A stretch of 63,384 nucleotides of DNA, filler included, from Craspedostauros australis (taxonomy: Eukaryota): NCBI GenBank assembly GCA_030167865.1. It is 17 parts of 17 records of this genome, joined end to end, with 100 filler letters (N's around TTAATTAATTAA, not from the genome) between each part and the next. Parts side by side here need not be neighbours in the genome. Positions count along the whole stretch, not along the records: positions 32,668 to 37,942 come from JALAGF010003364.1; 16 more parts are not named here. The stretch is one strand, 5' to 3'. The notes under the pieces were generated by a model. The model was given only the letters and a program-made list of their open reading frames with translations, had not been told where the DNA came from and ran no database searches. Below, piece after piece: positions 1-63,384 of the stretch (the first letter of the stretch is position 1; every line of letters begins with the position of its first letter). Both the position numbers and the translations under genes were made by a program.

Positions 1-543
1 GGTTCGGTGATTCGCATGTCGGTCCCGTCAACAGTGACAAGAGCTTTTGCATCGTGACTTGCGCCAACGAAACGACGGTTCCAGACAATCTGTCAATTGG
101 AGCGGTACCACGAGGAAGAAAAAATTAGAAGCTTGTGTGAGTGAATGGAGTGAAAATAATTTTGTGTCGCAGTTCGGTTTTGAGATTTATTTAGTACTTA
201 CGATTCGATCTTTAACGGTTTCAACGGCTGCCATCATAAGCCACATCCATTTGCGAAGTGTTTTTGCCGAACACTTGCACACAGCGGCTAACGCAGTCTC
301 AGACACGTACAGACGAAGAAACGCGCACGTCCAAAGGAGATGTTTTGGTTCGGCCGCGCGTGGCAGAGCTCGAGCGTCTGCGAGCTCGTTCCACAAGATG
401 TGCACGATGTCAGGATGCGTCCCAAACACAGACGCGAACTGTCGCAATGACTCCATGGAAAGATTGTTTGTAAGCATGCCTCTTGGGCGAGACCCAATCA
501 GCCCGAAACCAACAGTCGCGAACGTTCCATGAGGGAGTAACAT
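1..543 (-). mobile_element. PIF/Harbinger (ISL2EU-like, DDE_Tnp_4) transposase, 5' part; exons 543-202 and 89-1, intron 201-90; runs off the window
   Basis: Exon 1 has FxSxFG...PKHLLW..FLRLY.SE...KTLRKW. Splicing GTAAGT (201) to CAG (90) continues in frame as IVWNRRFVGASHDAKALVTVDGTDMRITEP, which contains the first catalytic Asp motif (VDGTD..I.EP). Confidence 0.8.
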
Positions 544-1248
544 GTTTGTATTGTTGCGAATTGTGAGCTCTTGCGCCTCCTTGAATTATCAAAATGAAGC
601 GAAAACCAACAATGTCAACGTTGTAACCGTTGAAATAGTAGACATAGTGCGCAAATAAACTGCAACTTGGTAAGGAGGAACCAGCGTTTCTCCGCGAACT
701 CTGCGTGTCTCCTGGTAGACCAGTTGTTGTCGCCCTGTCGCTGTTGGGGAGCTGATCACGCGCTGTGTTCACCAGGGCGTGCAAGTCGCAGAGAAGGCAA
801 GACAAGCGTTTCGTTGTCCCGCAACGTCACTGTCAATTGCGCTTCGTCGCGCCCAAGGGCACCAAACAAGCCACAACCCAACGGAAAGCAAGGACACATT
901 CTTGTATCCGTTGCCGAATAAAACATCATCATCTTGTGTGTATCCACGACTTCTTGGAGGAGGGCNCGTGCGCGGTTCTGTTCGTCCTCCACTGTAACCA
1001 AGGAGCACTAAGCGCAGAGACATGTTGTTTGAAGCGGTTGGTCATCCTGCGCGATGGCTCATCCCTGACTGCGCGGTGCTGTCCTCCTATTTACGGATCC
1101 CAGCAAACAGTTGTGCGCGGTATGATGAATGATTGACCTTCATTCATGAGTATACAATTATGGACAGCAGGCTTCACCTTGAGATCCAACACATGTCGTG
1201 TCTAGGTCTTGTGCAAGTCGCGCTCCCGTCGAGCTCGTGTCCATGTCG

Positions 1249-1396
1249 GTTGCTCGTCGACTCCCCTCGTTTGCTCGTCGACTCCCCTCGTTTGCTCGTC
1301 GGACGCGCCTCGTTTGCTCGTCGACTCCCCCTCGTTTGCTCGTCGATTCCCCAAGTTTGCTCGTCGATTCCCCAAGTTTGCTCGTCGATTCCCCTC
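1249..1396. repeat. ~21-bp tandem array (GTTTGCTCGTCGA[C/T]TCCCC[TC/AA]), about 7 copies; second block at 1713-1765
   Basis: Units visible directly; possibly subterminal repeats of the adjacent transposon. Confidence 0.85.
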
Positions 1397-1765
1397 AAGT
1401 GTGGACTATTTCTGTACTTTCGACACGTCCCATACGACAAAATCATTTACAGCAACATGTCGCAGTATCGTAGATGACAAGGTTGCGATGCAAAACTCTC
1501 ATGTCAATTGTGTTTCCGAACGCAGCTTTCAATCAACATCAACCACTTAAGCTGAACAACACAAGCTGCATGTCTCATCTGTCTTATCAATTTTTCATTT
1601 CTGCATCATACTGCAGGTAAAAAGACAACTATACCCGATGCATTAGCTTGATCAACTATCACCCCCATGTCGCAGTGCCAAATCCGCGGTATTTTGGGCT
1701 GATTTAGTGTCCTTTGCTCGTCGATTCCCCAAGTTTGCTCGTCGATTCCCCTCGTTTGCTCGTCG

Positions 1766-1865
1766 NNNNNNNNNNNNNNNNNNNNNNNNNNNNNNNNNNN
1801 NNNNNNNNNTTAATTAATTAANNNNNNNNNNNNNNNNNNNNNNNNNNNNNNNNNNNNNNNNNNNN
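1766..1865. other. Artificial contig spacer N44-TTAATTAATTAA-N44; 15 more start at 15723, 19727, 26195, 27824, 32568, 37943, 43583, 46112, 47774, 50316, 52628, 54946, 57122, 59833, 61565
   Basis: Identical 100-nt blocks whose core puts stop codons in all six frames. Plain N gaps at 36876-37118 and 45203-45521 lack the core. Confidence 0.97.
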
Positions 1866-2154
1866 TGGCACCAGGGAGAGGACAACAGACCTGCGGGAGG
1901 ACCCACAACCACACCAGTCGGCAACTGCTCCTGTCTGGAAGAGGCAGCGCGGAGGGAAAGAGACAGTGTCGCCATCATCTCACCATCCCGCCGATTACCA
2001 ACGATTGGTTCAGATACACCAACATCAACAACTCTGCCGCCAGCAGATATTTGCTGTTGCATTTTATTATCCTATTCTATGCAAACCGAATTGGGTGTGT
2101 AGTTCCATACGCTGAACAGCGTTCATCTTTGCCATCACTGATTCAAACATCACG

Positions 2155-4909
2155 ATGACGCGATCCGTCTCGTCACCGCCGTCTCTATCATCATCCGAAA
2201 AAAGCGCAACCGCGTGTCCACCATGCCGCTCCGCACAGAGGCTCCGTCTCTCAATAGCCTTCGCTGCGATTATCTTGGCATCATCAAGCATCGCACCGGC
2301 CAACGCAGGCTGCACCATCTGCCCAAACCCTGACGATGCCATCACGAAACCAGATTTCCCAATCGACCTGAAGACGCCATTCTCTCTCGCAACATGCGGC
2401 GACCTGCAGGCCGTGGTCGGCTACATTGACGAAAGCACTGACGATTGCCGTGGCGTCCGCACGCTGGGTGGACTCTGCGGCTGTCCCAAGATCCAAGGTG
2501 CCTGCTCTCTGTGTCCGTCGCCATCATCATTGGTGAATGCCGATCATGTGTTACAGACGATCCCCAGCTTCCTGCAAGATGCACCCAGCGAACTGAAGCG
2601 AACGTGTGGATTGGTGGACTCGTCGCTGCAGCAATTCGAACAAACTTCTGACGAGTGCAAGTCAATCGCCCAGAGTGTTCCAGACTGTGCATGCAGCGGC
2701 GGTGGCGGCGGCGGTGGAATCGATCCGGGCGCCACGGCCGCACCAACACCGACCGCCATGCCAACGGGCGGCGGCAACAACACCGTCGTCGATGGTGATG
2801 ATAGCGCTGACACGGACACAAGCAGTGATACGATCAGCACCGAGAAGTGCTTGCTGTGCTCTGGCATCGGCAAGGTGAGATTCCCGGACAAGGTCATTGA
2901 ATTGGAAGGCATCGAAATACCAGCAGAGACTTGTGGCGAGCTGGAGACGTTGACCGCACTCTTGGACGTCGAAGCTGAGGAATGTGGGCTCAGCCAGCTG
3001 CTATCCGGTTACTGCGGGTGTCCCATGAGACAAAACTCGTGCTCGTTGTGCCCAGGTGGGCAGAGCGTGCCATATCCAGACAAGATCCTGGAATGGATCA
3101 CAAATGACGTCGTTGAAGCTTACAGCAGCGCGGGTTCGAGACAAGACTCATCCTTGGCCTACTCCAATGAACAAGTATCCTGTGCGCTGTTTGACTCATT
3201 CTTGCAGTTCGGAGTTGACCAGGATTCCACCGTCTGCTTCGCCAATCAGCTGCGTCGGGATGCATGCGGATGCGAGCCCAACCCAAGACTGACGGCATTA
3301 GCCGCATCTCAAATCTTCTCTGGGGTGCTATCATTCTTTGTAAGTATCGCCCTCGCGCAGTCGCATTGTTTGAACCGAGAGACAGGGAGAGTCTCACTCG
3401 CGTGCTAACAAATGCGCAGTTGTTGCTGTGGTAGAAGGAGTGTGTATTTGTAGCGCTCATCAGTTCGTGCTGACATCGGCTCTGTCATAATTCACCCTAT
3501 CAATACTCTCACGATATCTCTACTTCTATCGTCTCAATATGCAACTGCGATGTTCACACGGGACCGTGACCATGACCGCGACCGCCATCACACTTTTCAC
3601 CATCAACTCCAAACAGGGATCGTCGTTTATCATCTTCGACATTCTGCGGGATCCCAAGAAGAGAGTGAAGACTTATGGCCAGCTCATGCTTGGCATCAGT
3701 ATCTTTGATTGGATCGGTTCCATCAATTACATATTCAGCAACTTCTTCATGCCGGAAGAACAAGATCTCTTCAATTCCAGTGGCACGGAGGCGACCTGCA
3801 AAGTGAATGGCGCAATGCTGCAGTTATCATTCGCATCGCTTTGGTACAATTTCGCGTTGGCTGTCCACTTTTGGCTCATCGTCACGAAATCATGGAGCGA
3901 GGATCAGCTTCGATTGTACCGAAGATGCTGCCATGCTGTCATTATACCTTTGGGCTTGGGGCTGGCACTTGCTGGCATCCCGTTCTACCAACCCTTACTG
4001 AATCTCTGCTACACGGTCGGTCCGCCGCAAGAAAAGACCTGGTTGCCGGCCACGTTCTTGTACTTCGTGCCATCCACTATTTGCATCCTCGGTGCGACTG
4101 TGGCCACCTCAGCCACGTTTCTGTCGGTGTACAAACTCGACAGGGCTTCGCAGCGATGGAGGCTCCAAAGCCAATCCAACTCGATGACGAATCAGGTGTT
4201 CTGGCAATCCCTTTGGTACCTGATGGCATTTTATGTCCCCTTCCCGCTTCTGTTCAGCTCCTTCTTCGTGGACATGACAGAAGCAACCTACCCACTGTTT
4301 GTCATCGTCACTCTATGCTCGCCGCTGCAAGGATTCCTCAACTTCCTCATCCATTTCCGACGATCGTTGTCATCGGGCCAATGCTTCACTTGCTCATGGT
4401 GCCAGTCAAGAGTGCAGCAGATCGTATCCCAGACATCCTCAAATCAGACGAAGCAGCAATTGGGCTCAACGTGCAACGCTATTGATGGCGTGCCCAACGC
4501 ATCTCTCAGATACGGAAGTCATGGCACAGCCCAAACATCAAAAATGGGCGACTCTTGCTACCAACGTAGCTTCGATCTGCAATGCAGTGATATCTCATCA
4601 TCAGCGGTTCCATCTTCGCAAGCAGAAACACAAGAGGCATGTATTCCTCCTGCTGTTGCCTCGGTTACTGCTGCTCCGGCTGCAACAGGCACCAGACTTG
4701 CGCACTGTAACTTCGCTGGGCGGGTTTTCGAATCCTACGCATCGTCGGTGTCCAGCACAGCCCAAATAGAAGATCCAGAAGCCGCAGCAACAATCGCGCA
4801 AGCGACACCGGTGGAAACATTGCAAGAGCATTCACCCACCGTTGTTTCGCAAGCAGAACAAATGCCGAGCACATCAGCGCCAGGGCACGATGTGTTTGCA
4901 GACTCGTAG
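2155..4909 (+). CDS. 7TM G protein-coupled receptor (cAMP-receptor/Git3-like TM region) with a large Cys-rich ectodomain; exons 2155-3339 and 3617-4909, ~825 aa
   Basis: Intron GTAAGT (3340) to CAG (3616) joins SGVLSFF|GSSFIIFDIL into TM1. Motifs GISIFD, TCKVNG..LQ, SLWYNFALA, VFWQSLWYLMAF and PLQGFLNFLIHFR; hydrophobic signal-like stretch near aa 29-51. Confidence 0.85.
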
Positions 4910-5492
4910 AGTCGTCGGAATTTCGAGAAGCAGAAGGGATGGCAAATGAACAAAACTTCGGTAAGATGAAAACCGAAAGCGGATTGGGGTACCTGGGGGT
5001 GGGGAATTCTGCTGATCGCAGGATTGGTGCAAAACAACGACTCACATTGTCATCATCTTGTGGCGATGGCTGATCACCGATCCATAGATCAACCAAACTC
5101 ATCAGATCAGAATAGAATATAACACCATACGGTCATCAGCCACTTTGGGGTCAGCTCCGATCATACAACGTGCTCCCGTTTGTGTCTTAATTGTAGAATA
5201 CAATGTATTCTAAAACATTATGAATGTCAAATGAACCACAAGCACAAGTGAGGGTGCAGAGCACCAATACTAGTACGGCAGAGTCGAATGTCTCCATTTC
5301 GCTCTTCTCGTGATCTGTTTCGGTAATGGACAGTGGAACGAAAAGATACCTTAGATCCTGAGTCGACTCTGTCCAACCGTTGTGAATGGGATTCTTGACC
5401 GTCTTGGCCTGTCATCCAACACTAATCAGCGTGTCTCTGTTCGCTCTCGTATCTCGTTTCTCCCGCAATGACACTCCATGCCCACACTCATG

Positions 5493-5572
5493 CCATACCA
5501 TACCATACCATACCATACCATACCATACCATACCATACCATACCATACCATACCATACCATACCATACCATA
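5493..5572. repeat. (CCATA)16 microsatellite
   Basis: Perfect pentamer run. Confidence 0.97.
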
Positions 5573-5800
5573 CGAAGACGAAGACGATCATTGTTGGATT
5601 GCAACAGAGCGACGAAGGAGTGCTGCCATCGTGGCGACCAGCAGTTATTGCGCTCTCCTCCTCGATGAGAACAGCCACATCTGCACATAACAAACAACTC
5701 GTCGCATCCATCCGCGCTCATCATTGCTTGACGTATCCAAATCCTGCCTTCCCGACATCGAACGCGGGCCTCCCATCATTCGTACATCATACGCAAAGAG

Positions 5801-8005
5801 ATGTCGATTCGCAAGCAAGCAGCGATCAGCAGCTGGATCAGCAAAGATGAACAGCGCAGCGTCGGACGAGGCTTGCGATTTTCATGTGCGCCACACAACA
5901 GCGACAGCAGGGATGACGATGACGGACAAGTAGTTCCAACGCCGGAGCAGGCACTTGAGATGGTGTCGGTCTGGAAGGTTCGGTCCAGTGGAGAACGGTT
6001 GCCGCATGCCATCGAGTCGACGGCGTCGCTGGCCCAGGTTCAGTATCGAGATTTCAATCACGGTGGAGGCGGCGTGATGAGCACCTCAACAGAACTGCGT
6101 CTGGCGTACAGCTCTGCCATCACGAGGTGCATCAACGGGTTCGCAGACGCCATGCAGCAGCAACGATCAACTGCGGCACCTGTGAGCGCGTTGTGTGGGC
6201 AAATTGGCATTCCAGTCTGGCTGGTGGATGTGCGACACGAGGCATCACACAATACGTTGCCGACTTTGCCTGTTCTGCGAATGGCGGCAACCACAATGCT
6301 AGAATTCCTGTACGATCAGTACTGGTTGCCCGCTTGCCTGGAGGCAGGGAAAAGTTGCAGCAACGGCGATTCGGCTGCAGTTGCCGTTGCTGCAAACGGC
6401 AATGCCAAGATTACGGCGAAAAATGCGCAACCATCACAATCAACTGGGACGGCATATCTGTTAAAGTACAAGGCGGCCATGACAGCTGGTAATGCAGAGA
6501 GGACTGTCAGCAGCGAAGGCACACACTCGAAGAAACGGCAACAGCAGCAACAACAGAATCGACCGACCAAGAATGGACCAAGCGGAAAAAGAAAAGGTCG
6601 GCCACAAGCGATGAATAGAGGCATATTCTCCACATCAGATGACGACGAAGATGCCAGCAACGAGAGTGACGGTTTCTCATCTTCAGCTGACGACGATTGG
6701 ACTGACCCCTTGTTCGGCACGCTGTGGGGGCACAACATAGGGACTGCATCGAATCGATTCTCCGCTCTCTCGGCAAACCCATCCAAGAAAAACAAGAAGA
6801 AAAGCAAAGCGGCCAAAAACAACAAACAACGCAAGAAGACAGAAGCCAACAGCAAGCGGCGAAAGCTCTCCGGGCCATCCCCGATGGACCACATTCGATC
6901 TTTCCTGCGTTCCACGCCGATGGACGAGGCATACGATAGCCTTTTGAAATTCCTGGTCTGGGGTGGTATCGGAAGCGGTGCCCCGATTGGCAGAGGCCAT
7001 CTGGTTCCTGGTTCTGTGACTGCGTTCCCAGCTTCAGAGGTCGGTATCGTGAAGGTGATTGAACGTTACAACCCGCTGATCGTCGTTGTCTGCCGACAAT
7101 GGCCGGGCTTTCTGCATGCCCTTCTCATCAATATCGTGGACTGTGTCATTGCCTTTGAACGTTCACCCTCATCATCAACGTCATCACCAATCGCATCATC
7201 TGTCGCCACCCCGGCTATAATTGATTTCAGAGAGGACCATATCGATCTGGGACGACAGCGCAAGCTGTACTTCTTGTTGGCATGGTTCCAGTATTTGATG
7301 TCACAGCGCTGCATCCAAAGCATTCGATCGTCAACGAAGCTGAAGTTTGCGACCGGCAAGAAATCCGACGATTCACGAAGTAACGGCAATGCCAGTACCA
7401 TCAGCACGGAGAGACTCAAGTCAGCATCGTGGGACGAGTTGCGACAGCTGCAAATTCCCCTGAACAGTCTGTGCGATATGCTGGTGGATCATGTGGAAAG
7501 AATCGAGCCGAAGAAAGACAGAAGAACGAGCAAGAAGATCCTTGCACTTGTAGGTGAGATTTTGGGTATCCATCGCATTCGGCACAATGGATTGCCGGGG
7601 TCTGGCGCGGATGGTGGTGTGGTGATGGATGTGGTGACGGGCACGCCGACAACGTCAAGCACGAGCAAAGGCGAACCAAGGACGCCGAAATCGCCGGCTT
7701 CAGATGACACTGCGATGTCGTTGGATGCGTTGGAAGCAATGCTGGCGAGGGGCAGCGATAATGGCAACGGTGATTCTGGCAATGATGATGCTGGCAACGA
7801 CGATGCTGGCAACGACGATGACCACTGTGATCACCAGGCATTGATGGAGACGAATGCGAAATACATGCACGATGCCAGCGAGCAGAGACAAACCAGCAGG
7901 ATGGAATCTATGAGTAGCATGGTAACGAACACGACAGATGCGTGGACGTTGTGCAGAGCTTGGGATCCTTGTGCCATCGGCACGATGCCTGGTCGTGCAA
8001 TCTAG
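5801..8005 (+). CDS. LAS1: Las1-family pre-rRNA processing endoribonuclease (HEPN), 734 aa
   Basis: WKVR...RLPHAIESTA, LRLAYSSAITRCING..D and IGIPVWLVDVRHEASHNTLP (R-x4-H HEPN motif); C-terminal W...WDPCAIG. Confidence 0.9.
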   Translation: MSIRKQAAISSWISKDEQRSVGRGLRFSCAPHNSDSRDDDDGQVVPTPEQALEMVSVWKVRSSGERLPHAIESTASLAQVQYRDFNHGGGGVMSTSTELRLAYSSAITRCINGFADAMQQQRSTAAPVSALCGQIGIPVWLVDVRHEASHNTLPTLPVLRMAATTMLEFLYDQYWLPACLEAGKSCSNGDSAAVAVAANGNAKITAKNAQPSQSTGTAYLLKYKAAMTAGNAERTVSSEGTHSKKRQQQQQQNRPTKNGPSGKRKGRPQAMNRGIFSTSDDDEDASNESDGFSSSADDDWTDPLFGTLWGHNIGTASNRFSALSANPSKKNKKKSKAAKNNKQRKKTEANSKRRKLSGPSPMDHIRSFLRSTPMDEAYDSLLKFLVWGGIGSGAPIGRGHLVPGSVTAFPASEVGIVKVIERYNPLIVVVCRQWPGFLHALLINIVDCVIAFERSPSSSTSSPIASSVATPAIIDFREDHIDLGRQRKLYFLLAWFQYLMSQRCIQSIRSSTKLKFATGKKSDDSRSNGNASTISTERLKSASWDELRQLQIPLNSLCDMLVDHVERIEPKKDRRTSKKILALVGEILGIHRIRHNGLPGSGADGGVVMDVVTGTPTTSSTSKGEPRTPKSPASDDTAMSLDALEAMLARGSDNGNGDSGNDDAGNDDAGNDDDHCDHQALMETNAKYMHDASEQRQTSRMESMSSMVTNTTDAWTLCRAWDPCAIGTMPGRAI

Positions 8006-8938
8006 GCATTGCGCGCAGGTCTGGCAACGCAATCACGTACGAACAGATGATGTCGCCATTTCAAGACAATATACCAGCAACGCAGTGCATACTGGTATGA
8101 ACATTGACACGCTGCCGGCTTTCTATTCGCTGGAATACTGTCATGCTACGAGTATAGATGCTCGTCGTGACAACCTGGGCAATCGTATGGTGTTTGCTAC
8201 TGTACACAAGTCCATGCCCATCTCGGGATCATCATATTCACGATCTGGACGACTCTACGGTTATTGACCGTTATCGCTCGTTCGTAAAACACGTACACAT
8301 AGTACTGGGTTTGAAAGATTCGATCGAACTCTGCGAACCAAACGTGGCCAATTCCAAGAATAAATCTGGATGGAAGAAGTACGACTGACAGACGGCTTCG
8401 TGGTGGCCAACACGACGACAGAACAAAGACGAAAACGATGGATGAATGGGTGGGGTTGTGCGGGTCGGCGAAGCACCAACACAACCAACAAACCAAACCA
8501 AACGAAGAAAGCAACGCTGCGAAGAGCCAGGACACAACGTCCGCCACAACACGTCCGACCGAACAAGAAGAGAGAGTGAGTGAGAGAGAGAGTGGAAAGA
8601 CCATCCAAAGACACACGATCACAAAATTGCCAACCACCAGCAAATCACAAGGAGCAACCACATACTCGTGCTTATCAGTATTATAGAATAATACACAGGA
8701 ACAAGCGCAGCGAAGTCGGAAATCAAGAGGACAATCTGCCCATTCCGTCATTGTTATTGATCACAAATCGACGAACCGAAGTAGCCACACATTCAAGTTC
8801 CTCACGCAAGACGACGACTCCAGACCAGCAAAAGCAAACGAAGACCAAACAAGAAGTTGGACAGAAGGAGAGATATCATTGAGTAGAACAACGACAGCAT
8901 CAGCAACATCAGTGGCAGCCACAAAGAACAGACACACA

Positions 8939-10209
8939 ATGGCTCCAAATTTGAATTCAGACGATTTCTATCAGGTTCTGGGCGTTCCAAGAAATGCAGA
9001 CGAAGCCGCGTTGAAGAGGGCCTATAAGAAGCTGGCTGTCAAGGTACGTCCTGCAGCATTGAAATGGATTTGTACTCGTAATCATTGGCCATCGCGAAAT
9101 TGACTTCGATCGACGGGTGCGCGACACAGCGGATAGAACTTCGCAACAAAGGGCGTCAAAATCCAGGGCACTCGTATTAGTACATGTCACCAATGCACTC
9201 ACTCACTTACCTGCTCGTCGATTTTGTCACTTCATCGGATCAATGATCCATCCATTTCATCACTTCATCACGTTGCATACTACGGCGACAGTGGCATCCT
9301 GACAAAAACCAAGGCAATGAGACAGCAACCAAGAATTTTCAAAAAGTGAGCGAAGCCTACGCGACGCTGTCGGACAGCAAAAAGAGACAGATATACGACC
9401 AGTACGGCAAGGATGCAGCGAACCAATCCGATCAAATGGGCGATCATGGAAACGGCCATGGACACGGCGGCTTTCATGGTGGCTTTCCCGGAGGTGGATT
9501 CGGTGGCGGTGGTCACAACATGAGCCAGGCTGACGCCGATCGCATCTTTTCGCACATATTTGGCGGTGGCGGCGATCCGTTCGGTGGTGGATTTGGTGGC
9601 AGGTCACGAATGAGCGGAGGAGATCCTATGGCATCGCTGTTCGGTGGCATGAGTGGTGGCGGCATGGGTGGTGGAATGCATCCGGGATATGCCAGATCGA
9701 GACCCCGCGTGAAGCGTTTTGATACCATCCCGCGCGGCACCATCGTGTCGTTGCGAGGGCTGATCAGCAAGCCAGAGCTCAACGGTGATCGTGGCGAGGT
9801 TGAGAGCTTCGACCCCAACAGCGGGCGATACGTCGTCGTATTGGAGGACACAAATGAGACGATGAAGGTGAAGCCGGCCAATTTGCTGCAGCACGTGCAC
9901 GTCAAGGTTTATGGAGTGGAAAGTCGCCCGGATTTGAATGGACTCCGGGCAACGGTGCTGGCGTATGACGAAGGCAAAGAACGGTTCAACGTGTTCATCA
10001 ACGACAAGGGCCTGGCTATCAGCCTGCGGCCTGCTAATGTGATTTTGGACAGAGGCACGGTGGGAATGATCATGGGCATCCAAGCGAAGCCAGAGCTGAA
10101 TGGAAAGTGGGGAACGATCAAGTCATGGAATACATCGACGCAACGATACGACGTGCAGCTCTCAGCGGACAAGATAATGCGTCTCAAAATGGACAACATC
10201 CGGCTGTAA
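8939..10209 (+). CDS. J-domain (DnaJ/Hsp40) protein with G/F-rich linker and three C-terminal ~50-aa repeats; exons 8939-9043 and 9292-10209, ~340 aa
   Basis: DFYQVLGV...[16 protein letters not shown]...[23 protein letters not shown] after removing a GTACGT...CAG intron (9044-9291). Confidence 0.9.
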
Positions 10210-10653
10210 GATTCACTGGTGGAATTTTCTACTCTACACGTCGGCACTAATGCAATTCGTACCACACAGATACCTCACCACAAAGCACGAGGAAGACTGC
10301 TATTTAGGACAACGTGAAAAAGTGCCATTATCTGACACTGCGGAACGATGATCTTGTTCCAATCGCAGCAAGGAGAGTGGGAGAAGACTTGCAAAATCTC
10401 TCCTCGTACTCGTGTGGTACGTGTACGGACAAGGAGGCAGGACAAGAAATCATATTTTCGTAGCTATTGCTAATATAGTTGTTCGCGTCCACAGGACGGT
10501 AAAGTACCTGCAGCTATGCTCTACTCGCACTTGGGGGCGATACAAATTCAATGCTGGCTCGTACGTATGCTTGGATTGTCATGAAGCTGCTGCATTGAAC
10601 TGAACCAAAAGCTTCATCCATCATCTCTGCGCTTCGCGCAAGGTCATTGATAT

Positions 10654-11325
10654 TTAACCCAGGTTTTTGAGATAGTCCCAGGAGGGACGATTTCCGTAGG
10701 ATCCTGAACGCATACGATCCTTCTGACGATTACTGATGGACTCCTGCAGTGCCTTTTGATATTCCTCTGGCGACATTTCATCCATACCCGGGATGACGTA
10801 GGTATTCACTGTGCCCTTGGCCAAGCCCATTCCGCCTGTGCCATCGTAGGCAGGACCTTCATCGTTGGAGGTATCGACGATGCTCGATTCCGATGTCTCG
10901 GACGGCGCCTCGATCACGACGTCGCTGGGTGTGACGTACGCCTTGGGCGATTCGACCTCGCCGTTGACGCGCCTGGCCTCGAATTGCTTCATTTCTTGCA
11001 GCACGCGCTGTCCTCGTGCGGCGACATCCTCTGCGTCTGCCATCGACAGCGGGCCGTCCTTGACGCGACGTTCCAAGGTCAGGAGGAGCTCCAGCATGTC
11101 CTCGTACAGGGAATCGTCGAAGATCTTGATGGTCTCCTGAGGTTCCTCCGCGTTGGCCTGTTTTAAAATGTCCTCCTTGGAAGTGGGACGTCGGCGCACG
11201 GCTGGTGTCTGCGTTTCCGAGAACAACTGTGTGGGAATGCGACGCGCAGTTGGCACCGTGCTGAACGCAGATGTGGACGGGAGACCCGAAGTCACTGCGA
11301 TGGCGAGGCAAAGGAGGCGTGTCAT
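10654..11325 (-). CDS. Predicted plastid-targeted protein of unknown function, 223 aa
   Basis: Signal peptide ending TSA|FST (ASAFAP-like) followed by an R/T-rich transit peptide ending TQLFS; coding-like codon usage. Confidence 0.8.
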   Translation of the reverse strand: MTRLLCLAIAVTSGLPSTSAFSTVPTARRIPTQLFSETQTPAVRRRPTSKEDILKQANAEEPQETIKIFDDSLYEDMLELLLTLERRVKDGPLSMADAEDVAARGQRVLQEMKQFEARRVNGEVESPKAYVTPSDVVIEAPSETSESSIVDTSNDEGPAYDGTGGMGLAKGTVNTYVIPGMDEMSPEEYQKALQESISNRQKDRMRSGSYGNRPSWDYLKNLG

Positions 11326-12475
11326 GATGGATGCACGGACGGATGGATGGATGGGTGTTTGGTTGGTTGGTGGTGTTCTATGAGAGATGCAGCTTGGTTG
11401 TATTACGAGTATGGAATACCACCCGCAGTATTGTAAAACAATAAAATTGATTGGAGTAAACGTCGAGTGTAATTCAGTTCTTTGTCGTCAATTCAGAATT
11501 GTGTTGGTGGTGGGCGTCAAGGAAGGAAAGAACGTCGAGGTTCATGTCCCCAAGTTGTGTTCCGCCACACATGGCAAAAAGAGCGTTGGCCTCGAGAACA
11601 GAAAGATGAAGTTTCGCAAGACGAAAACACAACGCATGGACGGCAAGACGTGCGTACGTATGATCACAGTGTCCGTGACAACTGAAACGACACAGCGAAT
11701 GGTATTCCCGGACATGATAGTACGATGGCAAATCAAGTCTGAGCGGATGAAAATCCTCCGACAAAACTTGGGGCGGCCTCTCGGCGCGAGGTTGGGCATG
11801 TCTTGGCGCATCAACAACCGAAAGCGTCCATCCTACTTCTCTTGTTGGATGGTTGATGCTGATCCGCTGTGACTGGTGCTCCTCCTATCACCACTTGTTC
11901 CGAAATAGAAGCATGAATCGTGGAGCCATCGGCAGTAGCACTCTATGTACCCGTATCTGTGGAAGGAACCCTCTGTGCCTTTACGGCCGTGTTGAGAACA
12001 TGCTCCGCAAGGGTCGCTTTGAGAACCTCTTGCCCATGTGTTGGTGGTCAAAGGTTGATAACTGTAATGGGCGCTCTGCTCGGCGACTTTTTGTCCCTAT
12101 CCATCCACTCATCTTCCCATCTCTCTCTAGACTCGATCTGTTGGGTGGTTCGTGAGATCTGCGACTCCAAAAGCGCGATTGCTGGAGTGATCAACTCGAC
12201 TGCCTGCGTACGTCAGTGCTTGCCACCACAAGAACAAGAACAACACAAAACACGAGCAAATCCGGTCTTGGTGTCGAAATCCAAACCAGTTCGCATCGGC
12301 TGAGAGTGAGAACACGAAGAGACAACAACAACAACGCATCACCACCAGCGGCATCGGAGACATCACCGCGACAAACAAAGCTGCTGCTGCAGACACTGCC
12401 ACAATCATTCACAACAAGTACGAGCTACTCATACGAAACAACTAAGGAACAGGCTGCATTATCGCCTATACCATC

Positions 12476-13683
12476 ATGTCGGATATCGATTGGAAGTTCG
12501 GCGTTCTCAGCGCTATCGGCACGTACTTCGCCAGCAAGGCCGTCATTCACTTCTTCAAGACCTTTCTGCGCCCAGCCCGCGATTTGAAGAAATTCGGGAA
12601 ATGGGCGGTAATCACTGGAGCCACTGGTGAGTTGAGAGGAAGACGGAAGCAGAAGATCAATCATTCCAGATGTACCCGTATTGATGCCCCCTGCCGATTA
12701 CTCTGCTTCAGAAGTGCATCCCGCTGATCCTCTGCACCATGACGACGGTCCGCTGTGTGCTGGTTGCGATATGGATGCGCTTGGGTCCAGGCGTGTTCTG
12801 CTGTGTGGTGCTGCCGGGCAGTGGTTTCCCACTCACTCATCTATCCATCAATCCCCACTCATGTTTCCGCCACTCAGATGGAATCGGCAAGGCGTACGCC
12901 ATGGCCCTCGCAAAGAAAGGAATGAGCATCATGCTCATCAGCCGAACTGAGTCGAAGTTGCAGGATGTTAAGAAGGAGATTGATGAGAAGAAGTACGACG
13001 GCGTCACAGTCGAGTACACCGTCTGCGATTACTCCAAATTCGACAAGGCGGCGCAAGCCAAGGTTGCGGCCGCCGTCAAGGACCTTGAGGTCGGTGTCCT
13101 CATCAACAACGTTGGAGTGAGCTACCGCTACCCTAAGTTCTTCCACGAGCTCAACGATGAAGAAGTCCAGAACCTCATGACCATGAACATCGACAGCACC
13201 ATCTGGATGACCCGCATGGTCCTGGATGGAATGATCAGCCGCAAGAAGCAGGGTGGTGCCATCATCAATCTCTCGTCGGGTTCCGCCATGTACACCCTCC
13301 CGCTTCTGGCCGAGTACTCCGCCTCCAAGAGCTTCATCGAAAAATTCTCCCGTGCCATCAACGCCGAATACAGCACGTCAAACAACATCACATGCCAGTG
13401 CCAGATCCCATTCTACGTCGCCACAAAGCTCGCGAAGATGCGACCAAGCCTGATGGTCCCAACGCCAAAGCAGTACGTCGAGAATGCCATCAAGTGGGTC
13501 GGATACGCCGATGCTGTAGTTTCGCCTATCTACCTTCATAGCATCCAAGGATGGGTGTTGTCGATCCTGCCAGATTTCGTCGTCAGCAAGATCATCATGG
13601 ATATGCACCTTGCAACACGCAAGCGCGGAATGAAGAAGGATGCAAAGTTGGCGGCCGAAGCTTCCGGCAAGAAGACGGAGTAG
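12476..13683 (+). CDS. KCR: Very-long-chain 3-oxoacyl-CoA reductase (KCR/HSD17B12-type SDR); exons 12476-12626 and 12878-13683
   Basis: The spliced junction gives GKWAVITGATDGIGKAYA; also LINNVGVSY, IINLSS, catalytic YSASK and PFYVATKLAK. Confidence 0.9.
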
Positions 13684-14182
13684 GCTTTGCTGCTGCAAAT
13701 GGCCCATTCAGCATTGCGTCCTTCACCTCTACTCTCGTTCAGTAATCGTGACTTTGCCACCAGCAGAGGCATGGACAGATTGATTCGCGATCCACCGCGG
13801 GATAGAGAACTCGTATTTATTCGCTGCGGCAAGATCATGCACGGCACGATTGCGCAATAGTCACAGCTTTCTGTAGAATCAGTACGATCAGAATGCTCTT
13901 TCTGCATTGTTCCTTACCATGTTGTCGCACTGGCTCCTGATAACGGGGCGGAGTCTTCCGCAAATGTGATGCCCATCTTCGTCTCAAGCCAGTGACGTCC
14001 CACAAGGACCACAGCCCTTTGACCATGTTGAACCAGTCATACTCGTATTGTTCCCGTCAGGCTACGCCCATGGCCGACGGCGTAGAACACGGCGAATGAT
14101 GCAGCTCATGATGTGAATGGGCTGTTCTCGGTGTGTAGTAGCTGGTGCGATCATGGTGCATACAATGTCGCCAACAACGTAT

Positions 14183-15027
14183 TGTATGAGCATAAAATAG
14201 CCGAGAATCTCATGTCACCTTTCGCACACTCGTAGATGCTTGCCAGGATCCACCTTGATGAATACATGAACCAAACACCGCACCGGTTACATGTATCAGA
14301 TCAAAAGTCTATATTCACCTTAGCCTATGTCTAATCTTGTTCTCGGTAGACTTCGTCAGGTCACACATGAGACTTTTGGTCATGAACCGTTTTCTCTTTC
14401 TCTGTTGACCTCATTTCCCGCAACTACCGACGGCCCTCAGATACCTGTCTTGGTGTCTGAGGATGGTAGCGAGCTAATACATGGACGTCAGGCCCTGCCT
14501 GTCATCCTCCTTATGTGTACATGAACATGTATGTCTGAATCCCCAGCGAATCCACCTTCACAGGGCATGTCTACTGTCTTATTGAGTGAATGTATCTGAG
14601 CATCTTGGCTCAGATACAAGCTCATCAATCCCATCAAATTTGGCAAGATCGCATTTCTGCAATGATCGGATTTGCTGCATGCATCATTGTTGTTCCAAGA
14701 AGCAATATCAGTATTGGAGGCACCATGAACCTCCTCAGCCTTGCAAACTTGACAACCTCTTCATGCTCTGCACTTCATGCTCTGCACTTCATGCTCTGCT
14801 GTGTGTTGCAACACATGTTGCCTCAGCATCATTTTTTATCATTTCATCTTCATCTGTTCACAATTCAGACCCCAACAGTTCTGAATTGGGCCAGCTTACA
14901 TACCATCTAACATCAATTAACCACTCAGAGCACAATAACACTATCACACAGCTTCACTCTACTTCATTGACAGACTTGATCACTCCCAATTTTGAGGTAA
15001 GTACCCACTTTCATCTGTGTTCTATCA
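14183..15027 (+). mobile_element. Putative LTR-like repeat; right end firm (…TTCTATCA), left end tentative (TG at 14183)
   Basis: 14945-15027 recurs inverted at 37859-37942 and both copies diverge from their flanks right after CA. The region is CpG-poor. No TSD was found. Confidence 0.5.
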
Positions 15028-15532
15028 CACTCTGGTTGCGACGGCTTCTGAGATCTATGCAGCTCCTGATCCCGTTGCATGCTTTGTTCTCAGCACAGAT
15101 AATGCCGCAGATGTTCTTTTCGAGGTTCAGGTAGCCGGAAACGCGGAGGCATGAATTCCGCCTGATGATCTTACTACCAAGGATAGTGCTGGCACCCGGG
15201 CGATCCAAATGGAGCTGCCCAAAGCTTCTGCAAGAGTTCTCCAATGTGCAACCGCCAAAGACCATGGTGTTCAAAACGATGTTGGTGCATGAACTGCTTG
15301 CTGTGCAGGCATCTGGAGTGATCGTGAACGAATCACTGCCGGATGAGCAGCCTCCAGGTGGGTAGCAAGCATATCCCTCAGTATTGCATGCTGTTGTGGG
15401 CCTATCACCCTGTCCAGTCAGAATGATCACAACACCCTCTTGGAGGGCCCCCAGGGTGGCAGCCATGAAGTCGGAGCATGTGCCAATGGCACCATCACAA
15501 ACGATTTTGGCGGCGGGGGGAGGGTTCCTCAT
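15028..15532 (-). pseudogene. Degenerate fragment paralogous to the Cys-rich protein at 39666-42371, cut by the LTR-like repeat
   Basis: IVCDGAIGTCSDFMAA vs ILCDEATGTCANFVAA; GSKIIRRNSC vs GFRVIGPRAC. No signal peptide, and the ORF stop lies inside the repeat. Confidence 0.6.
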
Positions 15533-15822
15533 GTTGAATACACAGCGATCAATTCGTTGCGAGAAGCATGATGGTCGTAAATCAGCGAATATATTAGCTC
15601 AAACTAGTATTCCTATTAGTCGTGTTAAGATTTAGTCTAGTTAATCAAATGACCGACTGCTCAGAGTTTGAGCGGGATTGAAGCGTGACTCGATGTCGGT
15701 GGGATGGGGTCCCACCCTCGAANNNNNNNNNNNNNNNNNNNNNNNNNNNNNNNNNNNNNNNNNNNNTTAATTAATTAANNNNNNNNNNNNNNNNNNNNNN
15801 NNNNNNNNNNNNNNNNNNNNNN

Positions 15823-17943
15823 ATGTCCACGAAGAAGGAGCTGAACAGAAGCGGGAAGGGGACATAAAATGCCATCAGGTACCAAAGGGATTGCCAGAAC
15901 ACCTGATTCGTCATCGAGTTGGATTGGCTTTGGAGCCTCCATCGCTGCGAAGCCCTGTCGAGTTTGTACACCGACAGAAACGTGGCTGAGGTGGCCACAG
16001 TCGCACCGAGGATGCAAATAGTGGATGGCACGAAGTACAAGAACGTGGCCGGCAACCAGGTCTTTTCTTGCGGCGGACCGACCGTGTAGCAGAGATTCAG
16101 TAAGGGTTGGTAGAACGGGATGCCAGCAAGTGCCAGCCCCAAGCCCAAAGGTATAATGACAGCATGGCAGCATCTTCGGTACAATCGAAGCTGATCCTCG
16201 CTCCATGATTTCGTGACGATGAGCCAAAAGTGGACAGCCAACGCGAAATTGTACCAAAGCGATGCGAATGATAACTGCAGCATTGCGCCATTCACTTTGC
16301 AGGTCGCCTCCGTGCCACTGGAATTGAAGAGATCTTGTTCTTCCGGCATGAAGAAGTTGCTGAATATGTAATTGATGGAACCGATCCAATCAAAGATACT
16401 GATGCCAAGCATGAGCTGGCCATAAGTCTTCACTCTCTTCTTGGGATCCCGCAGAATGTCGAAGATGATAAACGACGATCCCTGTTTGGAGTTGATGGTG
16501 AAAAGTGTGATGGCGGTCGCGGTCATGGTCACGGTCCCGTGTGAACATCGCAGTTGCATATTGAGACGATAGAAGTAGAGATATCGTGAGAGTATTGATA
16601 GGGTGAATTATGACAGAGCCGATGTCAGCACGAACTGATGAGCGCTACAAATACACACTCCTTCTACCACAGCAACAACTGCGCATTTGTTAGCACGCGA
16701 GTGAGACTCTCCCTGTCTCTCGGTTCAAACAATGCGACTGCGCGAGGGCGATACTTACAAAGAATGATAGCACCCCAGAGAAGATTTGAGATGCGGCTAA
16801 TGCCGTCAGTCTTGGGTTGGGCTCGCATCCGCATGCATCCCGACGCAGCTGATTGGCGAAGCAGACGGTGGAATCCTGGTCAACTCCGAACTGCAAGAAT
16901 GAGTCAAACAGCGCACAGGATACTTGTTCATTGGAGTAGGCCAAGGATGAGTCTTGTCTCGAACCCGCGCTGCTGTAAGCTTCAACGACGTCATTTGTGA
17001 TCCATTCCAGGATCTTGTCTGGATATGGCACGCTCTGCCCACCTGGGCACAACGAGCACGAGTTTTGTCTCATGGGACACCCGCAGTAACCGGATAGCAG
17101 CTGGCTGAGCCCACATTCCTCAGCTTCGACGTCCAAGAGTGCGGTCAACGTCTCCAGCTCGCCACAAGTCTCTGCTGGTATTTCGATGCCTTCCAATTCA
17201 ATGACCTTGTCCGGGAATCTCACCTTGCCGATGCCAGAGCACAGCAAGCACTTCTCGGTGCTGATCGTATCACTGCTTGTGTCCGTGTCAGCGCTATCAT
17301 CACCATCGACGACGGTGTTGTTGCCGCCGCCCGTTGGCATGGCGGTCGGTGTTGGTGCGGCCGTGGCGCCCGGATCGATTCCACCGCCGCCGCCACCGCC
17401 GCTGCATGCACAGTCTGGAACACTCTGGGCGATTGACTTGCACTCGTCAGAAGTTTGTTCGAATTGCTGCAGCGACGAGTCCACCAATCCACACGTTCGC
17501 TTCAGTTCGCTGGGTGCATCTTGCAGGAAGCTGGGGATCGTCTGTAACACATGATCGGCATTCACCAATGATGATGGCGACGGACACAGAGAGCAGGCAC
17601 CTTGGATCTTGGGACAGCCGCAGAGTCCACCCAGCGTGCGGACGCCACGGCAATCGTCAGTGCTTTCGTCAATGTAGCCGACCACGGCCTGCAGGTCGCC
17701 GCATGTTGCGAGAGAGAATGGCGTCTTCAGGTCGATTGGGAAATCTGGTTTCGTGATGGCATCGTCAGGGTTTGGGCAGATGGTGCAGCCTGCGTTGGCC
17801 GGTGCGATGCTTGATGATGCCAAGATAATCGCAGCGAAGGCTATTGAGAGACGGAGCCTCTGTGCGGAGCGGCATGGTGGACACGCGGTTGCGCTTTTTT
17901 CGGATGATGATAGAGACGGCGGTGACGAGACGGATCGCGTCAT
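15823..17943 (-). CDS. Redundant partial copy of the GPCR (assembly overlap 15823-18232 = reverse complement of 1866-4275)
   Basis: Identical ORF translations; the overlap runs to contig edges. Confidence 0.85.
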
Positions 17944-19884
17944 CGTGATGTTTGAATCAGTGATGGCAAAGATGAACGCTGTTCAGCGTATGGAACTACA
18001 CACCCAATTCGGTTTGCATAGAATAGGATAATAAAATGCAACAGCAAATATCTGCTGGCGGCAGAGTTGTTGATGTTGGTGTATCTGAACCAATCGTTGG
18101 TAATCGGCGGGATGGTGAGATGATGGCGACACTGTCTCTTTCCCTCCGCGCTGCCTCTTCCAGACAGGAGCAGTTGCCGACTGGTGTGGTTGTGGGTCCT
18201 CCCGCAGGTCTGTTGTCCTCTCCCTGGTGCCAACCGAATGGATTTCGTTGGGCTTTGTATCACCGATGTGAGCAAAGTTGCTGTTCTGCCAGTTTGCCAG
18301 GAGAAGGGACATCGGAGCTTTTGTGGTCGTGGTGTCGTCGGTTTTGTCCGTGTCCTTGCATTGTGTGAGACAATACTAATACGTATCTCCAAGCTACCCC
18401 ACCGTTCGAGTTTAGAGGCTTTTGTCTCGTGTGGTCTTCGTGACCCGCCTCGAAGTTCATGACTTCGAATGACAAACACAAATGACACGATGGTTCTTCG
18501 TCACATAGTTGTTGCCTGGTTGCGCATGTCGCAGCAAACACGAGTCCGTTGCACAGCTCATGCTTTTCCTGTTTGTATTGTTGTGTCGTGCCAATTTGGC
18601 GCGGACACTTCAAAGGTGACCAACACGAGAAGCAAAACTACCACAAAACGAAGAACAGACGGAGAGAAAGGCAACGTGCCAGGATCAAAACAGACGAAAG
18701 GGAAGTCGAGCTCTGTGCTTCCGTCCTGTCAAAATCTGGGGACGCGCAGCAGCATGGCGGTGATACGCAGAGCAACCAGGGTCGGCAAATCAACCCAATT
18801 GAAGGCAGCGGAGACTGGGTATCGTTGTTCGCGTCATGTCATGACAAAGACTGTGTTCCGCTTCTCAGGACAGGATTCCACAGAACAGAACATGAATCTG
18901 CATCCAGGGAAAGGTCCGATCCAAGTTCGACACCTCAGGACAGCTCCACCCACACATCCCAGTGCTATACCAATGCGGGCGCGCAGGGGTGTTGCGCTGC
19001 ATCAGAGACACGCTGTGCAATCTGTCATGCGGCTCGTGTCTGTTTGTATGGCAGTGGCATGAGACCAAATCATCCCAACTTGCTCCACTTTCGTCGTTTG
19101 CGATCTTCGCCATTCCGCCCATCGAATACGTCATCATGTGGCTGACTGCCTGCCTTCATCACCGTTGGCTAACGATATAACCTCCCCACCCCTGGGTGTT
19201 TTTCTTTGTGGTGCTGGTTGTGAAAGGTTCACTATGTTCGTGGCGTGTTGTTGACACGCTTGCGACATTTTCGCAAATTGTTGCTGATCGATTAGGGGGT
19301 TGCGGTGAATTATAGTCAGAGAAGATTATCTATCAACGACGTCGCGTTGCATGTCACACGACATGTCTCTATTTTAGTCATGTATCGTCAGAACCTGATC
19401 GAAGAATCTCATGGTCGTCCTTCATACATCACGCTGTGGCTCAACAGGGACTCCACCGGCGTCAATCATGCGGGCGTTGCTGTTGAGTTGTGTTGGTATG
19501 AAGCAGACGCGAGTACAAGTACAAATACGAGTACAAGTGCAAGTACAAGTCTGAATGCGCTCTCGTGATGGTCACACACGTTGTCACTTTCACACGAATA
19601 CCAGCAACTAAATCTTGTACTACGGCTCCCCCCGCACACTCCTGTACCCACGAATTTCACAGGGATTTGCCTCCACGTCGCTCGGAGTTTGCCGCCTCCA
19701 AGATCTGCAGATCTCCGAGACGATACNNNNNNNNNNNNNNNNNNNNNNNNNNNNNNNNNNNNNNNNNNNNTTAATTAATTAANNNNNNNNNNNNNNNNNN
19801 NNNNNNNNNNNNNNNNNNNNNNNNNNGTCGGATGCATCGCCGAGCACCGCGTACTCGAAAACCTCCTCTGCGTACTTCAGCTCC

Positions 19885-22584
19885 ATGGATGTGCAAGCGA
19901 AGAACCCTGCAGTGTACGGCATCGCCGATCGCAATCGTCACGGTGCAGCGTCCGTGATGAGAGGACTGCAGCCTCTGTACGCCAACGACAGCTATCAGAC
20001 GCAGGCACAGTTGCAACCGCAGGCGCAACCGCAACCACCGACTGCAGAAGCGTTGGCTCTCAACGACCATTTCCATCCGGCGCATCGTACGTTCAATGCC
20101 GTCAACGCCTTCGGTTTCAATAGCCTTTTGGACAAGACCCAGGATGTTCCCAACCTCATGGATGACCTGGAATCTGCGAGCACGTTCTCTCATGCCACCA
20201 GCACCCATTCGTACAACAACGCACCGGCCACCGCATCACAGCAAAAGTCGGGACAACGATTGGTGATGGTGCCGAAGAAGCACGCAGCGACGCAAGGCAG
20301 AAGACTTCGCGACCAACCCAGTACAATTGAAGAAAATGCATCGTCGGATATCTTTGACGGGGTTCGAAGCCTGGTGTCGGCAGCGAAGGTGTCCAATATG
20401 ATGAGTGCAACTGCGTTTGGTCGTTCCACGGTCCAGCCCAGAAATGCACCAACCAAGAAAGAGCAAACGAGCAAGGCTGTTACCCACAGCAACCTTGGAA
20501 TTGAATCCAAGGCGACAGGAAATTACACACCGCAAGTGAACGCCGATCCCACCTTGAACGTTGTCCTTCTTGGAGGAGGCCTTACAACGATTCAAACCAC
20601 TGCGACTGACTTCACCAAACGCATCACGGCAAGCGATTACGACGAAACGCTCAGCACCAGCGATTATGACGAATACGGCTTTGCGCAAGTGCCTTCCTTC
20701 CACACGCTCTTGGGCAACTCCGAGAATCCCAGCAACGACAATAATGACGACGTCAACAGCAACAGCAACAACAAGAATACGAAAGCATCGTCGTCGCTGC
20801 TCGGTGCCAGCAGTCTGCGTCTCACCGAGGACTCCTTGCGCACGAACTACGAAGAGGCCGAGTCAGAATCGGGATCGTCGCTGTTTTCCAACCCGTACGG
20901 CAAGGAAGGATGGGGACCAATGTACAACGACCTGTCGAAGTATTACGTGCATCCAAACGAGATGAAGAAGGTCGTCCGGAAGTTCCGCAAGCTGTCCAAG
21001 GCACGGTGCAGCAAACTGAATGCGGCGGATCGATTCGATGAGGAGGACGCCATCAAGGCATTCGCCTTGGCAGAGATGAGGAGCCGCATCATGGAGAAGG
21101 ACATCGAGCGTCGTTTGGAGCGTCGTGGATGGACCACCATCGTGGATGACATCGTCGATACGCCACGAGGTAGAGCCGCCCTGCGCAGCCGCGACACGGT
21201 GATCGTGGCCAAGGCATGGCGCGATGGTGCGAATCCTGCCGACATCGTCCGATCCTCGCAGCTGACGCGCCGTGACGAACGCGCGTACTATCTCTGGAGA
21301 CCGTCGCGGCGGCAACAACAAGGTTACTGGGAGGAAGTGCGTTGGCAGGATGATAACGAATTCTGCCTGCAGCAATGCGCCTCCGTTGGCTCGCGGTGTC
21401 TCAGAGGTCATGAGATGTTCACCATCGGTGACTGTCAGAGCATGCTGTTGAAACTGACGAACGATTACTGCACGGTAAGTGCCACAGCATACGAATATTG
21501 CATGGCATGCTGTGGGCGGGTATGGTTTGACATGATCCACAATTTCAAACGCATGCCCCCACGAATACGGAACATTGTACGCAACTCAACTCACATCACA
21601 TCACACGCATTCCATCTATAATCCCATCTCGTTCAAACTCCCATCTGTTATCAACTCGCACACGCGGTTCTCCACACAATTCAGGATCTGCGCGATCAAC
21701 TTGATGAAGCAACAGCACGCCAGATCGATGCAGAGGACATCATAAAGACGGAAGGAGACAGCGGTCAGGGTTTCATGACGGAGGCTGAGATGACGTATCT
21801 GAATTGCATGCAGGATGTGAAAGTCATCTCCCAGCGGCTCATCATCGCAGAAAATGCCTTTCATTGCGTGAAGGAACGAATTGAGAATCTGGTGGCGCGG
21901 TACGAATCCATCCTCGTGAGCATCGAGAACGACACAGAGTCGATGGTGGCATCGTCTGTGATGACGTACGAGAGTTCGTGCTACTCTGAAGATTGCGACG
22001 ATGAATCCTACGATCACCATCGTGAAAATGAGACGCTGGCGAGGAGAGCCCAAAGGGCAGAACTTCGAGCCGAATTAGCCGCTCGTGAGGCCATGCTCGC
22101 CAAGGAGGAAACGCGTCTCGTGCGGGAGGAGAAAGAACGCGAGGTGCAGGATCTTCGCATGAAGCTGCAGGACTTGCAGTCCGAGGCTTCCACGGCCATC
22201 TCCCAACACCAACGATCCATCCTCGTCCGGGCCATGAGCTCTTCCAACGTGCGTTCCGCGGCCGGCAGCAGCGCCATGACCGACACCAACCGATCGAAGA
22301 TAGACGAAGTGAAGCAACGGTTCCGAGCCAAGTCGCAGGCACGCATGAGCGGTGCCGCCATCAAGTCTCAGCAGCAGCGTGTAGGCACGGCGTACAGCGC
22401 GTCTTCTCAACAAGTCCGGGCATCTCAGCATGCACAGAATGAAAGCAGGAAGAATGATCGAATCCTCAGCATGGGAGAAGAGATGTTCCAACATCTGGAC
22501 TTTTACGAAAGATCTCTGAATGCGGTGAAGACAGGCGCCCATGTCAACAGCAACAACCAGCGCGGTAAGAACTACAGGCGATGA
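19885..22584 (+). CDS. Hypothetical protein with C-terminal coiled coil; exons (<=19885)-21474 and 21685-22584; 5' end may lie beyond the contig edge
   Basis: A GTAAGT...CAG intron (21475-21684) joins the two long ORFs in frame (NDYCT|DLRDQL); heptad-rich E/R/K segments. Confidence 0.8.
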
Positions 22585-23063
22585 TGAGCATCTGCATAGG
22601 ACAGCAATGAATGAGATCTGCGCAATGACGAAACGCGGTTGAGATCAAATCAGTCCCAGCAGCAGCCAAGTGCGATGGTGGACTGGTGCAAGCGTGGCAT
22701 AATAACTTCAAGAACCCTACTCCGCTCCACTGTAGAACCTTGCGTTCTGATCAGAAGTCTATCTACGAAGACGATTGCAACCCATGTATGGCACGCTCAG
22801 CAGTGTATGTGCGTGTGTATCTGTTTGTCATCAAAGATGACCCAACAATAGTTCTGCCCGTGTGTTCGAAAAACGGCATCATGATGCGACGAATGGTGAA
22901 AAGAAATAAAATGGCCTCCTGCACATGACACAGGGCATGCCGACAGCCGCTCACAATCTACAGTGATTCCAGAGGACCTGCTTTGCGCCAAGGATGCGAT
23001 GCACAAGAGGTCGAACGAACGGGACGAAACAAAACGAAACAATGGGTGACGACCCAAAAGAAA

Positions 23064-23136
23064 TGAGGCCAACCGGATTTGAACCGATGACCTTCGGGTC
23101 TGGAATCCGAAATTCTACCAACTGAACTATGGCCCC
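23064..23136 (-). tRNA. tRNA-Trp (CCA), 73 nt
   Basis: GGGGCCA TA GTTC AGTTGGTA GAAT T TCGGA TTCCAGA CCCGA AGGTC ATCGG TTCAAAT CCGGT TGGCCTC A folds as a cloverleaf; T-rich tract downstream and AT-rich box about 30 nt upstream. Confidence 0.93.
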
Positions 23137-24965
23137 ACTCGCTGTGAATAGAGTGGAAAAACAACTATAATTAACGTATTCCTGATTGTCATTGTTCTCT
23201 CGTTCCAGAAAACTATCTCATGGAATACATCATGCATGTGCCAGCAGACTTTACCCCTGCCGCCACTGGCCCCCAAGGGGACCAGTTTTGAGCAAGCCTT
23301 CAGTTTTTGCTGATCCATCAATGCCTAGCCACAAAGCCATTGCACGCCTCTCAGCTTGCATCGACGTAGTCCTGCATTGCACCCTCTGTTGGCAAGTTCT
23401 GTGATTGGAAGCCTACGTTCGTGGAAGACAGTGTTGTTGATAGTCGTTCTGTTTGCTATTTCATTATGTTACGTTGGCACTCCAATCCTCTTGGTGTCCG
23501 TTCTCTTTCCCAATGCTCTTGGTGTGTTTATCTGTTTCGTAGATTGGGTCTCCCACTATGAGTCGGTACGTGAGAGGCTCTCTCGCTGCTATCATATTCT
23601 CTTTCTCTCTCTCGCTCAATATTCCACGTTCATGTTACACAATACTCCGTGTTTGATGCATACTCTGCATTCAACACTCTGCTAGTTCACTACTGGTTCC
23701 TACTCCATGAGTACTTACCACTTGATCTCTTCTTCGTGCATCCATGATCTCGAGGCTCTTCGGTCATCGAATCTTTACCTTCTGCTTCTGACATGGAGAC
23801 AGATGTTGACATGGTAACATGATGACATCCTGTTGACGTCAGTTGTCGTCCTTCTGCTCTCCAGATGTCACGTTCCATCAATGATGCGATGGTCTGTCAG
23901 ATGATATCATCATCTGAGGTTTAGTTGGGAGGTACCTCAAGATTCGCTTGGTACCATACGTTTCCATTGATGGATGGACGGACGATGTTTCTAATTCTCT
24001 CAGAAATTGTTGATTGCAAACTTCCTCCAGAAATTCTGCTCATTTTTGTGTGTTCCATTTCCACTGTGATTCTGACAAGTCACAGCATACTATCGACACG
24101 AATGTAGTTGTACCGTCCAAGTACGTATGAGAGAATAACGGGTGAACGATGCACATATACACGTACATCTCGACATATACACGCATGTACATCTCGAAAT
24201 ATAGTTCCCAGGACAGCTTGGATCGAGGCAATTGTGCCATTGAGTCAGCAATGGTCTGTGAATGAAGGGAGAATTTGTGGTCATCAGGGTTGGAAGAATT
24301 CATGCCAAAAGTGAATTTCAGGCAACGATGTGGGACACACAAAGATAGAAAGTAGTCTGCCCCAGAGTGAACTTCAACTGTATTTCTACCTCGTCTTGAA
24401 TCCATGAAAGATTGTTGTTTTCTGTATAGTATCGTGTGTTGAAAAGAGAGCGGCTCCTCTGCACTCGTATTAGTCATAGTAGTAGTTGTAGTAGCAGTAG
24501 TAGCAGTAGTAGTAGACTAGCCTGCGGACGATTTCTAGAGCGTGTTGTTTCGCTCCCTCTGTCCCGTTGGAATGAGACACGTCCGTCTGCCCATACATAC
24601 GTTCCCGCCAAAATTGATTTTTTCTTTCGTCGATTTGCACGTGGTCGTGAGTGTGGATTGCGCACAGGAACAACACGAGAGATGTCTTGGAGTTCTTCGG
24701 CACACGTGCCAAGTGAACACTTGCCACCTTTCCTGCTTAGGCGCGAAGAAGCTCTTCGGGTCGAGAGGGTTGGTGGGACCGCAGATGTTGGGTTCCGTGG
24801 CGTGAGGAACATCCACCTCTCCCCTCTTTGCACTCACCTTCGGCAGCCGCACGAGAGAGCGCTGGGATCACAACATAATGATAGGGTACTTTTGAAGCCT
24901 CGGCTGCGATCGAAACCAAAGCAACCAGACAGACACGCTCGCACAACGTACCAATACGCACGCGT

Positions 24966-26194
24966 GTGAAGACAGTGGCGCGTGAATACACGCTCGTCGA
25001 TCAAGTCTCAACCCACACGATACATACTACCTACATGCGTTCCATGCGCCCCATCGACGACGTCCATGACGCTGTTGATATCACAGATGATGGTAACGAG
25101 AATGACAACGATGATGACGTGCCTGATTCCGACGATGCAGAAGTCGCAGGTTCTTCTTCGGACGCGGAGACGATCTCGTTGATGTCAAGAGCCGATGCAC
25201 ACGCAGACGCAGACGCAGGCAGAAGCACGATCCCATCGATCACTGGCGTCACCACAAGTGCGAGCACAGGCGTTCACACTGCTGGAGATACGTCTGACTC
25301 TGGTGATATTGGCAGTGGTACATGCAGCGTCGCTTCGGGTGGCCACCAGCATGATGGCGCGAGCAACAGCGAAGTGGATGCGATGAGCCAGCCAAGCGGC
25401 GACAGCGACACCACCCAAAACAAGAAAGATGAGCAGACGGTATCCACTTCCGGTGTCTCAAGCCTCGGCCAAAACGACCATCTGCGAACACGCAATGATG
25501 ATAGCAGCGATGGCCATGGCAACGACAATCCTGATGATGCGACAGAGCAACATAGCGAGAGCCGAAGGCGCGTCCGTCTCGGCGAGGTCGCCAGCACGAC
25601 TGCCCACACTGCAGATGCAAGCCACCAAAACTCCAGGCACGACAAAGGTGACAACGACGGCGGTACTAAGATCACGAGCGGACGTGACCGCGGTCAGAAG
25701 TCCGGACGCCGGCACGATTCCAAGCAGGCGTATCCACGCTGCGACCATGATCCTCAGGCAACACTGGCCTACGAAGGCGAGAGACAGAACAAGAGCAACA
25801 TTCGCGCAGCGGCGGAGAGAGAATTCGATAGAAAGCACGAGAAGGACCTGGCGGCAATTCAAAATGTCGACAATGTCGAGGCAGACCCAAAGACAAGGCA
25901 GAACAACACCATCTCGCAACAGGTCCGCAACACCAACAACAATTATCACCAAAATTCACGGCATGGCAGACTCAACCCTATCGTGGCGCGAGACTCGTTG
26001 GACGGTGTTGGCACGGGCGTTCTCGACGCACCCGCTAGCGCGCCATTAGATGATCGGATGCGGCGCGGGCAAGACGAGGCTCCAGGATCCAATACGCATG
26101 GCATGCATGCGGCGACGGCGCATGTTGGCCCCCGCCCCCAAGACGAACGCATGTACGCCGCTCACCTGTACGATGACTTCGTCGATGACGACAC
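24966..26194 (+). CDS. Long low-complexity D/S/T/N-rich ORF, 3'-truncated by the contig end; possibly the N-terminal part of a retrotransposon gag
   Basis: More than 400 open codons (first ATG at 25036) with no recognisable domain; the next contig begins mid-gag. Confidence 0.4.
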
Positions 26195-26294
26195 NNNNNN
26201 NNNNNNNNNNNNNNNNNNNNNNNNNNNNNNNNNNNNNNTTAATTAATTAANNNNNNNNNNNNNNNNNNNNNNNNNNNNNNNNNNNNNNNNNNNN

Positions 26295-27823
26295 CCGTCG
26301 ACTTCATCACCGGCTCTGGCCTTACCTACGCCATGGCCCGCAACAACCCTGCAGTCCTCCCTCATTTCCACTTCAAGGAGGTTCCCATGGTCACAGAGCC
26401 CTCGTATGCCGCCATTGGATACTGGCAGCGCTGGGAGCTGAAGCTTGCTGGGGACGCGCCCGCTGGAGTACTCAAGTGGTACACACAACTCCAAGCCGAG
26501 GCTGCTGGTGTGGACATCCACATCTGTCCGCTTTCCGCGTTCAGTCCGCAGTGCTCCATCATTCCGCGCAACGCTCCACGTGAACGTGTCATCCGTGCCG
26601 GCGAGTGGCTGAACAAGAAGTTGCAACAGAAGGACATCCTCGATCTGGACGACCCTGCCATCTCCCTATTCTATTCTGGGACTTTCGGCATGTCGCCACA
26701 CCATCTGTCATCCTTCCTTTTCCTTCATCAAGTGCTCTCGGACGCATACATGCGTGTTGCCAACACCGTGAGCCAAGCGCCTGAGTATGGCGATTCGCAA
26801 GACGTCATCAAGTTCGCCACGGCGTTGTTGGAATTCCAACAAACCGAGAGCGTCGTTCACCGTCGCACGATCACTGATGTGGAGCTATCCCGCCGATTCC
26901 TCGAAGGTCTTCGCTCTCACCACATGCCTGTGGAACACCACATCACGTCTCTGTCCCTGGTGCCAGGCAACAAGCGCGTGCCCCCTCACCTACACGTGTC
27001 GGCTCTTGCCCGTACCATCAGAGGAGATCCCACTGCCTCAACGTCCAATATTGGCCACCGTGTGCAAACACGTTCGTCTGGGAAGTCTGGTGGCGATGGC
27101 AAGCGTGGCGAGCGCAAGCGGTCCGAGTTTTATCAACCGGACAAGGATGCATTCTGCTCCGCGTGCCACCGCAAGGGACATCATGCGCGCAGCTGCCTTC
27201 CATGGGCACGCGATCTGCGTTTCGCTGAGCTCCGCGAGTCCGAACCTGACCTTGCTGCGAAGGTTCTCAAGACGTACAAGGAGGTCTACTCCAGCGAGCG
27301 TGCAAGCACAGTTGCCAGGGCTGTCGCTCTTGTCCACCATGGACGTGACTCATTGAGCGATGACGGCGACAACAGCAGCGACGACGAGCGTACGGCGCAG
27401 ATCCTTTTCCAGGATTTTGTTCTTGCCGGCCGGAAGTAGAGCAGCTCTCCGGTGAACGGCTACTACCCGTTGCTCGCCCATGCGGGATGCAAACAGGCAC
27501 GCACACCAGCGTTGCATCTCCGCTACAAACTGCCTCAACCCAAGTGCAGTTCACAGAGCCGGATCGTTTCATGACGTCAACGACGGTCCCGCTCCGTGCA
27601 AATGCACTTGCAGGGTCTCGCGACAGCGAATGGCGCCAACGAATTCACGGTCAGTGTGATCTAGGTGCCAACGTTTGCGCGACTCCACATGCGCGTCTCC
27701 TCAGTGACTATACCGCGTTTACTACTCCTTCCAGCCTTGAGGCAGCGGACTCGTCTTCGCCTGCTATGGAGTGCCCGGGAGAAGGGTACATGCGGATATC
27801 ATGTGGTGGCGGCGCGCATCTTT
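26295..27823 (+). mobile_element. Ty1/Copia-like (CoDi-type) LTR retrotransposon fragment: gag C-terminus (to 27439) and start of pol protease in the -1 frame
   Basis: Zinc knuckle CSACHRKGHHARSC (Cx2Cx4Hx4C); protease-like QCDLGANVCAT...LL.DY...L..AD...C.GEGY. Confidence 0.8.
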
Positions 27824-27923
27824 NNNNNNNNNNNNNNNNNNNNNNNNNNNNNNNNNNNNNNNNNNNNTTAATTAATTAANNNNNNNNNNNNNNNNNNNNN
27901 NNNNNNNNNNNNNNNNNNNNNNN

Positions 27924-30124
27924 TCTTTGGATTCCTGGATGCTGAAGATGGTGGATGCCCTCGATTTGCCGCATTCCGAGCTGAAAGTCTTGAATGACTC
28001 ATCCTCGAGTCTGGGCTTTTTGGCTACCGGGGATCCTGATGGAGAGTTGTCTTCGATCTCGTCCATGCCTTCGATCTCTACCGAACCCATATCTTCGTCA
28101 ACGATGTAGTCAAGTTCTCCTTCGAATTCGACGTCTTCATACCCCTGTCCTGTGGCGTCCTTGGCGTACCCCGCACTCATCTCCAGGATGTTGTCGTCAA
28201 ACCAGTCGTCTGTGGAGCTGTTGATTTCCGTTCTGCACCTGATTGCGATGGAGTTCAGAATGTTCTTGGCTTGGTCGTACCGATCGTCAAAGGCCACAAT
28301 GCTCAAGGCGTCTTCATCCCCGTCTGCCATGTGTGTCGTGCTGACGTCGTGAAAGTAGGGGTTTCCTTCTGGTGTCTTGTGCTGATTCAGGAATTCTCGC
28401 AGCGTGGTCGATTTTGTCTGCGCGTCTGGAGTATCGAGCGAGACGTCGCCGTCCAGCCGGAACCGCTTGAGTTGGCGCACGTAGCGCTTGTGTTTGCGTG
28501 TCATCTTCCTGAGTTTCGCTGCTGTGTCTGCTCCGATGGTGGATGTGCCTGGGTTGGGAACAAATCGGTAGTTCAACCCCCCTCTGTTGGCGTCCTTCGC
28601 GTTGAACACCTTACCCAGGGCTTTTGATACCTTCCGGGCGTGGCTAGTGTTGGCGTGCAGGTGCAGCGCAACCCATGGTTTGTTGATCCAGGTGCCAAGG
28701 TTCTTGCGGTGTTCTTCGCGCGTCTCATCTGAAACCTGACCTAGGAATTTGATTCTTCCTCCCACTTGAAGTTTGGGTTGGATTTGTTGCAGCAGCCAGT
28801 TGATCACTCCAATCGTTTGCTTTGTGTTTGTGAAGTTTCCGGAATAGGCAAGGAAGCCAACATCAGTGATGTTCTCTGCGTCCTTGAGATCTTGGACGTA
28901 GGCGTACTCTCCTGTCGAGTATCCGCCTTCCATTTCTGCTCGTCGACTGGTGAGCGCGTTCAGGTTTTGGCTGCCCCCCAGCTTCAATTGCATGTACACG
29001 TCTGATTGCTTTGCTGTCGGCTTGGCTCTGCACACGAATTTCTTCAGCTCGTCCCAGTTGGTAGGGATGGGTTCCTTTTCCGAGATGGTTCCTGCTGATT
29101 TGTGTCACTTATACCAGGGGTATATGACTAGTTTGGGCTCGATCGTCAGTGCATGGTCAAACCACAATTCAAATCTGGATTGGAAATCTCTGATCAGTGT
29201 GGAGGAGTTCTTCGGGATGGTCAGCCTGAGGTTGAAGCATTCGTTGAACTTTCTGCTGGGTGTTGCCATCATCTGGACTGAGGACTGTCTCACCCTGGTC
29301 CATGTCCCGTCGTCGCCGCTTGCATCACCTTTTGGGTTCGTCTCGTTGACTACTCCATCTGGCTCCTGAATCCTCACTTTGGTTTTTGGAGGTACTTTCA
29401 CTGTGTGTTGCGTGAGAGAGGTCTGTCTCGTTCGTTTGACCAAAATGGATTCCAGTTGGATTCCATCCATGTCGTCGTCGCTATCCGACGATGCTTCCTG
29501 TGCCATGATGACATCAGAGTATTGGCACCCCATGTGCCGGACTGCTGCTGCCCAAGCCAATGTGATCTGGTTTCGTGTCATTGACTTGTTATCAGTGTGG
29601 AGTTCCATCTTGAAGCATTCCGTCGGATCCGTTTTGGAGAGATCTGCGACCAATTGCTTGATTTTCACGTGTTCTGGTGCGTCCTGTGCGACTCTGCTCG
29701 TGCTGAATTTGTTCGTCCTGCCGTCCATCACCTTTTGGAAGAACTCTGCCAGCTCCTTGGTGCTTGGCATGTGTGCCAAAGCATTTGAACTGTCCTTTCC
29801 TTCCCATGTTGCCTTTTGGATGTACATCCGTTTGACTCTGTCGTGGAGGGATGACGGACCTTCTTCGTATACTTCAGTGGCTTTGATTGCCTTGGCGTTG
29901 GCTGCAACTTGTTTTGGGAGTTTTTTCCACTGTGTTGTTTCGGGCTCTTGCCATTGGATGGCTATCCTGCCTTGGCTCTCCATCAGTTCTGCTGCCACGA
30001 TCTTCGGATCAGGCTCTGGTGGTGGCTTGGGACCTCCTGTTGCTCCTGATGTCATGTTTCGATTCGATGGTTGCTCCGTATCGTTGGTGTTGTGCTTCAA
30101 ACTTGTGCCGTTTTTCGTCGCCAT
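27924..30124 (-). mobile_element. Non-LTR retrotransposon ORF1 (5' part) with one in-frame TGA at 29107-29105
   Basis: ORFs 29105-30124 and 27872-29035 share a frame (YPWYK*HKSAGT...). 27924-28549 is the reverse complement of 32668-33293, which leads into an APE-RT ORF2. Confidence 0.75.
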
Positions 30125-30421
30125 GATCGATTGTCGGTTCTTTTCCCTACTTGAGGAATCAGTAGAATCTGTACTGGTGTCAGTGTTTTTGCTGTTGGAT
30201 TTTCGCTTTACTAGTGTTATCGTTTGTTTGGGTTTTCTGGGTTCTCGTCGCTATGCGCTCTCTTCCTATATTCCTCTTTCTGAATGTGCTGTTGCTCCCA
30301 TGATGTTCGTATCCATGGTATATGCTCGTCCGTTGGTCATTAGAGGCAAATGTATCAACTTTCGGGCCGTTTAGAGCACTCAATGCAACGAATAATCACT
30401 CTCTACATTCGCATTGCTTTA

Positions 30422-32567
30422 TTATTCTGGTCTGCTTCTGTCGCAGATCTCCTTCCGGTGCTCCTGCAGCAACGACACCTTCTTGCTGGCACCCCATTCG
30501 TCATACAGCCGAATTGCTTCGTTGAGATGATATTCCGCACCGTCGACGTCTTGCTCCAGCAGCATGTGCTCGGCCAGCCGTTCATTGGCCAAGGCTTGGT
30601 CGTGCGGGAACCCTGTCCGCGCACAGGCCCGGATTGCATCCTGGTACATCGTGACAGCATCCATGAACGCCTTTTCTCGCTGTCTGCTCTTGTGCGCCTT
30701 CCATGCGGCTCTCTCCGCGTTGAGGATGGCGAGGCAGTGGACCGCATTTGGGTTGCCCTTGTTCACGGTACCCCGCAGTTGCTTGCGGGTTTTCTGAGCC
30801 AGCCGCTTGTACGTGCTGCGTTGGGACCGTGTGAGGCACCTGTCTTGATTAGAAGCGATTGTCATTGTGAAAGAGGTGGTAAAGAGGAAAAACATCATCG
30901 TGATGTAACCGGGCGGCGTCTTCATCTGGTCCTCGTAGGCTTCCAATGCCAGCTGGGCGGCGCCGTCATAATCTCCAAAGTACATCATCAAGAACAGCTT
31001 ACTTCGGAGCAAGTCCGTCAGCAATGTTATGTCCTTCGTTTCTTCGTGGCGTCGCATGGACGCGATTTCGTCAAACACGTCACCGACGAGCATTGTCTGC
31101 TCATCAGATCGTCCTCTCAGATTCAAGACTATCTGCCACCTGACAGATAGCTGCTCGCTTGCCTTGGCTTGGTTGAAGTCTTCGGAGACCTTTGTGTACG
31201 TTGAGAGGTCTGTGTCGAGATCTTTCAGGGACTTGGCTGTAAGAAAGCACAGGTCGAAGTAGAAGAGCAAGGCCCACATTGAGATTTGCATGTCGCCAGC
31301 AGACATGCCGTCTGGGTGGGCATCCAGCACCGGCTGCATGCAATTCTCGTATGGAATGAAGTTGTTCAATGCCAGGCCGTATGAGACGACCATCGTTCGA
31401 GCTGATACTGACTTGTCGCTGCCTGTTTTGCACCATCGTATCGCGTAGTCGGCGTAGAGCCTTGCATTCTCCCAATCATCCAAAATAGGACCTACCAGCA
31501 TCGCAAGGCCCGCGAGGGCAACTGGAGTAGAGTTGGTTCTCCCTGTCTTCATGCCGTAGTTGATGCCATCGATCGTGACGAGAGGATTTACGCCTGGATC
31601 GCAAAGAGCTGCAGACCAACTGTATTTATCCATGCTTCTAATGATGAGCTCATCCATCGGATCCTCAGACGGCTTCATTGACTCCAAATATTCCAACGTC
31701 CACTTCCTTGTGGATGCCTTCAGCTTCAGCAGTCTCATGATGACAACCATCAGTCTCCTTTTGCTACCCTTGGGATACCGATACCCCAGCTGGGCCATCA
31801 GCCCAGCACCGACCGCCATTCTATCCCTCGCTTTGCCTTGTTGGATCGAGACCATCTTCCCGTCCATCAAAACATGATACGCCCTTATCTTGTCGATCAG
31901 AGGACACTCGTCTCGCTCGATCACCATGTTGCCGTACTTCTGCATCATCTCAAACTGGCTGCTCACGTATGCGCACTCCGCGGCTGATGTGAAGAGCTGG
32001 AGGGTCATGTCGTAATGTGTTCTCCAGTGGTCGGGCGGCATCATGCCGATGGTATTTTGGAAGTACTTGAATGCTACTCGGAAGGCTGCATGCGATGCGG
32101 CGACAGTTCCAGCCTCGAAGTTGAGCATTGCGATCCTGAAGCGCCTTGTTTGGGTGATGTCGATGTCTTCTTTTGACGGCGACGACGACGATGATGACGA
32201 CGATGAGGATGGGTACTGCGGGACCATATCCAAACGGGCGTTGAGGAGATTCACCACAACGAACATTGAAACCTCGGAGTCTTCTTCTGATAGCCGATCC
32301 ATCAAGATGATTCCGATGCGATACTGGAGCTCCAGAAGGTGCATCTTCGATGGGATCATTCCCAATGCCGCCTCCTGCACCTTGTCGTGAATGAAGGAGT
32401 ACTCGGATGCGGCAGACGCCTGTGCTGGTGATGTCACGGGCGATGCTGGCGATGTGAGCTGAGGAGTAGAGCTGCTGCCGTTACCGTTGCCGTTGCCGTT
32501 GCCGTCGTCGACAATGCTACCGCCAGCATGAGACTCAATCAGTCCCTCCGCCTCATAGGTATTCAGG
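30422..32567 (-). CDS. C-terminal helical (TPR-like) region of a COG3899/AAA_16 STAND-type ATPase; 5'-truncated
   Basis: YSFIHDKVQEAA, LNFEAG..A...AAF..A..Y, DHW..HYD.TL.L...AAE, HDQALANERLA and AIRLYDEWGA.KKV.LL. Confidence 0.8.
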
Positions 32568-32667
32568 NNNNNNNNNNNNNNNNNNNNNNNNNNNNNNNNN
32601 NNNNNNNNNNNTTAATTAATTAANNNNNNNNNNNNNNNNNNNNNNNNNNNNNNNNNNNNNNNNNNNN

Positions 32668-35600
32668 GGCACATCCACCATCGGAGCAGACACAGCAGCG
32701 AAACTCAGGAAGATGACACGCAAACACAAGCGCTACGTGCGCCAACTCAAGCGGTTCCGGCTGGACGGCGACGTCTCGCTCGATACTCCAGACGCGCAGA
32801 CAAAATCGACCACGCTGCGAGAATTCCTGAATCAGCACAAGACACCAGAAGGAAACCCCTACTTTCACGACGTCAGCACGACACACATGGCAGACGGGGA
32901 TGAAGACGCCTTGAGCATTGTGGCCTTTGACGATCGGTACGACCAAGCCAAGAACATTCTGAACTCCATCGCAATCAGGTGCAGAACGGAAATCAACAGC
33001 TCCACAGACGACTGGTTTGACGACAACATCCTGGAGATGAGTGCGGGGTACGCCAAGGACGCCACAGGACAGGGGTATGAAGACGTCGAATTCGAAGGAG
33101 AACTTGACTACATCGTTGACGAAGATATGGGTTCGGTAGAGATCGAAGGCATGGACGAGATCGAAGACAACTCTCCATCAGGATCCCCGGTAGCCAAAAA
33201 GCCCAGACTCGAGGATGAGTCATTCAAGACTTTCAGCTCGGAATGCGGCAAATCGAGGGCATCCACCATCTTCAGCATCCAGGAATCCAAAGATGACAGC
33301 GCCGAGATCAAAGAAGACAAGCTGGCGACAGCCATGCGGCAAGCAAGGGAAGCACAACAAGCAGAAGCCAACAGAAAGAAAGTGGAGGACCAGAGGCAGG
33401 AACTCATCAAAAAAGACAGAATCATCGAGGAGCTGAGAGCCAAACACGCAGAAGAGGAACCCAGGAACTCAAACTCCCCCGGCTTTAGCACGGACGGGGG
33501 CCAACAAACTGATTAACACAAGGCTGGAGGAAGGGGAAGCATCAACACCCACCTCCGCAAGCCAAACGGATGCTCTCAGGGAGGAAGTGCGTCGGAATGA
33601 GCACAACCTCCAAGTCTCTTACTGGGGAGACAACCCACGTGACAAAGGACGCCATACTATACGCATCGGCGCCCTCAACGTGGGCTGTCTACTGGAAGAG
33701 ACAGGGCATTGGAAAAACAGAGACACTTGGGAATGGACAAAGAAACTACAACTCGACGTGGCAATGTTTTCCAAAATCGGGCTGAACTGGTCCAAAGTAG
33801 CGAAACGCCACTCATGGCACTCGCGGATCAAAGGCCAATACAGCTCATGGCGCCAAACGATGGCATACAACAAACAAGAGAAGATGGGACCAGTACGACA
33901 ATGGGGAGGCACGGGCTGCCTGATCATCAACGAAACAGCTGGGCGACACAAGGGATCAGCAGAGGATCCAAGGCAGCTAGGACGATGGTCAAGCATGGTG
34001 CTCCGCGGCAAAGACGACGCTATTGTGAGAATTGTAAGCGTGTACGTTCCAACCACATCAGGGAAAGGACCTCGCACGGTTGCAAACCAGCAATCAGCCT
34101 GGTTAGAGCTGCAGGGAATCACCGCCCCACCAATAGCCACCCTCATCGACGACCTGGAAGCAGAAATACAGCAATGGCACACACAAGGCGAAACGATCAT
34201 ACTGGGCGGGGACATCAACATGCAGGTTGCACACTCACAAATGGCAACAATGCTCGAGCGACAAGGCATGAAGGAAGCCATACTCAGCAAGCATCCCCAA
34301 CAAACACCGGTAGCAACGCAAGTGCGCGCAGAAACAGCAAGAGTGATAGACGGCATATGGGTCTCGGAATTGGTGGGGGTACAGAGGGCAGGATACAGCG
34401 ACTACGGAAGCTGGGACCACCGTACAGCATGGATCGAGATCTCCAGTGAAGCCATCTTCGGAGTGAGAAGCCGGCCGACCAAGAAATTCGAAGGAAGACG
34501 CCTGCAAACGAACAAGCCAGCTACAATGAAACGATACCAACAAGCGGTCAAGACCGGATATGCCAAAGCGGACCTGCGGCACCGGTCTGAAAACGTACTG
34601 GCTATGCTCAAGGATGACGGGATCATGACAGAGACACTACTCCAGGAGACAGAAGAAATCGACAAAGCCAGAAAGGAGATCATGCTCCAAGCAGAACGAG
34701 GATCCAGACGAATATTCGCGGGACGAGTACCATACTCACCGGCCGCCAAAAAAGCGGCAATGGAGAAGAAGTTCTGGGAAATCGCGTGGAGGCGACGACA
34801 GGGAAAGAGGGTGAGTGCGAGGTGGTACGACCGGGCCAAGCAGCTAGCCGGCGTACGACAGCCAACATCGCACCTCACCGCAGACGACATCCAGCAGCAA
34901 CGGAAGCTGGCCCACGAGAAGTGGAAGCAAGTGAAATGGAGTGCTCTGGCACACAGGAGAACCTTCCTTGAGCAACGTGCCGATGAGATGGCGGAAGCTG
35001 GCAACACATCCGCCAGCACAGCACTTGCCGCGATCATCGTCCGAGAAGAGACAGCAGAAACATTCTGGTCAATAAAGCGGACACTACAAGGCGGAGCCAG
35101 CAACAGCAGGGTAACCACGGTCATCGCCAAAGACGAGCATGGCGAAGAAAGAACATCCAGCAAAGAACGCGAAGTTATTGCCCACTGCATGAAGGCCAAC
35201 GAGCTCAAGTACAGGCAAGCATACGCAACACCGCTGCAAAGCGAAGTGTTCGAGCGAAGTGTGAAGCACGGAGGCATCGAAATGGCAACACGACGACACG
35301 GGCCATCCATGGACCAATACTCCCAAGACCTTCTCGCGCAGCTTCAAAACACAAGCCAATTGACGCAGTGGGACGCACGTCGCATGGAGATACCGATAGA
35401 GGAACATCAACAAGCCTGGGCCAAAGCCCGAGAACGCACCGCGTCAGGTCCCTCTGGCTTGCATTTCGGAATGTGGAAAGCAAACGCCAAAATCGAGGAA
35501 GCGGCAGCAACCGACGCCGCCATGCGCGAGATATCTCTGCGATCGGGGTACAACCTGGCTCGATGGCTGTGATGCTCTGATATCACTCTACTCAAAGAGG

Positions 35601-36692
35601 AAGGAAACTACAGGGTCGAGCGCTTCCGTACCATCAGCCTCGTCGAAGGAGATTTCAACATGAATCTGAAGAAGATTGGCAAGGAAATGATGGACCACGC
35701 CGAAGTGAATGGGCTTCTGCCAGAAGAGCAATACGGTAGCCGGAAGTGCAGAAGCGCGGCCGAAGTCAGCTTGAACAACCGACTGACAGGTGACATCATC
35801 AGAAGCACGGGACGCACGAGTTTCGTTTGCTCGAACGACGCGAAGAGTTGCTATGACCGTATGGCGCACGTGCCTCTGCAACTGAGCATGAGCAGCATCG
35901 GAGTGCCATCAGTTGTCAGCTCAAGTGTGATCGCAGCGGTGGAAACAATGCAACATCATGTGCTCACAGGATACGGTCTGTCTCGCGCCACATACCCCAA
36001 GAAGCCGCCCAAACCACAAGGGCTTCTTCAAGGCCTTGGAGTCTCGCCGGCCGGGTGGGTGGCGATGAGTTCACCGCTCATGAAGATCATGGCAGATCGA
36101 GGCTACGGATTCTCATCACAGCACCGAATCACCAGCGAATCAACTCAATTGGTATGCTTCTCATTTGTCGACGATACTTATTAGAGCACTATCGAGAAAT
36201 CACAAGGGGAGAGCAAAAGCAAAGTACCATGCCGGGATTCGAACCCGGAACCTCAGTTAGAATTACTGGTGCTCTACCGTTGAGCTACAGGCGATGCGAT
36301 TGCTGAACCGAACACAAGTGAAATTTATAGATAGTGGGGGCTACGGGAGTAACGTACTTAGCACTATTCGATTTTGTGCTGATAATACTGATATAATTCA
36401 CACCATCCAAGCCGATGCAACAGACTCAACCGGGTGCATATAGGAAGTGCAACAAGTGGTCGACACGTGGGAAGGAGTGCTCCGAGCAACGGGAGGAGCA
36501 CTGGAACCGCAAAAGAGTTACTGGTACCTATTGGCGTTCAAGTGGAATGGCAAAGCTTGGGAATACAAGCAGGAAACCGAGGTCCCTGGCAACATCAGCA
36601 TCAGGCAACCAGACAGCGAAGAAAGATCAGAGCTACAACGCCTCTCAGTCAATCAAGCGCGCAAAGCGTTAGGAGTTGTTGGAAATCCGGGG
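32668..36692 (+). mobile_element. Non-LTR retrotransposon (Ambal-like diatom LINE): ORF1 end (stop 33516) and pseudogenised APE endonuclease-reverse transcriptase ORF2
   Basis: APE motifs GALNVG, GGDIN, RVIDGIW, WDHR. RT motifs TASGPSG, RFRTISL.EGDFN, EQYGSR, NDAKSCYDR, QGLLQG, FVDDT, LRATGGAL.PQKSYWY. Stops at 35570 and 36441; insertion at 36179-36384; homology lost near 36692. Confidence 0.9.
36179..36384 (-). mobile_element. 206-bp insertion with a tRNA-like Pol III cassette (36294-36224), TAT...ATA ends and ATACT TSD
   Basis: ATACT at 36174-36178 and 36385-36389; excision restores FVDDTDIIH. A box TAGCTCAACGG, B box GGTTCGAATCC. Confidence 0.85.
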
Positions 36693-37399
36693 TTATAGTT
36701 AGTACAAAATTCTAATCTGCTGTTAGAAACTGTACCGTTTTAGAACTGTGAGCACAATCTCACTTTCTCTTCCGATTTCGTTTTCTTGGAAGGCATCTGT
36801 CGCGGTAACGACACGGGGCATCCTGTTGTCTCTTAGGTGCTTCCCTCTTCATTCATCATGCTCTGTTCTTGCTTCNNNNNNNNNNNNNNNNNNNNNNNNN
36901 NNNNNNNNNNNNNNNNNNNNNNNNNNNNNNNNNNNNNNNNNNNNNNNNNNNNNNNNNNNNNNNNNNNNNNNNNNNNNNNNNNNNNNNNNNNNNNNNNNNN
37001 NNNNNNNNNNNNNNNNNNNNNNNNNNNNNNNNNNNNNNNNNNNNNNNNNNNNNNNNNNNNNNNNNNNNNNNNNNNNNNNNNNNNNNNNNNNNNNNNNNNN
37101 NNNNNNNNNNNNNNNNNNTGTGCTGTCCTCTGAAGAAGGTGCGTCACTTGCCCATGGACATGCTGTTCTGATCGACGTCGTCGTCTGGATGGTTGCCATG
37201 GTAGGCGTGGTATCAGGACCTCCTGATCCGCCGTGGGTGTCTTCCTTACGTTACCAGAGGACAGGCTACCCTCCTCGCGGTTGTACAGGTATCAATCGCG
37301 TCCGTATGCTTAGTCATAGTCATAATGACATGGTATACAAAGGTGTGACAAATAGTCTCCGAACATGTGACGAATAATATTCAAAGCTGTGACGAACAA

Positions 37400-37467
37400 T
37401 GTTGGGAGGTGCGGCAATTACGGATATTCCGACAAAGTCGTACCCTCAATTCCTAACACACCCCCTC
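37400..37467 (-). mobile_element. Polypurine tract (GAGGGGGTG) followed by a candidate 59-bp LTR (TGTTAGGA...TCCCAACA)
   Basis: PPT abuts TG; the termini are 7/8 inverted repeats. Confidence 0.4.
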
Positions 37468-37858
37468 GGCGATCGACGCCGCCTGCATCCACACGGAGGA
37501 ACTCAAACGCAACCAATTCATCCGCAACCGTGAAGTGCCAACAACGACAACAGTCGCAAGCGAGCAAACGGTCGGAACCCGAGAAATCGGACAGGCAAGC
37601 AACTTCCCGAACGAATCACAATCCCGTCAACCTCACGGCTGACATGGTACAACGCGCCAAGGCAGCGAAGCGATCATATCTTCAGAGCAGGGCCTGGAAG
37701 AGACAGCAGGCCAGGGAGAACCTCAAGAGGCTCGGCGTGCGGCTTCAGCGATGATTCCAAGCGCGATGACAGCGGCGGTCGGTGTGGATTGACTCGGCGA
37801 GGCGCCATCCTGGATTCTCAAAGAAGGCTGTGCAGAATATGCACATCCAAGAGAACAT

Positions 37859-37942
37859 TGATAGAACACAGATGAAAGATGGGTACTTACCTCAAAATTG
37901 GGAGTGATCAAGTCCGTCAATGAAGTAGAGTGAAGCTGTGTA
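37859..37942 (-). repeat. Second copy of the LTR-like 3' terminus seen at 14945-15027, cut by the contig end
   Basis: Near-identical ~83 bp in inverted orientation. Confidence 0.8.
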
Positions 37943-38042
37943 NNNNNNNNNNNNNNNNNNNNNNNNNNNNNNNNNNNNNNNNNNNNTTAATTAATTAANN
38001 NNNNNNNNNNNNNNNNNNNNNNNNNNNNNNNNNNNNNNNNNN

Positions 38043-38124
38043 TGTCATTCTTGCTCAGAGACCATGCTAATCTTCTCTGTATAATATAAGCTATTGTTTG
38101 ATGTCCTCGGTCAAAGACCGGGAC
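38043..38124 (-). ncRNA. U6: U6 spliceosomal snRNA (divergent), 3'-truncated by the contig edge
   Basis: 5' hairpin GTCCCGGTC-TTT-GACCGAGGAC, then ATACAGAGAAGATTAGCATGG (ACAGAGA box and AGC triad) and the ISL TCTCTGAGCAAGAATGACA. Confidence 0.88.
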
Positions 38125-38282
38125 AACACACATCATCCAATTGACATATCAATACCTTTGATGCGAGGCTCCACCTGACTTCGACAAAAACCCTCCCCAT
38201 TCCACCCCTTTCCAAAGTCGCACCGTCGCACTCATCTCCTTGGCATTAGACACGCCCTTGTGCGTATCTGTACGGTACCACA

Positions 38283-38337
38283 CCATACCATACCATACCA
38301 TACCATACCATACCATACCATACCATACCATACCATA
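38283..38337. repeat. (CCATA)11 microsatellite
   Basis: Perfect pentamer run. Confidence 0.95.
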
Positions 38338-39665
38338 AATGAATACATAATCGCACTAGCATGTTGCAGACAACATCCGCCTTTCATTTCTACTACTCAC
38401 CATGTTCTACTCATACATTTTCCTCTCCTTCCTTGTCTTTGAGCGCCTTTCCACGACTTGTCACGCTTTGCGCTCCGTCCTACCATACCCCCACTGTCCA
38501 GGTGCTCCCTTTCCACTCACATATTCGTAGTACTTGTACGTACAGCATGGCGCGAGGTGATCAGCCGCAAGATGTATTGCCAACATCATCACCCTGGACC
38601 AATCATACCTTCTACTGCCAGCTGTCTCTTCCTCTTCGGAAATCAAGCCAGCCATACGCCCAAGCACCCATGTGTCCATGTGCTCATGTCGGTCAAGTGT
38701 TCTCGTGGGTTTGCATCTGGCAACGGTAGTCCTCAACATTCCTCCTCTCATTCGTCAGTGACGGAGAGCAAACTGAAGAGCAACTCTGATGGAGACGTCG
38801 ACGAACGAGCGTCGAGGATGACAAGTGCTCATCTGCGCCTGAATTGCATCACATGATAAGTCGTACACCAAAGACCAATATAGCCACATCCTGTCCGGTT
38901 CGAATGGACAACCACACGGAACCCATCTTTCCTGTTGTTCTGCAACTCACAAGTTGACACCCAAGTTGACACCCAAGTCGATGCCAAAGAACAGAAGAAA
39001 GGCAAACTATCGCTCCAGGCTTCGTTCACGACCACCATCTTGCATGAACGGAATGGCCCAGACACTTCGACACCTCGTCCTTGACACAAATCCATGCTTC
39101 ACTATCGCGGTTTGAAGCAGGAAAGCCTTTCGACTATCAATGACGTGACTACATCTAAATCCACCTTTCTCAAGAGATGGTCATGATAATGTGACCTTGA
39201 TCTGAGGCGTTCGTCATCGACTATTGTGGATACAGGTGAAGAAATGTCTCCCTCTGTTTGTCCCCAACAGGCAAGACCGAGCAGAAATTGGGAACGTGAA
39301 CAGACAATAGTCTCACTTTTCCGTGCAAATCAGGATGTTCGCTTTTGGTGATCCCTTGATCGATGCAGTGCGGTACGAGCCATGTATGCTATGACCCGGC
39401 ACAACCTTGTGGATTGAACCCCAATGCAATGCAATGCAATGCAGCACACGGCATCATGATCGACAAACCCATGAGTACGAATACGCTGCAAACGCTACAG
39501 TATCATACTCTACACCCATGCATTCATGCATTCATTCATCCATTCATCCACGCGCCAATCGAATCTGCTGCTCCTCCCATAATCTCAACAATCTCAATCT
39601 TGACATTCAACAACAATCAACAACAAAACCAAATCCAACATCACTGACAATCCATCACGTCAACG

Positions 39666-42371
39666 ATGATCAAGATCAAACTATTCATTCTTAGCAGCAT
39701 CCTGGTCCACTCTTTCGTGGCAGCCAAGTCCCACCTCCGCCATGATAGGACCAAAGATGCGATCGATGAAATGTTCCTCACCTTGGAAGCCACTCGTCGG
39801 TTGAAGGCCACCATTGGCGGCAATCCTTTCGATGACGACGGCGACGTGAAGAATTCGAAGACGGGTGCCAAGAGGAACAAGACTGGTGGTATTACCCAGC
39901 AACCAACAACTTCTCCAAGTTCCGTCCTTGCGACGTTCCCAACCTCACAACCAACCGTGGAAGAGACTCCTGAACCAACTTCGCCACCGTCCAAAGCAAC
40001 ATCACCACCAACCGCCGCACCAACTGCTGCACCAACTCCAGAGATCTCCCTCAACTTCGATTCCACCATCGAGGTCATTTGCCAGCCAGATGGCACCACC
40101 ATCCTCACACCACAAGAGGCAAGGACCAAGACCATCATCTGTAACTCTGCCAAGCCATCCTGCCGCAAGGCCATCCTTGCTGTGAGGAAGTCCAAAGACT
40201 TGCAGAACTTCTTTGGATGTGCAGGAGACCTTGGTGAAGGAGCCGCACGCAAGCTCTTCAACAAGTACGCATCCAACGACATGCTGGCTGTCCAATTGAC
40301 GTTGATCGCTGCCACCAAGCCGATCCTCGTCACTGAACGACCAGATGCAATGGAAGAGGCGTGCATGACCATTGGAATGACCCAGTCACCTCCCGTCGCC
40401 GCCCCATGCTGCCAAGGATCATCCGGATGCACTTCAGTCACTGGTTCCGCCTCCAACTCTCCTCCATTCATGACCATCGCAATCATGGCATGCACCGGTG
40501 ACAGCGCATGCAAGGACATGGGGCCAAACCCCCTCATTCTTGATTCCTCCTGCACTGGAGACAGCTCATGTGAGTTGATGAATGAGAATGAGATCAATCC
40601 CTTCATCACAGGAGTCACCTTCGTTGGTGAGATGGCATGCACCACCCCTCAAGCTTGTGAGGGAGTGGGACGCCGCTCCCATGGTGATGTGACCATCCAG
40701 GCTGGTGCATGTGTTGGGTCAGAGGCATGCAATGCAGCTGGACGCCGTGTCGTGCAGAAGACCCCCATCCGCATCCGCAGCCACATCGACATCGGTCCGA
40801 ATGCGTGCGTTGGCAGCAATGCCTGCAAGGATGCCCATTCCACTGTCAACCATGGTACTGGCGGGAAGCCGGCAGGCAGCCTGACCATTGGTGCTGGTGG
40901 CTGTGCCGCCGATGGGTCATGCGAGAAGATGGGCTTCAGTGACAGGATGAGAACCGACCTCGTCGTCCCTCCTGGTGGATGTAGCAGTGTCGAAGGCTGC
41001 AGGGGATGCATGACGAAGACGGAGTGCGACCCCGACGAGGTCTACATTATCAGCGATGTCGATGGGGCCTGTCCAAAGGGAGGAAATGACACCAACAACA
41101 ATCCCACTGGTGACAAAGTGGATGAGTACTGTATTGGCAAGGACACATTGCCCACAGACTGTCCAACATTTTCTCCCACTCCTTTCCCCACACCTCTCAC
41201 GTTAGCTCCAACACCAGCTCCCACTTCGGCTCCGACATCGGCTCCAACATCGGCGCCGACTGCGTTGGCGTCAGTTGCGCCAAGCTCACAGCCTTCGCAA
41301 GAGCCTACAAGAACAAGCAGCCCAACTCTCCCTCCAGCATCCTTCACTGTTGGATGTCTCTCAACACCTGGTGACGTCACATCAATGTTCAATATGATCA
41401 TCAGCGACATCCTTTGTGATGAGGCGACAGGCACATGCGCTAACTTTGTCGCTGCAGTCGACGCCCTCAGTGACAAGGGCAAGATGATCAAGAGCATCTT
41501 TGGATGCAATGCTGCAGACCCTCCACAGCCCGTGGCATTGGACGTGGCGCAGGAACGCTTTGACAAGATCAAGAACGATTCAAGCGTCACCAGCGCATTG
41601 TTGGCGATCGCGAAGGACGACACGAAGCTCTTCACTGGTAGCGCGTCTGCTGTGACGAATGCGTGCAATGGCTCATGCTGCAGTGGTAGTAGTGATGCTT
41701 GCACCACTGAGCCTGATGGCGGCGTGATAACGGTGAGCTCAGGGTCATGTAAAGGAAAGCGCGCATGCGACGACATGCATCCTAACGCAACCATACTTGA
41801 CAGTTGCAAGGGAGACTTTGCTTGCTTTCAGTTGGGAATTTTGTCAGGAGATCAGCCAGCTACTGGTGTCAAAGTCGGGTTCAGGGTGATCGGACCAAGA
41901 GCTTGTGTTGCAGGGCAGGGTTGCAATGGTCTTGGAATGAATACCTTTGGGAATGTACGAGTGGAAGAAGGAGCATGCGACGCAATGAATGCCTGCACTA
42001 ACATTGCGAGGCGCAGCAACCAAGGATCTACAACCACGAAACCGATCGTGGTAAGTGTCTTTGTTGGAAAGAATGCGTGCCAAGGGAATTTCGCTTGTTC
42101 TGCCTTGCATCGCGTGGCATCGACCAAACTTGCAGGAAGCGTGATCATCGAAGACGGTGCCTGCTCCGGTGCCAGCGCATGCCAAGATCTTGGCAACAGT
42201 GACAGTGCAACCAATGACATCATCATCAGAGCAGGAGTCTGCACGACGCCCGCTACCTGTAACCGATGCGCCCAAGGACCATTGTGTGCGTCACCGACAG
42301 AGACGTACGTAATCGACAACGCAGCCACGGATTGCCCTGGACCAGAGCAATCTGCCTGCGCAGTGGTCTAA
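39666..42371 (+). CDS. Secreted Cys-rich repeat protein with two homologous domains and PTxAPT linkers, 901 aa
   Basis: Signal peptide, RRL site, P/T/S-rich linkers and many [IV]xxx[AS]CxGxx[AS]C-like units; no TM helix. Confidence 0.88.
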   Translation: MIKIKLFILSSILVHSFVAAKSHLRHDRTKDAIDEMFLTLEATRRLKATIGGNPFDDDGDVKNSKTGAKRNKTGGITQQPTTSPSSVLATFPTSQPTVEETPEPTSPPSKATSPPTAAPTAAPTPEISLNFDSTIEVICQPDGTTILTPQEARTKTIICNSAKPSCRKAILAVRKSKDLQNFFGCAGDLGEGAARKLFNKYASNDMLAVQLTLIAATKPILVTERPDAMEEACMTIGMTQSPPVAAPCCQGSSGCTSVTGSASNSPPFMTIAIMACTGDSACKDMGPNPLILDSSCTGDSSCELMNENEINPFITGVTFVGEMACTTPQACEGVGRRSHGDVTIQAGACVGSEACNAAGRRVVQKTPIRIRSHIDIGPNACVGSNACKDAHSTVNHGTGGKPAGSLTIGAGGCAADGSCEKMGFSDRMRTDLVVPPGGCSSVEGCRGCMTKTECDPDEVYIISDVDGACPKGGNDTNNNPTGDKVDEYCIGKDTLPTDCPTFSPTPFPTPLTLAPTPAPTSAPTSAPTSAPTALASVAPSSQPSQEPTRTSSPTLPPASFTVGCLSTPGDVTSMFNMIISDILCDEATGTCANFVAAVDALSDKGKMIKSIFGCNAADPPQPVALDVAQERFDKIKNDSSVTSALLAIAKDDTKLFTGSASAVTNACNGSCCSGSSDACTTEPDGGVITVSSGSCKGKRACDDMHPNATILDSCKGDFACFQLGILSGDQPATGVKVGFRVIGPRACVAGQGCNGLGMNTFGNVRVEEGACDAMNACTNIARRSNQGSTTTKPIVVSVFVGKNACQGNFACSALHRVASTKLAGSVIIEDGACSGASACQDLGNSDSATNDIIIRAGVCTTPATCNRCAQGPLCASPTETYVIDNAATDCPGPEQSACAVV

Positions 42372-42893
42372 GGGCAGACTAAGTCTAATGTGAACACACA
42401 GCCATTCAGTCCACTATCTATGTGCACTGTTGGTCGTCGTTTATCTAGTCGTTATGATGATTCATCGTTCATCTCTCTAAAACCAACCACACAACGGAAC
42501 ATCTCCCTTGTCCTTCCTCGCGCGCACCTTGTCGACCATGACACGACACAACACAATTCGACCATACTGCTTTTTGAAACGCCAGAAGCCGTTACACAAA
42601 CTGGAATTCTTCATGCCACTCGCAGCTCAAGTTAATTGGAGAATGTACGTCGTGTTCAGGTTCCCAAGTATAAGAGCTCCGAGAGTTGCGAAGTGAGGAC
42701 ACGGATCTTCCACCAAACAGACATATCCGAATCCCAAAGAGCATCGGTTGCGGATCGTCACCCTGCCCAATCCTGTGTTTGGCTGCGAGTGGCTTCGTCT
42801 AGCACCGACAAGGTGGAAGGAGGACACTTTCTATCCATCGCATTCCATTCACATCCATCAACGAGGATGCTCACTCTTGGATACACCGACACT

Positions 42894-43582
42894 TCACAAC
42901 AGAAAGTCACCTCGAGGCGTCTTCGGCAACTTCTGACAACGCAAGTCCGATGTCGACGGGTCCAACATGAAGGCTTGGATCTGGTTCATGGCACCTTCAG
43001 GTGTGAAATGGCTTTGTCGGTACGACAGGATGCGCTGCTCTGCTTCGCGAATCTTCTCGAAAGTCCAGCTCTTGTTCTGTGCTGCTACTGATGGTGATGA
43101 AAGCGAGGTCAGAAGTGTCTCTCGCATAAACTTGTCCACGAAGCCATGCTTGATGGTGATGATCATCTCCTCTCGCTCCATCAAGTCGATGTATGGGATC
43201 CATGGTATGTCCAGGTAAACCTGGATCGGAATCAAGCCCATCTGCAGGGTCTCCATGACATGGTACGATGTTCGTCCATAACCGCGCGGACAGAAGGAGA
43301 AGCAGGAGTCTGCCATGATGTCTCTCCACGCAGATCCGTAGAAGGATGTGAATATCTTGAGCGTGCTGTTGTTGATTGCTCGTGCCTCAGGATTTCTATC
43401 AAGGCGTTGCAATCGTCCGATCATCTGACGCCTCATCTCCCGCGGTGCATTGACTGGGCTGCCGACATATGAGGTGACGTAGGTTCGATTTGTCGGATCT
43501 TTGCGAAACGGTCGCTCTTCTTTGTCTTCGTCAGGATTTTGCGTTGGAGGTGGGAATGTGCGATTGAGCAAGGGAGCCTCTG
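42894..43582 (-). CDS. Exostosin/GT47-like glycosyltransferase, C-terminal fragment
   Basis: SYVGS...R, M.DS.FSFCPRGYGRTSYHVMETLQMGLIPIQV...PWIPY. Confidence 0.75.
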
Positions 43583-44809
43583 NNNNNNNNNNNNNNNNNN
43601 NNNNNNNNNNNNNNNNNNNNNNNNNNTTAATTAATTAANNNNNNNNNNNNNNNNNNNNNNNNNNNNNNNNNNNNNNNNNNNNAACTTGTCACATGCACAA
43701 TGTCAGTAAGAACAGACAGGTTAAATCCAAACGAAGGAACAAGACCGGTGCACGCATACACACAGATGAAGACCGGAAGCGCTTTGTCACATTTATTCGT
43801 CCTGTGCGAAATTCGTCTGTTACTGTTTCCCTCGGACATTCGCACCGTTTTTTCCATCTCGCCGTTGAATCGTGGAACATGTTCTCATTTGTGCCATTTT
43901 TTCTGCGTTGGCCGGACCGAAACAGTGTTTCGACTGCGTCGCCTTTGGCGCATTCGCCCAACATGTTGGTCTGTTTGTACATACACTGCAGTTTTGAACG
44001 GATTGCTCCCTGCGTCCGGATGTGCCAGGAATGATGTTTTGGTTGTGGCAGTTCTGAACAGGCAGTTTCAGGATGAACGGTTCGAGCAACACCATTTGGG
44101 CATTTGTTAGCCCCTTTCTGCGCCAATTGACGTAATGTTGAGACTATTTTATGCCTTGGTGTCGATTTCGACCAAGAACAGCATTACTTAGACCCATTCT
44201 TGTCAATTATTGTGCAGCGAGTGACACTATTGGGGCTATCAAAGTCTTTCAAAGTGCCATTTGGGACCAACATGTCGCGTTTTGGGTTCGCTGCGACGCT
44301 ATTTAGTGTGGTTGTACACTGCGACGTGGTTCCGAGCCCATTCCTACTAGGTCGTATTCAACCGAACCAACGGACTGTCCGATCCTGCTCGGTCTTTTTG
44401 CGACTTTCCAAGTCACACGCGAATACTTCCGCGGAATGCGAAACTTCAATGTATTCGGTTTCGTCTCACCATGTGGTATTCGACCGCGCCAACGGACTGT
44501 CCGGCCCTGCTTGGTCTTTTCGCAGCATTCGAAATCATCCACGACCACTGATGCGGAATGCGTCGCTGCGATGGAACTGCGCCGGTTCTGCACGTACGCA
44601 TGGCCACGAAGGAAGGAATTTGCATCGCAATGGAGCGCACGACCGTGCTGGTTTGTTTCAGCGCACTGGAAGAACAGAGGCAACCAAACACCCACAGAGC
44701 AGCGTCACCAAACAAGGCTTGCAGTGGTATTGCCTCTCAACATGTCAAAACAACCCACTCGAACAAATCATTGCTGCCATAAAAAACACAACACTCACCC
44801 ACACAATCC

Positions 44810-45835
44810 AACATCAACACATTCGAACATCAGCACATCCTTGCACTCGCACATCAAGACACTCTCACATTTGGACATCAGCACATCCTTGCACTTGCAC
44901 ACCAAGACACTCTCACATCAGCACATCAGCACATCAGCACATCAGCACATCCTCGAACTCGCACAAAAACAGACTCTCACATTTGGACATCAGCACGTCC
45001 TCACACTGGCACATCAAGACACTCTCACATTCGGACATCACCACATCAGGACATCCTTGCACCAAAGGCGCACCCGCACTCGCACCCGCACATCAAGACG
45101 CTCTCACATTTGGACATCAGCACATCAGCACATTCGCACATCAACGGACTCTCACATTTGGACATCAGCACTTCCTCGCACTCACACATCAAGACACTCC
45201 CANNNNNNNNNNNNNNNNNNNNNNNNNNNNNNNNNNNNNNNNNNNNNNNNNNNNNNNNNNNNNNNNNNNNNNNNNNNNNNNNNNNNNNNNNNNNNNNNNN
45301 NNNNNNNNNNNNNNNNNNNNNNNNNNNNNNNNNNNNNNNNNNNNNNNNNNNNNNNNNNNNNNNNNNNNNNNNNNNNNNNNNNNNNNNNNNNNNNNNNNNN
45401 NNNNNNNNNNNNNNNNNNNNNNNNNNNNNNNNNNNNNNNNNNNNNNNNNNNNNNNNNNNNNNNNNNNNNNNNNNNNNNNNNNNNNNNNNNNNNNNNNNNN
45501 NNNNNNNNNNNNNNNNNNNNNACATCAGCACATCCTCGCACTCGCACATCAAGACACTCTCACATTCGAACATCAGCACATCCTCGCACTCGCACATCAA
45601 GACACTCTCACATTTGGACATCACCACATCAGCACATCCTTGCACATTTGCACATTCCCACATCAACGGACTCTCACACTCAGGCATCACCACATCCTTG
45701 CACTTGCACATCAAGACACTCTCACATTTGTACATCAGCACATCCTCACACTTGCACATCAAGACACTCTCACATTTGGACATCACCACATCCTTGCACT
45801 CGCACATCAAGACACTTGCACATCAGCACATTTGC
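44810..45835. repeat. ~48-bp minisatellite built from 8-bp CACATCAG-like subunits, with a collapsed N gap inside; mirrored at 46212-46445
   Basis: Unit ACATCAGCACATCCTTGCACTCGCACATCAAGACACTCTCACATTTGG. 43683-45043 is the reverse complement of 46212-47572. Confidence 0.9.
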
Positions 45836-45847
45836 ACACACACAACA

Positions 45848-46111
45848 ATGGTTGGCTCAGAAGTCCGTTTCTACAAAAATGGCCCCGATGCTAAGGAGCT
45901 GATCAAGGCGTTCTTGGCCGAGCCAACAAAATGGCACTGGGAGTCAACGCCTCTGCGTCTTCATCACCCTTTCTTGGTCAAGTACGATGCAAAGAAGTTT
46001 GTTCGGACGCTACGCGAATTCAAACGCGCACTGGTGAAGAAGTCTTTGTTTCATCGTGAGTATCACATGCCCAGTGACATTGCCAACTTTTCATCCTGAG
46101 CATCTCTGCTT
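45848..46111 (+). CDS. Possible first exon of an unknown gene (MVGSEVRFYKNGPDAKELI...), putative donor GTGAGT at 46056
   Basis: ACAACAATG start context, protein-like composition and a donor site; cut by the contig end. Confidence 0.35.
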
Positions 46112-47923
46112 NNNNNNNNNNNNNNNNNNNNNNNNNNNNNNNNNNNNNNNNNNNNTTAATTAATTAANNNNNNNNNNNNNNNNNNNNNNNNNNNNNNNNN
46201 NNNNNNNNNNNTGGTGATGTCCGAATGTGAGAGTGTCTTGATGTGCCAGTGTGAGGACGTGCTGATGTCCAAATGTGAGAGTCTGTTTTTGTGCGAGTTC
46301 GAGGATGTGCTGATGTGCTGATGTGCTGATGTGCTGATGTGAGAGTGTCTTGGTGTGCAAGTGCAAGGATGTGCTGATGTCCAAATGTGAGAGTGTCTTG
46401 ATGTGCGAGTGCAAGGATGTGCTGATGTTCGAATGTGTTGATGTTGGATTGTGTGGGTGAGTGTTGTGTTTTTTATGGCAGCAATGATTTGTTCGAGTGG
46501 GTTGTTTTGACATGTTGAGAGGCAATACCACTGCAAGCCTTGTTTGGTGACGCTGCTCTGTGGGTGTTTGGTTGCCTCTGTTCTTCCAGTGCGCTGAAAC
46601 AAACCAGCACGGTCGTGCGCTCCATTGCGATGCAAATTCCTTCCTTCGTGGCCATGCGTACGTGCAGAACCGGCGCAGTTCCATCGCAGCGACGCATTCC
46701 GCATCAGTGGTCGTGGATGATTTCGAATGCTGCGAAAAGACCAAGCAGGGCCGGACAGTCCGTTGGCGCGGTCGAATACCACATGGTGAGACGAAACCGA
46801 ATACATTGAAGTTTCGCATTCCGCGGAAGTATTCGCGTGTGACTTGGAAAGTCGCAAAAAGACCGAGCAGGATCGGACAGTCCGTTGGTTCGGTTGAATA
46901 CGACCTAGTAGGAATGGGCTCGGAACCACGTCGCAGTGTACAACCACACTAAATAGCGTCGCAGCGAACCCAAAACGCGACATGTTGGTCCCAAATGGCA
47001 CTTTGAAAGACTTTGATAGCCCCAATAGTGTCACTCGCTGCACAATAATTGACAAGAATGGGTCTAAGTAATGCTGTTCTTGGTCGAAATCGACACCAAG
47101 GCATAAAATAGTCTCAACATTACGTCAATTGGCGCAGAAAGGGGCTAACAAATGCCCAAATGGTGTTGCTCGAACCGTTCATCCTGAAACTGCCTGTTCA
47201 GAACTGCCACAACCAAAACATCATTCCTGGCACATCCGGACGCAGGGAGCAATCCGTTCAAAACTGCAGTGTATGTACAAACAGACCAACATGTTGGGCG
47301 AATGCGCCAAAGGCGACGCAGTCGAAACACTGTTTCGGTCCGGCCAACGCAGAAAAAATGGCACAAATGAGAACATGTTCCACGATTCAACGGCGAGATG
47401 GAAAAAACGGTGCGAATGTCCGAGGGAAACAGTAACAGACGAATTTCGCACAGGACGAATAAATGTGACAAAGCGCTTCCGGTCTTCATCTGTGTGTATG
47501 CGTGCACCGGTCTTGTTCCTTCGTTTGGATTTAACCTGTCTGTTCTTACTGACATTGTGCATGTGACAAGTTTGCACGATCGACCCTGCGCGGCATGACT
47601 CCATACCCGGTTTGTTTCAGCAATACTGCACAGAAACATGTCAGACATGACATGAAGAACAACAAATCATCCCACGTACAACATCACTCGCGCACCATCC
47701 GACATGATCCTTCTGCTGTTCGTCTGTTGCTGTGTGTGCTGTTCTTTTTCGTTTGGTTCGATTTAACCTGTCTNNNNNNNNNNNNNNNNNNNNNNNNNNN
47801 NNNNNNNNNNNNNNNNNTTAATTAATTAANNNNNNNNNNNNNNNNNNNNNNNNNNNNNNNNNNNNNNNNNNNNCAATCGGCATCAGCCGTAACAACTGCG
47901 ACGACAGTGACAACAAGAAACGG

Positions 47924-49420
47924 ATGAACTGCACCATGGATGATGTCGCCAACACCAACCATGACCCTCACTTCGAGGCATTCTGGAAACAGCTTTATGG
48001 ACAACAATTGCCACAGACGACCATCGTCGTTACGGATGGCAACTACGACATGCAAGTCAACTGCTGCGACATCACACCCAAACGGATGGAACACTGGGAC
48101 ATGGCCATCGAAGCAGGATTCACCTTCGCTGACTTGAAATCGATGGTGGAGCGGCACAAGATCGTTATTATATCACCTGATGTTCTACTGAGCGATTCGT
48201 GGCTCCAGAGCTGCGGGCGGATGCGCATTGGATCCCTGAAACTGGAATTCGGCACCATTGACCAATTTGGAGAGGAAGACAAGCAAGCGATTCGATTCGT
48301 ACTTCGATTGGTTGCCGAACATCCACTCAAAGTTCCATTCGACAGAGGAATCCAATTGAATAAGTCCTTCGTGGAGATGAAGCAGCTCCACGATATTCCT
48401 CTTGTGACACATTGTGTGTATTTGGATTCATGTGATCTTGTTGATTGCGACAAGCTCATGCTCAACATCTCCCAAAACTCGAAACACGTTGTATTCAGTG
48501 ACTGCAAGCTCGCCGATGGGGGCGCTGATTTGTGCAGATGGCTGTCTCCAAACAATTGCAGAGTCACCACAGCAACATTTTTATCCACCCGTATCACTTG
48601 CGATAGCTTGGCAAAGCTATTCCAGTCAAACAAGCGCATCAACAAGCTCGGCATCAATTTCTGTGGGGACTACAGCGCCCGACAAATGTGCTCACGACAA
48701 GAAATCGACCAGATCATCAATTTCCTTTCAGATGCATCACACCTGAAGAAGCTCACGATTTCTGGTATTTGGAACGGGTTATCGCGACAAGAACAAGATA
48801 CATGGTTCGACACTTTGATATCACTCCTGGGAAACAAGAGCTTGTCATCTCTCACATACTTGGAGTTCTGGAATCCCGACGTGTCTGAGGTTCCCCCTGA
48901 GACCCTCTCGGCACAAATGAAAGCACTTCAGCAAGCCTTGGAACAGACTACCCAACTCACCTATCTCGACATTCGACCACGCCCGCCTGACGAACATGCC
49001 CATTCATACAATGCGCTTGTTGAACGTATCTTGCGGCGAAATCATCGCAACAAGGTGAGAGCAGTGCTGGGTTCCCTTCCGACATGGTCGCGGCCACTGG
49101 CCCTGTTTGGGACGATGCTGATGACAAGAATCCGACGTTGGGGTCCAATGGGTTCCACGAACGAGACTTTCCATCTTCTGTTGCAGGGCAGTGAGATGTT
49201 GAAGCGGGCAAGGCATGACAAGAGAGCAGGTCAGCTCGTCCAAGTTGAGAAGGATCCCACTGCCCAAGAGAAGAACCAGCAAAGACAAGACGTCGCCTGG
49301 AATAGATCAAAGCGCTTCTGCCAGAGCATCGGAAGTGATAACGGACTGGCCATACTCGCCAAAGCGACGAAGGTTCCACTTGACAGTTTGCAAAGAAAGG
49401 CTGAGTGCACCGATGATTGA
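47924..49420 (+). CDS. Hypothetical RNI-like/LRR-type protein, ~498 aa
   Basis: Long ORF with LxxLxL-like units (INKLGI, LKKLTI, LTYLEF, LTYLDI) and a C-terminal ILRRN. Confidence 0.65.
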   Translation: MNCTMDDVANTNHDPHFEAFWKQLYGQQLPQTTIVVTDGNYDMQVNCCDITPKRMEHWDMAIEAGFTFADLKSMVERHKIVIISPDVLLSDSWLQSCGRMRIGSLKLEFGTIDQFGEEDKQAIRFVLRLVAEHPLKVPFDRGIQLNKSFVEMKQLHDIPLVTHCVYLDSCDLVDCDKLMLNISQNSKHVVFSDCKLADGGADLCRWLSPNNCRVTTATFLSTRITCDSLAKLFQSNKRINKLGINFCGDYSARQMCSRQEIDQIINFLSDASHLKKLTISGIWNGLSRQEQDTWFDTLISLLGNKSLSSLTYLEFWNPDVSEVPPETLSAQMKALQQALEQTTQLTYLDIRPRPPDEHAHSYNALVERILRRNHRNKVRAVLGSLPTWSRPLALFGTMLMTRIRRWGPMGSTNETFHLLLQGSEMLKRARHDKRAGQLVQVEKDPTAQEKNQQRQDVAWNRSKRFCQSIGSDNGLAILAKATKVPLDSLQRKAECTDD

Positions 49421-49721
49421 GATAGTACGAGTACAATAGGATACTTTGCAGCCTTACTCCGAATAATTATAATGCGTTGGTGGAGCATGGGCGTACTCGA
49501 TGCATTTGTACTCGTGCTCGTGGCACAGAATAAGGGAGATGGTTGGTTGATCAGTTGATTGATTGGTTGATTGGGAAGTGTTCGCTTGTGATGTGTTGTG
49601 GTTGGTGAGAAGTATGGAATGTCTAGATCGTATGAGTATGGCTGGTCCATCAACAACAAGCGAAAGCCGTCCACAGAACCTATCTGCGCCATATCGCGAT
49701 TTCGCGCCGCTCCAAACATTC

Positions 49722-50315
49722 TCATACCCTCGGCACGACAGCATCCAGAAAGATCTTCTTCGCAACGACTGTCTTGTCCATGGTGAAGAAGGACACATCC
49801 CGGAACGTGGCCAACGGTCCTCACGAGGCCTCCAGGTACCCCAGCAGACCAACTTTGGCCATGATGCCCGTGGTGGCCGTGATGTCCATGATGCTTGTGG
49901 TGGCAGGCCATCGCTTGCCCTTGTATTCTGTCTTCAGGATTTCTTCGAGTCTGTCCCCACCATTGGCTTGTTCATCGTGCTGCATATTGTATTGACGAAT
50001 GACATTGGCCAGACAGTAGACGTATTGGATGGCCTGATTGGTGCCCTGTCCAAGGAACGGCGGCATGGCGTGCGCCGCATCACCGCAGACAATCAAGACG
50101 GCGGCCCTATCCGCATCTACGCCTTTGCAAGTGCTTCCATTGCAGTTGCCGCTGCAGCTGCAGTCGCCGTTGCGGTTGCCAGTGGTGCCCATCATCACCT
50201 TGGTCCATCGCGCAAAGGGATTGTGGAGGTGGATCCCCAACTCGAAGAAACGATCGGCATTGTCGATGAGTCGATCGATGATGGGCCTTGTGGTGTGCGT
50301 GGGGATCTTGGCATC
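49722..50315 (-). pseudogene. FAD-dependent monooxygenase (FAD_binding_3) C-terminal fragment with a premature stop
   Basis: CGDAAHAMPPFLGQGTNQAIQ motif with Y where D is expected. In-frame TGA at 49823-49821 is followed by GPLATFRDVSFFTM...VPRV*. Small internal duplication ATTSIM/ATTGIM. Confidence 0.7.
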
Positions 50316-50415
50316 NNNNNNNNNNNNNNNNNNNNNNNNNNNNNNNNNNNNNNNNNNNNTTAATTAATTAANNNNNNNNNNNNNNNNNNNNNNNNNNNNN
50401 NNNNNNNNNNNNNNN

Positions 50416-51789
50416 AATTGCGACAGCGCAATGTGACTACGATGAACTGTCGAAGCAGGAAAAGAGCGAGCTGATCAGGGACGTTCTTCCGCAGTGTCAG
50501 CCACAAGAGGGATCACCACCCAACACATTCACGCCATCTCAGTTGGCGGAGTTGAAGGATGCTCTGCCTGGATTCCACTGTCAATCTGCTTTCGACCAGA
50601 AGATTGCGCAGGATCGACACACAGAGCAGCACACAGAGCAACAAGACGTTGACCATGTCAAGCCAGTGGAGGGCAGCGTTGGCAACTCTCAAGATGGTTC
50701 TGATCATGACAGGCAAAACAACAAGCAGGTCACCATCACAGATTCTGCATTCTTTGAACCGGATTCATCCCTTCCAGCAACACAACCAGGTGCTGACGAG
50801 GTGCTTGGCTGGCATGGCGCACCGCGCTTTCATCGAGAGGCGCAGTTGGCCAGAGACTTCCGAAGTCGAGTGCGTTCTGGTGCATTCACTGCACCAACCA
50901 ACGGAGTCTGTCCTGGATTCATGCAGTGTAATCTGGTGGTTCTTCCGGAAGGCAAGCACGCATTCGACTTCTTGCTGTTCTGTCAACGCAATCCGCGAGC
51001 CTGTCCGTTGGTGGAGGTGTGCGATGTTGGATCGCCACATCCTCACGGCCTTGCGAAGGGCGCAGATCTGCGCACGGACGTTCCAAAGTGAGTAAACTCT
51101 CCACAGGACTGTTTTGTCGCATACATCCACGTTTATTGTTGGTTACGCGTGCATGTGTGGATAGACTAATGCTTCCTACGCACAGCCCTCCACCCATCAT
51201 CCTCACATCTCTATCTCCTCCCTCGCTCACCTATCTGTCCACCCGCTAACCCACTGGTTCCAGGTACGCAATCTATCGCGATGGGAAGCTGGTGAAGGAG
51301 GTTACTGATGCCACAGAAGACTGGCCGGAGAGGTCGGTGGCCTTCCTCATCGGATGCAGCTTCAGCTACGATGGCGCGTTGCTCGATGCCGACATCCCGC
51401 TGCGAAGTGCCGAACAGGGCAAGAATGTCCCCATGTACAACACCAGCCTCAAGTGCCGATCATCTGGTTCGTTGAATGGAACCATGGTCGTGTCGATGAA
51501 GCCGATCCCTGCACTCAAGATCTCCAAGCACATCGAGATCACATCGAAGTACACCCACGCCCACGGAGGTCCTGTGTGCGTTGGCAGCGCGGAGGCCATC
51601 GGCGTGAAGGACATTGCGAAGCCAGAATGGGGAGATGCAGTCGACATCCGTGCGGATGAAGTGCCTGTGTTTCACGCATGCGGTGTGACGCCACAGAGCA
51701 TCCTCATGCAGTCGAAGGTCCCATTCGCCATCACGCACAGCGCCGGCCACATGTTCGTCACGGATTTGCCGTCGGACATGGGATTGTAG
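50416..51789 (+). CDS. D-glutamate cyclase/YcsI (DUF1445)-family protein, 5'-truncated; intron 51088-51263 (allele 1)
   Basis: QCNLVVLP..HAFDFLLFCQRNPRACPL, DLRTDVPK|YAIYRDG, FLIGCSFS, NVPMY, AHGGPV, CGVTPQ and ITHSAGHMFVTD. Confidence 0.9.
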
Positions 51790-52093
51790 GATGGATGGAA
51801 TGCCGTCAGCATGGACGCTGCTCTGATGCAAAGATTAATAGAAACTGGAACGTAGACCATCCACCCACATACGAGTACAAGCGCGCATTTGCAGGCATGG
51901 AGAGTGTTCAGTGTTTTGTGGTTTGTGTGGACTGAAACCGCTTATGTTTCGTTCTTTCGTGAACTACTCACGCGATTTCGTAGACAGATGTTCGACAGCC
52001 ACTACGGGCATGTGACGCTGAATCAATTGTACATACTATTGCTCGTAGTACTAGTAGCGGTGCTTCAGTATTACTCCCGCCATCTCTCTCTCT

Positions 52094-52627
52094 CTAGCTT
52101 TGCTGCAGTCGTTCGATCAACTCGGCCTTCTTCCCCGACACCTTCATGCCGCGCTCACGCAGCAGATCCTTCAGGGCNGGCACGGTCAACGACGAGTACG
52201 AGCTGCCCGTGCTGGGCGCAGACTTCTCGCTGCTGCCAGTCGCACGGGTGATGGTGCTCGACGTCGCCGCTACTTCCGCTCCCGTTTCTGTTTCCATGTC
52301 CATATTCATGTCCATTGCTGTTAGTAGTCCTGTGGATACTTCCGGCTTCGCTTGCGCACCAACCTGCGCTTCCACTTCTGCCAGAGTCTGGCTGATTCGG
52401 GATGCTGCTTCCTCCATGCCCAACGTGGTTGTAGGTTCCGACTCAAAGTCGAAGTCGTCTCCGAGCTGATCGAAGAAGTCGTCAATGCCGCCTGTAATAC
52501 CATCGTTGCCATTGGAGCCTGTGAATGGGTCAGAACTGCCCGCCAGGAAGTCCTCCACATCATTCTCAAGTTCCAAGGAGAATGCAGCTTCATCGTACGC
52601 ACCTGCGCCTTCTCCATCGCCAACACC
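52094..52627 (-). CDS. SAP-domain protein, C-terminal fragment (allele 1)
   Basis: YSSLTVxALKDLLRERGMKVSGKKAELIERL. Confidence 0.85.
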   Translation of the reverse strand, partial: GVGDGEGAGAYDEAAFSLELENDVEDFLAGSSDPFTGSNGNDGITGGIDDFFDQLGDDFDFESEPTTTLGMEEAASRISQTLAEVEAQVGAQAKPEVSTGLLTAMDMNMDMETETGAEVAATSSTITRATGSSEKSAPSTGSSYSSLTVXALKDLLRERGMKVSGKKAELIERLQQS

Positions 52628-52727
52628 NNNNNNNNNNNNNNNNNNNNNNNNNNNNNNNNNNNNNNNNNNNNTTAATTAATTAANNNNNNNNNNNNNNNNN
52701 NNNNNNNNNNNNNNNNNNNNNNNNNNN

Positions 52728-54101
52728 AATTGCGACAGCGCAATGTGACTACGATGAACTGTCGAAGCAGGAAAAGAGCGAGCTGATCAGGGACGTTCTT
52801 CCGCAGTGTCAGCCACAAGAGGGATCACCACCCAACACATTCACGCCATCTCAGTTGGCGGAGTTGAAGGATGCTCTGCCTGGATTCCACTGTCAATCTG
52901 CTTTCGACCAGAAGATTGCGCAGGATCGACACACAGAGCAGCACACAGAGCAACAAGACGTTGACCATGTCAAGCCAGTGGAGGGCAGCGTTGGCAACTC
53001 TCAAGATGGTTCTGATCATGACAGGCAAAACAACAAGCAGGTCACCATCACAGATTCTGCATTCTTTGAACCGGATTCATCCCTTCCAGCAACACAACCA
53101 GGTGCTGACGAGGTGCTTGGCTGGCATGGCGCACCGCGCTTTCATCGAGAGGCGCAGTTGGCCAGAGACTTCCGAAGTCGAGTGCGTTCTGGTGCATTCA
53201 CTGCACCAACCAACGGAGTCTGTCCTGGATTCATGCAGTGTAATCTGGTGGTTCTTCCGGAAGGCAAGCACGCATTCGACTTCTTGCTGTTCTGTCAACG
53301 CAATCCGCGAGCCTGTCCGTTGGTGGAGGTGTGCGATGTTGGATCGCCACATCCTCACGGCCTTGCGAAGGGCGCAGATCTGCGCACGGACGTTCCAAAG
53401 TGAGTAAACTCTCCACAGGACTGTTTTGTCGCATACATCCACGTTTATTGTTGGTTACGCGTGCATGTGTGGATAGACTAATGCTTCCTACGCACAGCCC
53501 TCCACCCATCATCCTCACATCTCTATCTCCTCCCTCGCTCACCTATCTGTCCACCCGCTAACCCACTGGTTCCAGGTACGCAATCTATCGCGATGGGAAG
53601 CTGGTGAAGGAGGTTACTGATGCCACAGAAGACTGGCCGGAGAGGTCGGTGGCCTTCCTCATCGGATGCAGCTTCAGCTACGATGGCGCGTTGCTCGATG
53701 CCGACATCCCGCTGCGAAGTGCCGAACAGGGCAAGAATGTCCCCATGTACAACACCAGCCTCAAGTGCCGATCATCTGGTTCGTTGAATGGAACCATGGT
53801 CGTGTCGATGAAGCCGATCCCTGCACTCAAGATCTCCAAGCACATCGAGATCACATCGAAGTACACCCACGCCCACGGAGGTCCTGTGTGCGTTGGCAGC
53901 GCGGAGGCCATCGGCGTGAAGGACATTGCGACGCCGGAATGGGGAGATGCAGTCGACATCCGTGCGGATGAAGTGCCTGTATTCCACGCATGCGGTGTGA
54001 CGCCACAGAGCATCCTCATGCAGTCGAAGGTCCCGTTCGCCATCACGCACAGCGCCGGCCACATGTTCGTCACGGATTTGCCGTCGGACATGGGATTGTA
54101 G
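52728..54101 (+). CDS. D-glutamate cyclase-family protein (allele 2); intron 53400-53575
   Basis: Near-identical to 50416-51789, with one K/T change (DIAKPE/DIATPE) and silent SNPs. Confidence 0.9.
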
Positions 54102-54411
54102 GATGGATGGAATGCTGTCAGCATGGACGCTGCTCTGATGCAAAGATAAATAGAAACTGGAACGTAGACCATCCACCCACATACGAGTACAAGCGCGCAT
54201 TTGCAGGCATGGAGAGTGTTCAGTGTTTTGTGGTTTGTGTGGACTGAAACCGCTTATGTTTCGCTCTTTCGTGAACTACTCACGCGATTTCGTAGACAGA
54301 TGTTCGACATAGCCACTACGGGCATGTGACGCTGAATCAATTGTACATACTATTGCTCGTAGTACTACTAGCGGTGCTTCAGTATTACTCCTGCCATCTC
54401 TCTCTCTCTCT

Positions 54412-54945
54412 CTAGCTTTGCTGCAGCCGCTCAATCAACTCGGCCTTCTTCCCCGACACCTTCATGCCGCGCTCACGCAGCAGATCCTTCAGGGCTGGCA
54501 CGGTCAACGACGAGTACGAGCTGCCCGTGCTGGGCGCAGACTTCTCGCTGCTGCCAGTCGCACGGGTGATGGTGCTCGACGTCGCCGCTACTTCCGCTCC
54601 CGTTTCTGTTTCCATGTCCATATTCATGTCCATTGCTGTTAGTAGTCCTGTGGATACTTCCGGCTTCGCTTGCGCACCAACCTGCGCTTCCACTTCTGCC
54701 AGAGTCTGGCTGATTCGGGATGCTGCTTCCTCCATGCCCAACGTGGTTGTAGGTTCCGACTCAAAGTCGAAGTCGTCTCCGAGCTGATCGAAGAAGTCGT
54801 CAATGCCGCCTGTAATACCATCGTTGCCATTGGAGCCTGTGAATGGGTCAGAACTGCCCGCCAGGAAGTCCTCCACATCATTCTCAAGTTCCAAGGAGAA
54901 TGCAGCTTCATCGTACGCACCTGCGCCTTCTCCATCGCCAACACC
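54412..54945 (-). CDS. SAP-domain protein, C-terminal fragment (allele 2)
   Basis: Same translation as 52094-52627. Confidence 0.85.
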   Translation of the reverse strand, partial: GVGDGEGAGAYDEAAFSLELENDVEDFLAGSSDPFTGSNGNDGITGGIDDFFDQLGDDFDFESEPTTTLGMEEAASRISQTLAEVEAQVGAQAKPEVSTGLLTAMDMNMDMETETGAEVAATSSTITRATGSSEKSAPSTGSSYSSLTVPALKDLLRERGMKVSGKKAELIERLQQS

Positions 54946-55622
54946 NNNNNNNNNNNNNNNNNNNNNNNNNNNNNNNNNNNNNNNNNNNNTTAATTAATTA
55001 ANNNNNNNNNNNNNNNNNNNNNNNNNNNNNNNNNNNNNNNNNNNNCTGCGAGTGGAGAAGAACTATTGTCACTTTGTTCTTTTGTGATGTCGGAACAGCA
55101 CCTTCCGAATACGAGCATGACCACGGTTCGACACACTCTCCCTTCTTATCGATCCATGTCCCTCACGACATCCAAACTCCCATCTTCACTTACGAACAAT
55201 GAAGCGATTTCTTCCGGAACCTCGGACAAATCTTTCCTTCCAACCCTTCTCATTGTTCCCGCAAGATCTGCAGAACCAACACCTCCATTGTCACACGTCG
55301 CCGCATCTTCTGCCACACCTGTTGCCACCACCACTGTCGACATCAACATCATCAGACCACACAACAAGCAATCACACGCGACACCCCCACCACATTTGAA
55401 ATTGAAAAAAGTCCTCGCCCAACTCACACAGCTCACACACAACACACACAACACACACAACACACAACGCTGCCATCTTCATCTTCGTCTCCGTCTCCGA
55501 GTCTCATAAAATTCGATTGACCAGCTTCAATCCACATCCTCATCTCGTGACAACAACAACACAAGTTGCTTTCACCATCAAACAAAACCAAACTAAATCA
55601 ATTCAATTTAAACACATTCAAG

Positions 55623-57121
55623 ATGACCGAAGTTGACTCAGGAGCTGCCGTAAGTTGAATGAAGCAAGTGGTCAACAAAGTGAATGAATGAATGCATGAA
55701 TGAATGAATGGATGAATGAATGAGCCAGTACTGGATTGGATTGGATCAAAGCGACAACGTGTGAGGTGCCTGATGCTCGACCATCTACTGTATTTCTCTA
55801 CTCGTACTGCAACTGCGACTACAACCGCAAATATCCGCTGATGACATTCCCTCACCTCATCTTCTGCATTCCCATCCGTCCATGCATGCATGCACACCAT
55901 CCACCCACATCATCTCCATCTCCAACAACAGGGCGAGTGGAAGAAGTACTCCACCTACGCCATCAACGTCGATCCGGACCAAGATGACAAGGGCTCGGAG
56001 ATCAAGCTTTGCAGCTTCGCCCGCCCACACATGCGAGCATTCCACTGCTCGTGGTGGGGCTTCTTCATCGCCTTCTTCATCTGGTTCGCCATCGCCCCAC
56101 TCCTCAGTGAGATCCGTGACGACCTCGGCCTGAGCAAGGAAGAAGTGTGGACATCCAGCATCGTCGGTGTCGGAGGAACCATCTTCATGCGCTTCGTCCT
56201 CGGACCAGGATGCGACAAGTTCGGTGCCCGCATCCTCTTCGCCATCGTCCTCTGCTTCGCCTCTGTCCCAACAGCCTGCACAGGATTTGTCCAGACCGCC
56301 ACAGGACTCGCCGTCCTCCGTCTCTTCATCGGTGTTGCCGGAGGTACCTTCGTCATGTGCCAGTACTGGGCCAGCCGAATGTTCACCAGAGAAGTCGTCG
56401 GAACCGCCAACGCCCTCTGCGGAGGATGGGGTAACCTCGGAGGAGGTGTCACCCAACTCGTCATGGGATCCGCCCTCTTCCCTCTCTTCAAGGAACTCTT
56501 CAACGGAGACTCCGAGCAGGCCTGGAGAACGGTCTCCGTCGTCCCAGCCATCGTCGCCTTCGCTTCCGGTGCCGCCATCTACTTGATCAGCGATGATGCC
56601 CCCAAGGGTAACTACAGCGAGATGAAGGCACACGGAGTCATGGCCGAGGTGAGCGCCGCCGCCTCCTTCCGCAGCGGAGCCACCAACTTCAACACTTGGG
56701 TGCTGTTCGTCCAGTACGCATGCTGCTTCGGAGTCGAGCTGACCATGAACAACGCCGCCGCTCTCTACTTCAAGGATGAGTTCGACCAGTCCACCGAATC
56801 TGCCGCCGCCATCGCCTCCATCTTCGGGTGGATGAACCTGTTCGCTCGCGGAGTCGGAGGCTTCCTCAGTGACAAGGCCAACGCCAGCATCGGAATGCGC
56901 GGACGCATCTGGGTCCAGACCATCCTCCTGTTCTGCGAGGGAGCTCTTGTGCTGGTCTTCGCCAACACTGGAACTCTCGGAGGTGCCATCGCCGTCATGG
57001 TCTTCTTCTCTCTGTTCGTCCAGGCCGCCGAGGGATCCACATACGGTATCGTCCCATACGTCGACCCACCGGCCACAGGATCCATCTCTGGAATCGTCGG
57101 AGCCGGAGGCAACTCTGGAGC
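55623..57121 (+). CDS. NRT2: High-affinity nitrate transporter (NNP/MFS); exons 55623-55649 and 55932-(>57121); 3'-truncated
   Basis: SFARPHMRAFHCSW, nitrate signature GGWGNLGGG, CFGVELT, FGWMNLFARG.GG and YGIVPYV...GIVGAGGN. A 27-nt first exon is followed by a GTAAGT...CAG intron. Confidence 0.95.
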
Positions 57122-57221
57122 NNNNNNNNNNNNNNNNNNNNNNNNNNNNNNNNNNNNNNNNNNNNTTAATTAATTAANNNNNNNNNNNNNNNNNNNNNNN
57201 NNNNNNNNNNNNNNNNNNNNN

Positions 57222-57692
57222 GATGGCGAACCAGATGAAGAAGGCGATGAAGAAGCCCCACCACGAGCAGTGGAATGCTCGCATGTGTGGGCGGGCGAAG
57301 CTGCAAAGCTTGATCTCCGAGCCCTTGTCATCTTGGTCCGGATCGACGTTGATGGCGTAGGTGGAGTACTTCTTCCACTCGCCCTGTTGTTGGAGATGGA
57401 GATGATGTGGGTGGATGGTGTGCATGCATGCATGGACGGATGGGAATGCAGAAGATGAGGTGAGGGAATGTCATCAGCGGATATTTGCGGTTGTAGTCGC
57501 AGTTGCAGTACGAGTAGAGAAATACAGTAGATGGTCGAGCATCAGGCACCTCACACGTTGTCGCTTTGATCCAATCCAATCCAGTACTGGCTCATTCATT
57601 CATCCATTCATTCATTCATGCATTCATTCATTCACTTTGTTGACCACTTGCTTCATTCAACTTACGGCAGCTCCTGAGTCAACTTCGGTCAT
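57222..57692 (-). CDS. NRT2: Redundant 5' part of NRT2 (57222-58269 = reverse complement of 55046-56093)
   Basis: Identical translation; the overlap runs to contig edges. Confidence 0.85.
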
Positions 57693-58813
57693 CTTGAATG
57701 TGTTTAAATTGAATTGATTTAGTTTGGTTTTGTTTGATGGTGAAAGCAACTTGTGTTGTTGTTGTCACGAGATGAGGATGTGGATTGAAGCTGGTCAATC
57801 GAATTTTATGAGACTCGGAGACGGAGACGAAGATGAAGATGGCAGCGTTGTGTGTTGTGTGTGTTGTGTGTGTTGTGTGTGAGCTGTGTGAGTTGGGCGA
57901 GGACTTTTTTCAATTTCAAATGTGGTGGGGGTGTCGCGTGTGATTGCTTGTTGTGTGGTCTGATGATGTTGATGTCGACAGTGGTGGTGGCAACAGGTGT
58001 GGCAGAAGATGCGGCGACGTGTGACAATGGAGGTGTTGGTTCTGCAGATCTTGCGGGAACAATGAGAAGGGTTGGAAGGAAAGATTTGTCCGAGGTTCCG
58101 GAAGAAATCGCTTCATTGTTCGTAAGTGAAGATGGGAGTTTGGATGTCGTGAGGGACATGGATCGATAAGAAGGGAGAGTGTGTCGAACCGTGGTCATGC
58201 TCGTATTCGGAAGGTGCTGTTCCGACATCACAAAAGAACAAAGTGACAATAGTTCTTCTCCACTCGCAGTGTTGGCAGGTACAAGCAACCGTGTGTGTCC
58301 AACGTCACAACCTCAACTTCTCGTCCAGGAACAGCACTTTGGAGTTGTGTGATGGAGGAACTCGACTCTCACTTGATTGTCGGAGGTTGAGGACGAGTTG
58401 GATGATGAGTTGGATGATGATGTCGAGGTGGACCCAAGAGAGAGGGGAGAACAATTGGCAACACCAACCTCGCTGCAGTCGTCCGAGGTATTCATGCAGA
58501 AGGTATCTTTTCGGCGGTTCACATCATTCTGCTTCCTGGAGGAATGGGAGAAACCACATACTCGACTCTTTGCTACACGAGCTATGACAGCACAGAATAC
58601 GAAGCAGCGTGACCAATTGTAAAACCAACGAGTACATGGCAGCATGGTATGGACGAGTACTCCGTTTGCGAGACGCATGGACTCGATCAGCAATGAAAGG
58701 AGGAAAGGAGCAAAGGAACAGATCCCAGCTCAAGTCCTCAGCACACTAAACATGGTGGAAGTGGCATTCGCAGATCAAGCATGTATGGTATTGTGCTGCA
58801 AAAACATTCACTA

Positions 58814-58959
58814 ATTATATATTGGTGTTTCTCTCTTGAGAGAAAGAGAGTGTGTGTAAGTGATTGTGCTTGTCTCGCAACCATTCATTATATATTGGTG
58901 TTTCTCTCTTGAGAGAAAGAGAGTGTGTGTAAATGATTGTGCTTGTCTCGCAACCATTC
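58814..58959. repeat. 73-bp tandem duplication (2 copies)
   Basis: ATTATATATTGGTG...CAACCATTC occurs twice with one visible mismatch. Confidence 0.9.
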
Positions 58960-61519
58960 CATTGGGCATGACGCATGCTTCGTGGCAGCATCCGGCTTTG
59001 TGGTCAAGAGGTGAGCGGTTGAGGAATGAGGCACTCGAAGAGACACACAACCTGTGTCCCGAAGAGAGCACAGCAGGATGCTGGAGTAGAATGGTAGAGT
59101 TGAGCACCATGGTCTCTGGAGAGTACGAGTACGATGCTTGTACGTACTAATATGATTGCACATCACACTTTGCTCTTGTACTGATGTACACAGGCCACAT
59201 CATGTCGCAGTTGTCCTCTGCAATTGTTGTCCTCCACAGTTGTGAATGTGTGTGCCATGTGACCATACTTGCAAAGGCATGGAGTGTTGATGTTGCGTCT
59301 GAAAGACAAAGAGACTGATGCAGAGTAGAGTGGTCGATCTGTGGAGCTTGCAGAGCCTGTCGGGTTCGTTCATTGATGCACCGCAATTGATGGCGGTGGC
59401 GACCACGTCATGGAGTGGGAGCTGTCGTGCCGATGGTTGTTGTGGATCGAAGGTGCGACAATGAGGTGATGGATCAGCTGGACCATCCGGAATCGGACGA
59501 GGACGAGTAGAGTGAAAACGTGTATTGACTGCAGCGCTTCCGCCAACGCATCATGTAAGGTTGGTGTGTCGCACGTTTTCGCACCAGTAAAGCAATCCTT
59601 TCGATACCACCATCGTAGATCGAAGGATAGAGAGAGTGCTCTGCTCGGGATGAGACCAGAACAGACCAGAACAAGAAGCATCTTGCGATCCCTTGCGTGT
59701 TCGTGCGTTGTCAATGGGGTGGATCCTCTCTTGGCGAGATCCAAAGATACCTTTTTGCAGACACCAACGTCACCAACACTGATGACGCTGATGTGGTGCG
59801 GAGGTTTGTCTGCGCTCTTGTTTTTGGTGTCANNNNNNNNNNNNNNNNNNNNNNNNNNNNNNNNNNNNNNNNNNNNTTAATTAATTAANNNNNNNNNNNN
59901 NNNNNNNNNNNNNNNNNNNNNNNNNNNNNNNNTCCAATTGCTCCCGATTGCCGATTGCGCGTCTGCGCGGAACTTAGCTTTGTTTCCGTTATTGGCATCT
60001 TCCGCTTCACTGTGGGCGTGGCCATTTGAACCACATGTATCGACCAGACATTGCACGAACGAGATTGTATCAACCGGACTGGTCATCGTGACGGTACTGG
60101 TGAGCGTCACTGCATCTGCGCGCAGAAGTTCCACTGTGCGGATCTGTGCTGACAAAAATGATGTCGGTCAATAGTCACAATTTTGGCGTTAGAACGACAC
60201 GTGCAATTTCCGTTATTGGATTCAGCAGGCCGACTGATCTTCCGATGGTCCCTATTTGAATTTTGTCGCACCTGCCCAAAGGTGTCTGTTGTGACCAAAT
60301 TCAGTCGTTGTTGGAATTCTTTGTGGTAACTCCTCGTTGGATTGTTTGGCCGCAAAATCTCCGCTGGTTGTTGTGGCGAGGTGACGAAAGGTGTTGTTGT
60401 TGTGCACAACAGGCCCTGGTCTGCACTGCAGCGCGCTTCGACGGCACGACGGTGCCATGATGGTGTTCAGAGCGGTGTTGTTTGCGATGTAGCACGCGGC
60501 CACACGAGACGCACAGATGATGACGCAAACGAAAACGTTGGCTGAAAGCGGAGAATGATTCAAAAACGATCAGTCTTCGGCGACCACATCCACAGAGCAC
60601 AACCACCGCGGAAGCACCTACTCTCTGCGTGCCTCCGTTGTCCCATACCAACATCAATTTTCGTTCTCACAAATCTCAAGGCCACTCCAGCTCAAACGCA
60701 GACGCAATCAACCACTCCCATCCCGCGACAGCAAGCAGCACGAACATCACGGTGAGTCACACCGCGCTGCGCCAGGCATAGCCGCCACACACGCACTTGC
60801 ACAGCACTATGCATACACGATGATACTGTATGTCGGAAGGTTGTTTTCATGTGATTGGATGCGGCGAATTCTATGATGCGGCTTGTGCACTGGAGCTGTG
60901 CCAGTGATGCGATCATGGACCGCAGGCAATACAACAAACCAAAGGGCCCATGGGCCTTCGGCATGGATCCGATCGAGAGCAACGCCAAGCACGTGGTCCA
61001 TTCCATGTGTCGTCTTGTATCTTCATCAAACAGAACGCGAAGACCGGGCGCAGGACGGCGCAACGCGAAAAACATGCAGAGGGTGGTGCCAGGATGACTT
61101 GGGAATAGTCATTCCCCAAGCGGTCCTCACCTCCGCTGGTCCACTGCGTTTTTTGTGTGCAAGCCGTTCACGGCAGCTCCTTCACTCATCGCGAGACGAG
61201 ATCCAGAGCGATGGATGATGTGCGATGCATCTGTGATACATCCGCGATGCGTGATCTCCCGCAATGCCAATCCAGTGGAGAACGCCGGAGCAAACTTGGC
61301 ATTTCGTCTCACATTTCTCTTCTTTTCCACATCTTTTCCTGCCATTCCGCCGCTATACCTTTGTCTACTGGCGTCTTCGGTCTACTCACTCGTGCGACAC
61401 GCATGGCACCGTGCACCTCGCCACAATGCAGACGCTTCAATATCTAATATCAGCCCCCTGTCCTCCCTCCACGTTAATCCATCAATACTCAACTCAGATA
61501 CCACGCACACACATCAACC

Positions 61520-61564
61520 ATGAAGTATCGCATCAGCTCGCTCGTTTTGGCGCACATCGCTGCC
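61520..61564 (+). CDS. Probable start of a signal-peptide-bearing gene (MKYRISSLVLAHIAA...), cut by the contig end
   Basis: CAACCATG context after a C/A-rich leader; MK followed by a hydrophobic run. Confidence 0.45.
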
Positions 61565-62944
61565 NNNNNNNNNNNNNNNNNNNNNNNNNNNNNNNNNNNN
61601 NNNNNNNNTTAATTAATTAANNNNNNNNNNNNNNNNNNNNNNNNNNNNNNNNNNNNNNNNNNNNGCCACCCTCACACGTCGCACGTTAGCTGTGCGTGGT
61701 CGTTGGTTTGATACTCATCATAATCTATCATGCTAATGTATTGCGCAATATTACTGTCTATTCTCTTGCACTCTGTTAGTTGTTGCTTTCTTGCGGGTGG
61801 AATATGGGCTGGACCTCATTGTGTACAGTATGCAGTAGGCCGTACTCTATCAACTCCACGAGTAGACAAGAGGAGTATGAGTACTCTGCCGTGACTGACT
61901 TGGTTGGTTGTCGTGTTTGGGTCTGTCCGACAAGAAGCGAGAGTCTATGAGTCTATTGTTCGACATTGTCATGTCATTCGCGATGATGTCATGATAGGCC
62001 TTTGAAAGAAGTCGAATGGTTCGAAGAAATGAGGCCGCGCCAGAAGGACAATCCAGACACAAAACCAGATGCCCAGTCGACCATCTGGAATTTGGTGACG
62101 CACACGCGCAGATGTTGGAGTCAACCATCACCACGCAGGGGCTGGCTTGTTGATCTGCCCACAGCGCAGAGAGATGGATGTGTGGATGAGTGGATGAGTG
62201 GGCGGCTGCATTGATGATGGCAGGGTGCATGAATGAAAGAATGAATAATGGACGCGGCCCAGGGAGAATGACCTCCCACAGAGGATGAAAGATACGCGGC
62301 GCAGAGTCCGAGTTGAACAAAGATGGAGCAAAGTGGTGCGCACTCGATGGTTCGTTACGGCATGGGGAACGCACGCAGGGGCAGGTGTACGTACCATCTA
62401 TCCCTTGTCATTCCGCGGCGCGATGGGATTTATTGCGGTGGCCCATGTGCTCGGAGGTCATTGCAATGGATTGGATCAGTTTACGACCCACTCCACTCCA
62501 CTATACTGCACTATACTGCACTATACTGCACTCTGCTTGAGTACGAATATGCCGTGATCCGTTTGGGTGGCGCAACAGACGATCTTGGATGTTGAGGATG
62601 GATGGGCATGGGAAGAGGAGGTGTCGCAGCTTGGGCAGATCTGATGGCAAACATTGACAAGCATGGAACACCGGAGCACAGCGAGTTGAGTCCAGGTACT
62701 CTGGCAAGCATCCAGATTATTGGCAGAGTGGAGCTGGGTGTTGCGGTTGCAGATTGGGAATTGATGCACTCTTGTATCGGTGCGACCACCATGGGATGAA
62801 CGCTTCCACATCACTGGGTGCGCTGCAGAAGTGCTGTGTCTCACGGGTAGAGAGGAGTATATAATATAGTATTATATTATAGTATTGTACAATAGAGTGC
62901 TATCCTCTTTTCTACTCTGGTAACTTTGCTCCGATGAGCCAGAT

Positions 62945-63384
62945 TCATTGCTTGGAATTGGACGGTGACTTCGTAACGTCGTCATGCTCATTATGGGAGG
63001 AACATCGCTGTGTCTGCCTCCGCCGCGTGGGCGTGAATGGAAGTGCGATGGAACCAACGCTGCGAGCGGCTATTACACTGCTGGAACTGCTGTTGCTTCT
63101 CGCGACTTCGGATGGCATGAATATCTGCTCGAGATCATCCATGCGCGTCATCTCCAACACATCCGAAATGACGCTAGCGATTCTGCGGCTGTGCGATCCT
63201 GCGCGAGCGGGTTCGTTGTCACTTTCCATGCCGCTATCGAGGTCGCTGCACTCCATCTGGGATGCTGTTGACGCCGAAAGCGGCATTGGCGGCGATGCGT
63301 GAAGCATCATGGGCAGCCACCCTTGCTGGTCCAGGTATTGCTGATGCTGGTGCTGCCGTCCGTGCTGGAGAAGCTGATTTAGAG
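62945..63384 (-). CDS. 3' end of an unknown low-complexity (Q/H/S-rich) protein
   Basis: Frame open from the window edge to the stop at 62945. Confidence 0.5.
   Translation of the reverse strand, partial: LNQLLQHGRQHQHQQYLDQQGWLPMMLHASPPMPLSASTASQMECSDLDSGMESDNEPARAGSHSRRIASVISDVLEMTRMDDLEQIFMPSEVARSNSSSSSVIAARSVGSIALPFTPTRRRQTQRCSSHNEHDDVTKSPSNSKQ

Follow-up and report, generated by a model that had tools for sequence, protein, structure and literature searches.

A recurrent 206-bp mobile element with tRNA-like Pol III signals in a diatom, possibly a solo LTR

A mobile element of 206 bp interrupts the reverse transcriptase of a decayed retrotransposon in a diatom genome. The insertion, its ends, the 5-bp duplication that flanks it, its recurrence elsewhere with the same ends, and the RNA polymerase III (Pol III) sequence signals that it carries are established. 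We infer that the element may be of LTR origin, that it may be transcribed by Pol III, and that its tRNA-like unit may have arisen as a chimera. It is probably a tRNA-bearing, non-autonomous element of LTR type, which is a known kind of element in a lineage where the kind has not been reported. As a more specific assignment, we favor the solo LTR either of an element resembling Helenus (TRIMp3) or of a small, short-LTR element of Copia type, a reading to which we give an even chance of being correct. The initial annotation of this DNA had proposed a Pol III-bearing LTR or a MITE, and this main idea is reasonable.

Insertion into a reverse transcriptase catalytic box

The whole stretch of DNA that was analyzed, called here the window, comprises 63,384 bases, in which 17 small contigs are chained by linkers of the form N44-TTAATTAATTAA-N44. 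Its content is eukaryotic, with Las1, DnaJ, SDR, and MFS genes, a U6 snRNA, and a tRNA-Trp. The element is located on the piece that spans positions 32668-37942, within which a gap of 243 N lies at 36876-37118. The element and its host are arranged as follows.

33596-36178, plus strand: 5' part of the host, a decayed non-LTR retrotransposon with predicted APE endonuclease and N-terminal reverse transcriptase, ending in FSFVDDT
36174-36178, unstranded: left copy of the target-site duplication ATACT (frame restored once one copy is removed)
36179-36384, minus strand in the sense of the tRNA-like unit: 206-bp mobile element (delimited by the duplication, by breaks in homologue alignments, and by flanks in the public run X1 described below)
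36385-36389, unstranded: right copy of the target-site duplication ATACT (read directly)
36390-36812, plus strand: 3' part of the host, in which the predicted reverse transcriptase continues as DIIHT...WEGVLRATGG

Deletion of positions 36179-36389 yields a single open frame, ...VCFSFVDDTDIIHTIQ..., which in a longer reading across the site is ...QLVCFSFVDDTDIIHTIQADATD...VVDTWEGVLRATGGALEP.... The restored host protein (...FSFVDDT/DIIHT...WEGVLRATGG, with the slash at the insertion point) aligns free of gaps to the YXDD block found in many related non-LTR proteins that combine APE with reverse transcriptase and that read F[AS]FVDDTDL[IV]H...WEGGLRATGG across the same point. Among the 150 homologues listed, 90 carry [FY][VIA]DDTD[LIVTQ] across the site and 118 carry a looser motif; neither motif is present in 32, many of which are short fragments. 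When full-length homologues are aligned by tblastn, the alignment halts at 36178 in five of five cases and restarts past the element in a different frame. The insertion splits the YXDD catalytic box directly after FVDD, with zero residues gained or lost. Because the host frame is restored across this box, the boundaries of the element and its 5-bp duplication are fixed independently.

The class of the host can be judged from its relatives. The open frame P0002 (35573-36178) matches RVT_1 (Pfam, E 7.7e-7), and the open frame before it gives a weak match to an endonuclease/reverse transcriptase family (Pfam, E 0.021). A query with P0002 against 1.84 billion representative proteins produced 2465 relatives at E values up to 0.001, many of them 1800-1930 aa in length. 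Five of these relatives were scanned with Pfam; RVT_1 is found at approximately residues 700-940 in all five, and an N-terminal Exo_endo_phos domain is found in three. On the basis of these two domains in the relatives, the host is classed as an APE-type non-LTR retrotransposon. Its two parts contain in-frame stops, at 35570-35572 (5' part) and 36441-36443 (3' part), and it is traceable by tblastn with full-length relatives only to ~36812, corresponding to approximately residue 1031 of ~1900. Among Atlas clusters related to the host reverse transcriptase, the closest one for which a phylum is recorded is Bacillariophyta, a weak taxonomic lead that comes from two members of known phylum.

The initial annotation had described a mobile element of 206 bp with a perfect ATACT duplication, inserted beside a LINE reverse transcriptase active site, whose removal restores FVDDT-DIIH. 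All of these points hold: duplication, frame, and homologue breaks agree on the insertion, the deletion leaves one frame through the motif, and the site is the YXDD box of a reverse transcriptase whose relatives indicate the APE type.

Three observations agree on the ends of the element, namely the duplication, the restored reading frame, and the start of foreign flanks in X1. The element starts with TATTAGAGCAC and ends with GTGCTGATA, the reverse complement of which is TATCAGCAC. Two other boundary assignments were rejected. Both a TA duplication of Tc1/mariner type and an 8-bp duplication of hAT type, with the element starting at TAGAG, either break the frame or leave unequal flanks. Helitron, Crypton, and DIRS readings are excluded by the presence of a true duplication.

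A tRNA-like cassette with Pol III signals

Read on the minus strand, the element consists of 90 nt of upstream sequence, a tRNA-like unit (nt 91-160), a TTTT tract (nt 167-170), and a final 36 nt. The following signals were recognized.

36324-36329, minus strand: TATAAA, at element nt 56-61 and at -35 to -30 from the start of the tRNA-like unit
36225-36294, minus strand: tRNA-like unit of 70 nt (Rfam RF00005)
36277-36287, minus strand: A-box-like TAGCTCAACGG, which fits the TRGCY...YGG given for Helenus (TAGCT...CGG here)
36235-36245, minus strand: B box GGTTCGAATCC (from the sequence and the Rfam alignment)
36215-36218, minus strand: TTTT, a candidate Pol III stop 7 nt past tRNA position 72 (context TTTGCTTTTGC)

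The Rfam tRNA model (RF00005) matches 36230-36289 on the minus strand at 35.4 bits (gathering score, 29), over model positions 6-65 only. ARAGORN calls no tRNA at the unit. The D stem (4 bp) and the T arm are perfect. Four of five pairs form in the anticodon stem and four of seven in the acceptor stem. The anticodon loop reads AAUUCUA, and U33 is absent. Judged from these features, the unit presumably cannot serve as a tRNA, yet it appears to retain the signals that Pol III needs. This is in agreement with the earlier description of a minus-strand cassette with a TATAAA box, A and B boxes, and a TTTT tract, in which the D and T arms are intact while the acceptor stem and anticodon loop are broken. 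The claim that the unit is central rather than 5' likewise proved accurate.

The predicted folding energies of the whole element (z = -1.25) and of the tRNA-like unit (z = -0.32) do not differ significantly from those of shuffled sequence. An identity as a YrlA or Y-RNA-like RNA was considered and rejected, because the Rfam matches, at 16 bits, are weak relative to the gathering scores (69-80).

The genuine tRNA-Trp of the window (23063-23137, minus strand) provides a useful reference for the layout of the cassette. This gene has TTAATTATAG at approximately -38 to -29 and TTTCTTTTG right after its 3' end. Since the TATA-like box and the T-run of the element have the same layout, its cargo looks like a tRNA gene plus flanks, and not like a retro-copied tRNA transcript.

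Recurrence of the element with the same ends

Other copies were sought in X1, one public run from one study, represented by Logan contigs. The run is guessed to be RNA and may be DNA, its contigs show presence only, and it may not be independent of the DNA analyzed here. X1 contains 26% of the words sampled from 36000-36560. A comparison of its contigs with positions 32668-36875 produced 13 matching contigs, with non-zero depth in three of 30 bins, all of them around the element. None of the 13 matches the 4 kb of LINE sequence. Seven of the 13 match the element at 99% identity or more, and the other six match it at 95-99%.

Three X1 contigs continue beyond the element into unrelated sequence, with a different flank in each. 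The unrelated parts start exactly to the left of 36179, to the left of 36183, and past 36384. The element is therefore present, with these ends, in one or two further contexts at the least. The initial annotation had named a single copy as an outcome that would count against its idea, and this outcome is excluded. The TA...TA ends are common to two further copies, and therefore they are not a product of decay. Given that the X1 copies are 95-100% alike, the element family appears to be young.

Searches elsewhere were negative or returned short matches. Within the window, no further copies were found by blastn at word size 7 or by looking for the end motifs next to a 5-bp duplication. In metagenomes, a 22-mer taken from the anticodon region had no matches, and a 21-mer from the T arm and its 3' side matched three loci, each with only 22 nt in common. 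Of four patterns used in viral scans, three had no matches and one led to a genuine tRNA-Glu(UUC), again with 22 nt in common. The 41-aa open frame of the element matched nothing among proteins of 22-72 aa or of 73-2000 aa.

The X1 contigs are distributed unevenly along the element. Summed depth is ~200-330 over the 85 bp at 36180-36264 (many short variant contigs; 327 at position 36210), and the 120 bp at 36265-36384 are covered by one contig with a depth of 37 that runs on into flanking sequence; contig depth of this kind is a poor measure and cannot rank the parts of the element. The step between the two regions is sharp, not graded, and it falls at 36264/36265, which is the 5' edge of the anticodon loop.

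This pattern bears on an alternative in which a LINE reverse transcriptase copied the element, either as a tRNA-derived SINE of atypical form or as a modular, SINE-like retroposon; the 5-bp duplication would then be one draw from a variable range. In the tRNA sense, the 85 bp of elevated depth form the 3' part, extending from the anticodon loop across the T arm and the TTTT tract to the end of the element, and such an excess is like the 3'-end excess of retroposed families or like a shared 3' module, although the step is abrupt and contig depth is not a reliable guide. The A and B boxes of the tRNA-derived unit, the presence of APE-type LINEs in the genome, and one X1 copy that differs in its last 4 nt would also fit this reading. 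SINE2 elements resemble the element in being short, non-coding repeats with a tRNA-derived Pol III promoter, but they have a tRNA head at the 5' end, a tail, and variable duplications, whereas the unit here is central, has its own stop, and is followed by no A-rich or simple-repeat tail. With the unit starting at nt 91 of 206, a Pol III transcript from it would miss the initial 90 nt, and nevertheless another copy has exactly the same 5' end. Moreover, the TTTT tract is located 36 nt ahead of the 3' end, and an A-rich or simple-repeat tail is absent at both ends. The twin-SINE idea would predict a second, decayed tRNA monomer, but the upstream 90 nt show none at E values up to 10. The central position of the unit and the lack of an A-rich or simple-repeat tail argue against a SINE assignment, and we regard it as very doubtful.

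The depth step may instead be informative about the origin of the tRNA-like unit. With tRNA-Glu(UUC) on L004 as the one comparator, the 3' half of the unit shows a resemblance, with 22 nt in common, and the 5' half does not. This one-sided likeness, the unpaired halves of the acceptor stem, and the position of the depth step at the would-be joint together suggest, as a lead only, either a chimeric unit made from two tRNA halves or a family of modular build.

Evidence bearing on a solo LTR

A fixed, short duplication combined with sharp ends that are shared among copies argues for a DDE enzyme, either an integrase or a transposase, and not for target-primed reverse transcription. We propose that such an enzyme, making a 5-bp staggered cut, inserted the element after the FVDD of the host. 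Under our favored reading as a solo LTR, the minus strand would be the LTR sense, with a U3 region that contains TATAAA (nt 1-90), the tRNA-derived unit, and a short U5 region (nt 171-206). The A and B boxes of the unit would recruit Pol III. Recombination between two LTRs would then have left a single LTR between the copies of the 5-bp duplication. The tRNA-like unit may have a role as promoter or may be a passenger, and by this scheme it would probably be a chimera of two tRNA halves.

A duplication of 5 bp is the norm for Copia/LTR elements. In the tRNA sense, a purine-rich run (eight of nine purines) that resembles a PPT precedes one X1 copy, and TGGTA, which resembles a PBS, lies 7 nt past the last aligned base of another. 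These flanks were read post hoc from 30-nt consensus ends, and their mutual orientation is correct; they provide a weak hint in favor of an LTR. A paired copy, a PBS, and a PPT in one molecule were not seen in the window or among the X1 contigs.

Several observations tell against an LTR. The final 4 nt of the X1 copy with the PBS-like flank do not match those of the other copies, a difference not expected between identical LTRs. The upstream 120 bp lie on one X1 contig at single-copy depth, unlike what is expected of two identical LTRs in DNA. The TTTT tract would end a Pol III transcript at ~80 nt, short of any internal region. Finally, the 8-nt subterminal direct repeat and its inverted copy near the ends are features like those of MITEs. 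The TG...CA ends that serve as a general criterion for LTRs are replaced here by TA...TA, which is a known minor exception and not grounds for exclusion.

Comparison with known LTR elements

The LTRs of Helenus elements are 120-323 bp long and contain a non-functional tRNA-like unit with a box A of the form TRGCY..YGG and a box B with GGTTC (PMC10886601). Their duplications are 4-6 bp in length, and 5 bp in fungi and plants, and they often survive as solo LTRs (Kojima 2024, PMC10886601). Like these elements, ours is short and non-coding, has both boxes, is flanked by a 5-bp duplication (in the one copy where this can be read), and at 206 bp is within the size range. Its tRNA-like unit is also unlikely to work, given the acceptor stem with four of seven pairs, the missing U33, and the negative ARAGORN result. 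The element is unlike Helenus in that it is seen as one unit and has TA...TA ends, and in that the upstream TATAAA and the immediate run of four T give it the appearance of a whole gene. Helenus has been described from fungi, six animal phyla, and Selaginella, and the main text of that description has no mention of diatoms or stramenopiles (PMC10886601).

Cassandra and Ajax are TRIMs whose LTRs carry sequence derived from 5S rRNA; Ajax makes 5-bp duplications, and Cassandra has a terminator (PMC10886601). They resemble the element in combining a small-RNA gene with a promoter for Pol III, situated inside an LTR in their case, but their cargo is 5S and not tRNA, and their hosts are land plants and nemerteans. 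The initial annotation had cited Ajax as the tRNA-carrying example. The names had been exchanged: it is Helenus that carries a tRNA, and Ajax carries 5S (PMC10886601).

The TA...TA ends had been called non-canonical. As noted above, the ends are real and occur in two further copies; they correspond to a documented minor type of Copia LTR (PMC9804982). This rare type has short LTRs, with a mean of 229 bp in lotus, and is also found in Arabidopsis and grape (PMC9804982). Copia elements dominate the repeat content of diatoms, where their LTRs are 153-844 bp long, their duplications are 5 bp (for example, ACAAG), and TG/CA ends are absent in three of 26 families (PMC2806351). Copia LTRs with TA...TA ends and the CoDi elements of diatoms are thus similar to the element in their 5-bp duplications and short LTRs. 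They differ from it as coding elements with Pol II promoters, and a tRNA-like unit has not been reported in any of them.

For one diatom, an automated annotation lists 13 'putative SINE', 27 'TRIM/LARD', and 235 MITE copies without detail (PMC5859163). No description of an element such as this one in diatoms was found among the papers listed in searches for later work on Helenus/TRIMp3 and for diatom SINEs, TRIMs, and MITEs.

Other possible carriers of the cassette

The ends of the element also raise the possibility of a MITE, that is, a non-autonomous cut-and-paste DNA transposon that captured a tRNA gene with its TATA box and T-run and is mobilized by a transposase making 5-bp duplications. 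The relevant repeats are as follows.

36179-36189, plus strand: left terminal inverted repeat TATTAGAGCAC (end-anchored test)
36376-36384, plus strand: right terminal inverted repeat GTGCTGATA (end-anchored test)
36185-36192, plus strand: first copy of the subterminal direct repeat AGCACTAT (repeat search, family D1)
36360-36367, plus strand: second copy of AGCACTAT (repeat search)

The inverted repeat formed by TATTAGAGCAC and TATCAGCAC is modest, with nine of 11 positions matching and a 2-nt indel. When the alignment is anchored at the ends, its score is equaled by 19 of 5000 random 206-bp segments of the window. When the ends are left free, the score is reached by 935 of 5000 random segments and is not significant. 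The imperfect inverted ends described in the initial annotation are significant only when anchored in this way.

Some features of the element would fit a MITE. It is small (206 bp) and has no coding capacity, and its ends are sharp and identical across the copies seen. The ends of MITEs to which transposases bind often show subterminal repeats, and AGCACTAT is present here as a direct repeat plus an inverted copy close to the ends; the copy at 36360-36367 could form a 5-bp hairpin stem with GTGCT at 36375-36379. The gene layout of the tRNA-like unit, which is that of the tRNA-Trp locus, would fit capture as DNA and not as RNA.

MITEs also have a target duplication, but one of 5 bp is unusual among them, and the inverted repeat of the element is very short and imperfect for this class. 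Few TIR superfamilies make 5-bp duplications, namely Transib, some hAT-like groups, and Ginger2. None of MuDR, PiggyBac, Harbinger, and Crypton is known to do so. These four are the DNA transposon superfamilies listed for two model diatoms (PMC5859163, PMC2806351). A Pfam scan of 41 open frames of at least 200 aa in the window (six others on the host contig were omitted or scanned apart) revealed no transposase. The carriage of a tRNA gene copy is a further difference, and no MITE with a full tRNA gene was encountered among the papers listed in a literature search. On balance, we consider that the element is rather unlikely to be a MITE.

A related proposal concerns the cargo more than the class of the vehicle. 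The element could be, instead of an LTR remnant, a DNA-level carrier of a complete, self-terminating tRNA-like Pol III gene with TATA box, A and B boxes, and TTTT stop, the tRNA-like part being a chimera whose two halves meet at the anticodon loop. Such a carrier would spread either a tRNA-like RNA of ~80 nt or TFIIIC-binding sites through the diatom genome. We judge this proposal to be improbable. If it is true, the element would be a Pol III-gene-bearing transposon without a described counterpart.

Lastly, no feature fixes the superfamily of the element, and its cassette is complete and self-terminating. It could accordingly be a mobile element of an unclassified kind, for example a carrier that spreads a self-contained Pol III gene, or else non-mobile filler DNA captured at a break. 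Filler DNA would not yield a clean 5-bp duplication or recur elsewhere with the same ends, and known classes account for all of the features seen. The chance that either applies is, in our estimation, slight.

Implications

If the solo LTR that we favor is of Helenus type, the reported range of TRIMp3, so far fungi, animals, and one lycophyte, would come to include a stramenopile alga, and with TA...TA ends. Such an assignment would also support repeated, independent origins of LTR elements that bear small-RNA genes.

Copies of elements of this kind can inflate and confuse the prediction of tRNA genes, as has been reported for rust fungi (Kojima 2024, PMC10886601). Copies of the present element may, in addition, scatter Pol III promoters or TFIIIC sites across a compact algal genome. 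Because the insertion in the catalytic motif of the LINE is clean and datable, it could mark recent activity of the element family.

Contig structure of the window

Seventeen small contigs make up the window (1-63384), joined by linkers of the form N44-TTAATTAATTAA-N44 (for example, 32568-32667). Features that adjoin across different pieces have no physical linkage. Comparison of the window with itself reveals four pairs of different pieces whose ends match in reverse complement with 100% identity over 626-2410 bp.

Reverse-complement end pairs, each 100% identical
27924-28549 and 32668-33293
1866-4275 and 15823-18232
43683-45043 and 46212-47572
55046-56093 and 57222-58269

Given this identity of piece ends, the upstream continuation of the contig bearing the 206-bp element, which begins at 32668, is probably 27924-32567 read in reverse complement. 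That stretch contains long open frames with no match in Pfam. Two adjoining pieces, 50416-52627 and 52728-54945, are 99.1% identical across 2218 bp, and likely represent allelic copies or an assembly duplicate.

Coding features

33596-36812, + strand, copy of the host LINE (the non-LTR retrotransposon split by the element), with in-frame stops at 35570-35572 and 36441-36443
39648-42368, + strand, open frame of 907 amino acids, whose sole Pfam match is DUF7640 (E 5.8e-7)

Similarity of the host LINE copy is confined to the first ~1030 of the ~1900 residues of full-length relatives. Its protein family is large, with 2465 representatives recovered at E values up to 0.001 in a search of representative proteins.

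Pol III and small-RNA genes

23063-23137, - strand, genuine tRNA-Trp(CCA) gene
38043-38118, - strand, U6 snRNA match (46.6 bits; gathering score 44)

The tRNA-Trp(CCA) gene was used as the local reference for Pol III gene layout. It carries a TATA-like TTAATTATAG at about -38 to -29 and TTTCTTTTG immediately downstream. The U6 snRNA gene is truncated by the contig end, as the 3' part of the match extends into linker Ns.

Complementarity within the element

The motif at the left end of the element, TAGAGCAC (36182-36189), is the exact complement of a D-arm segment (36269-36276) of the element's tRNA-like unit. Thus, in an RNA, the 3' tail of the element could pair with its own D arm.
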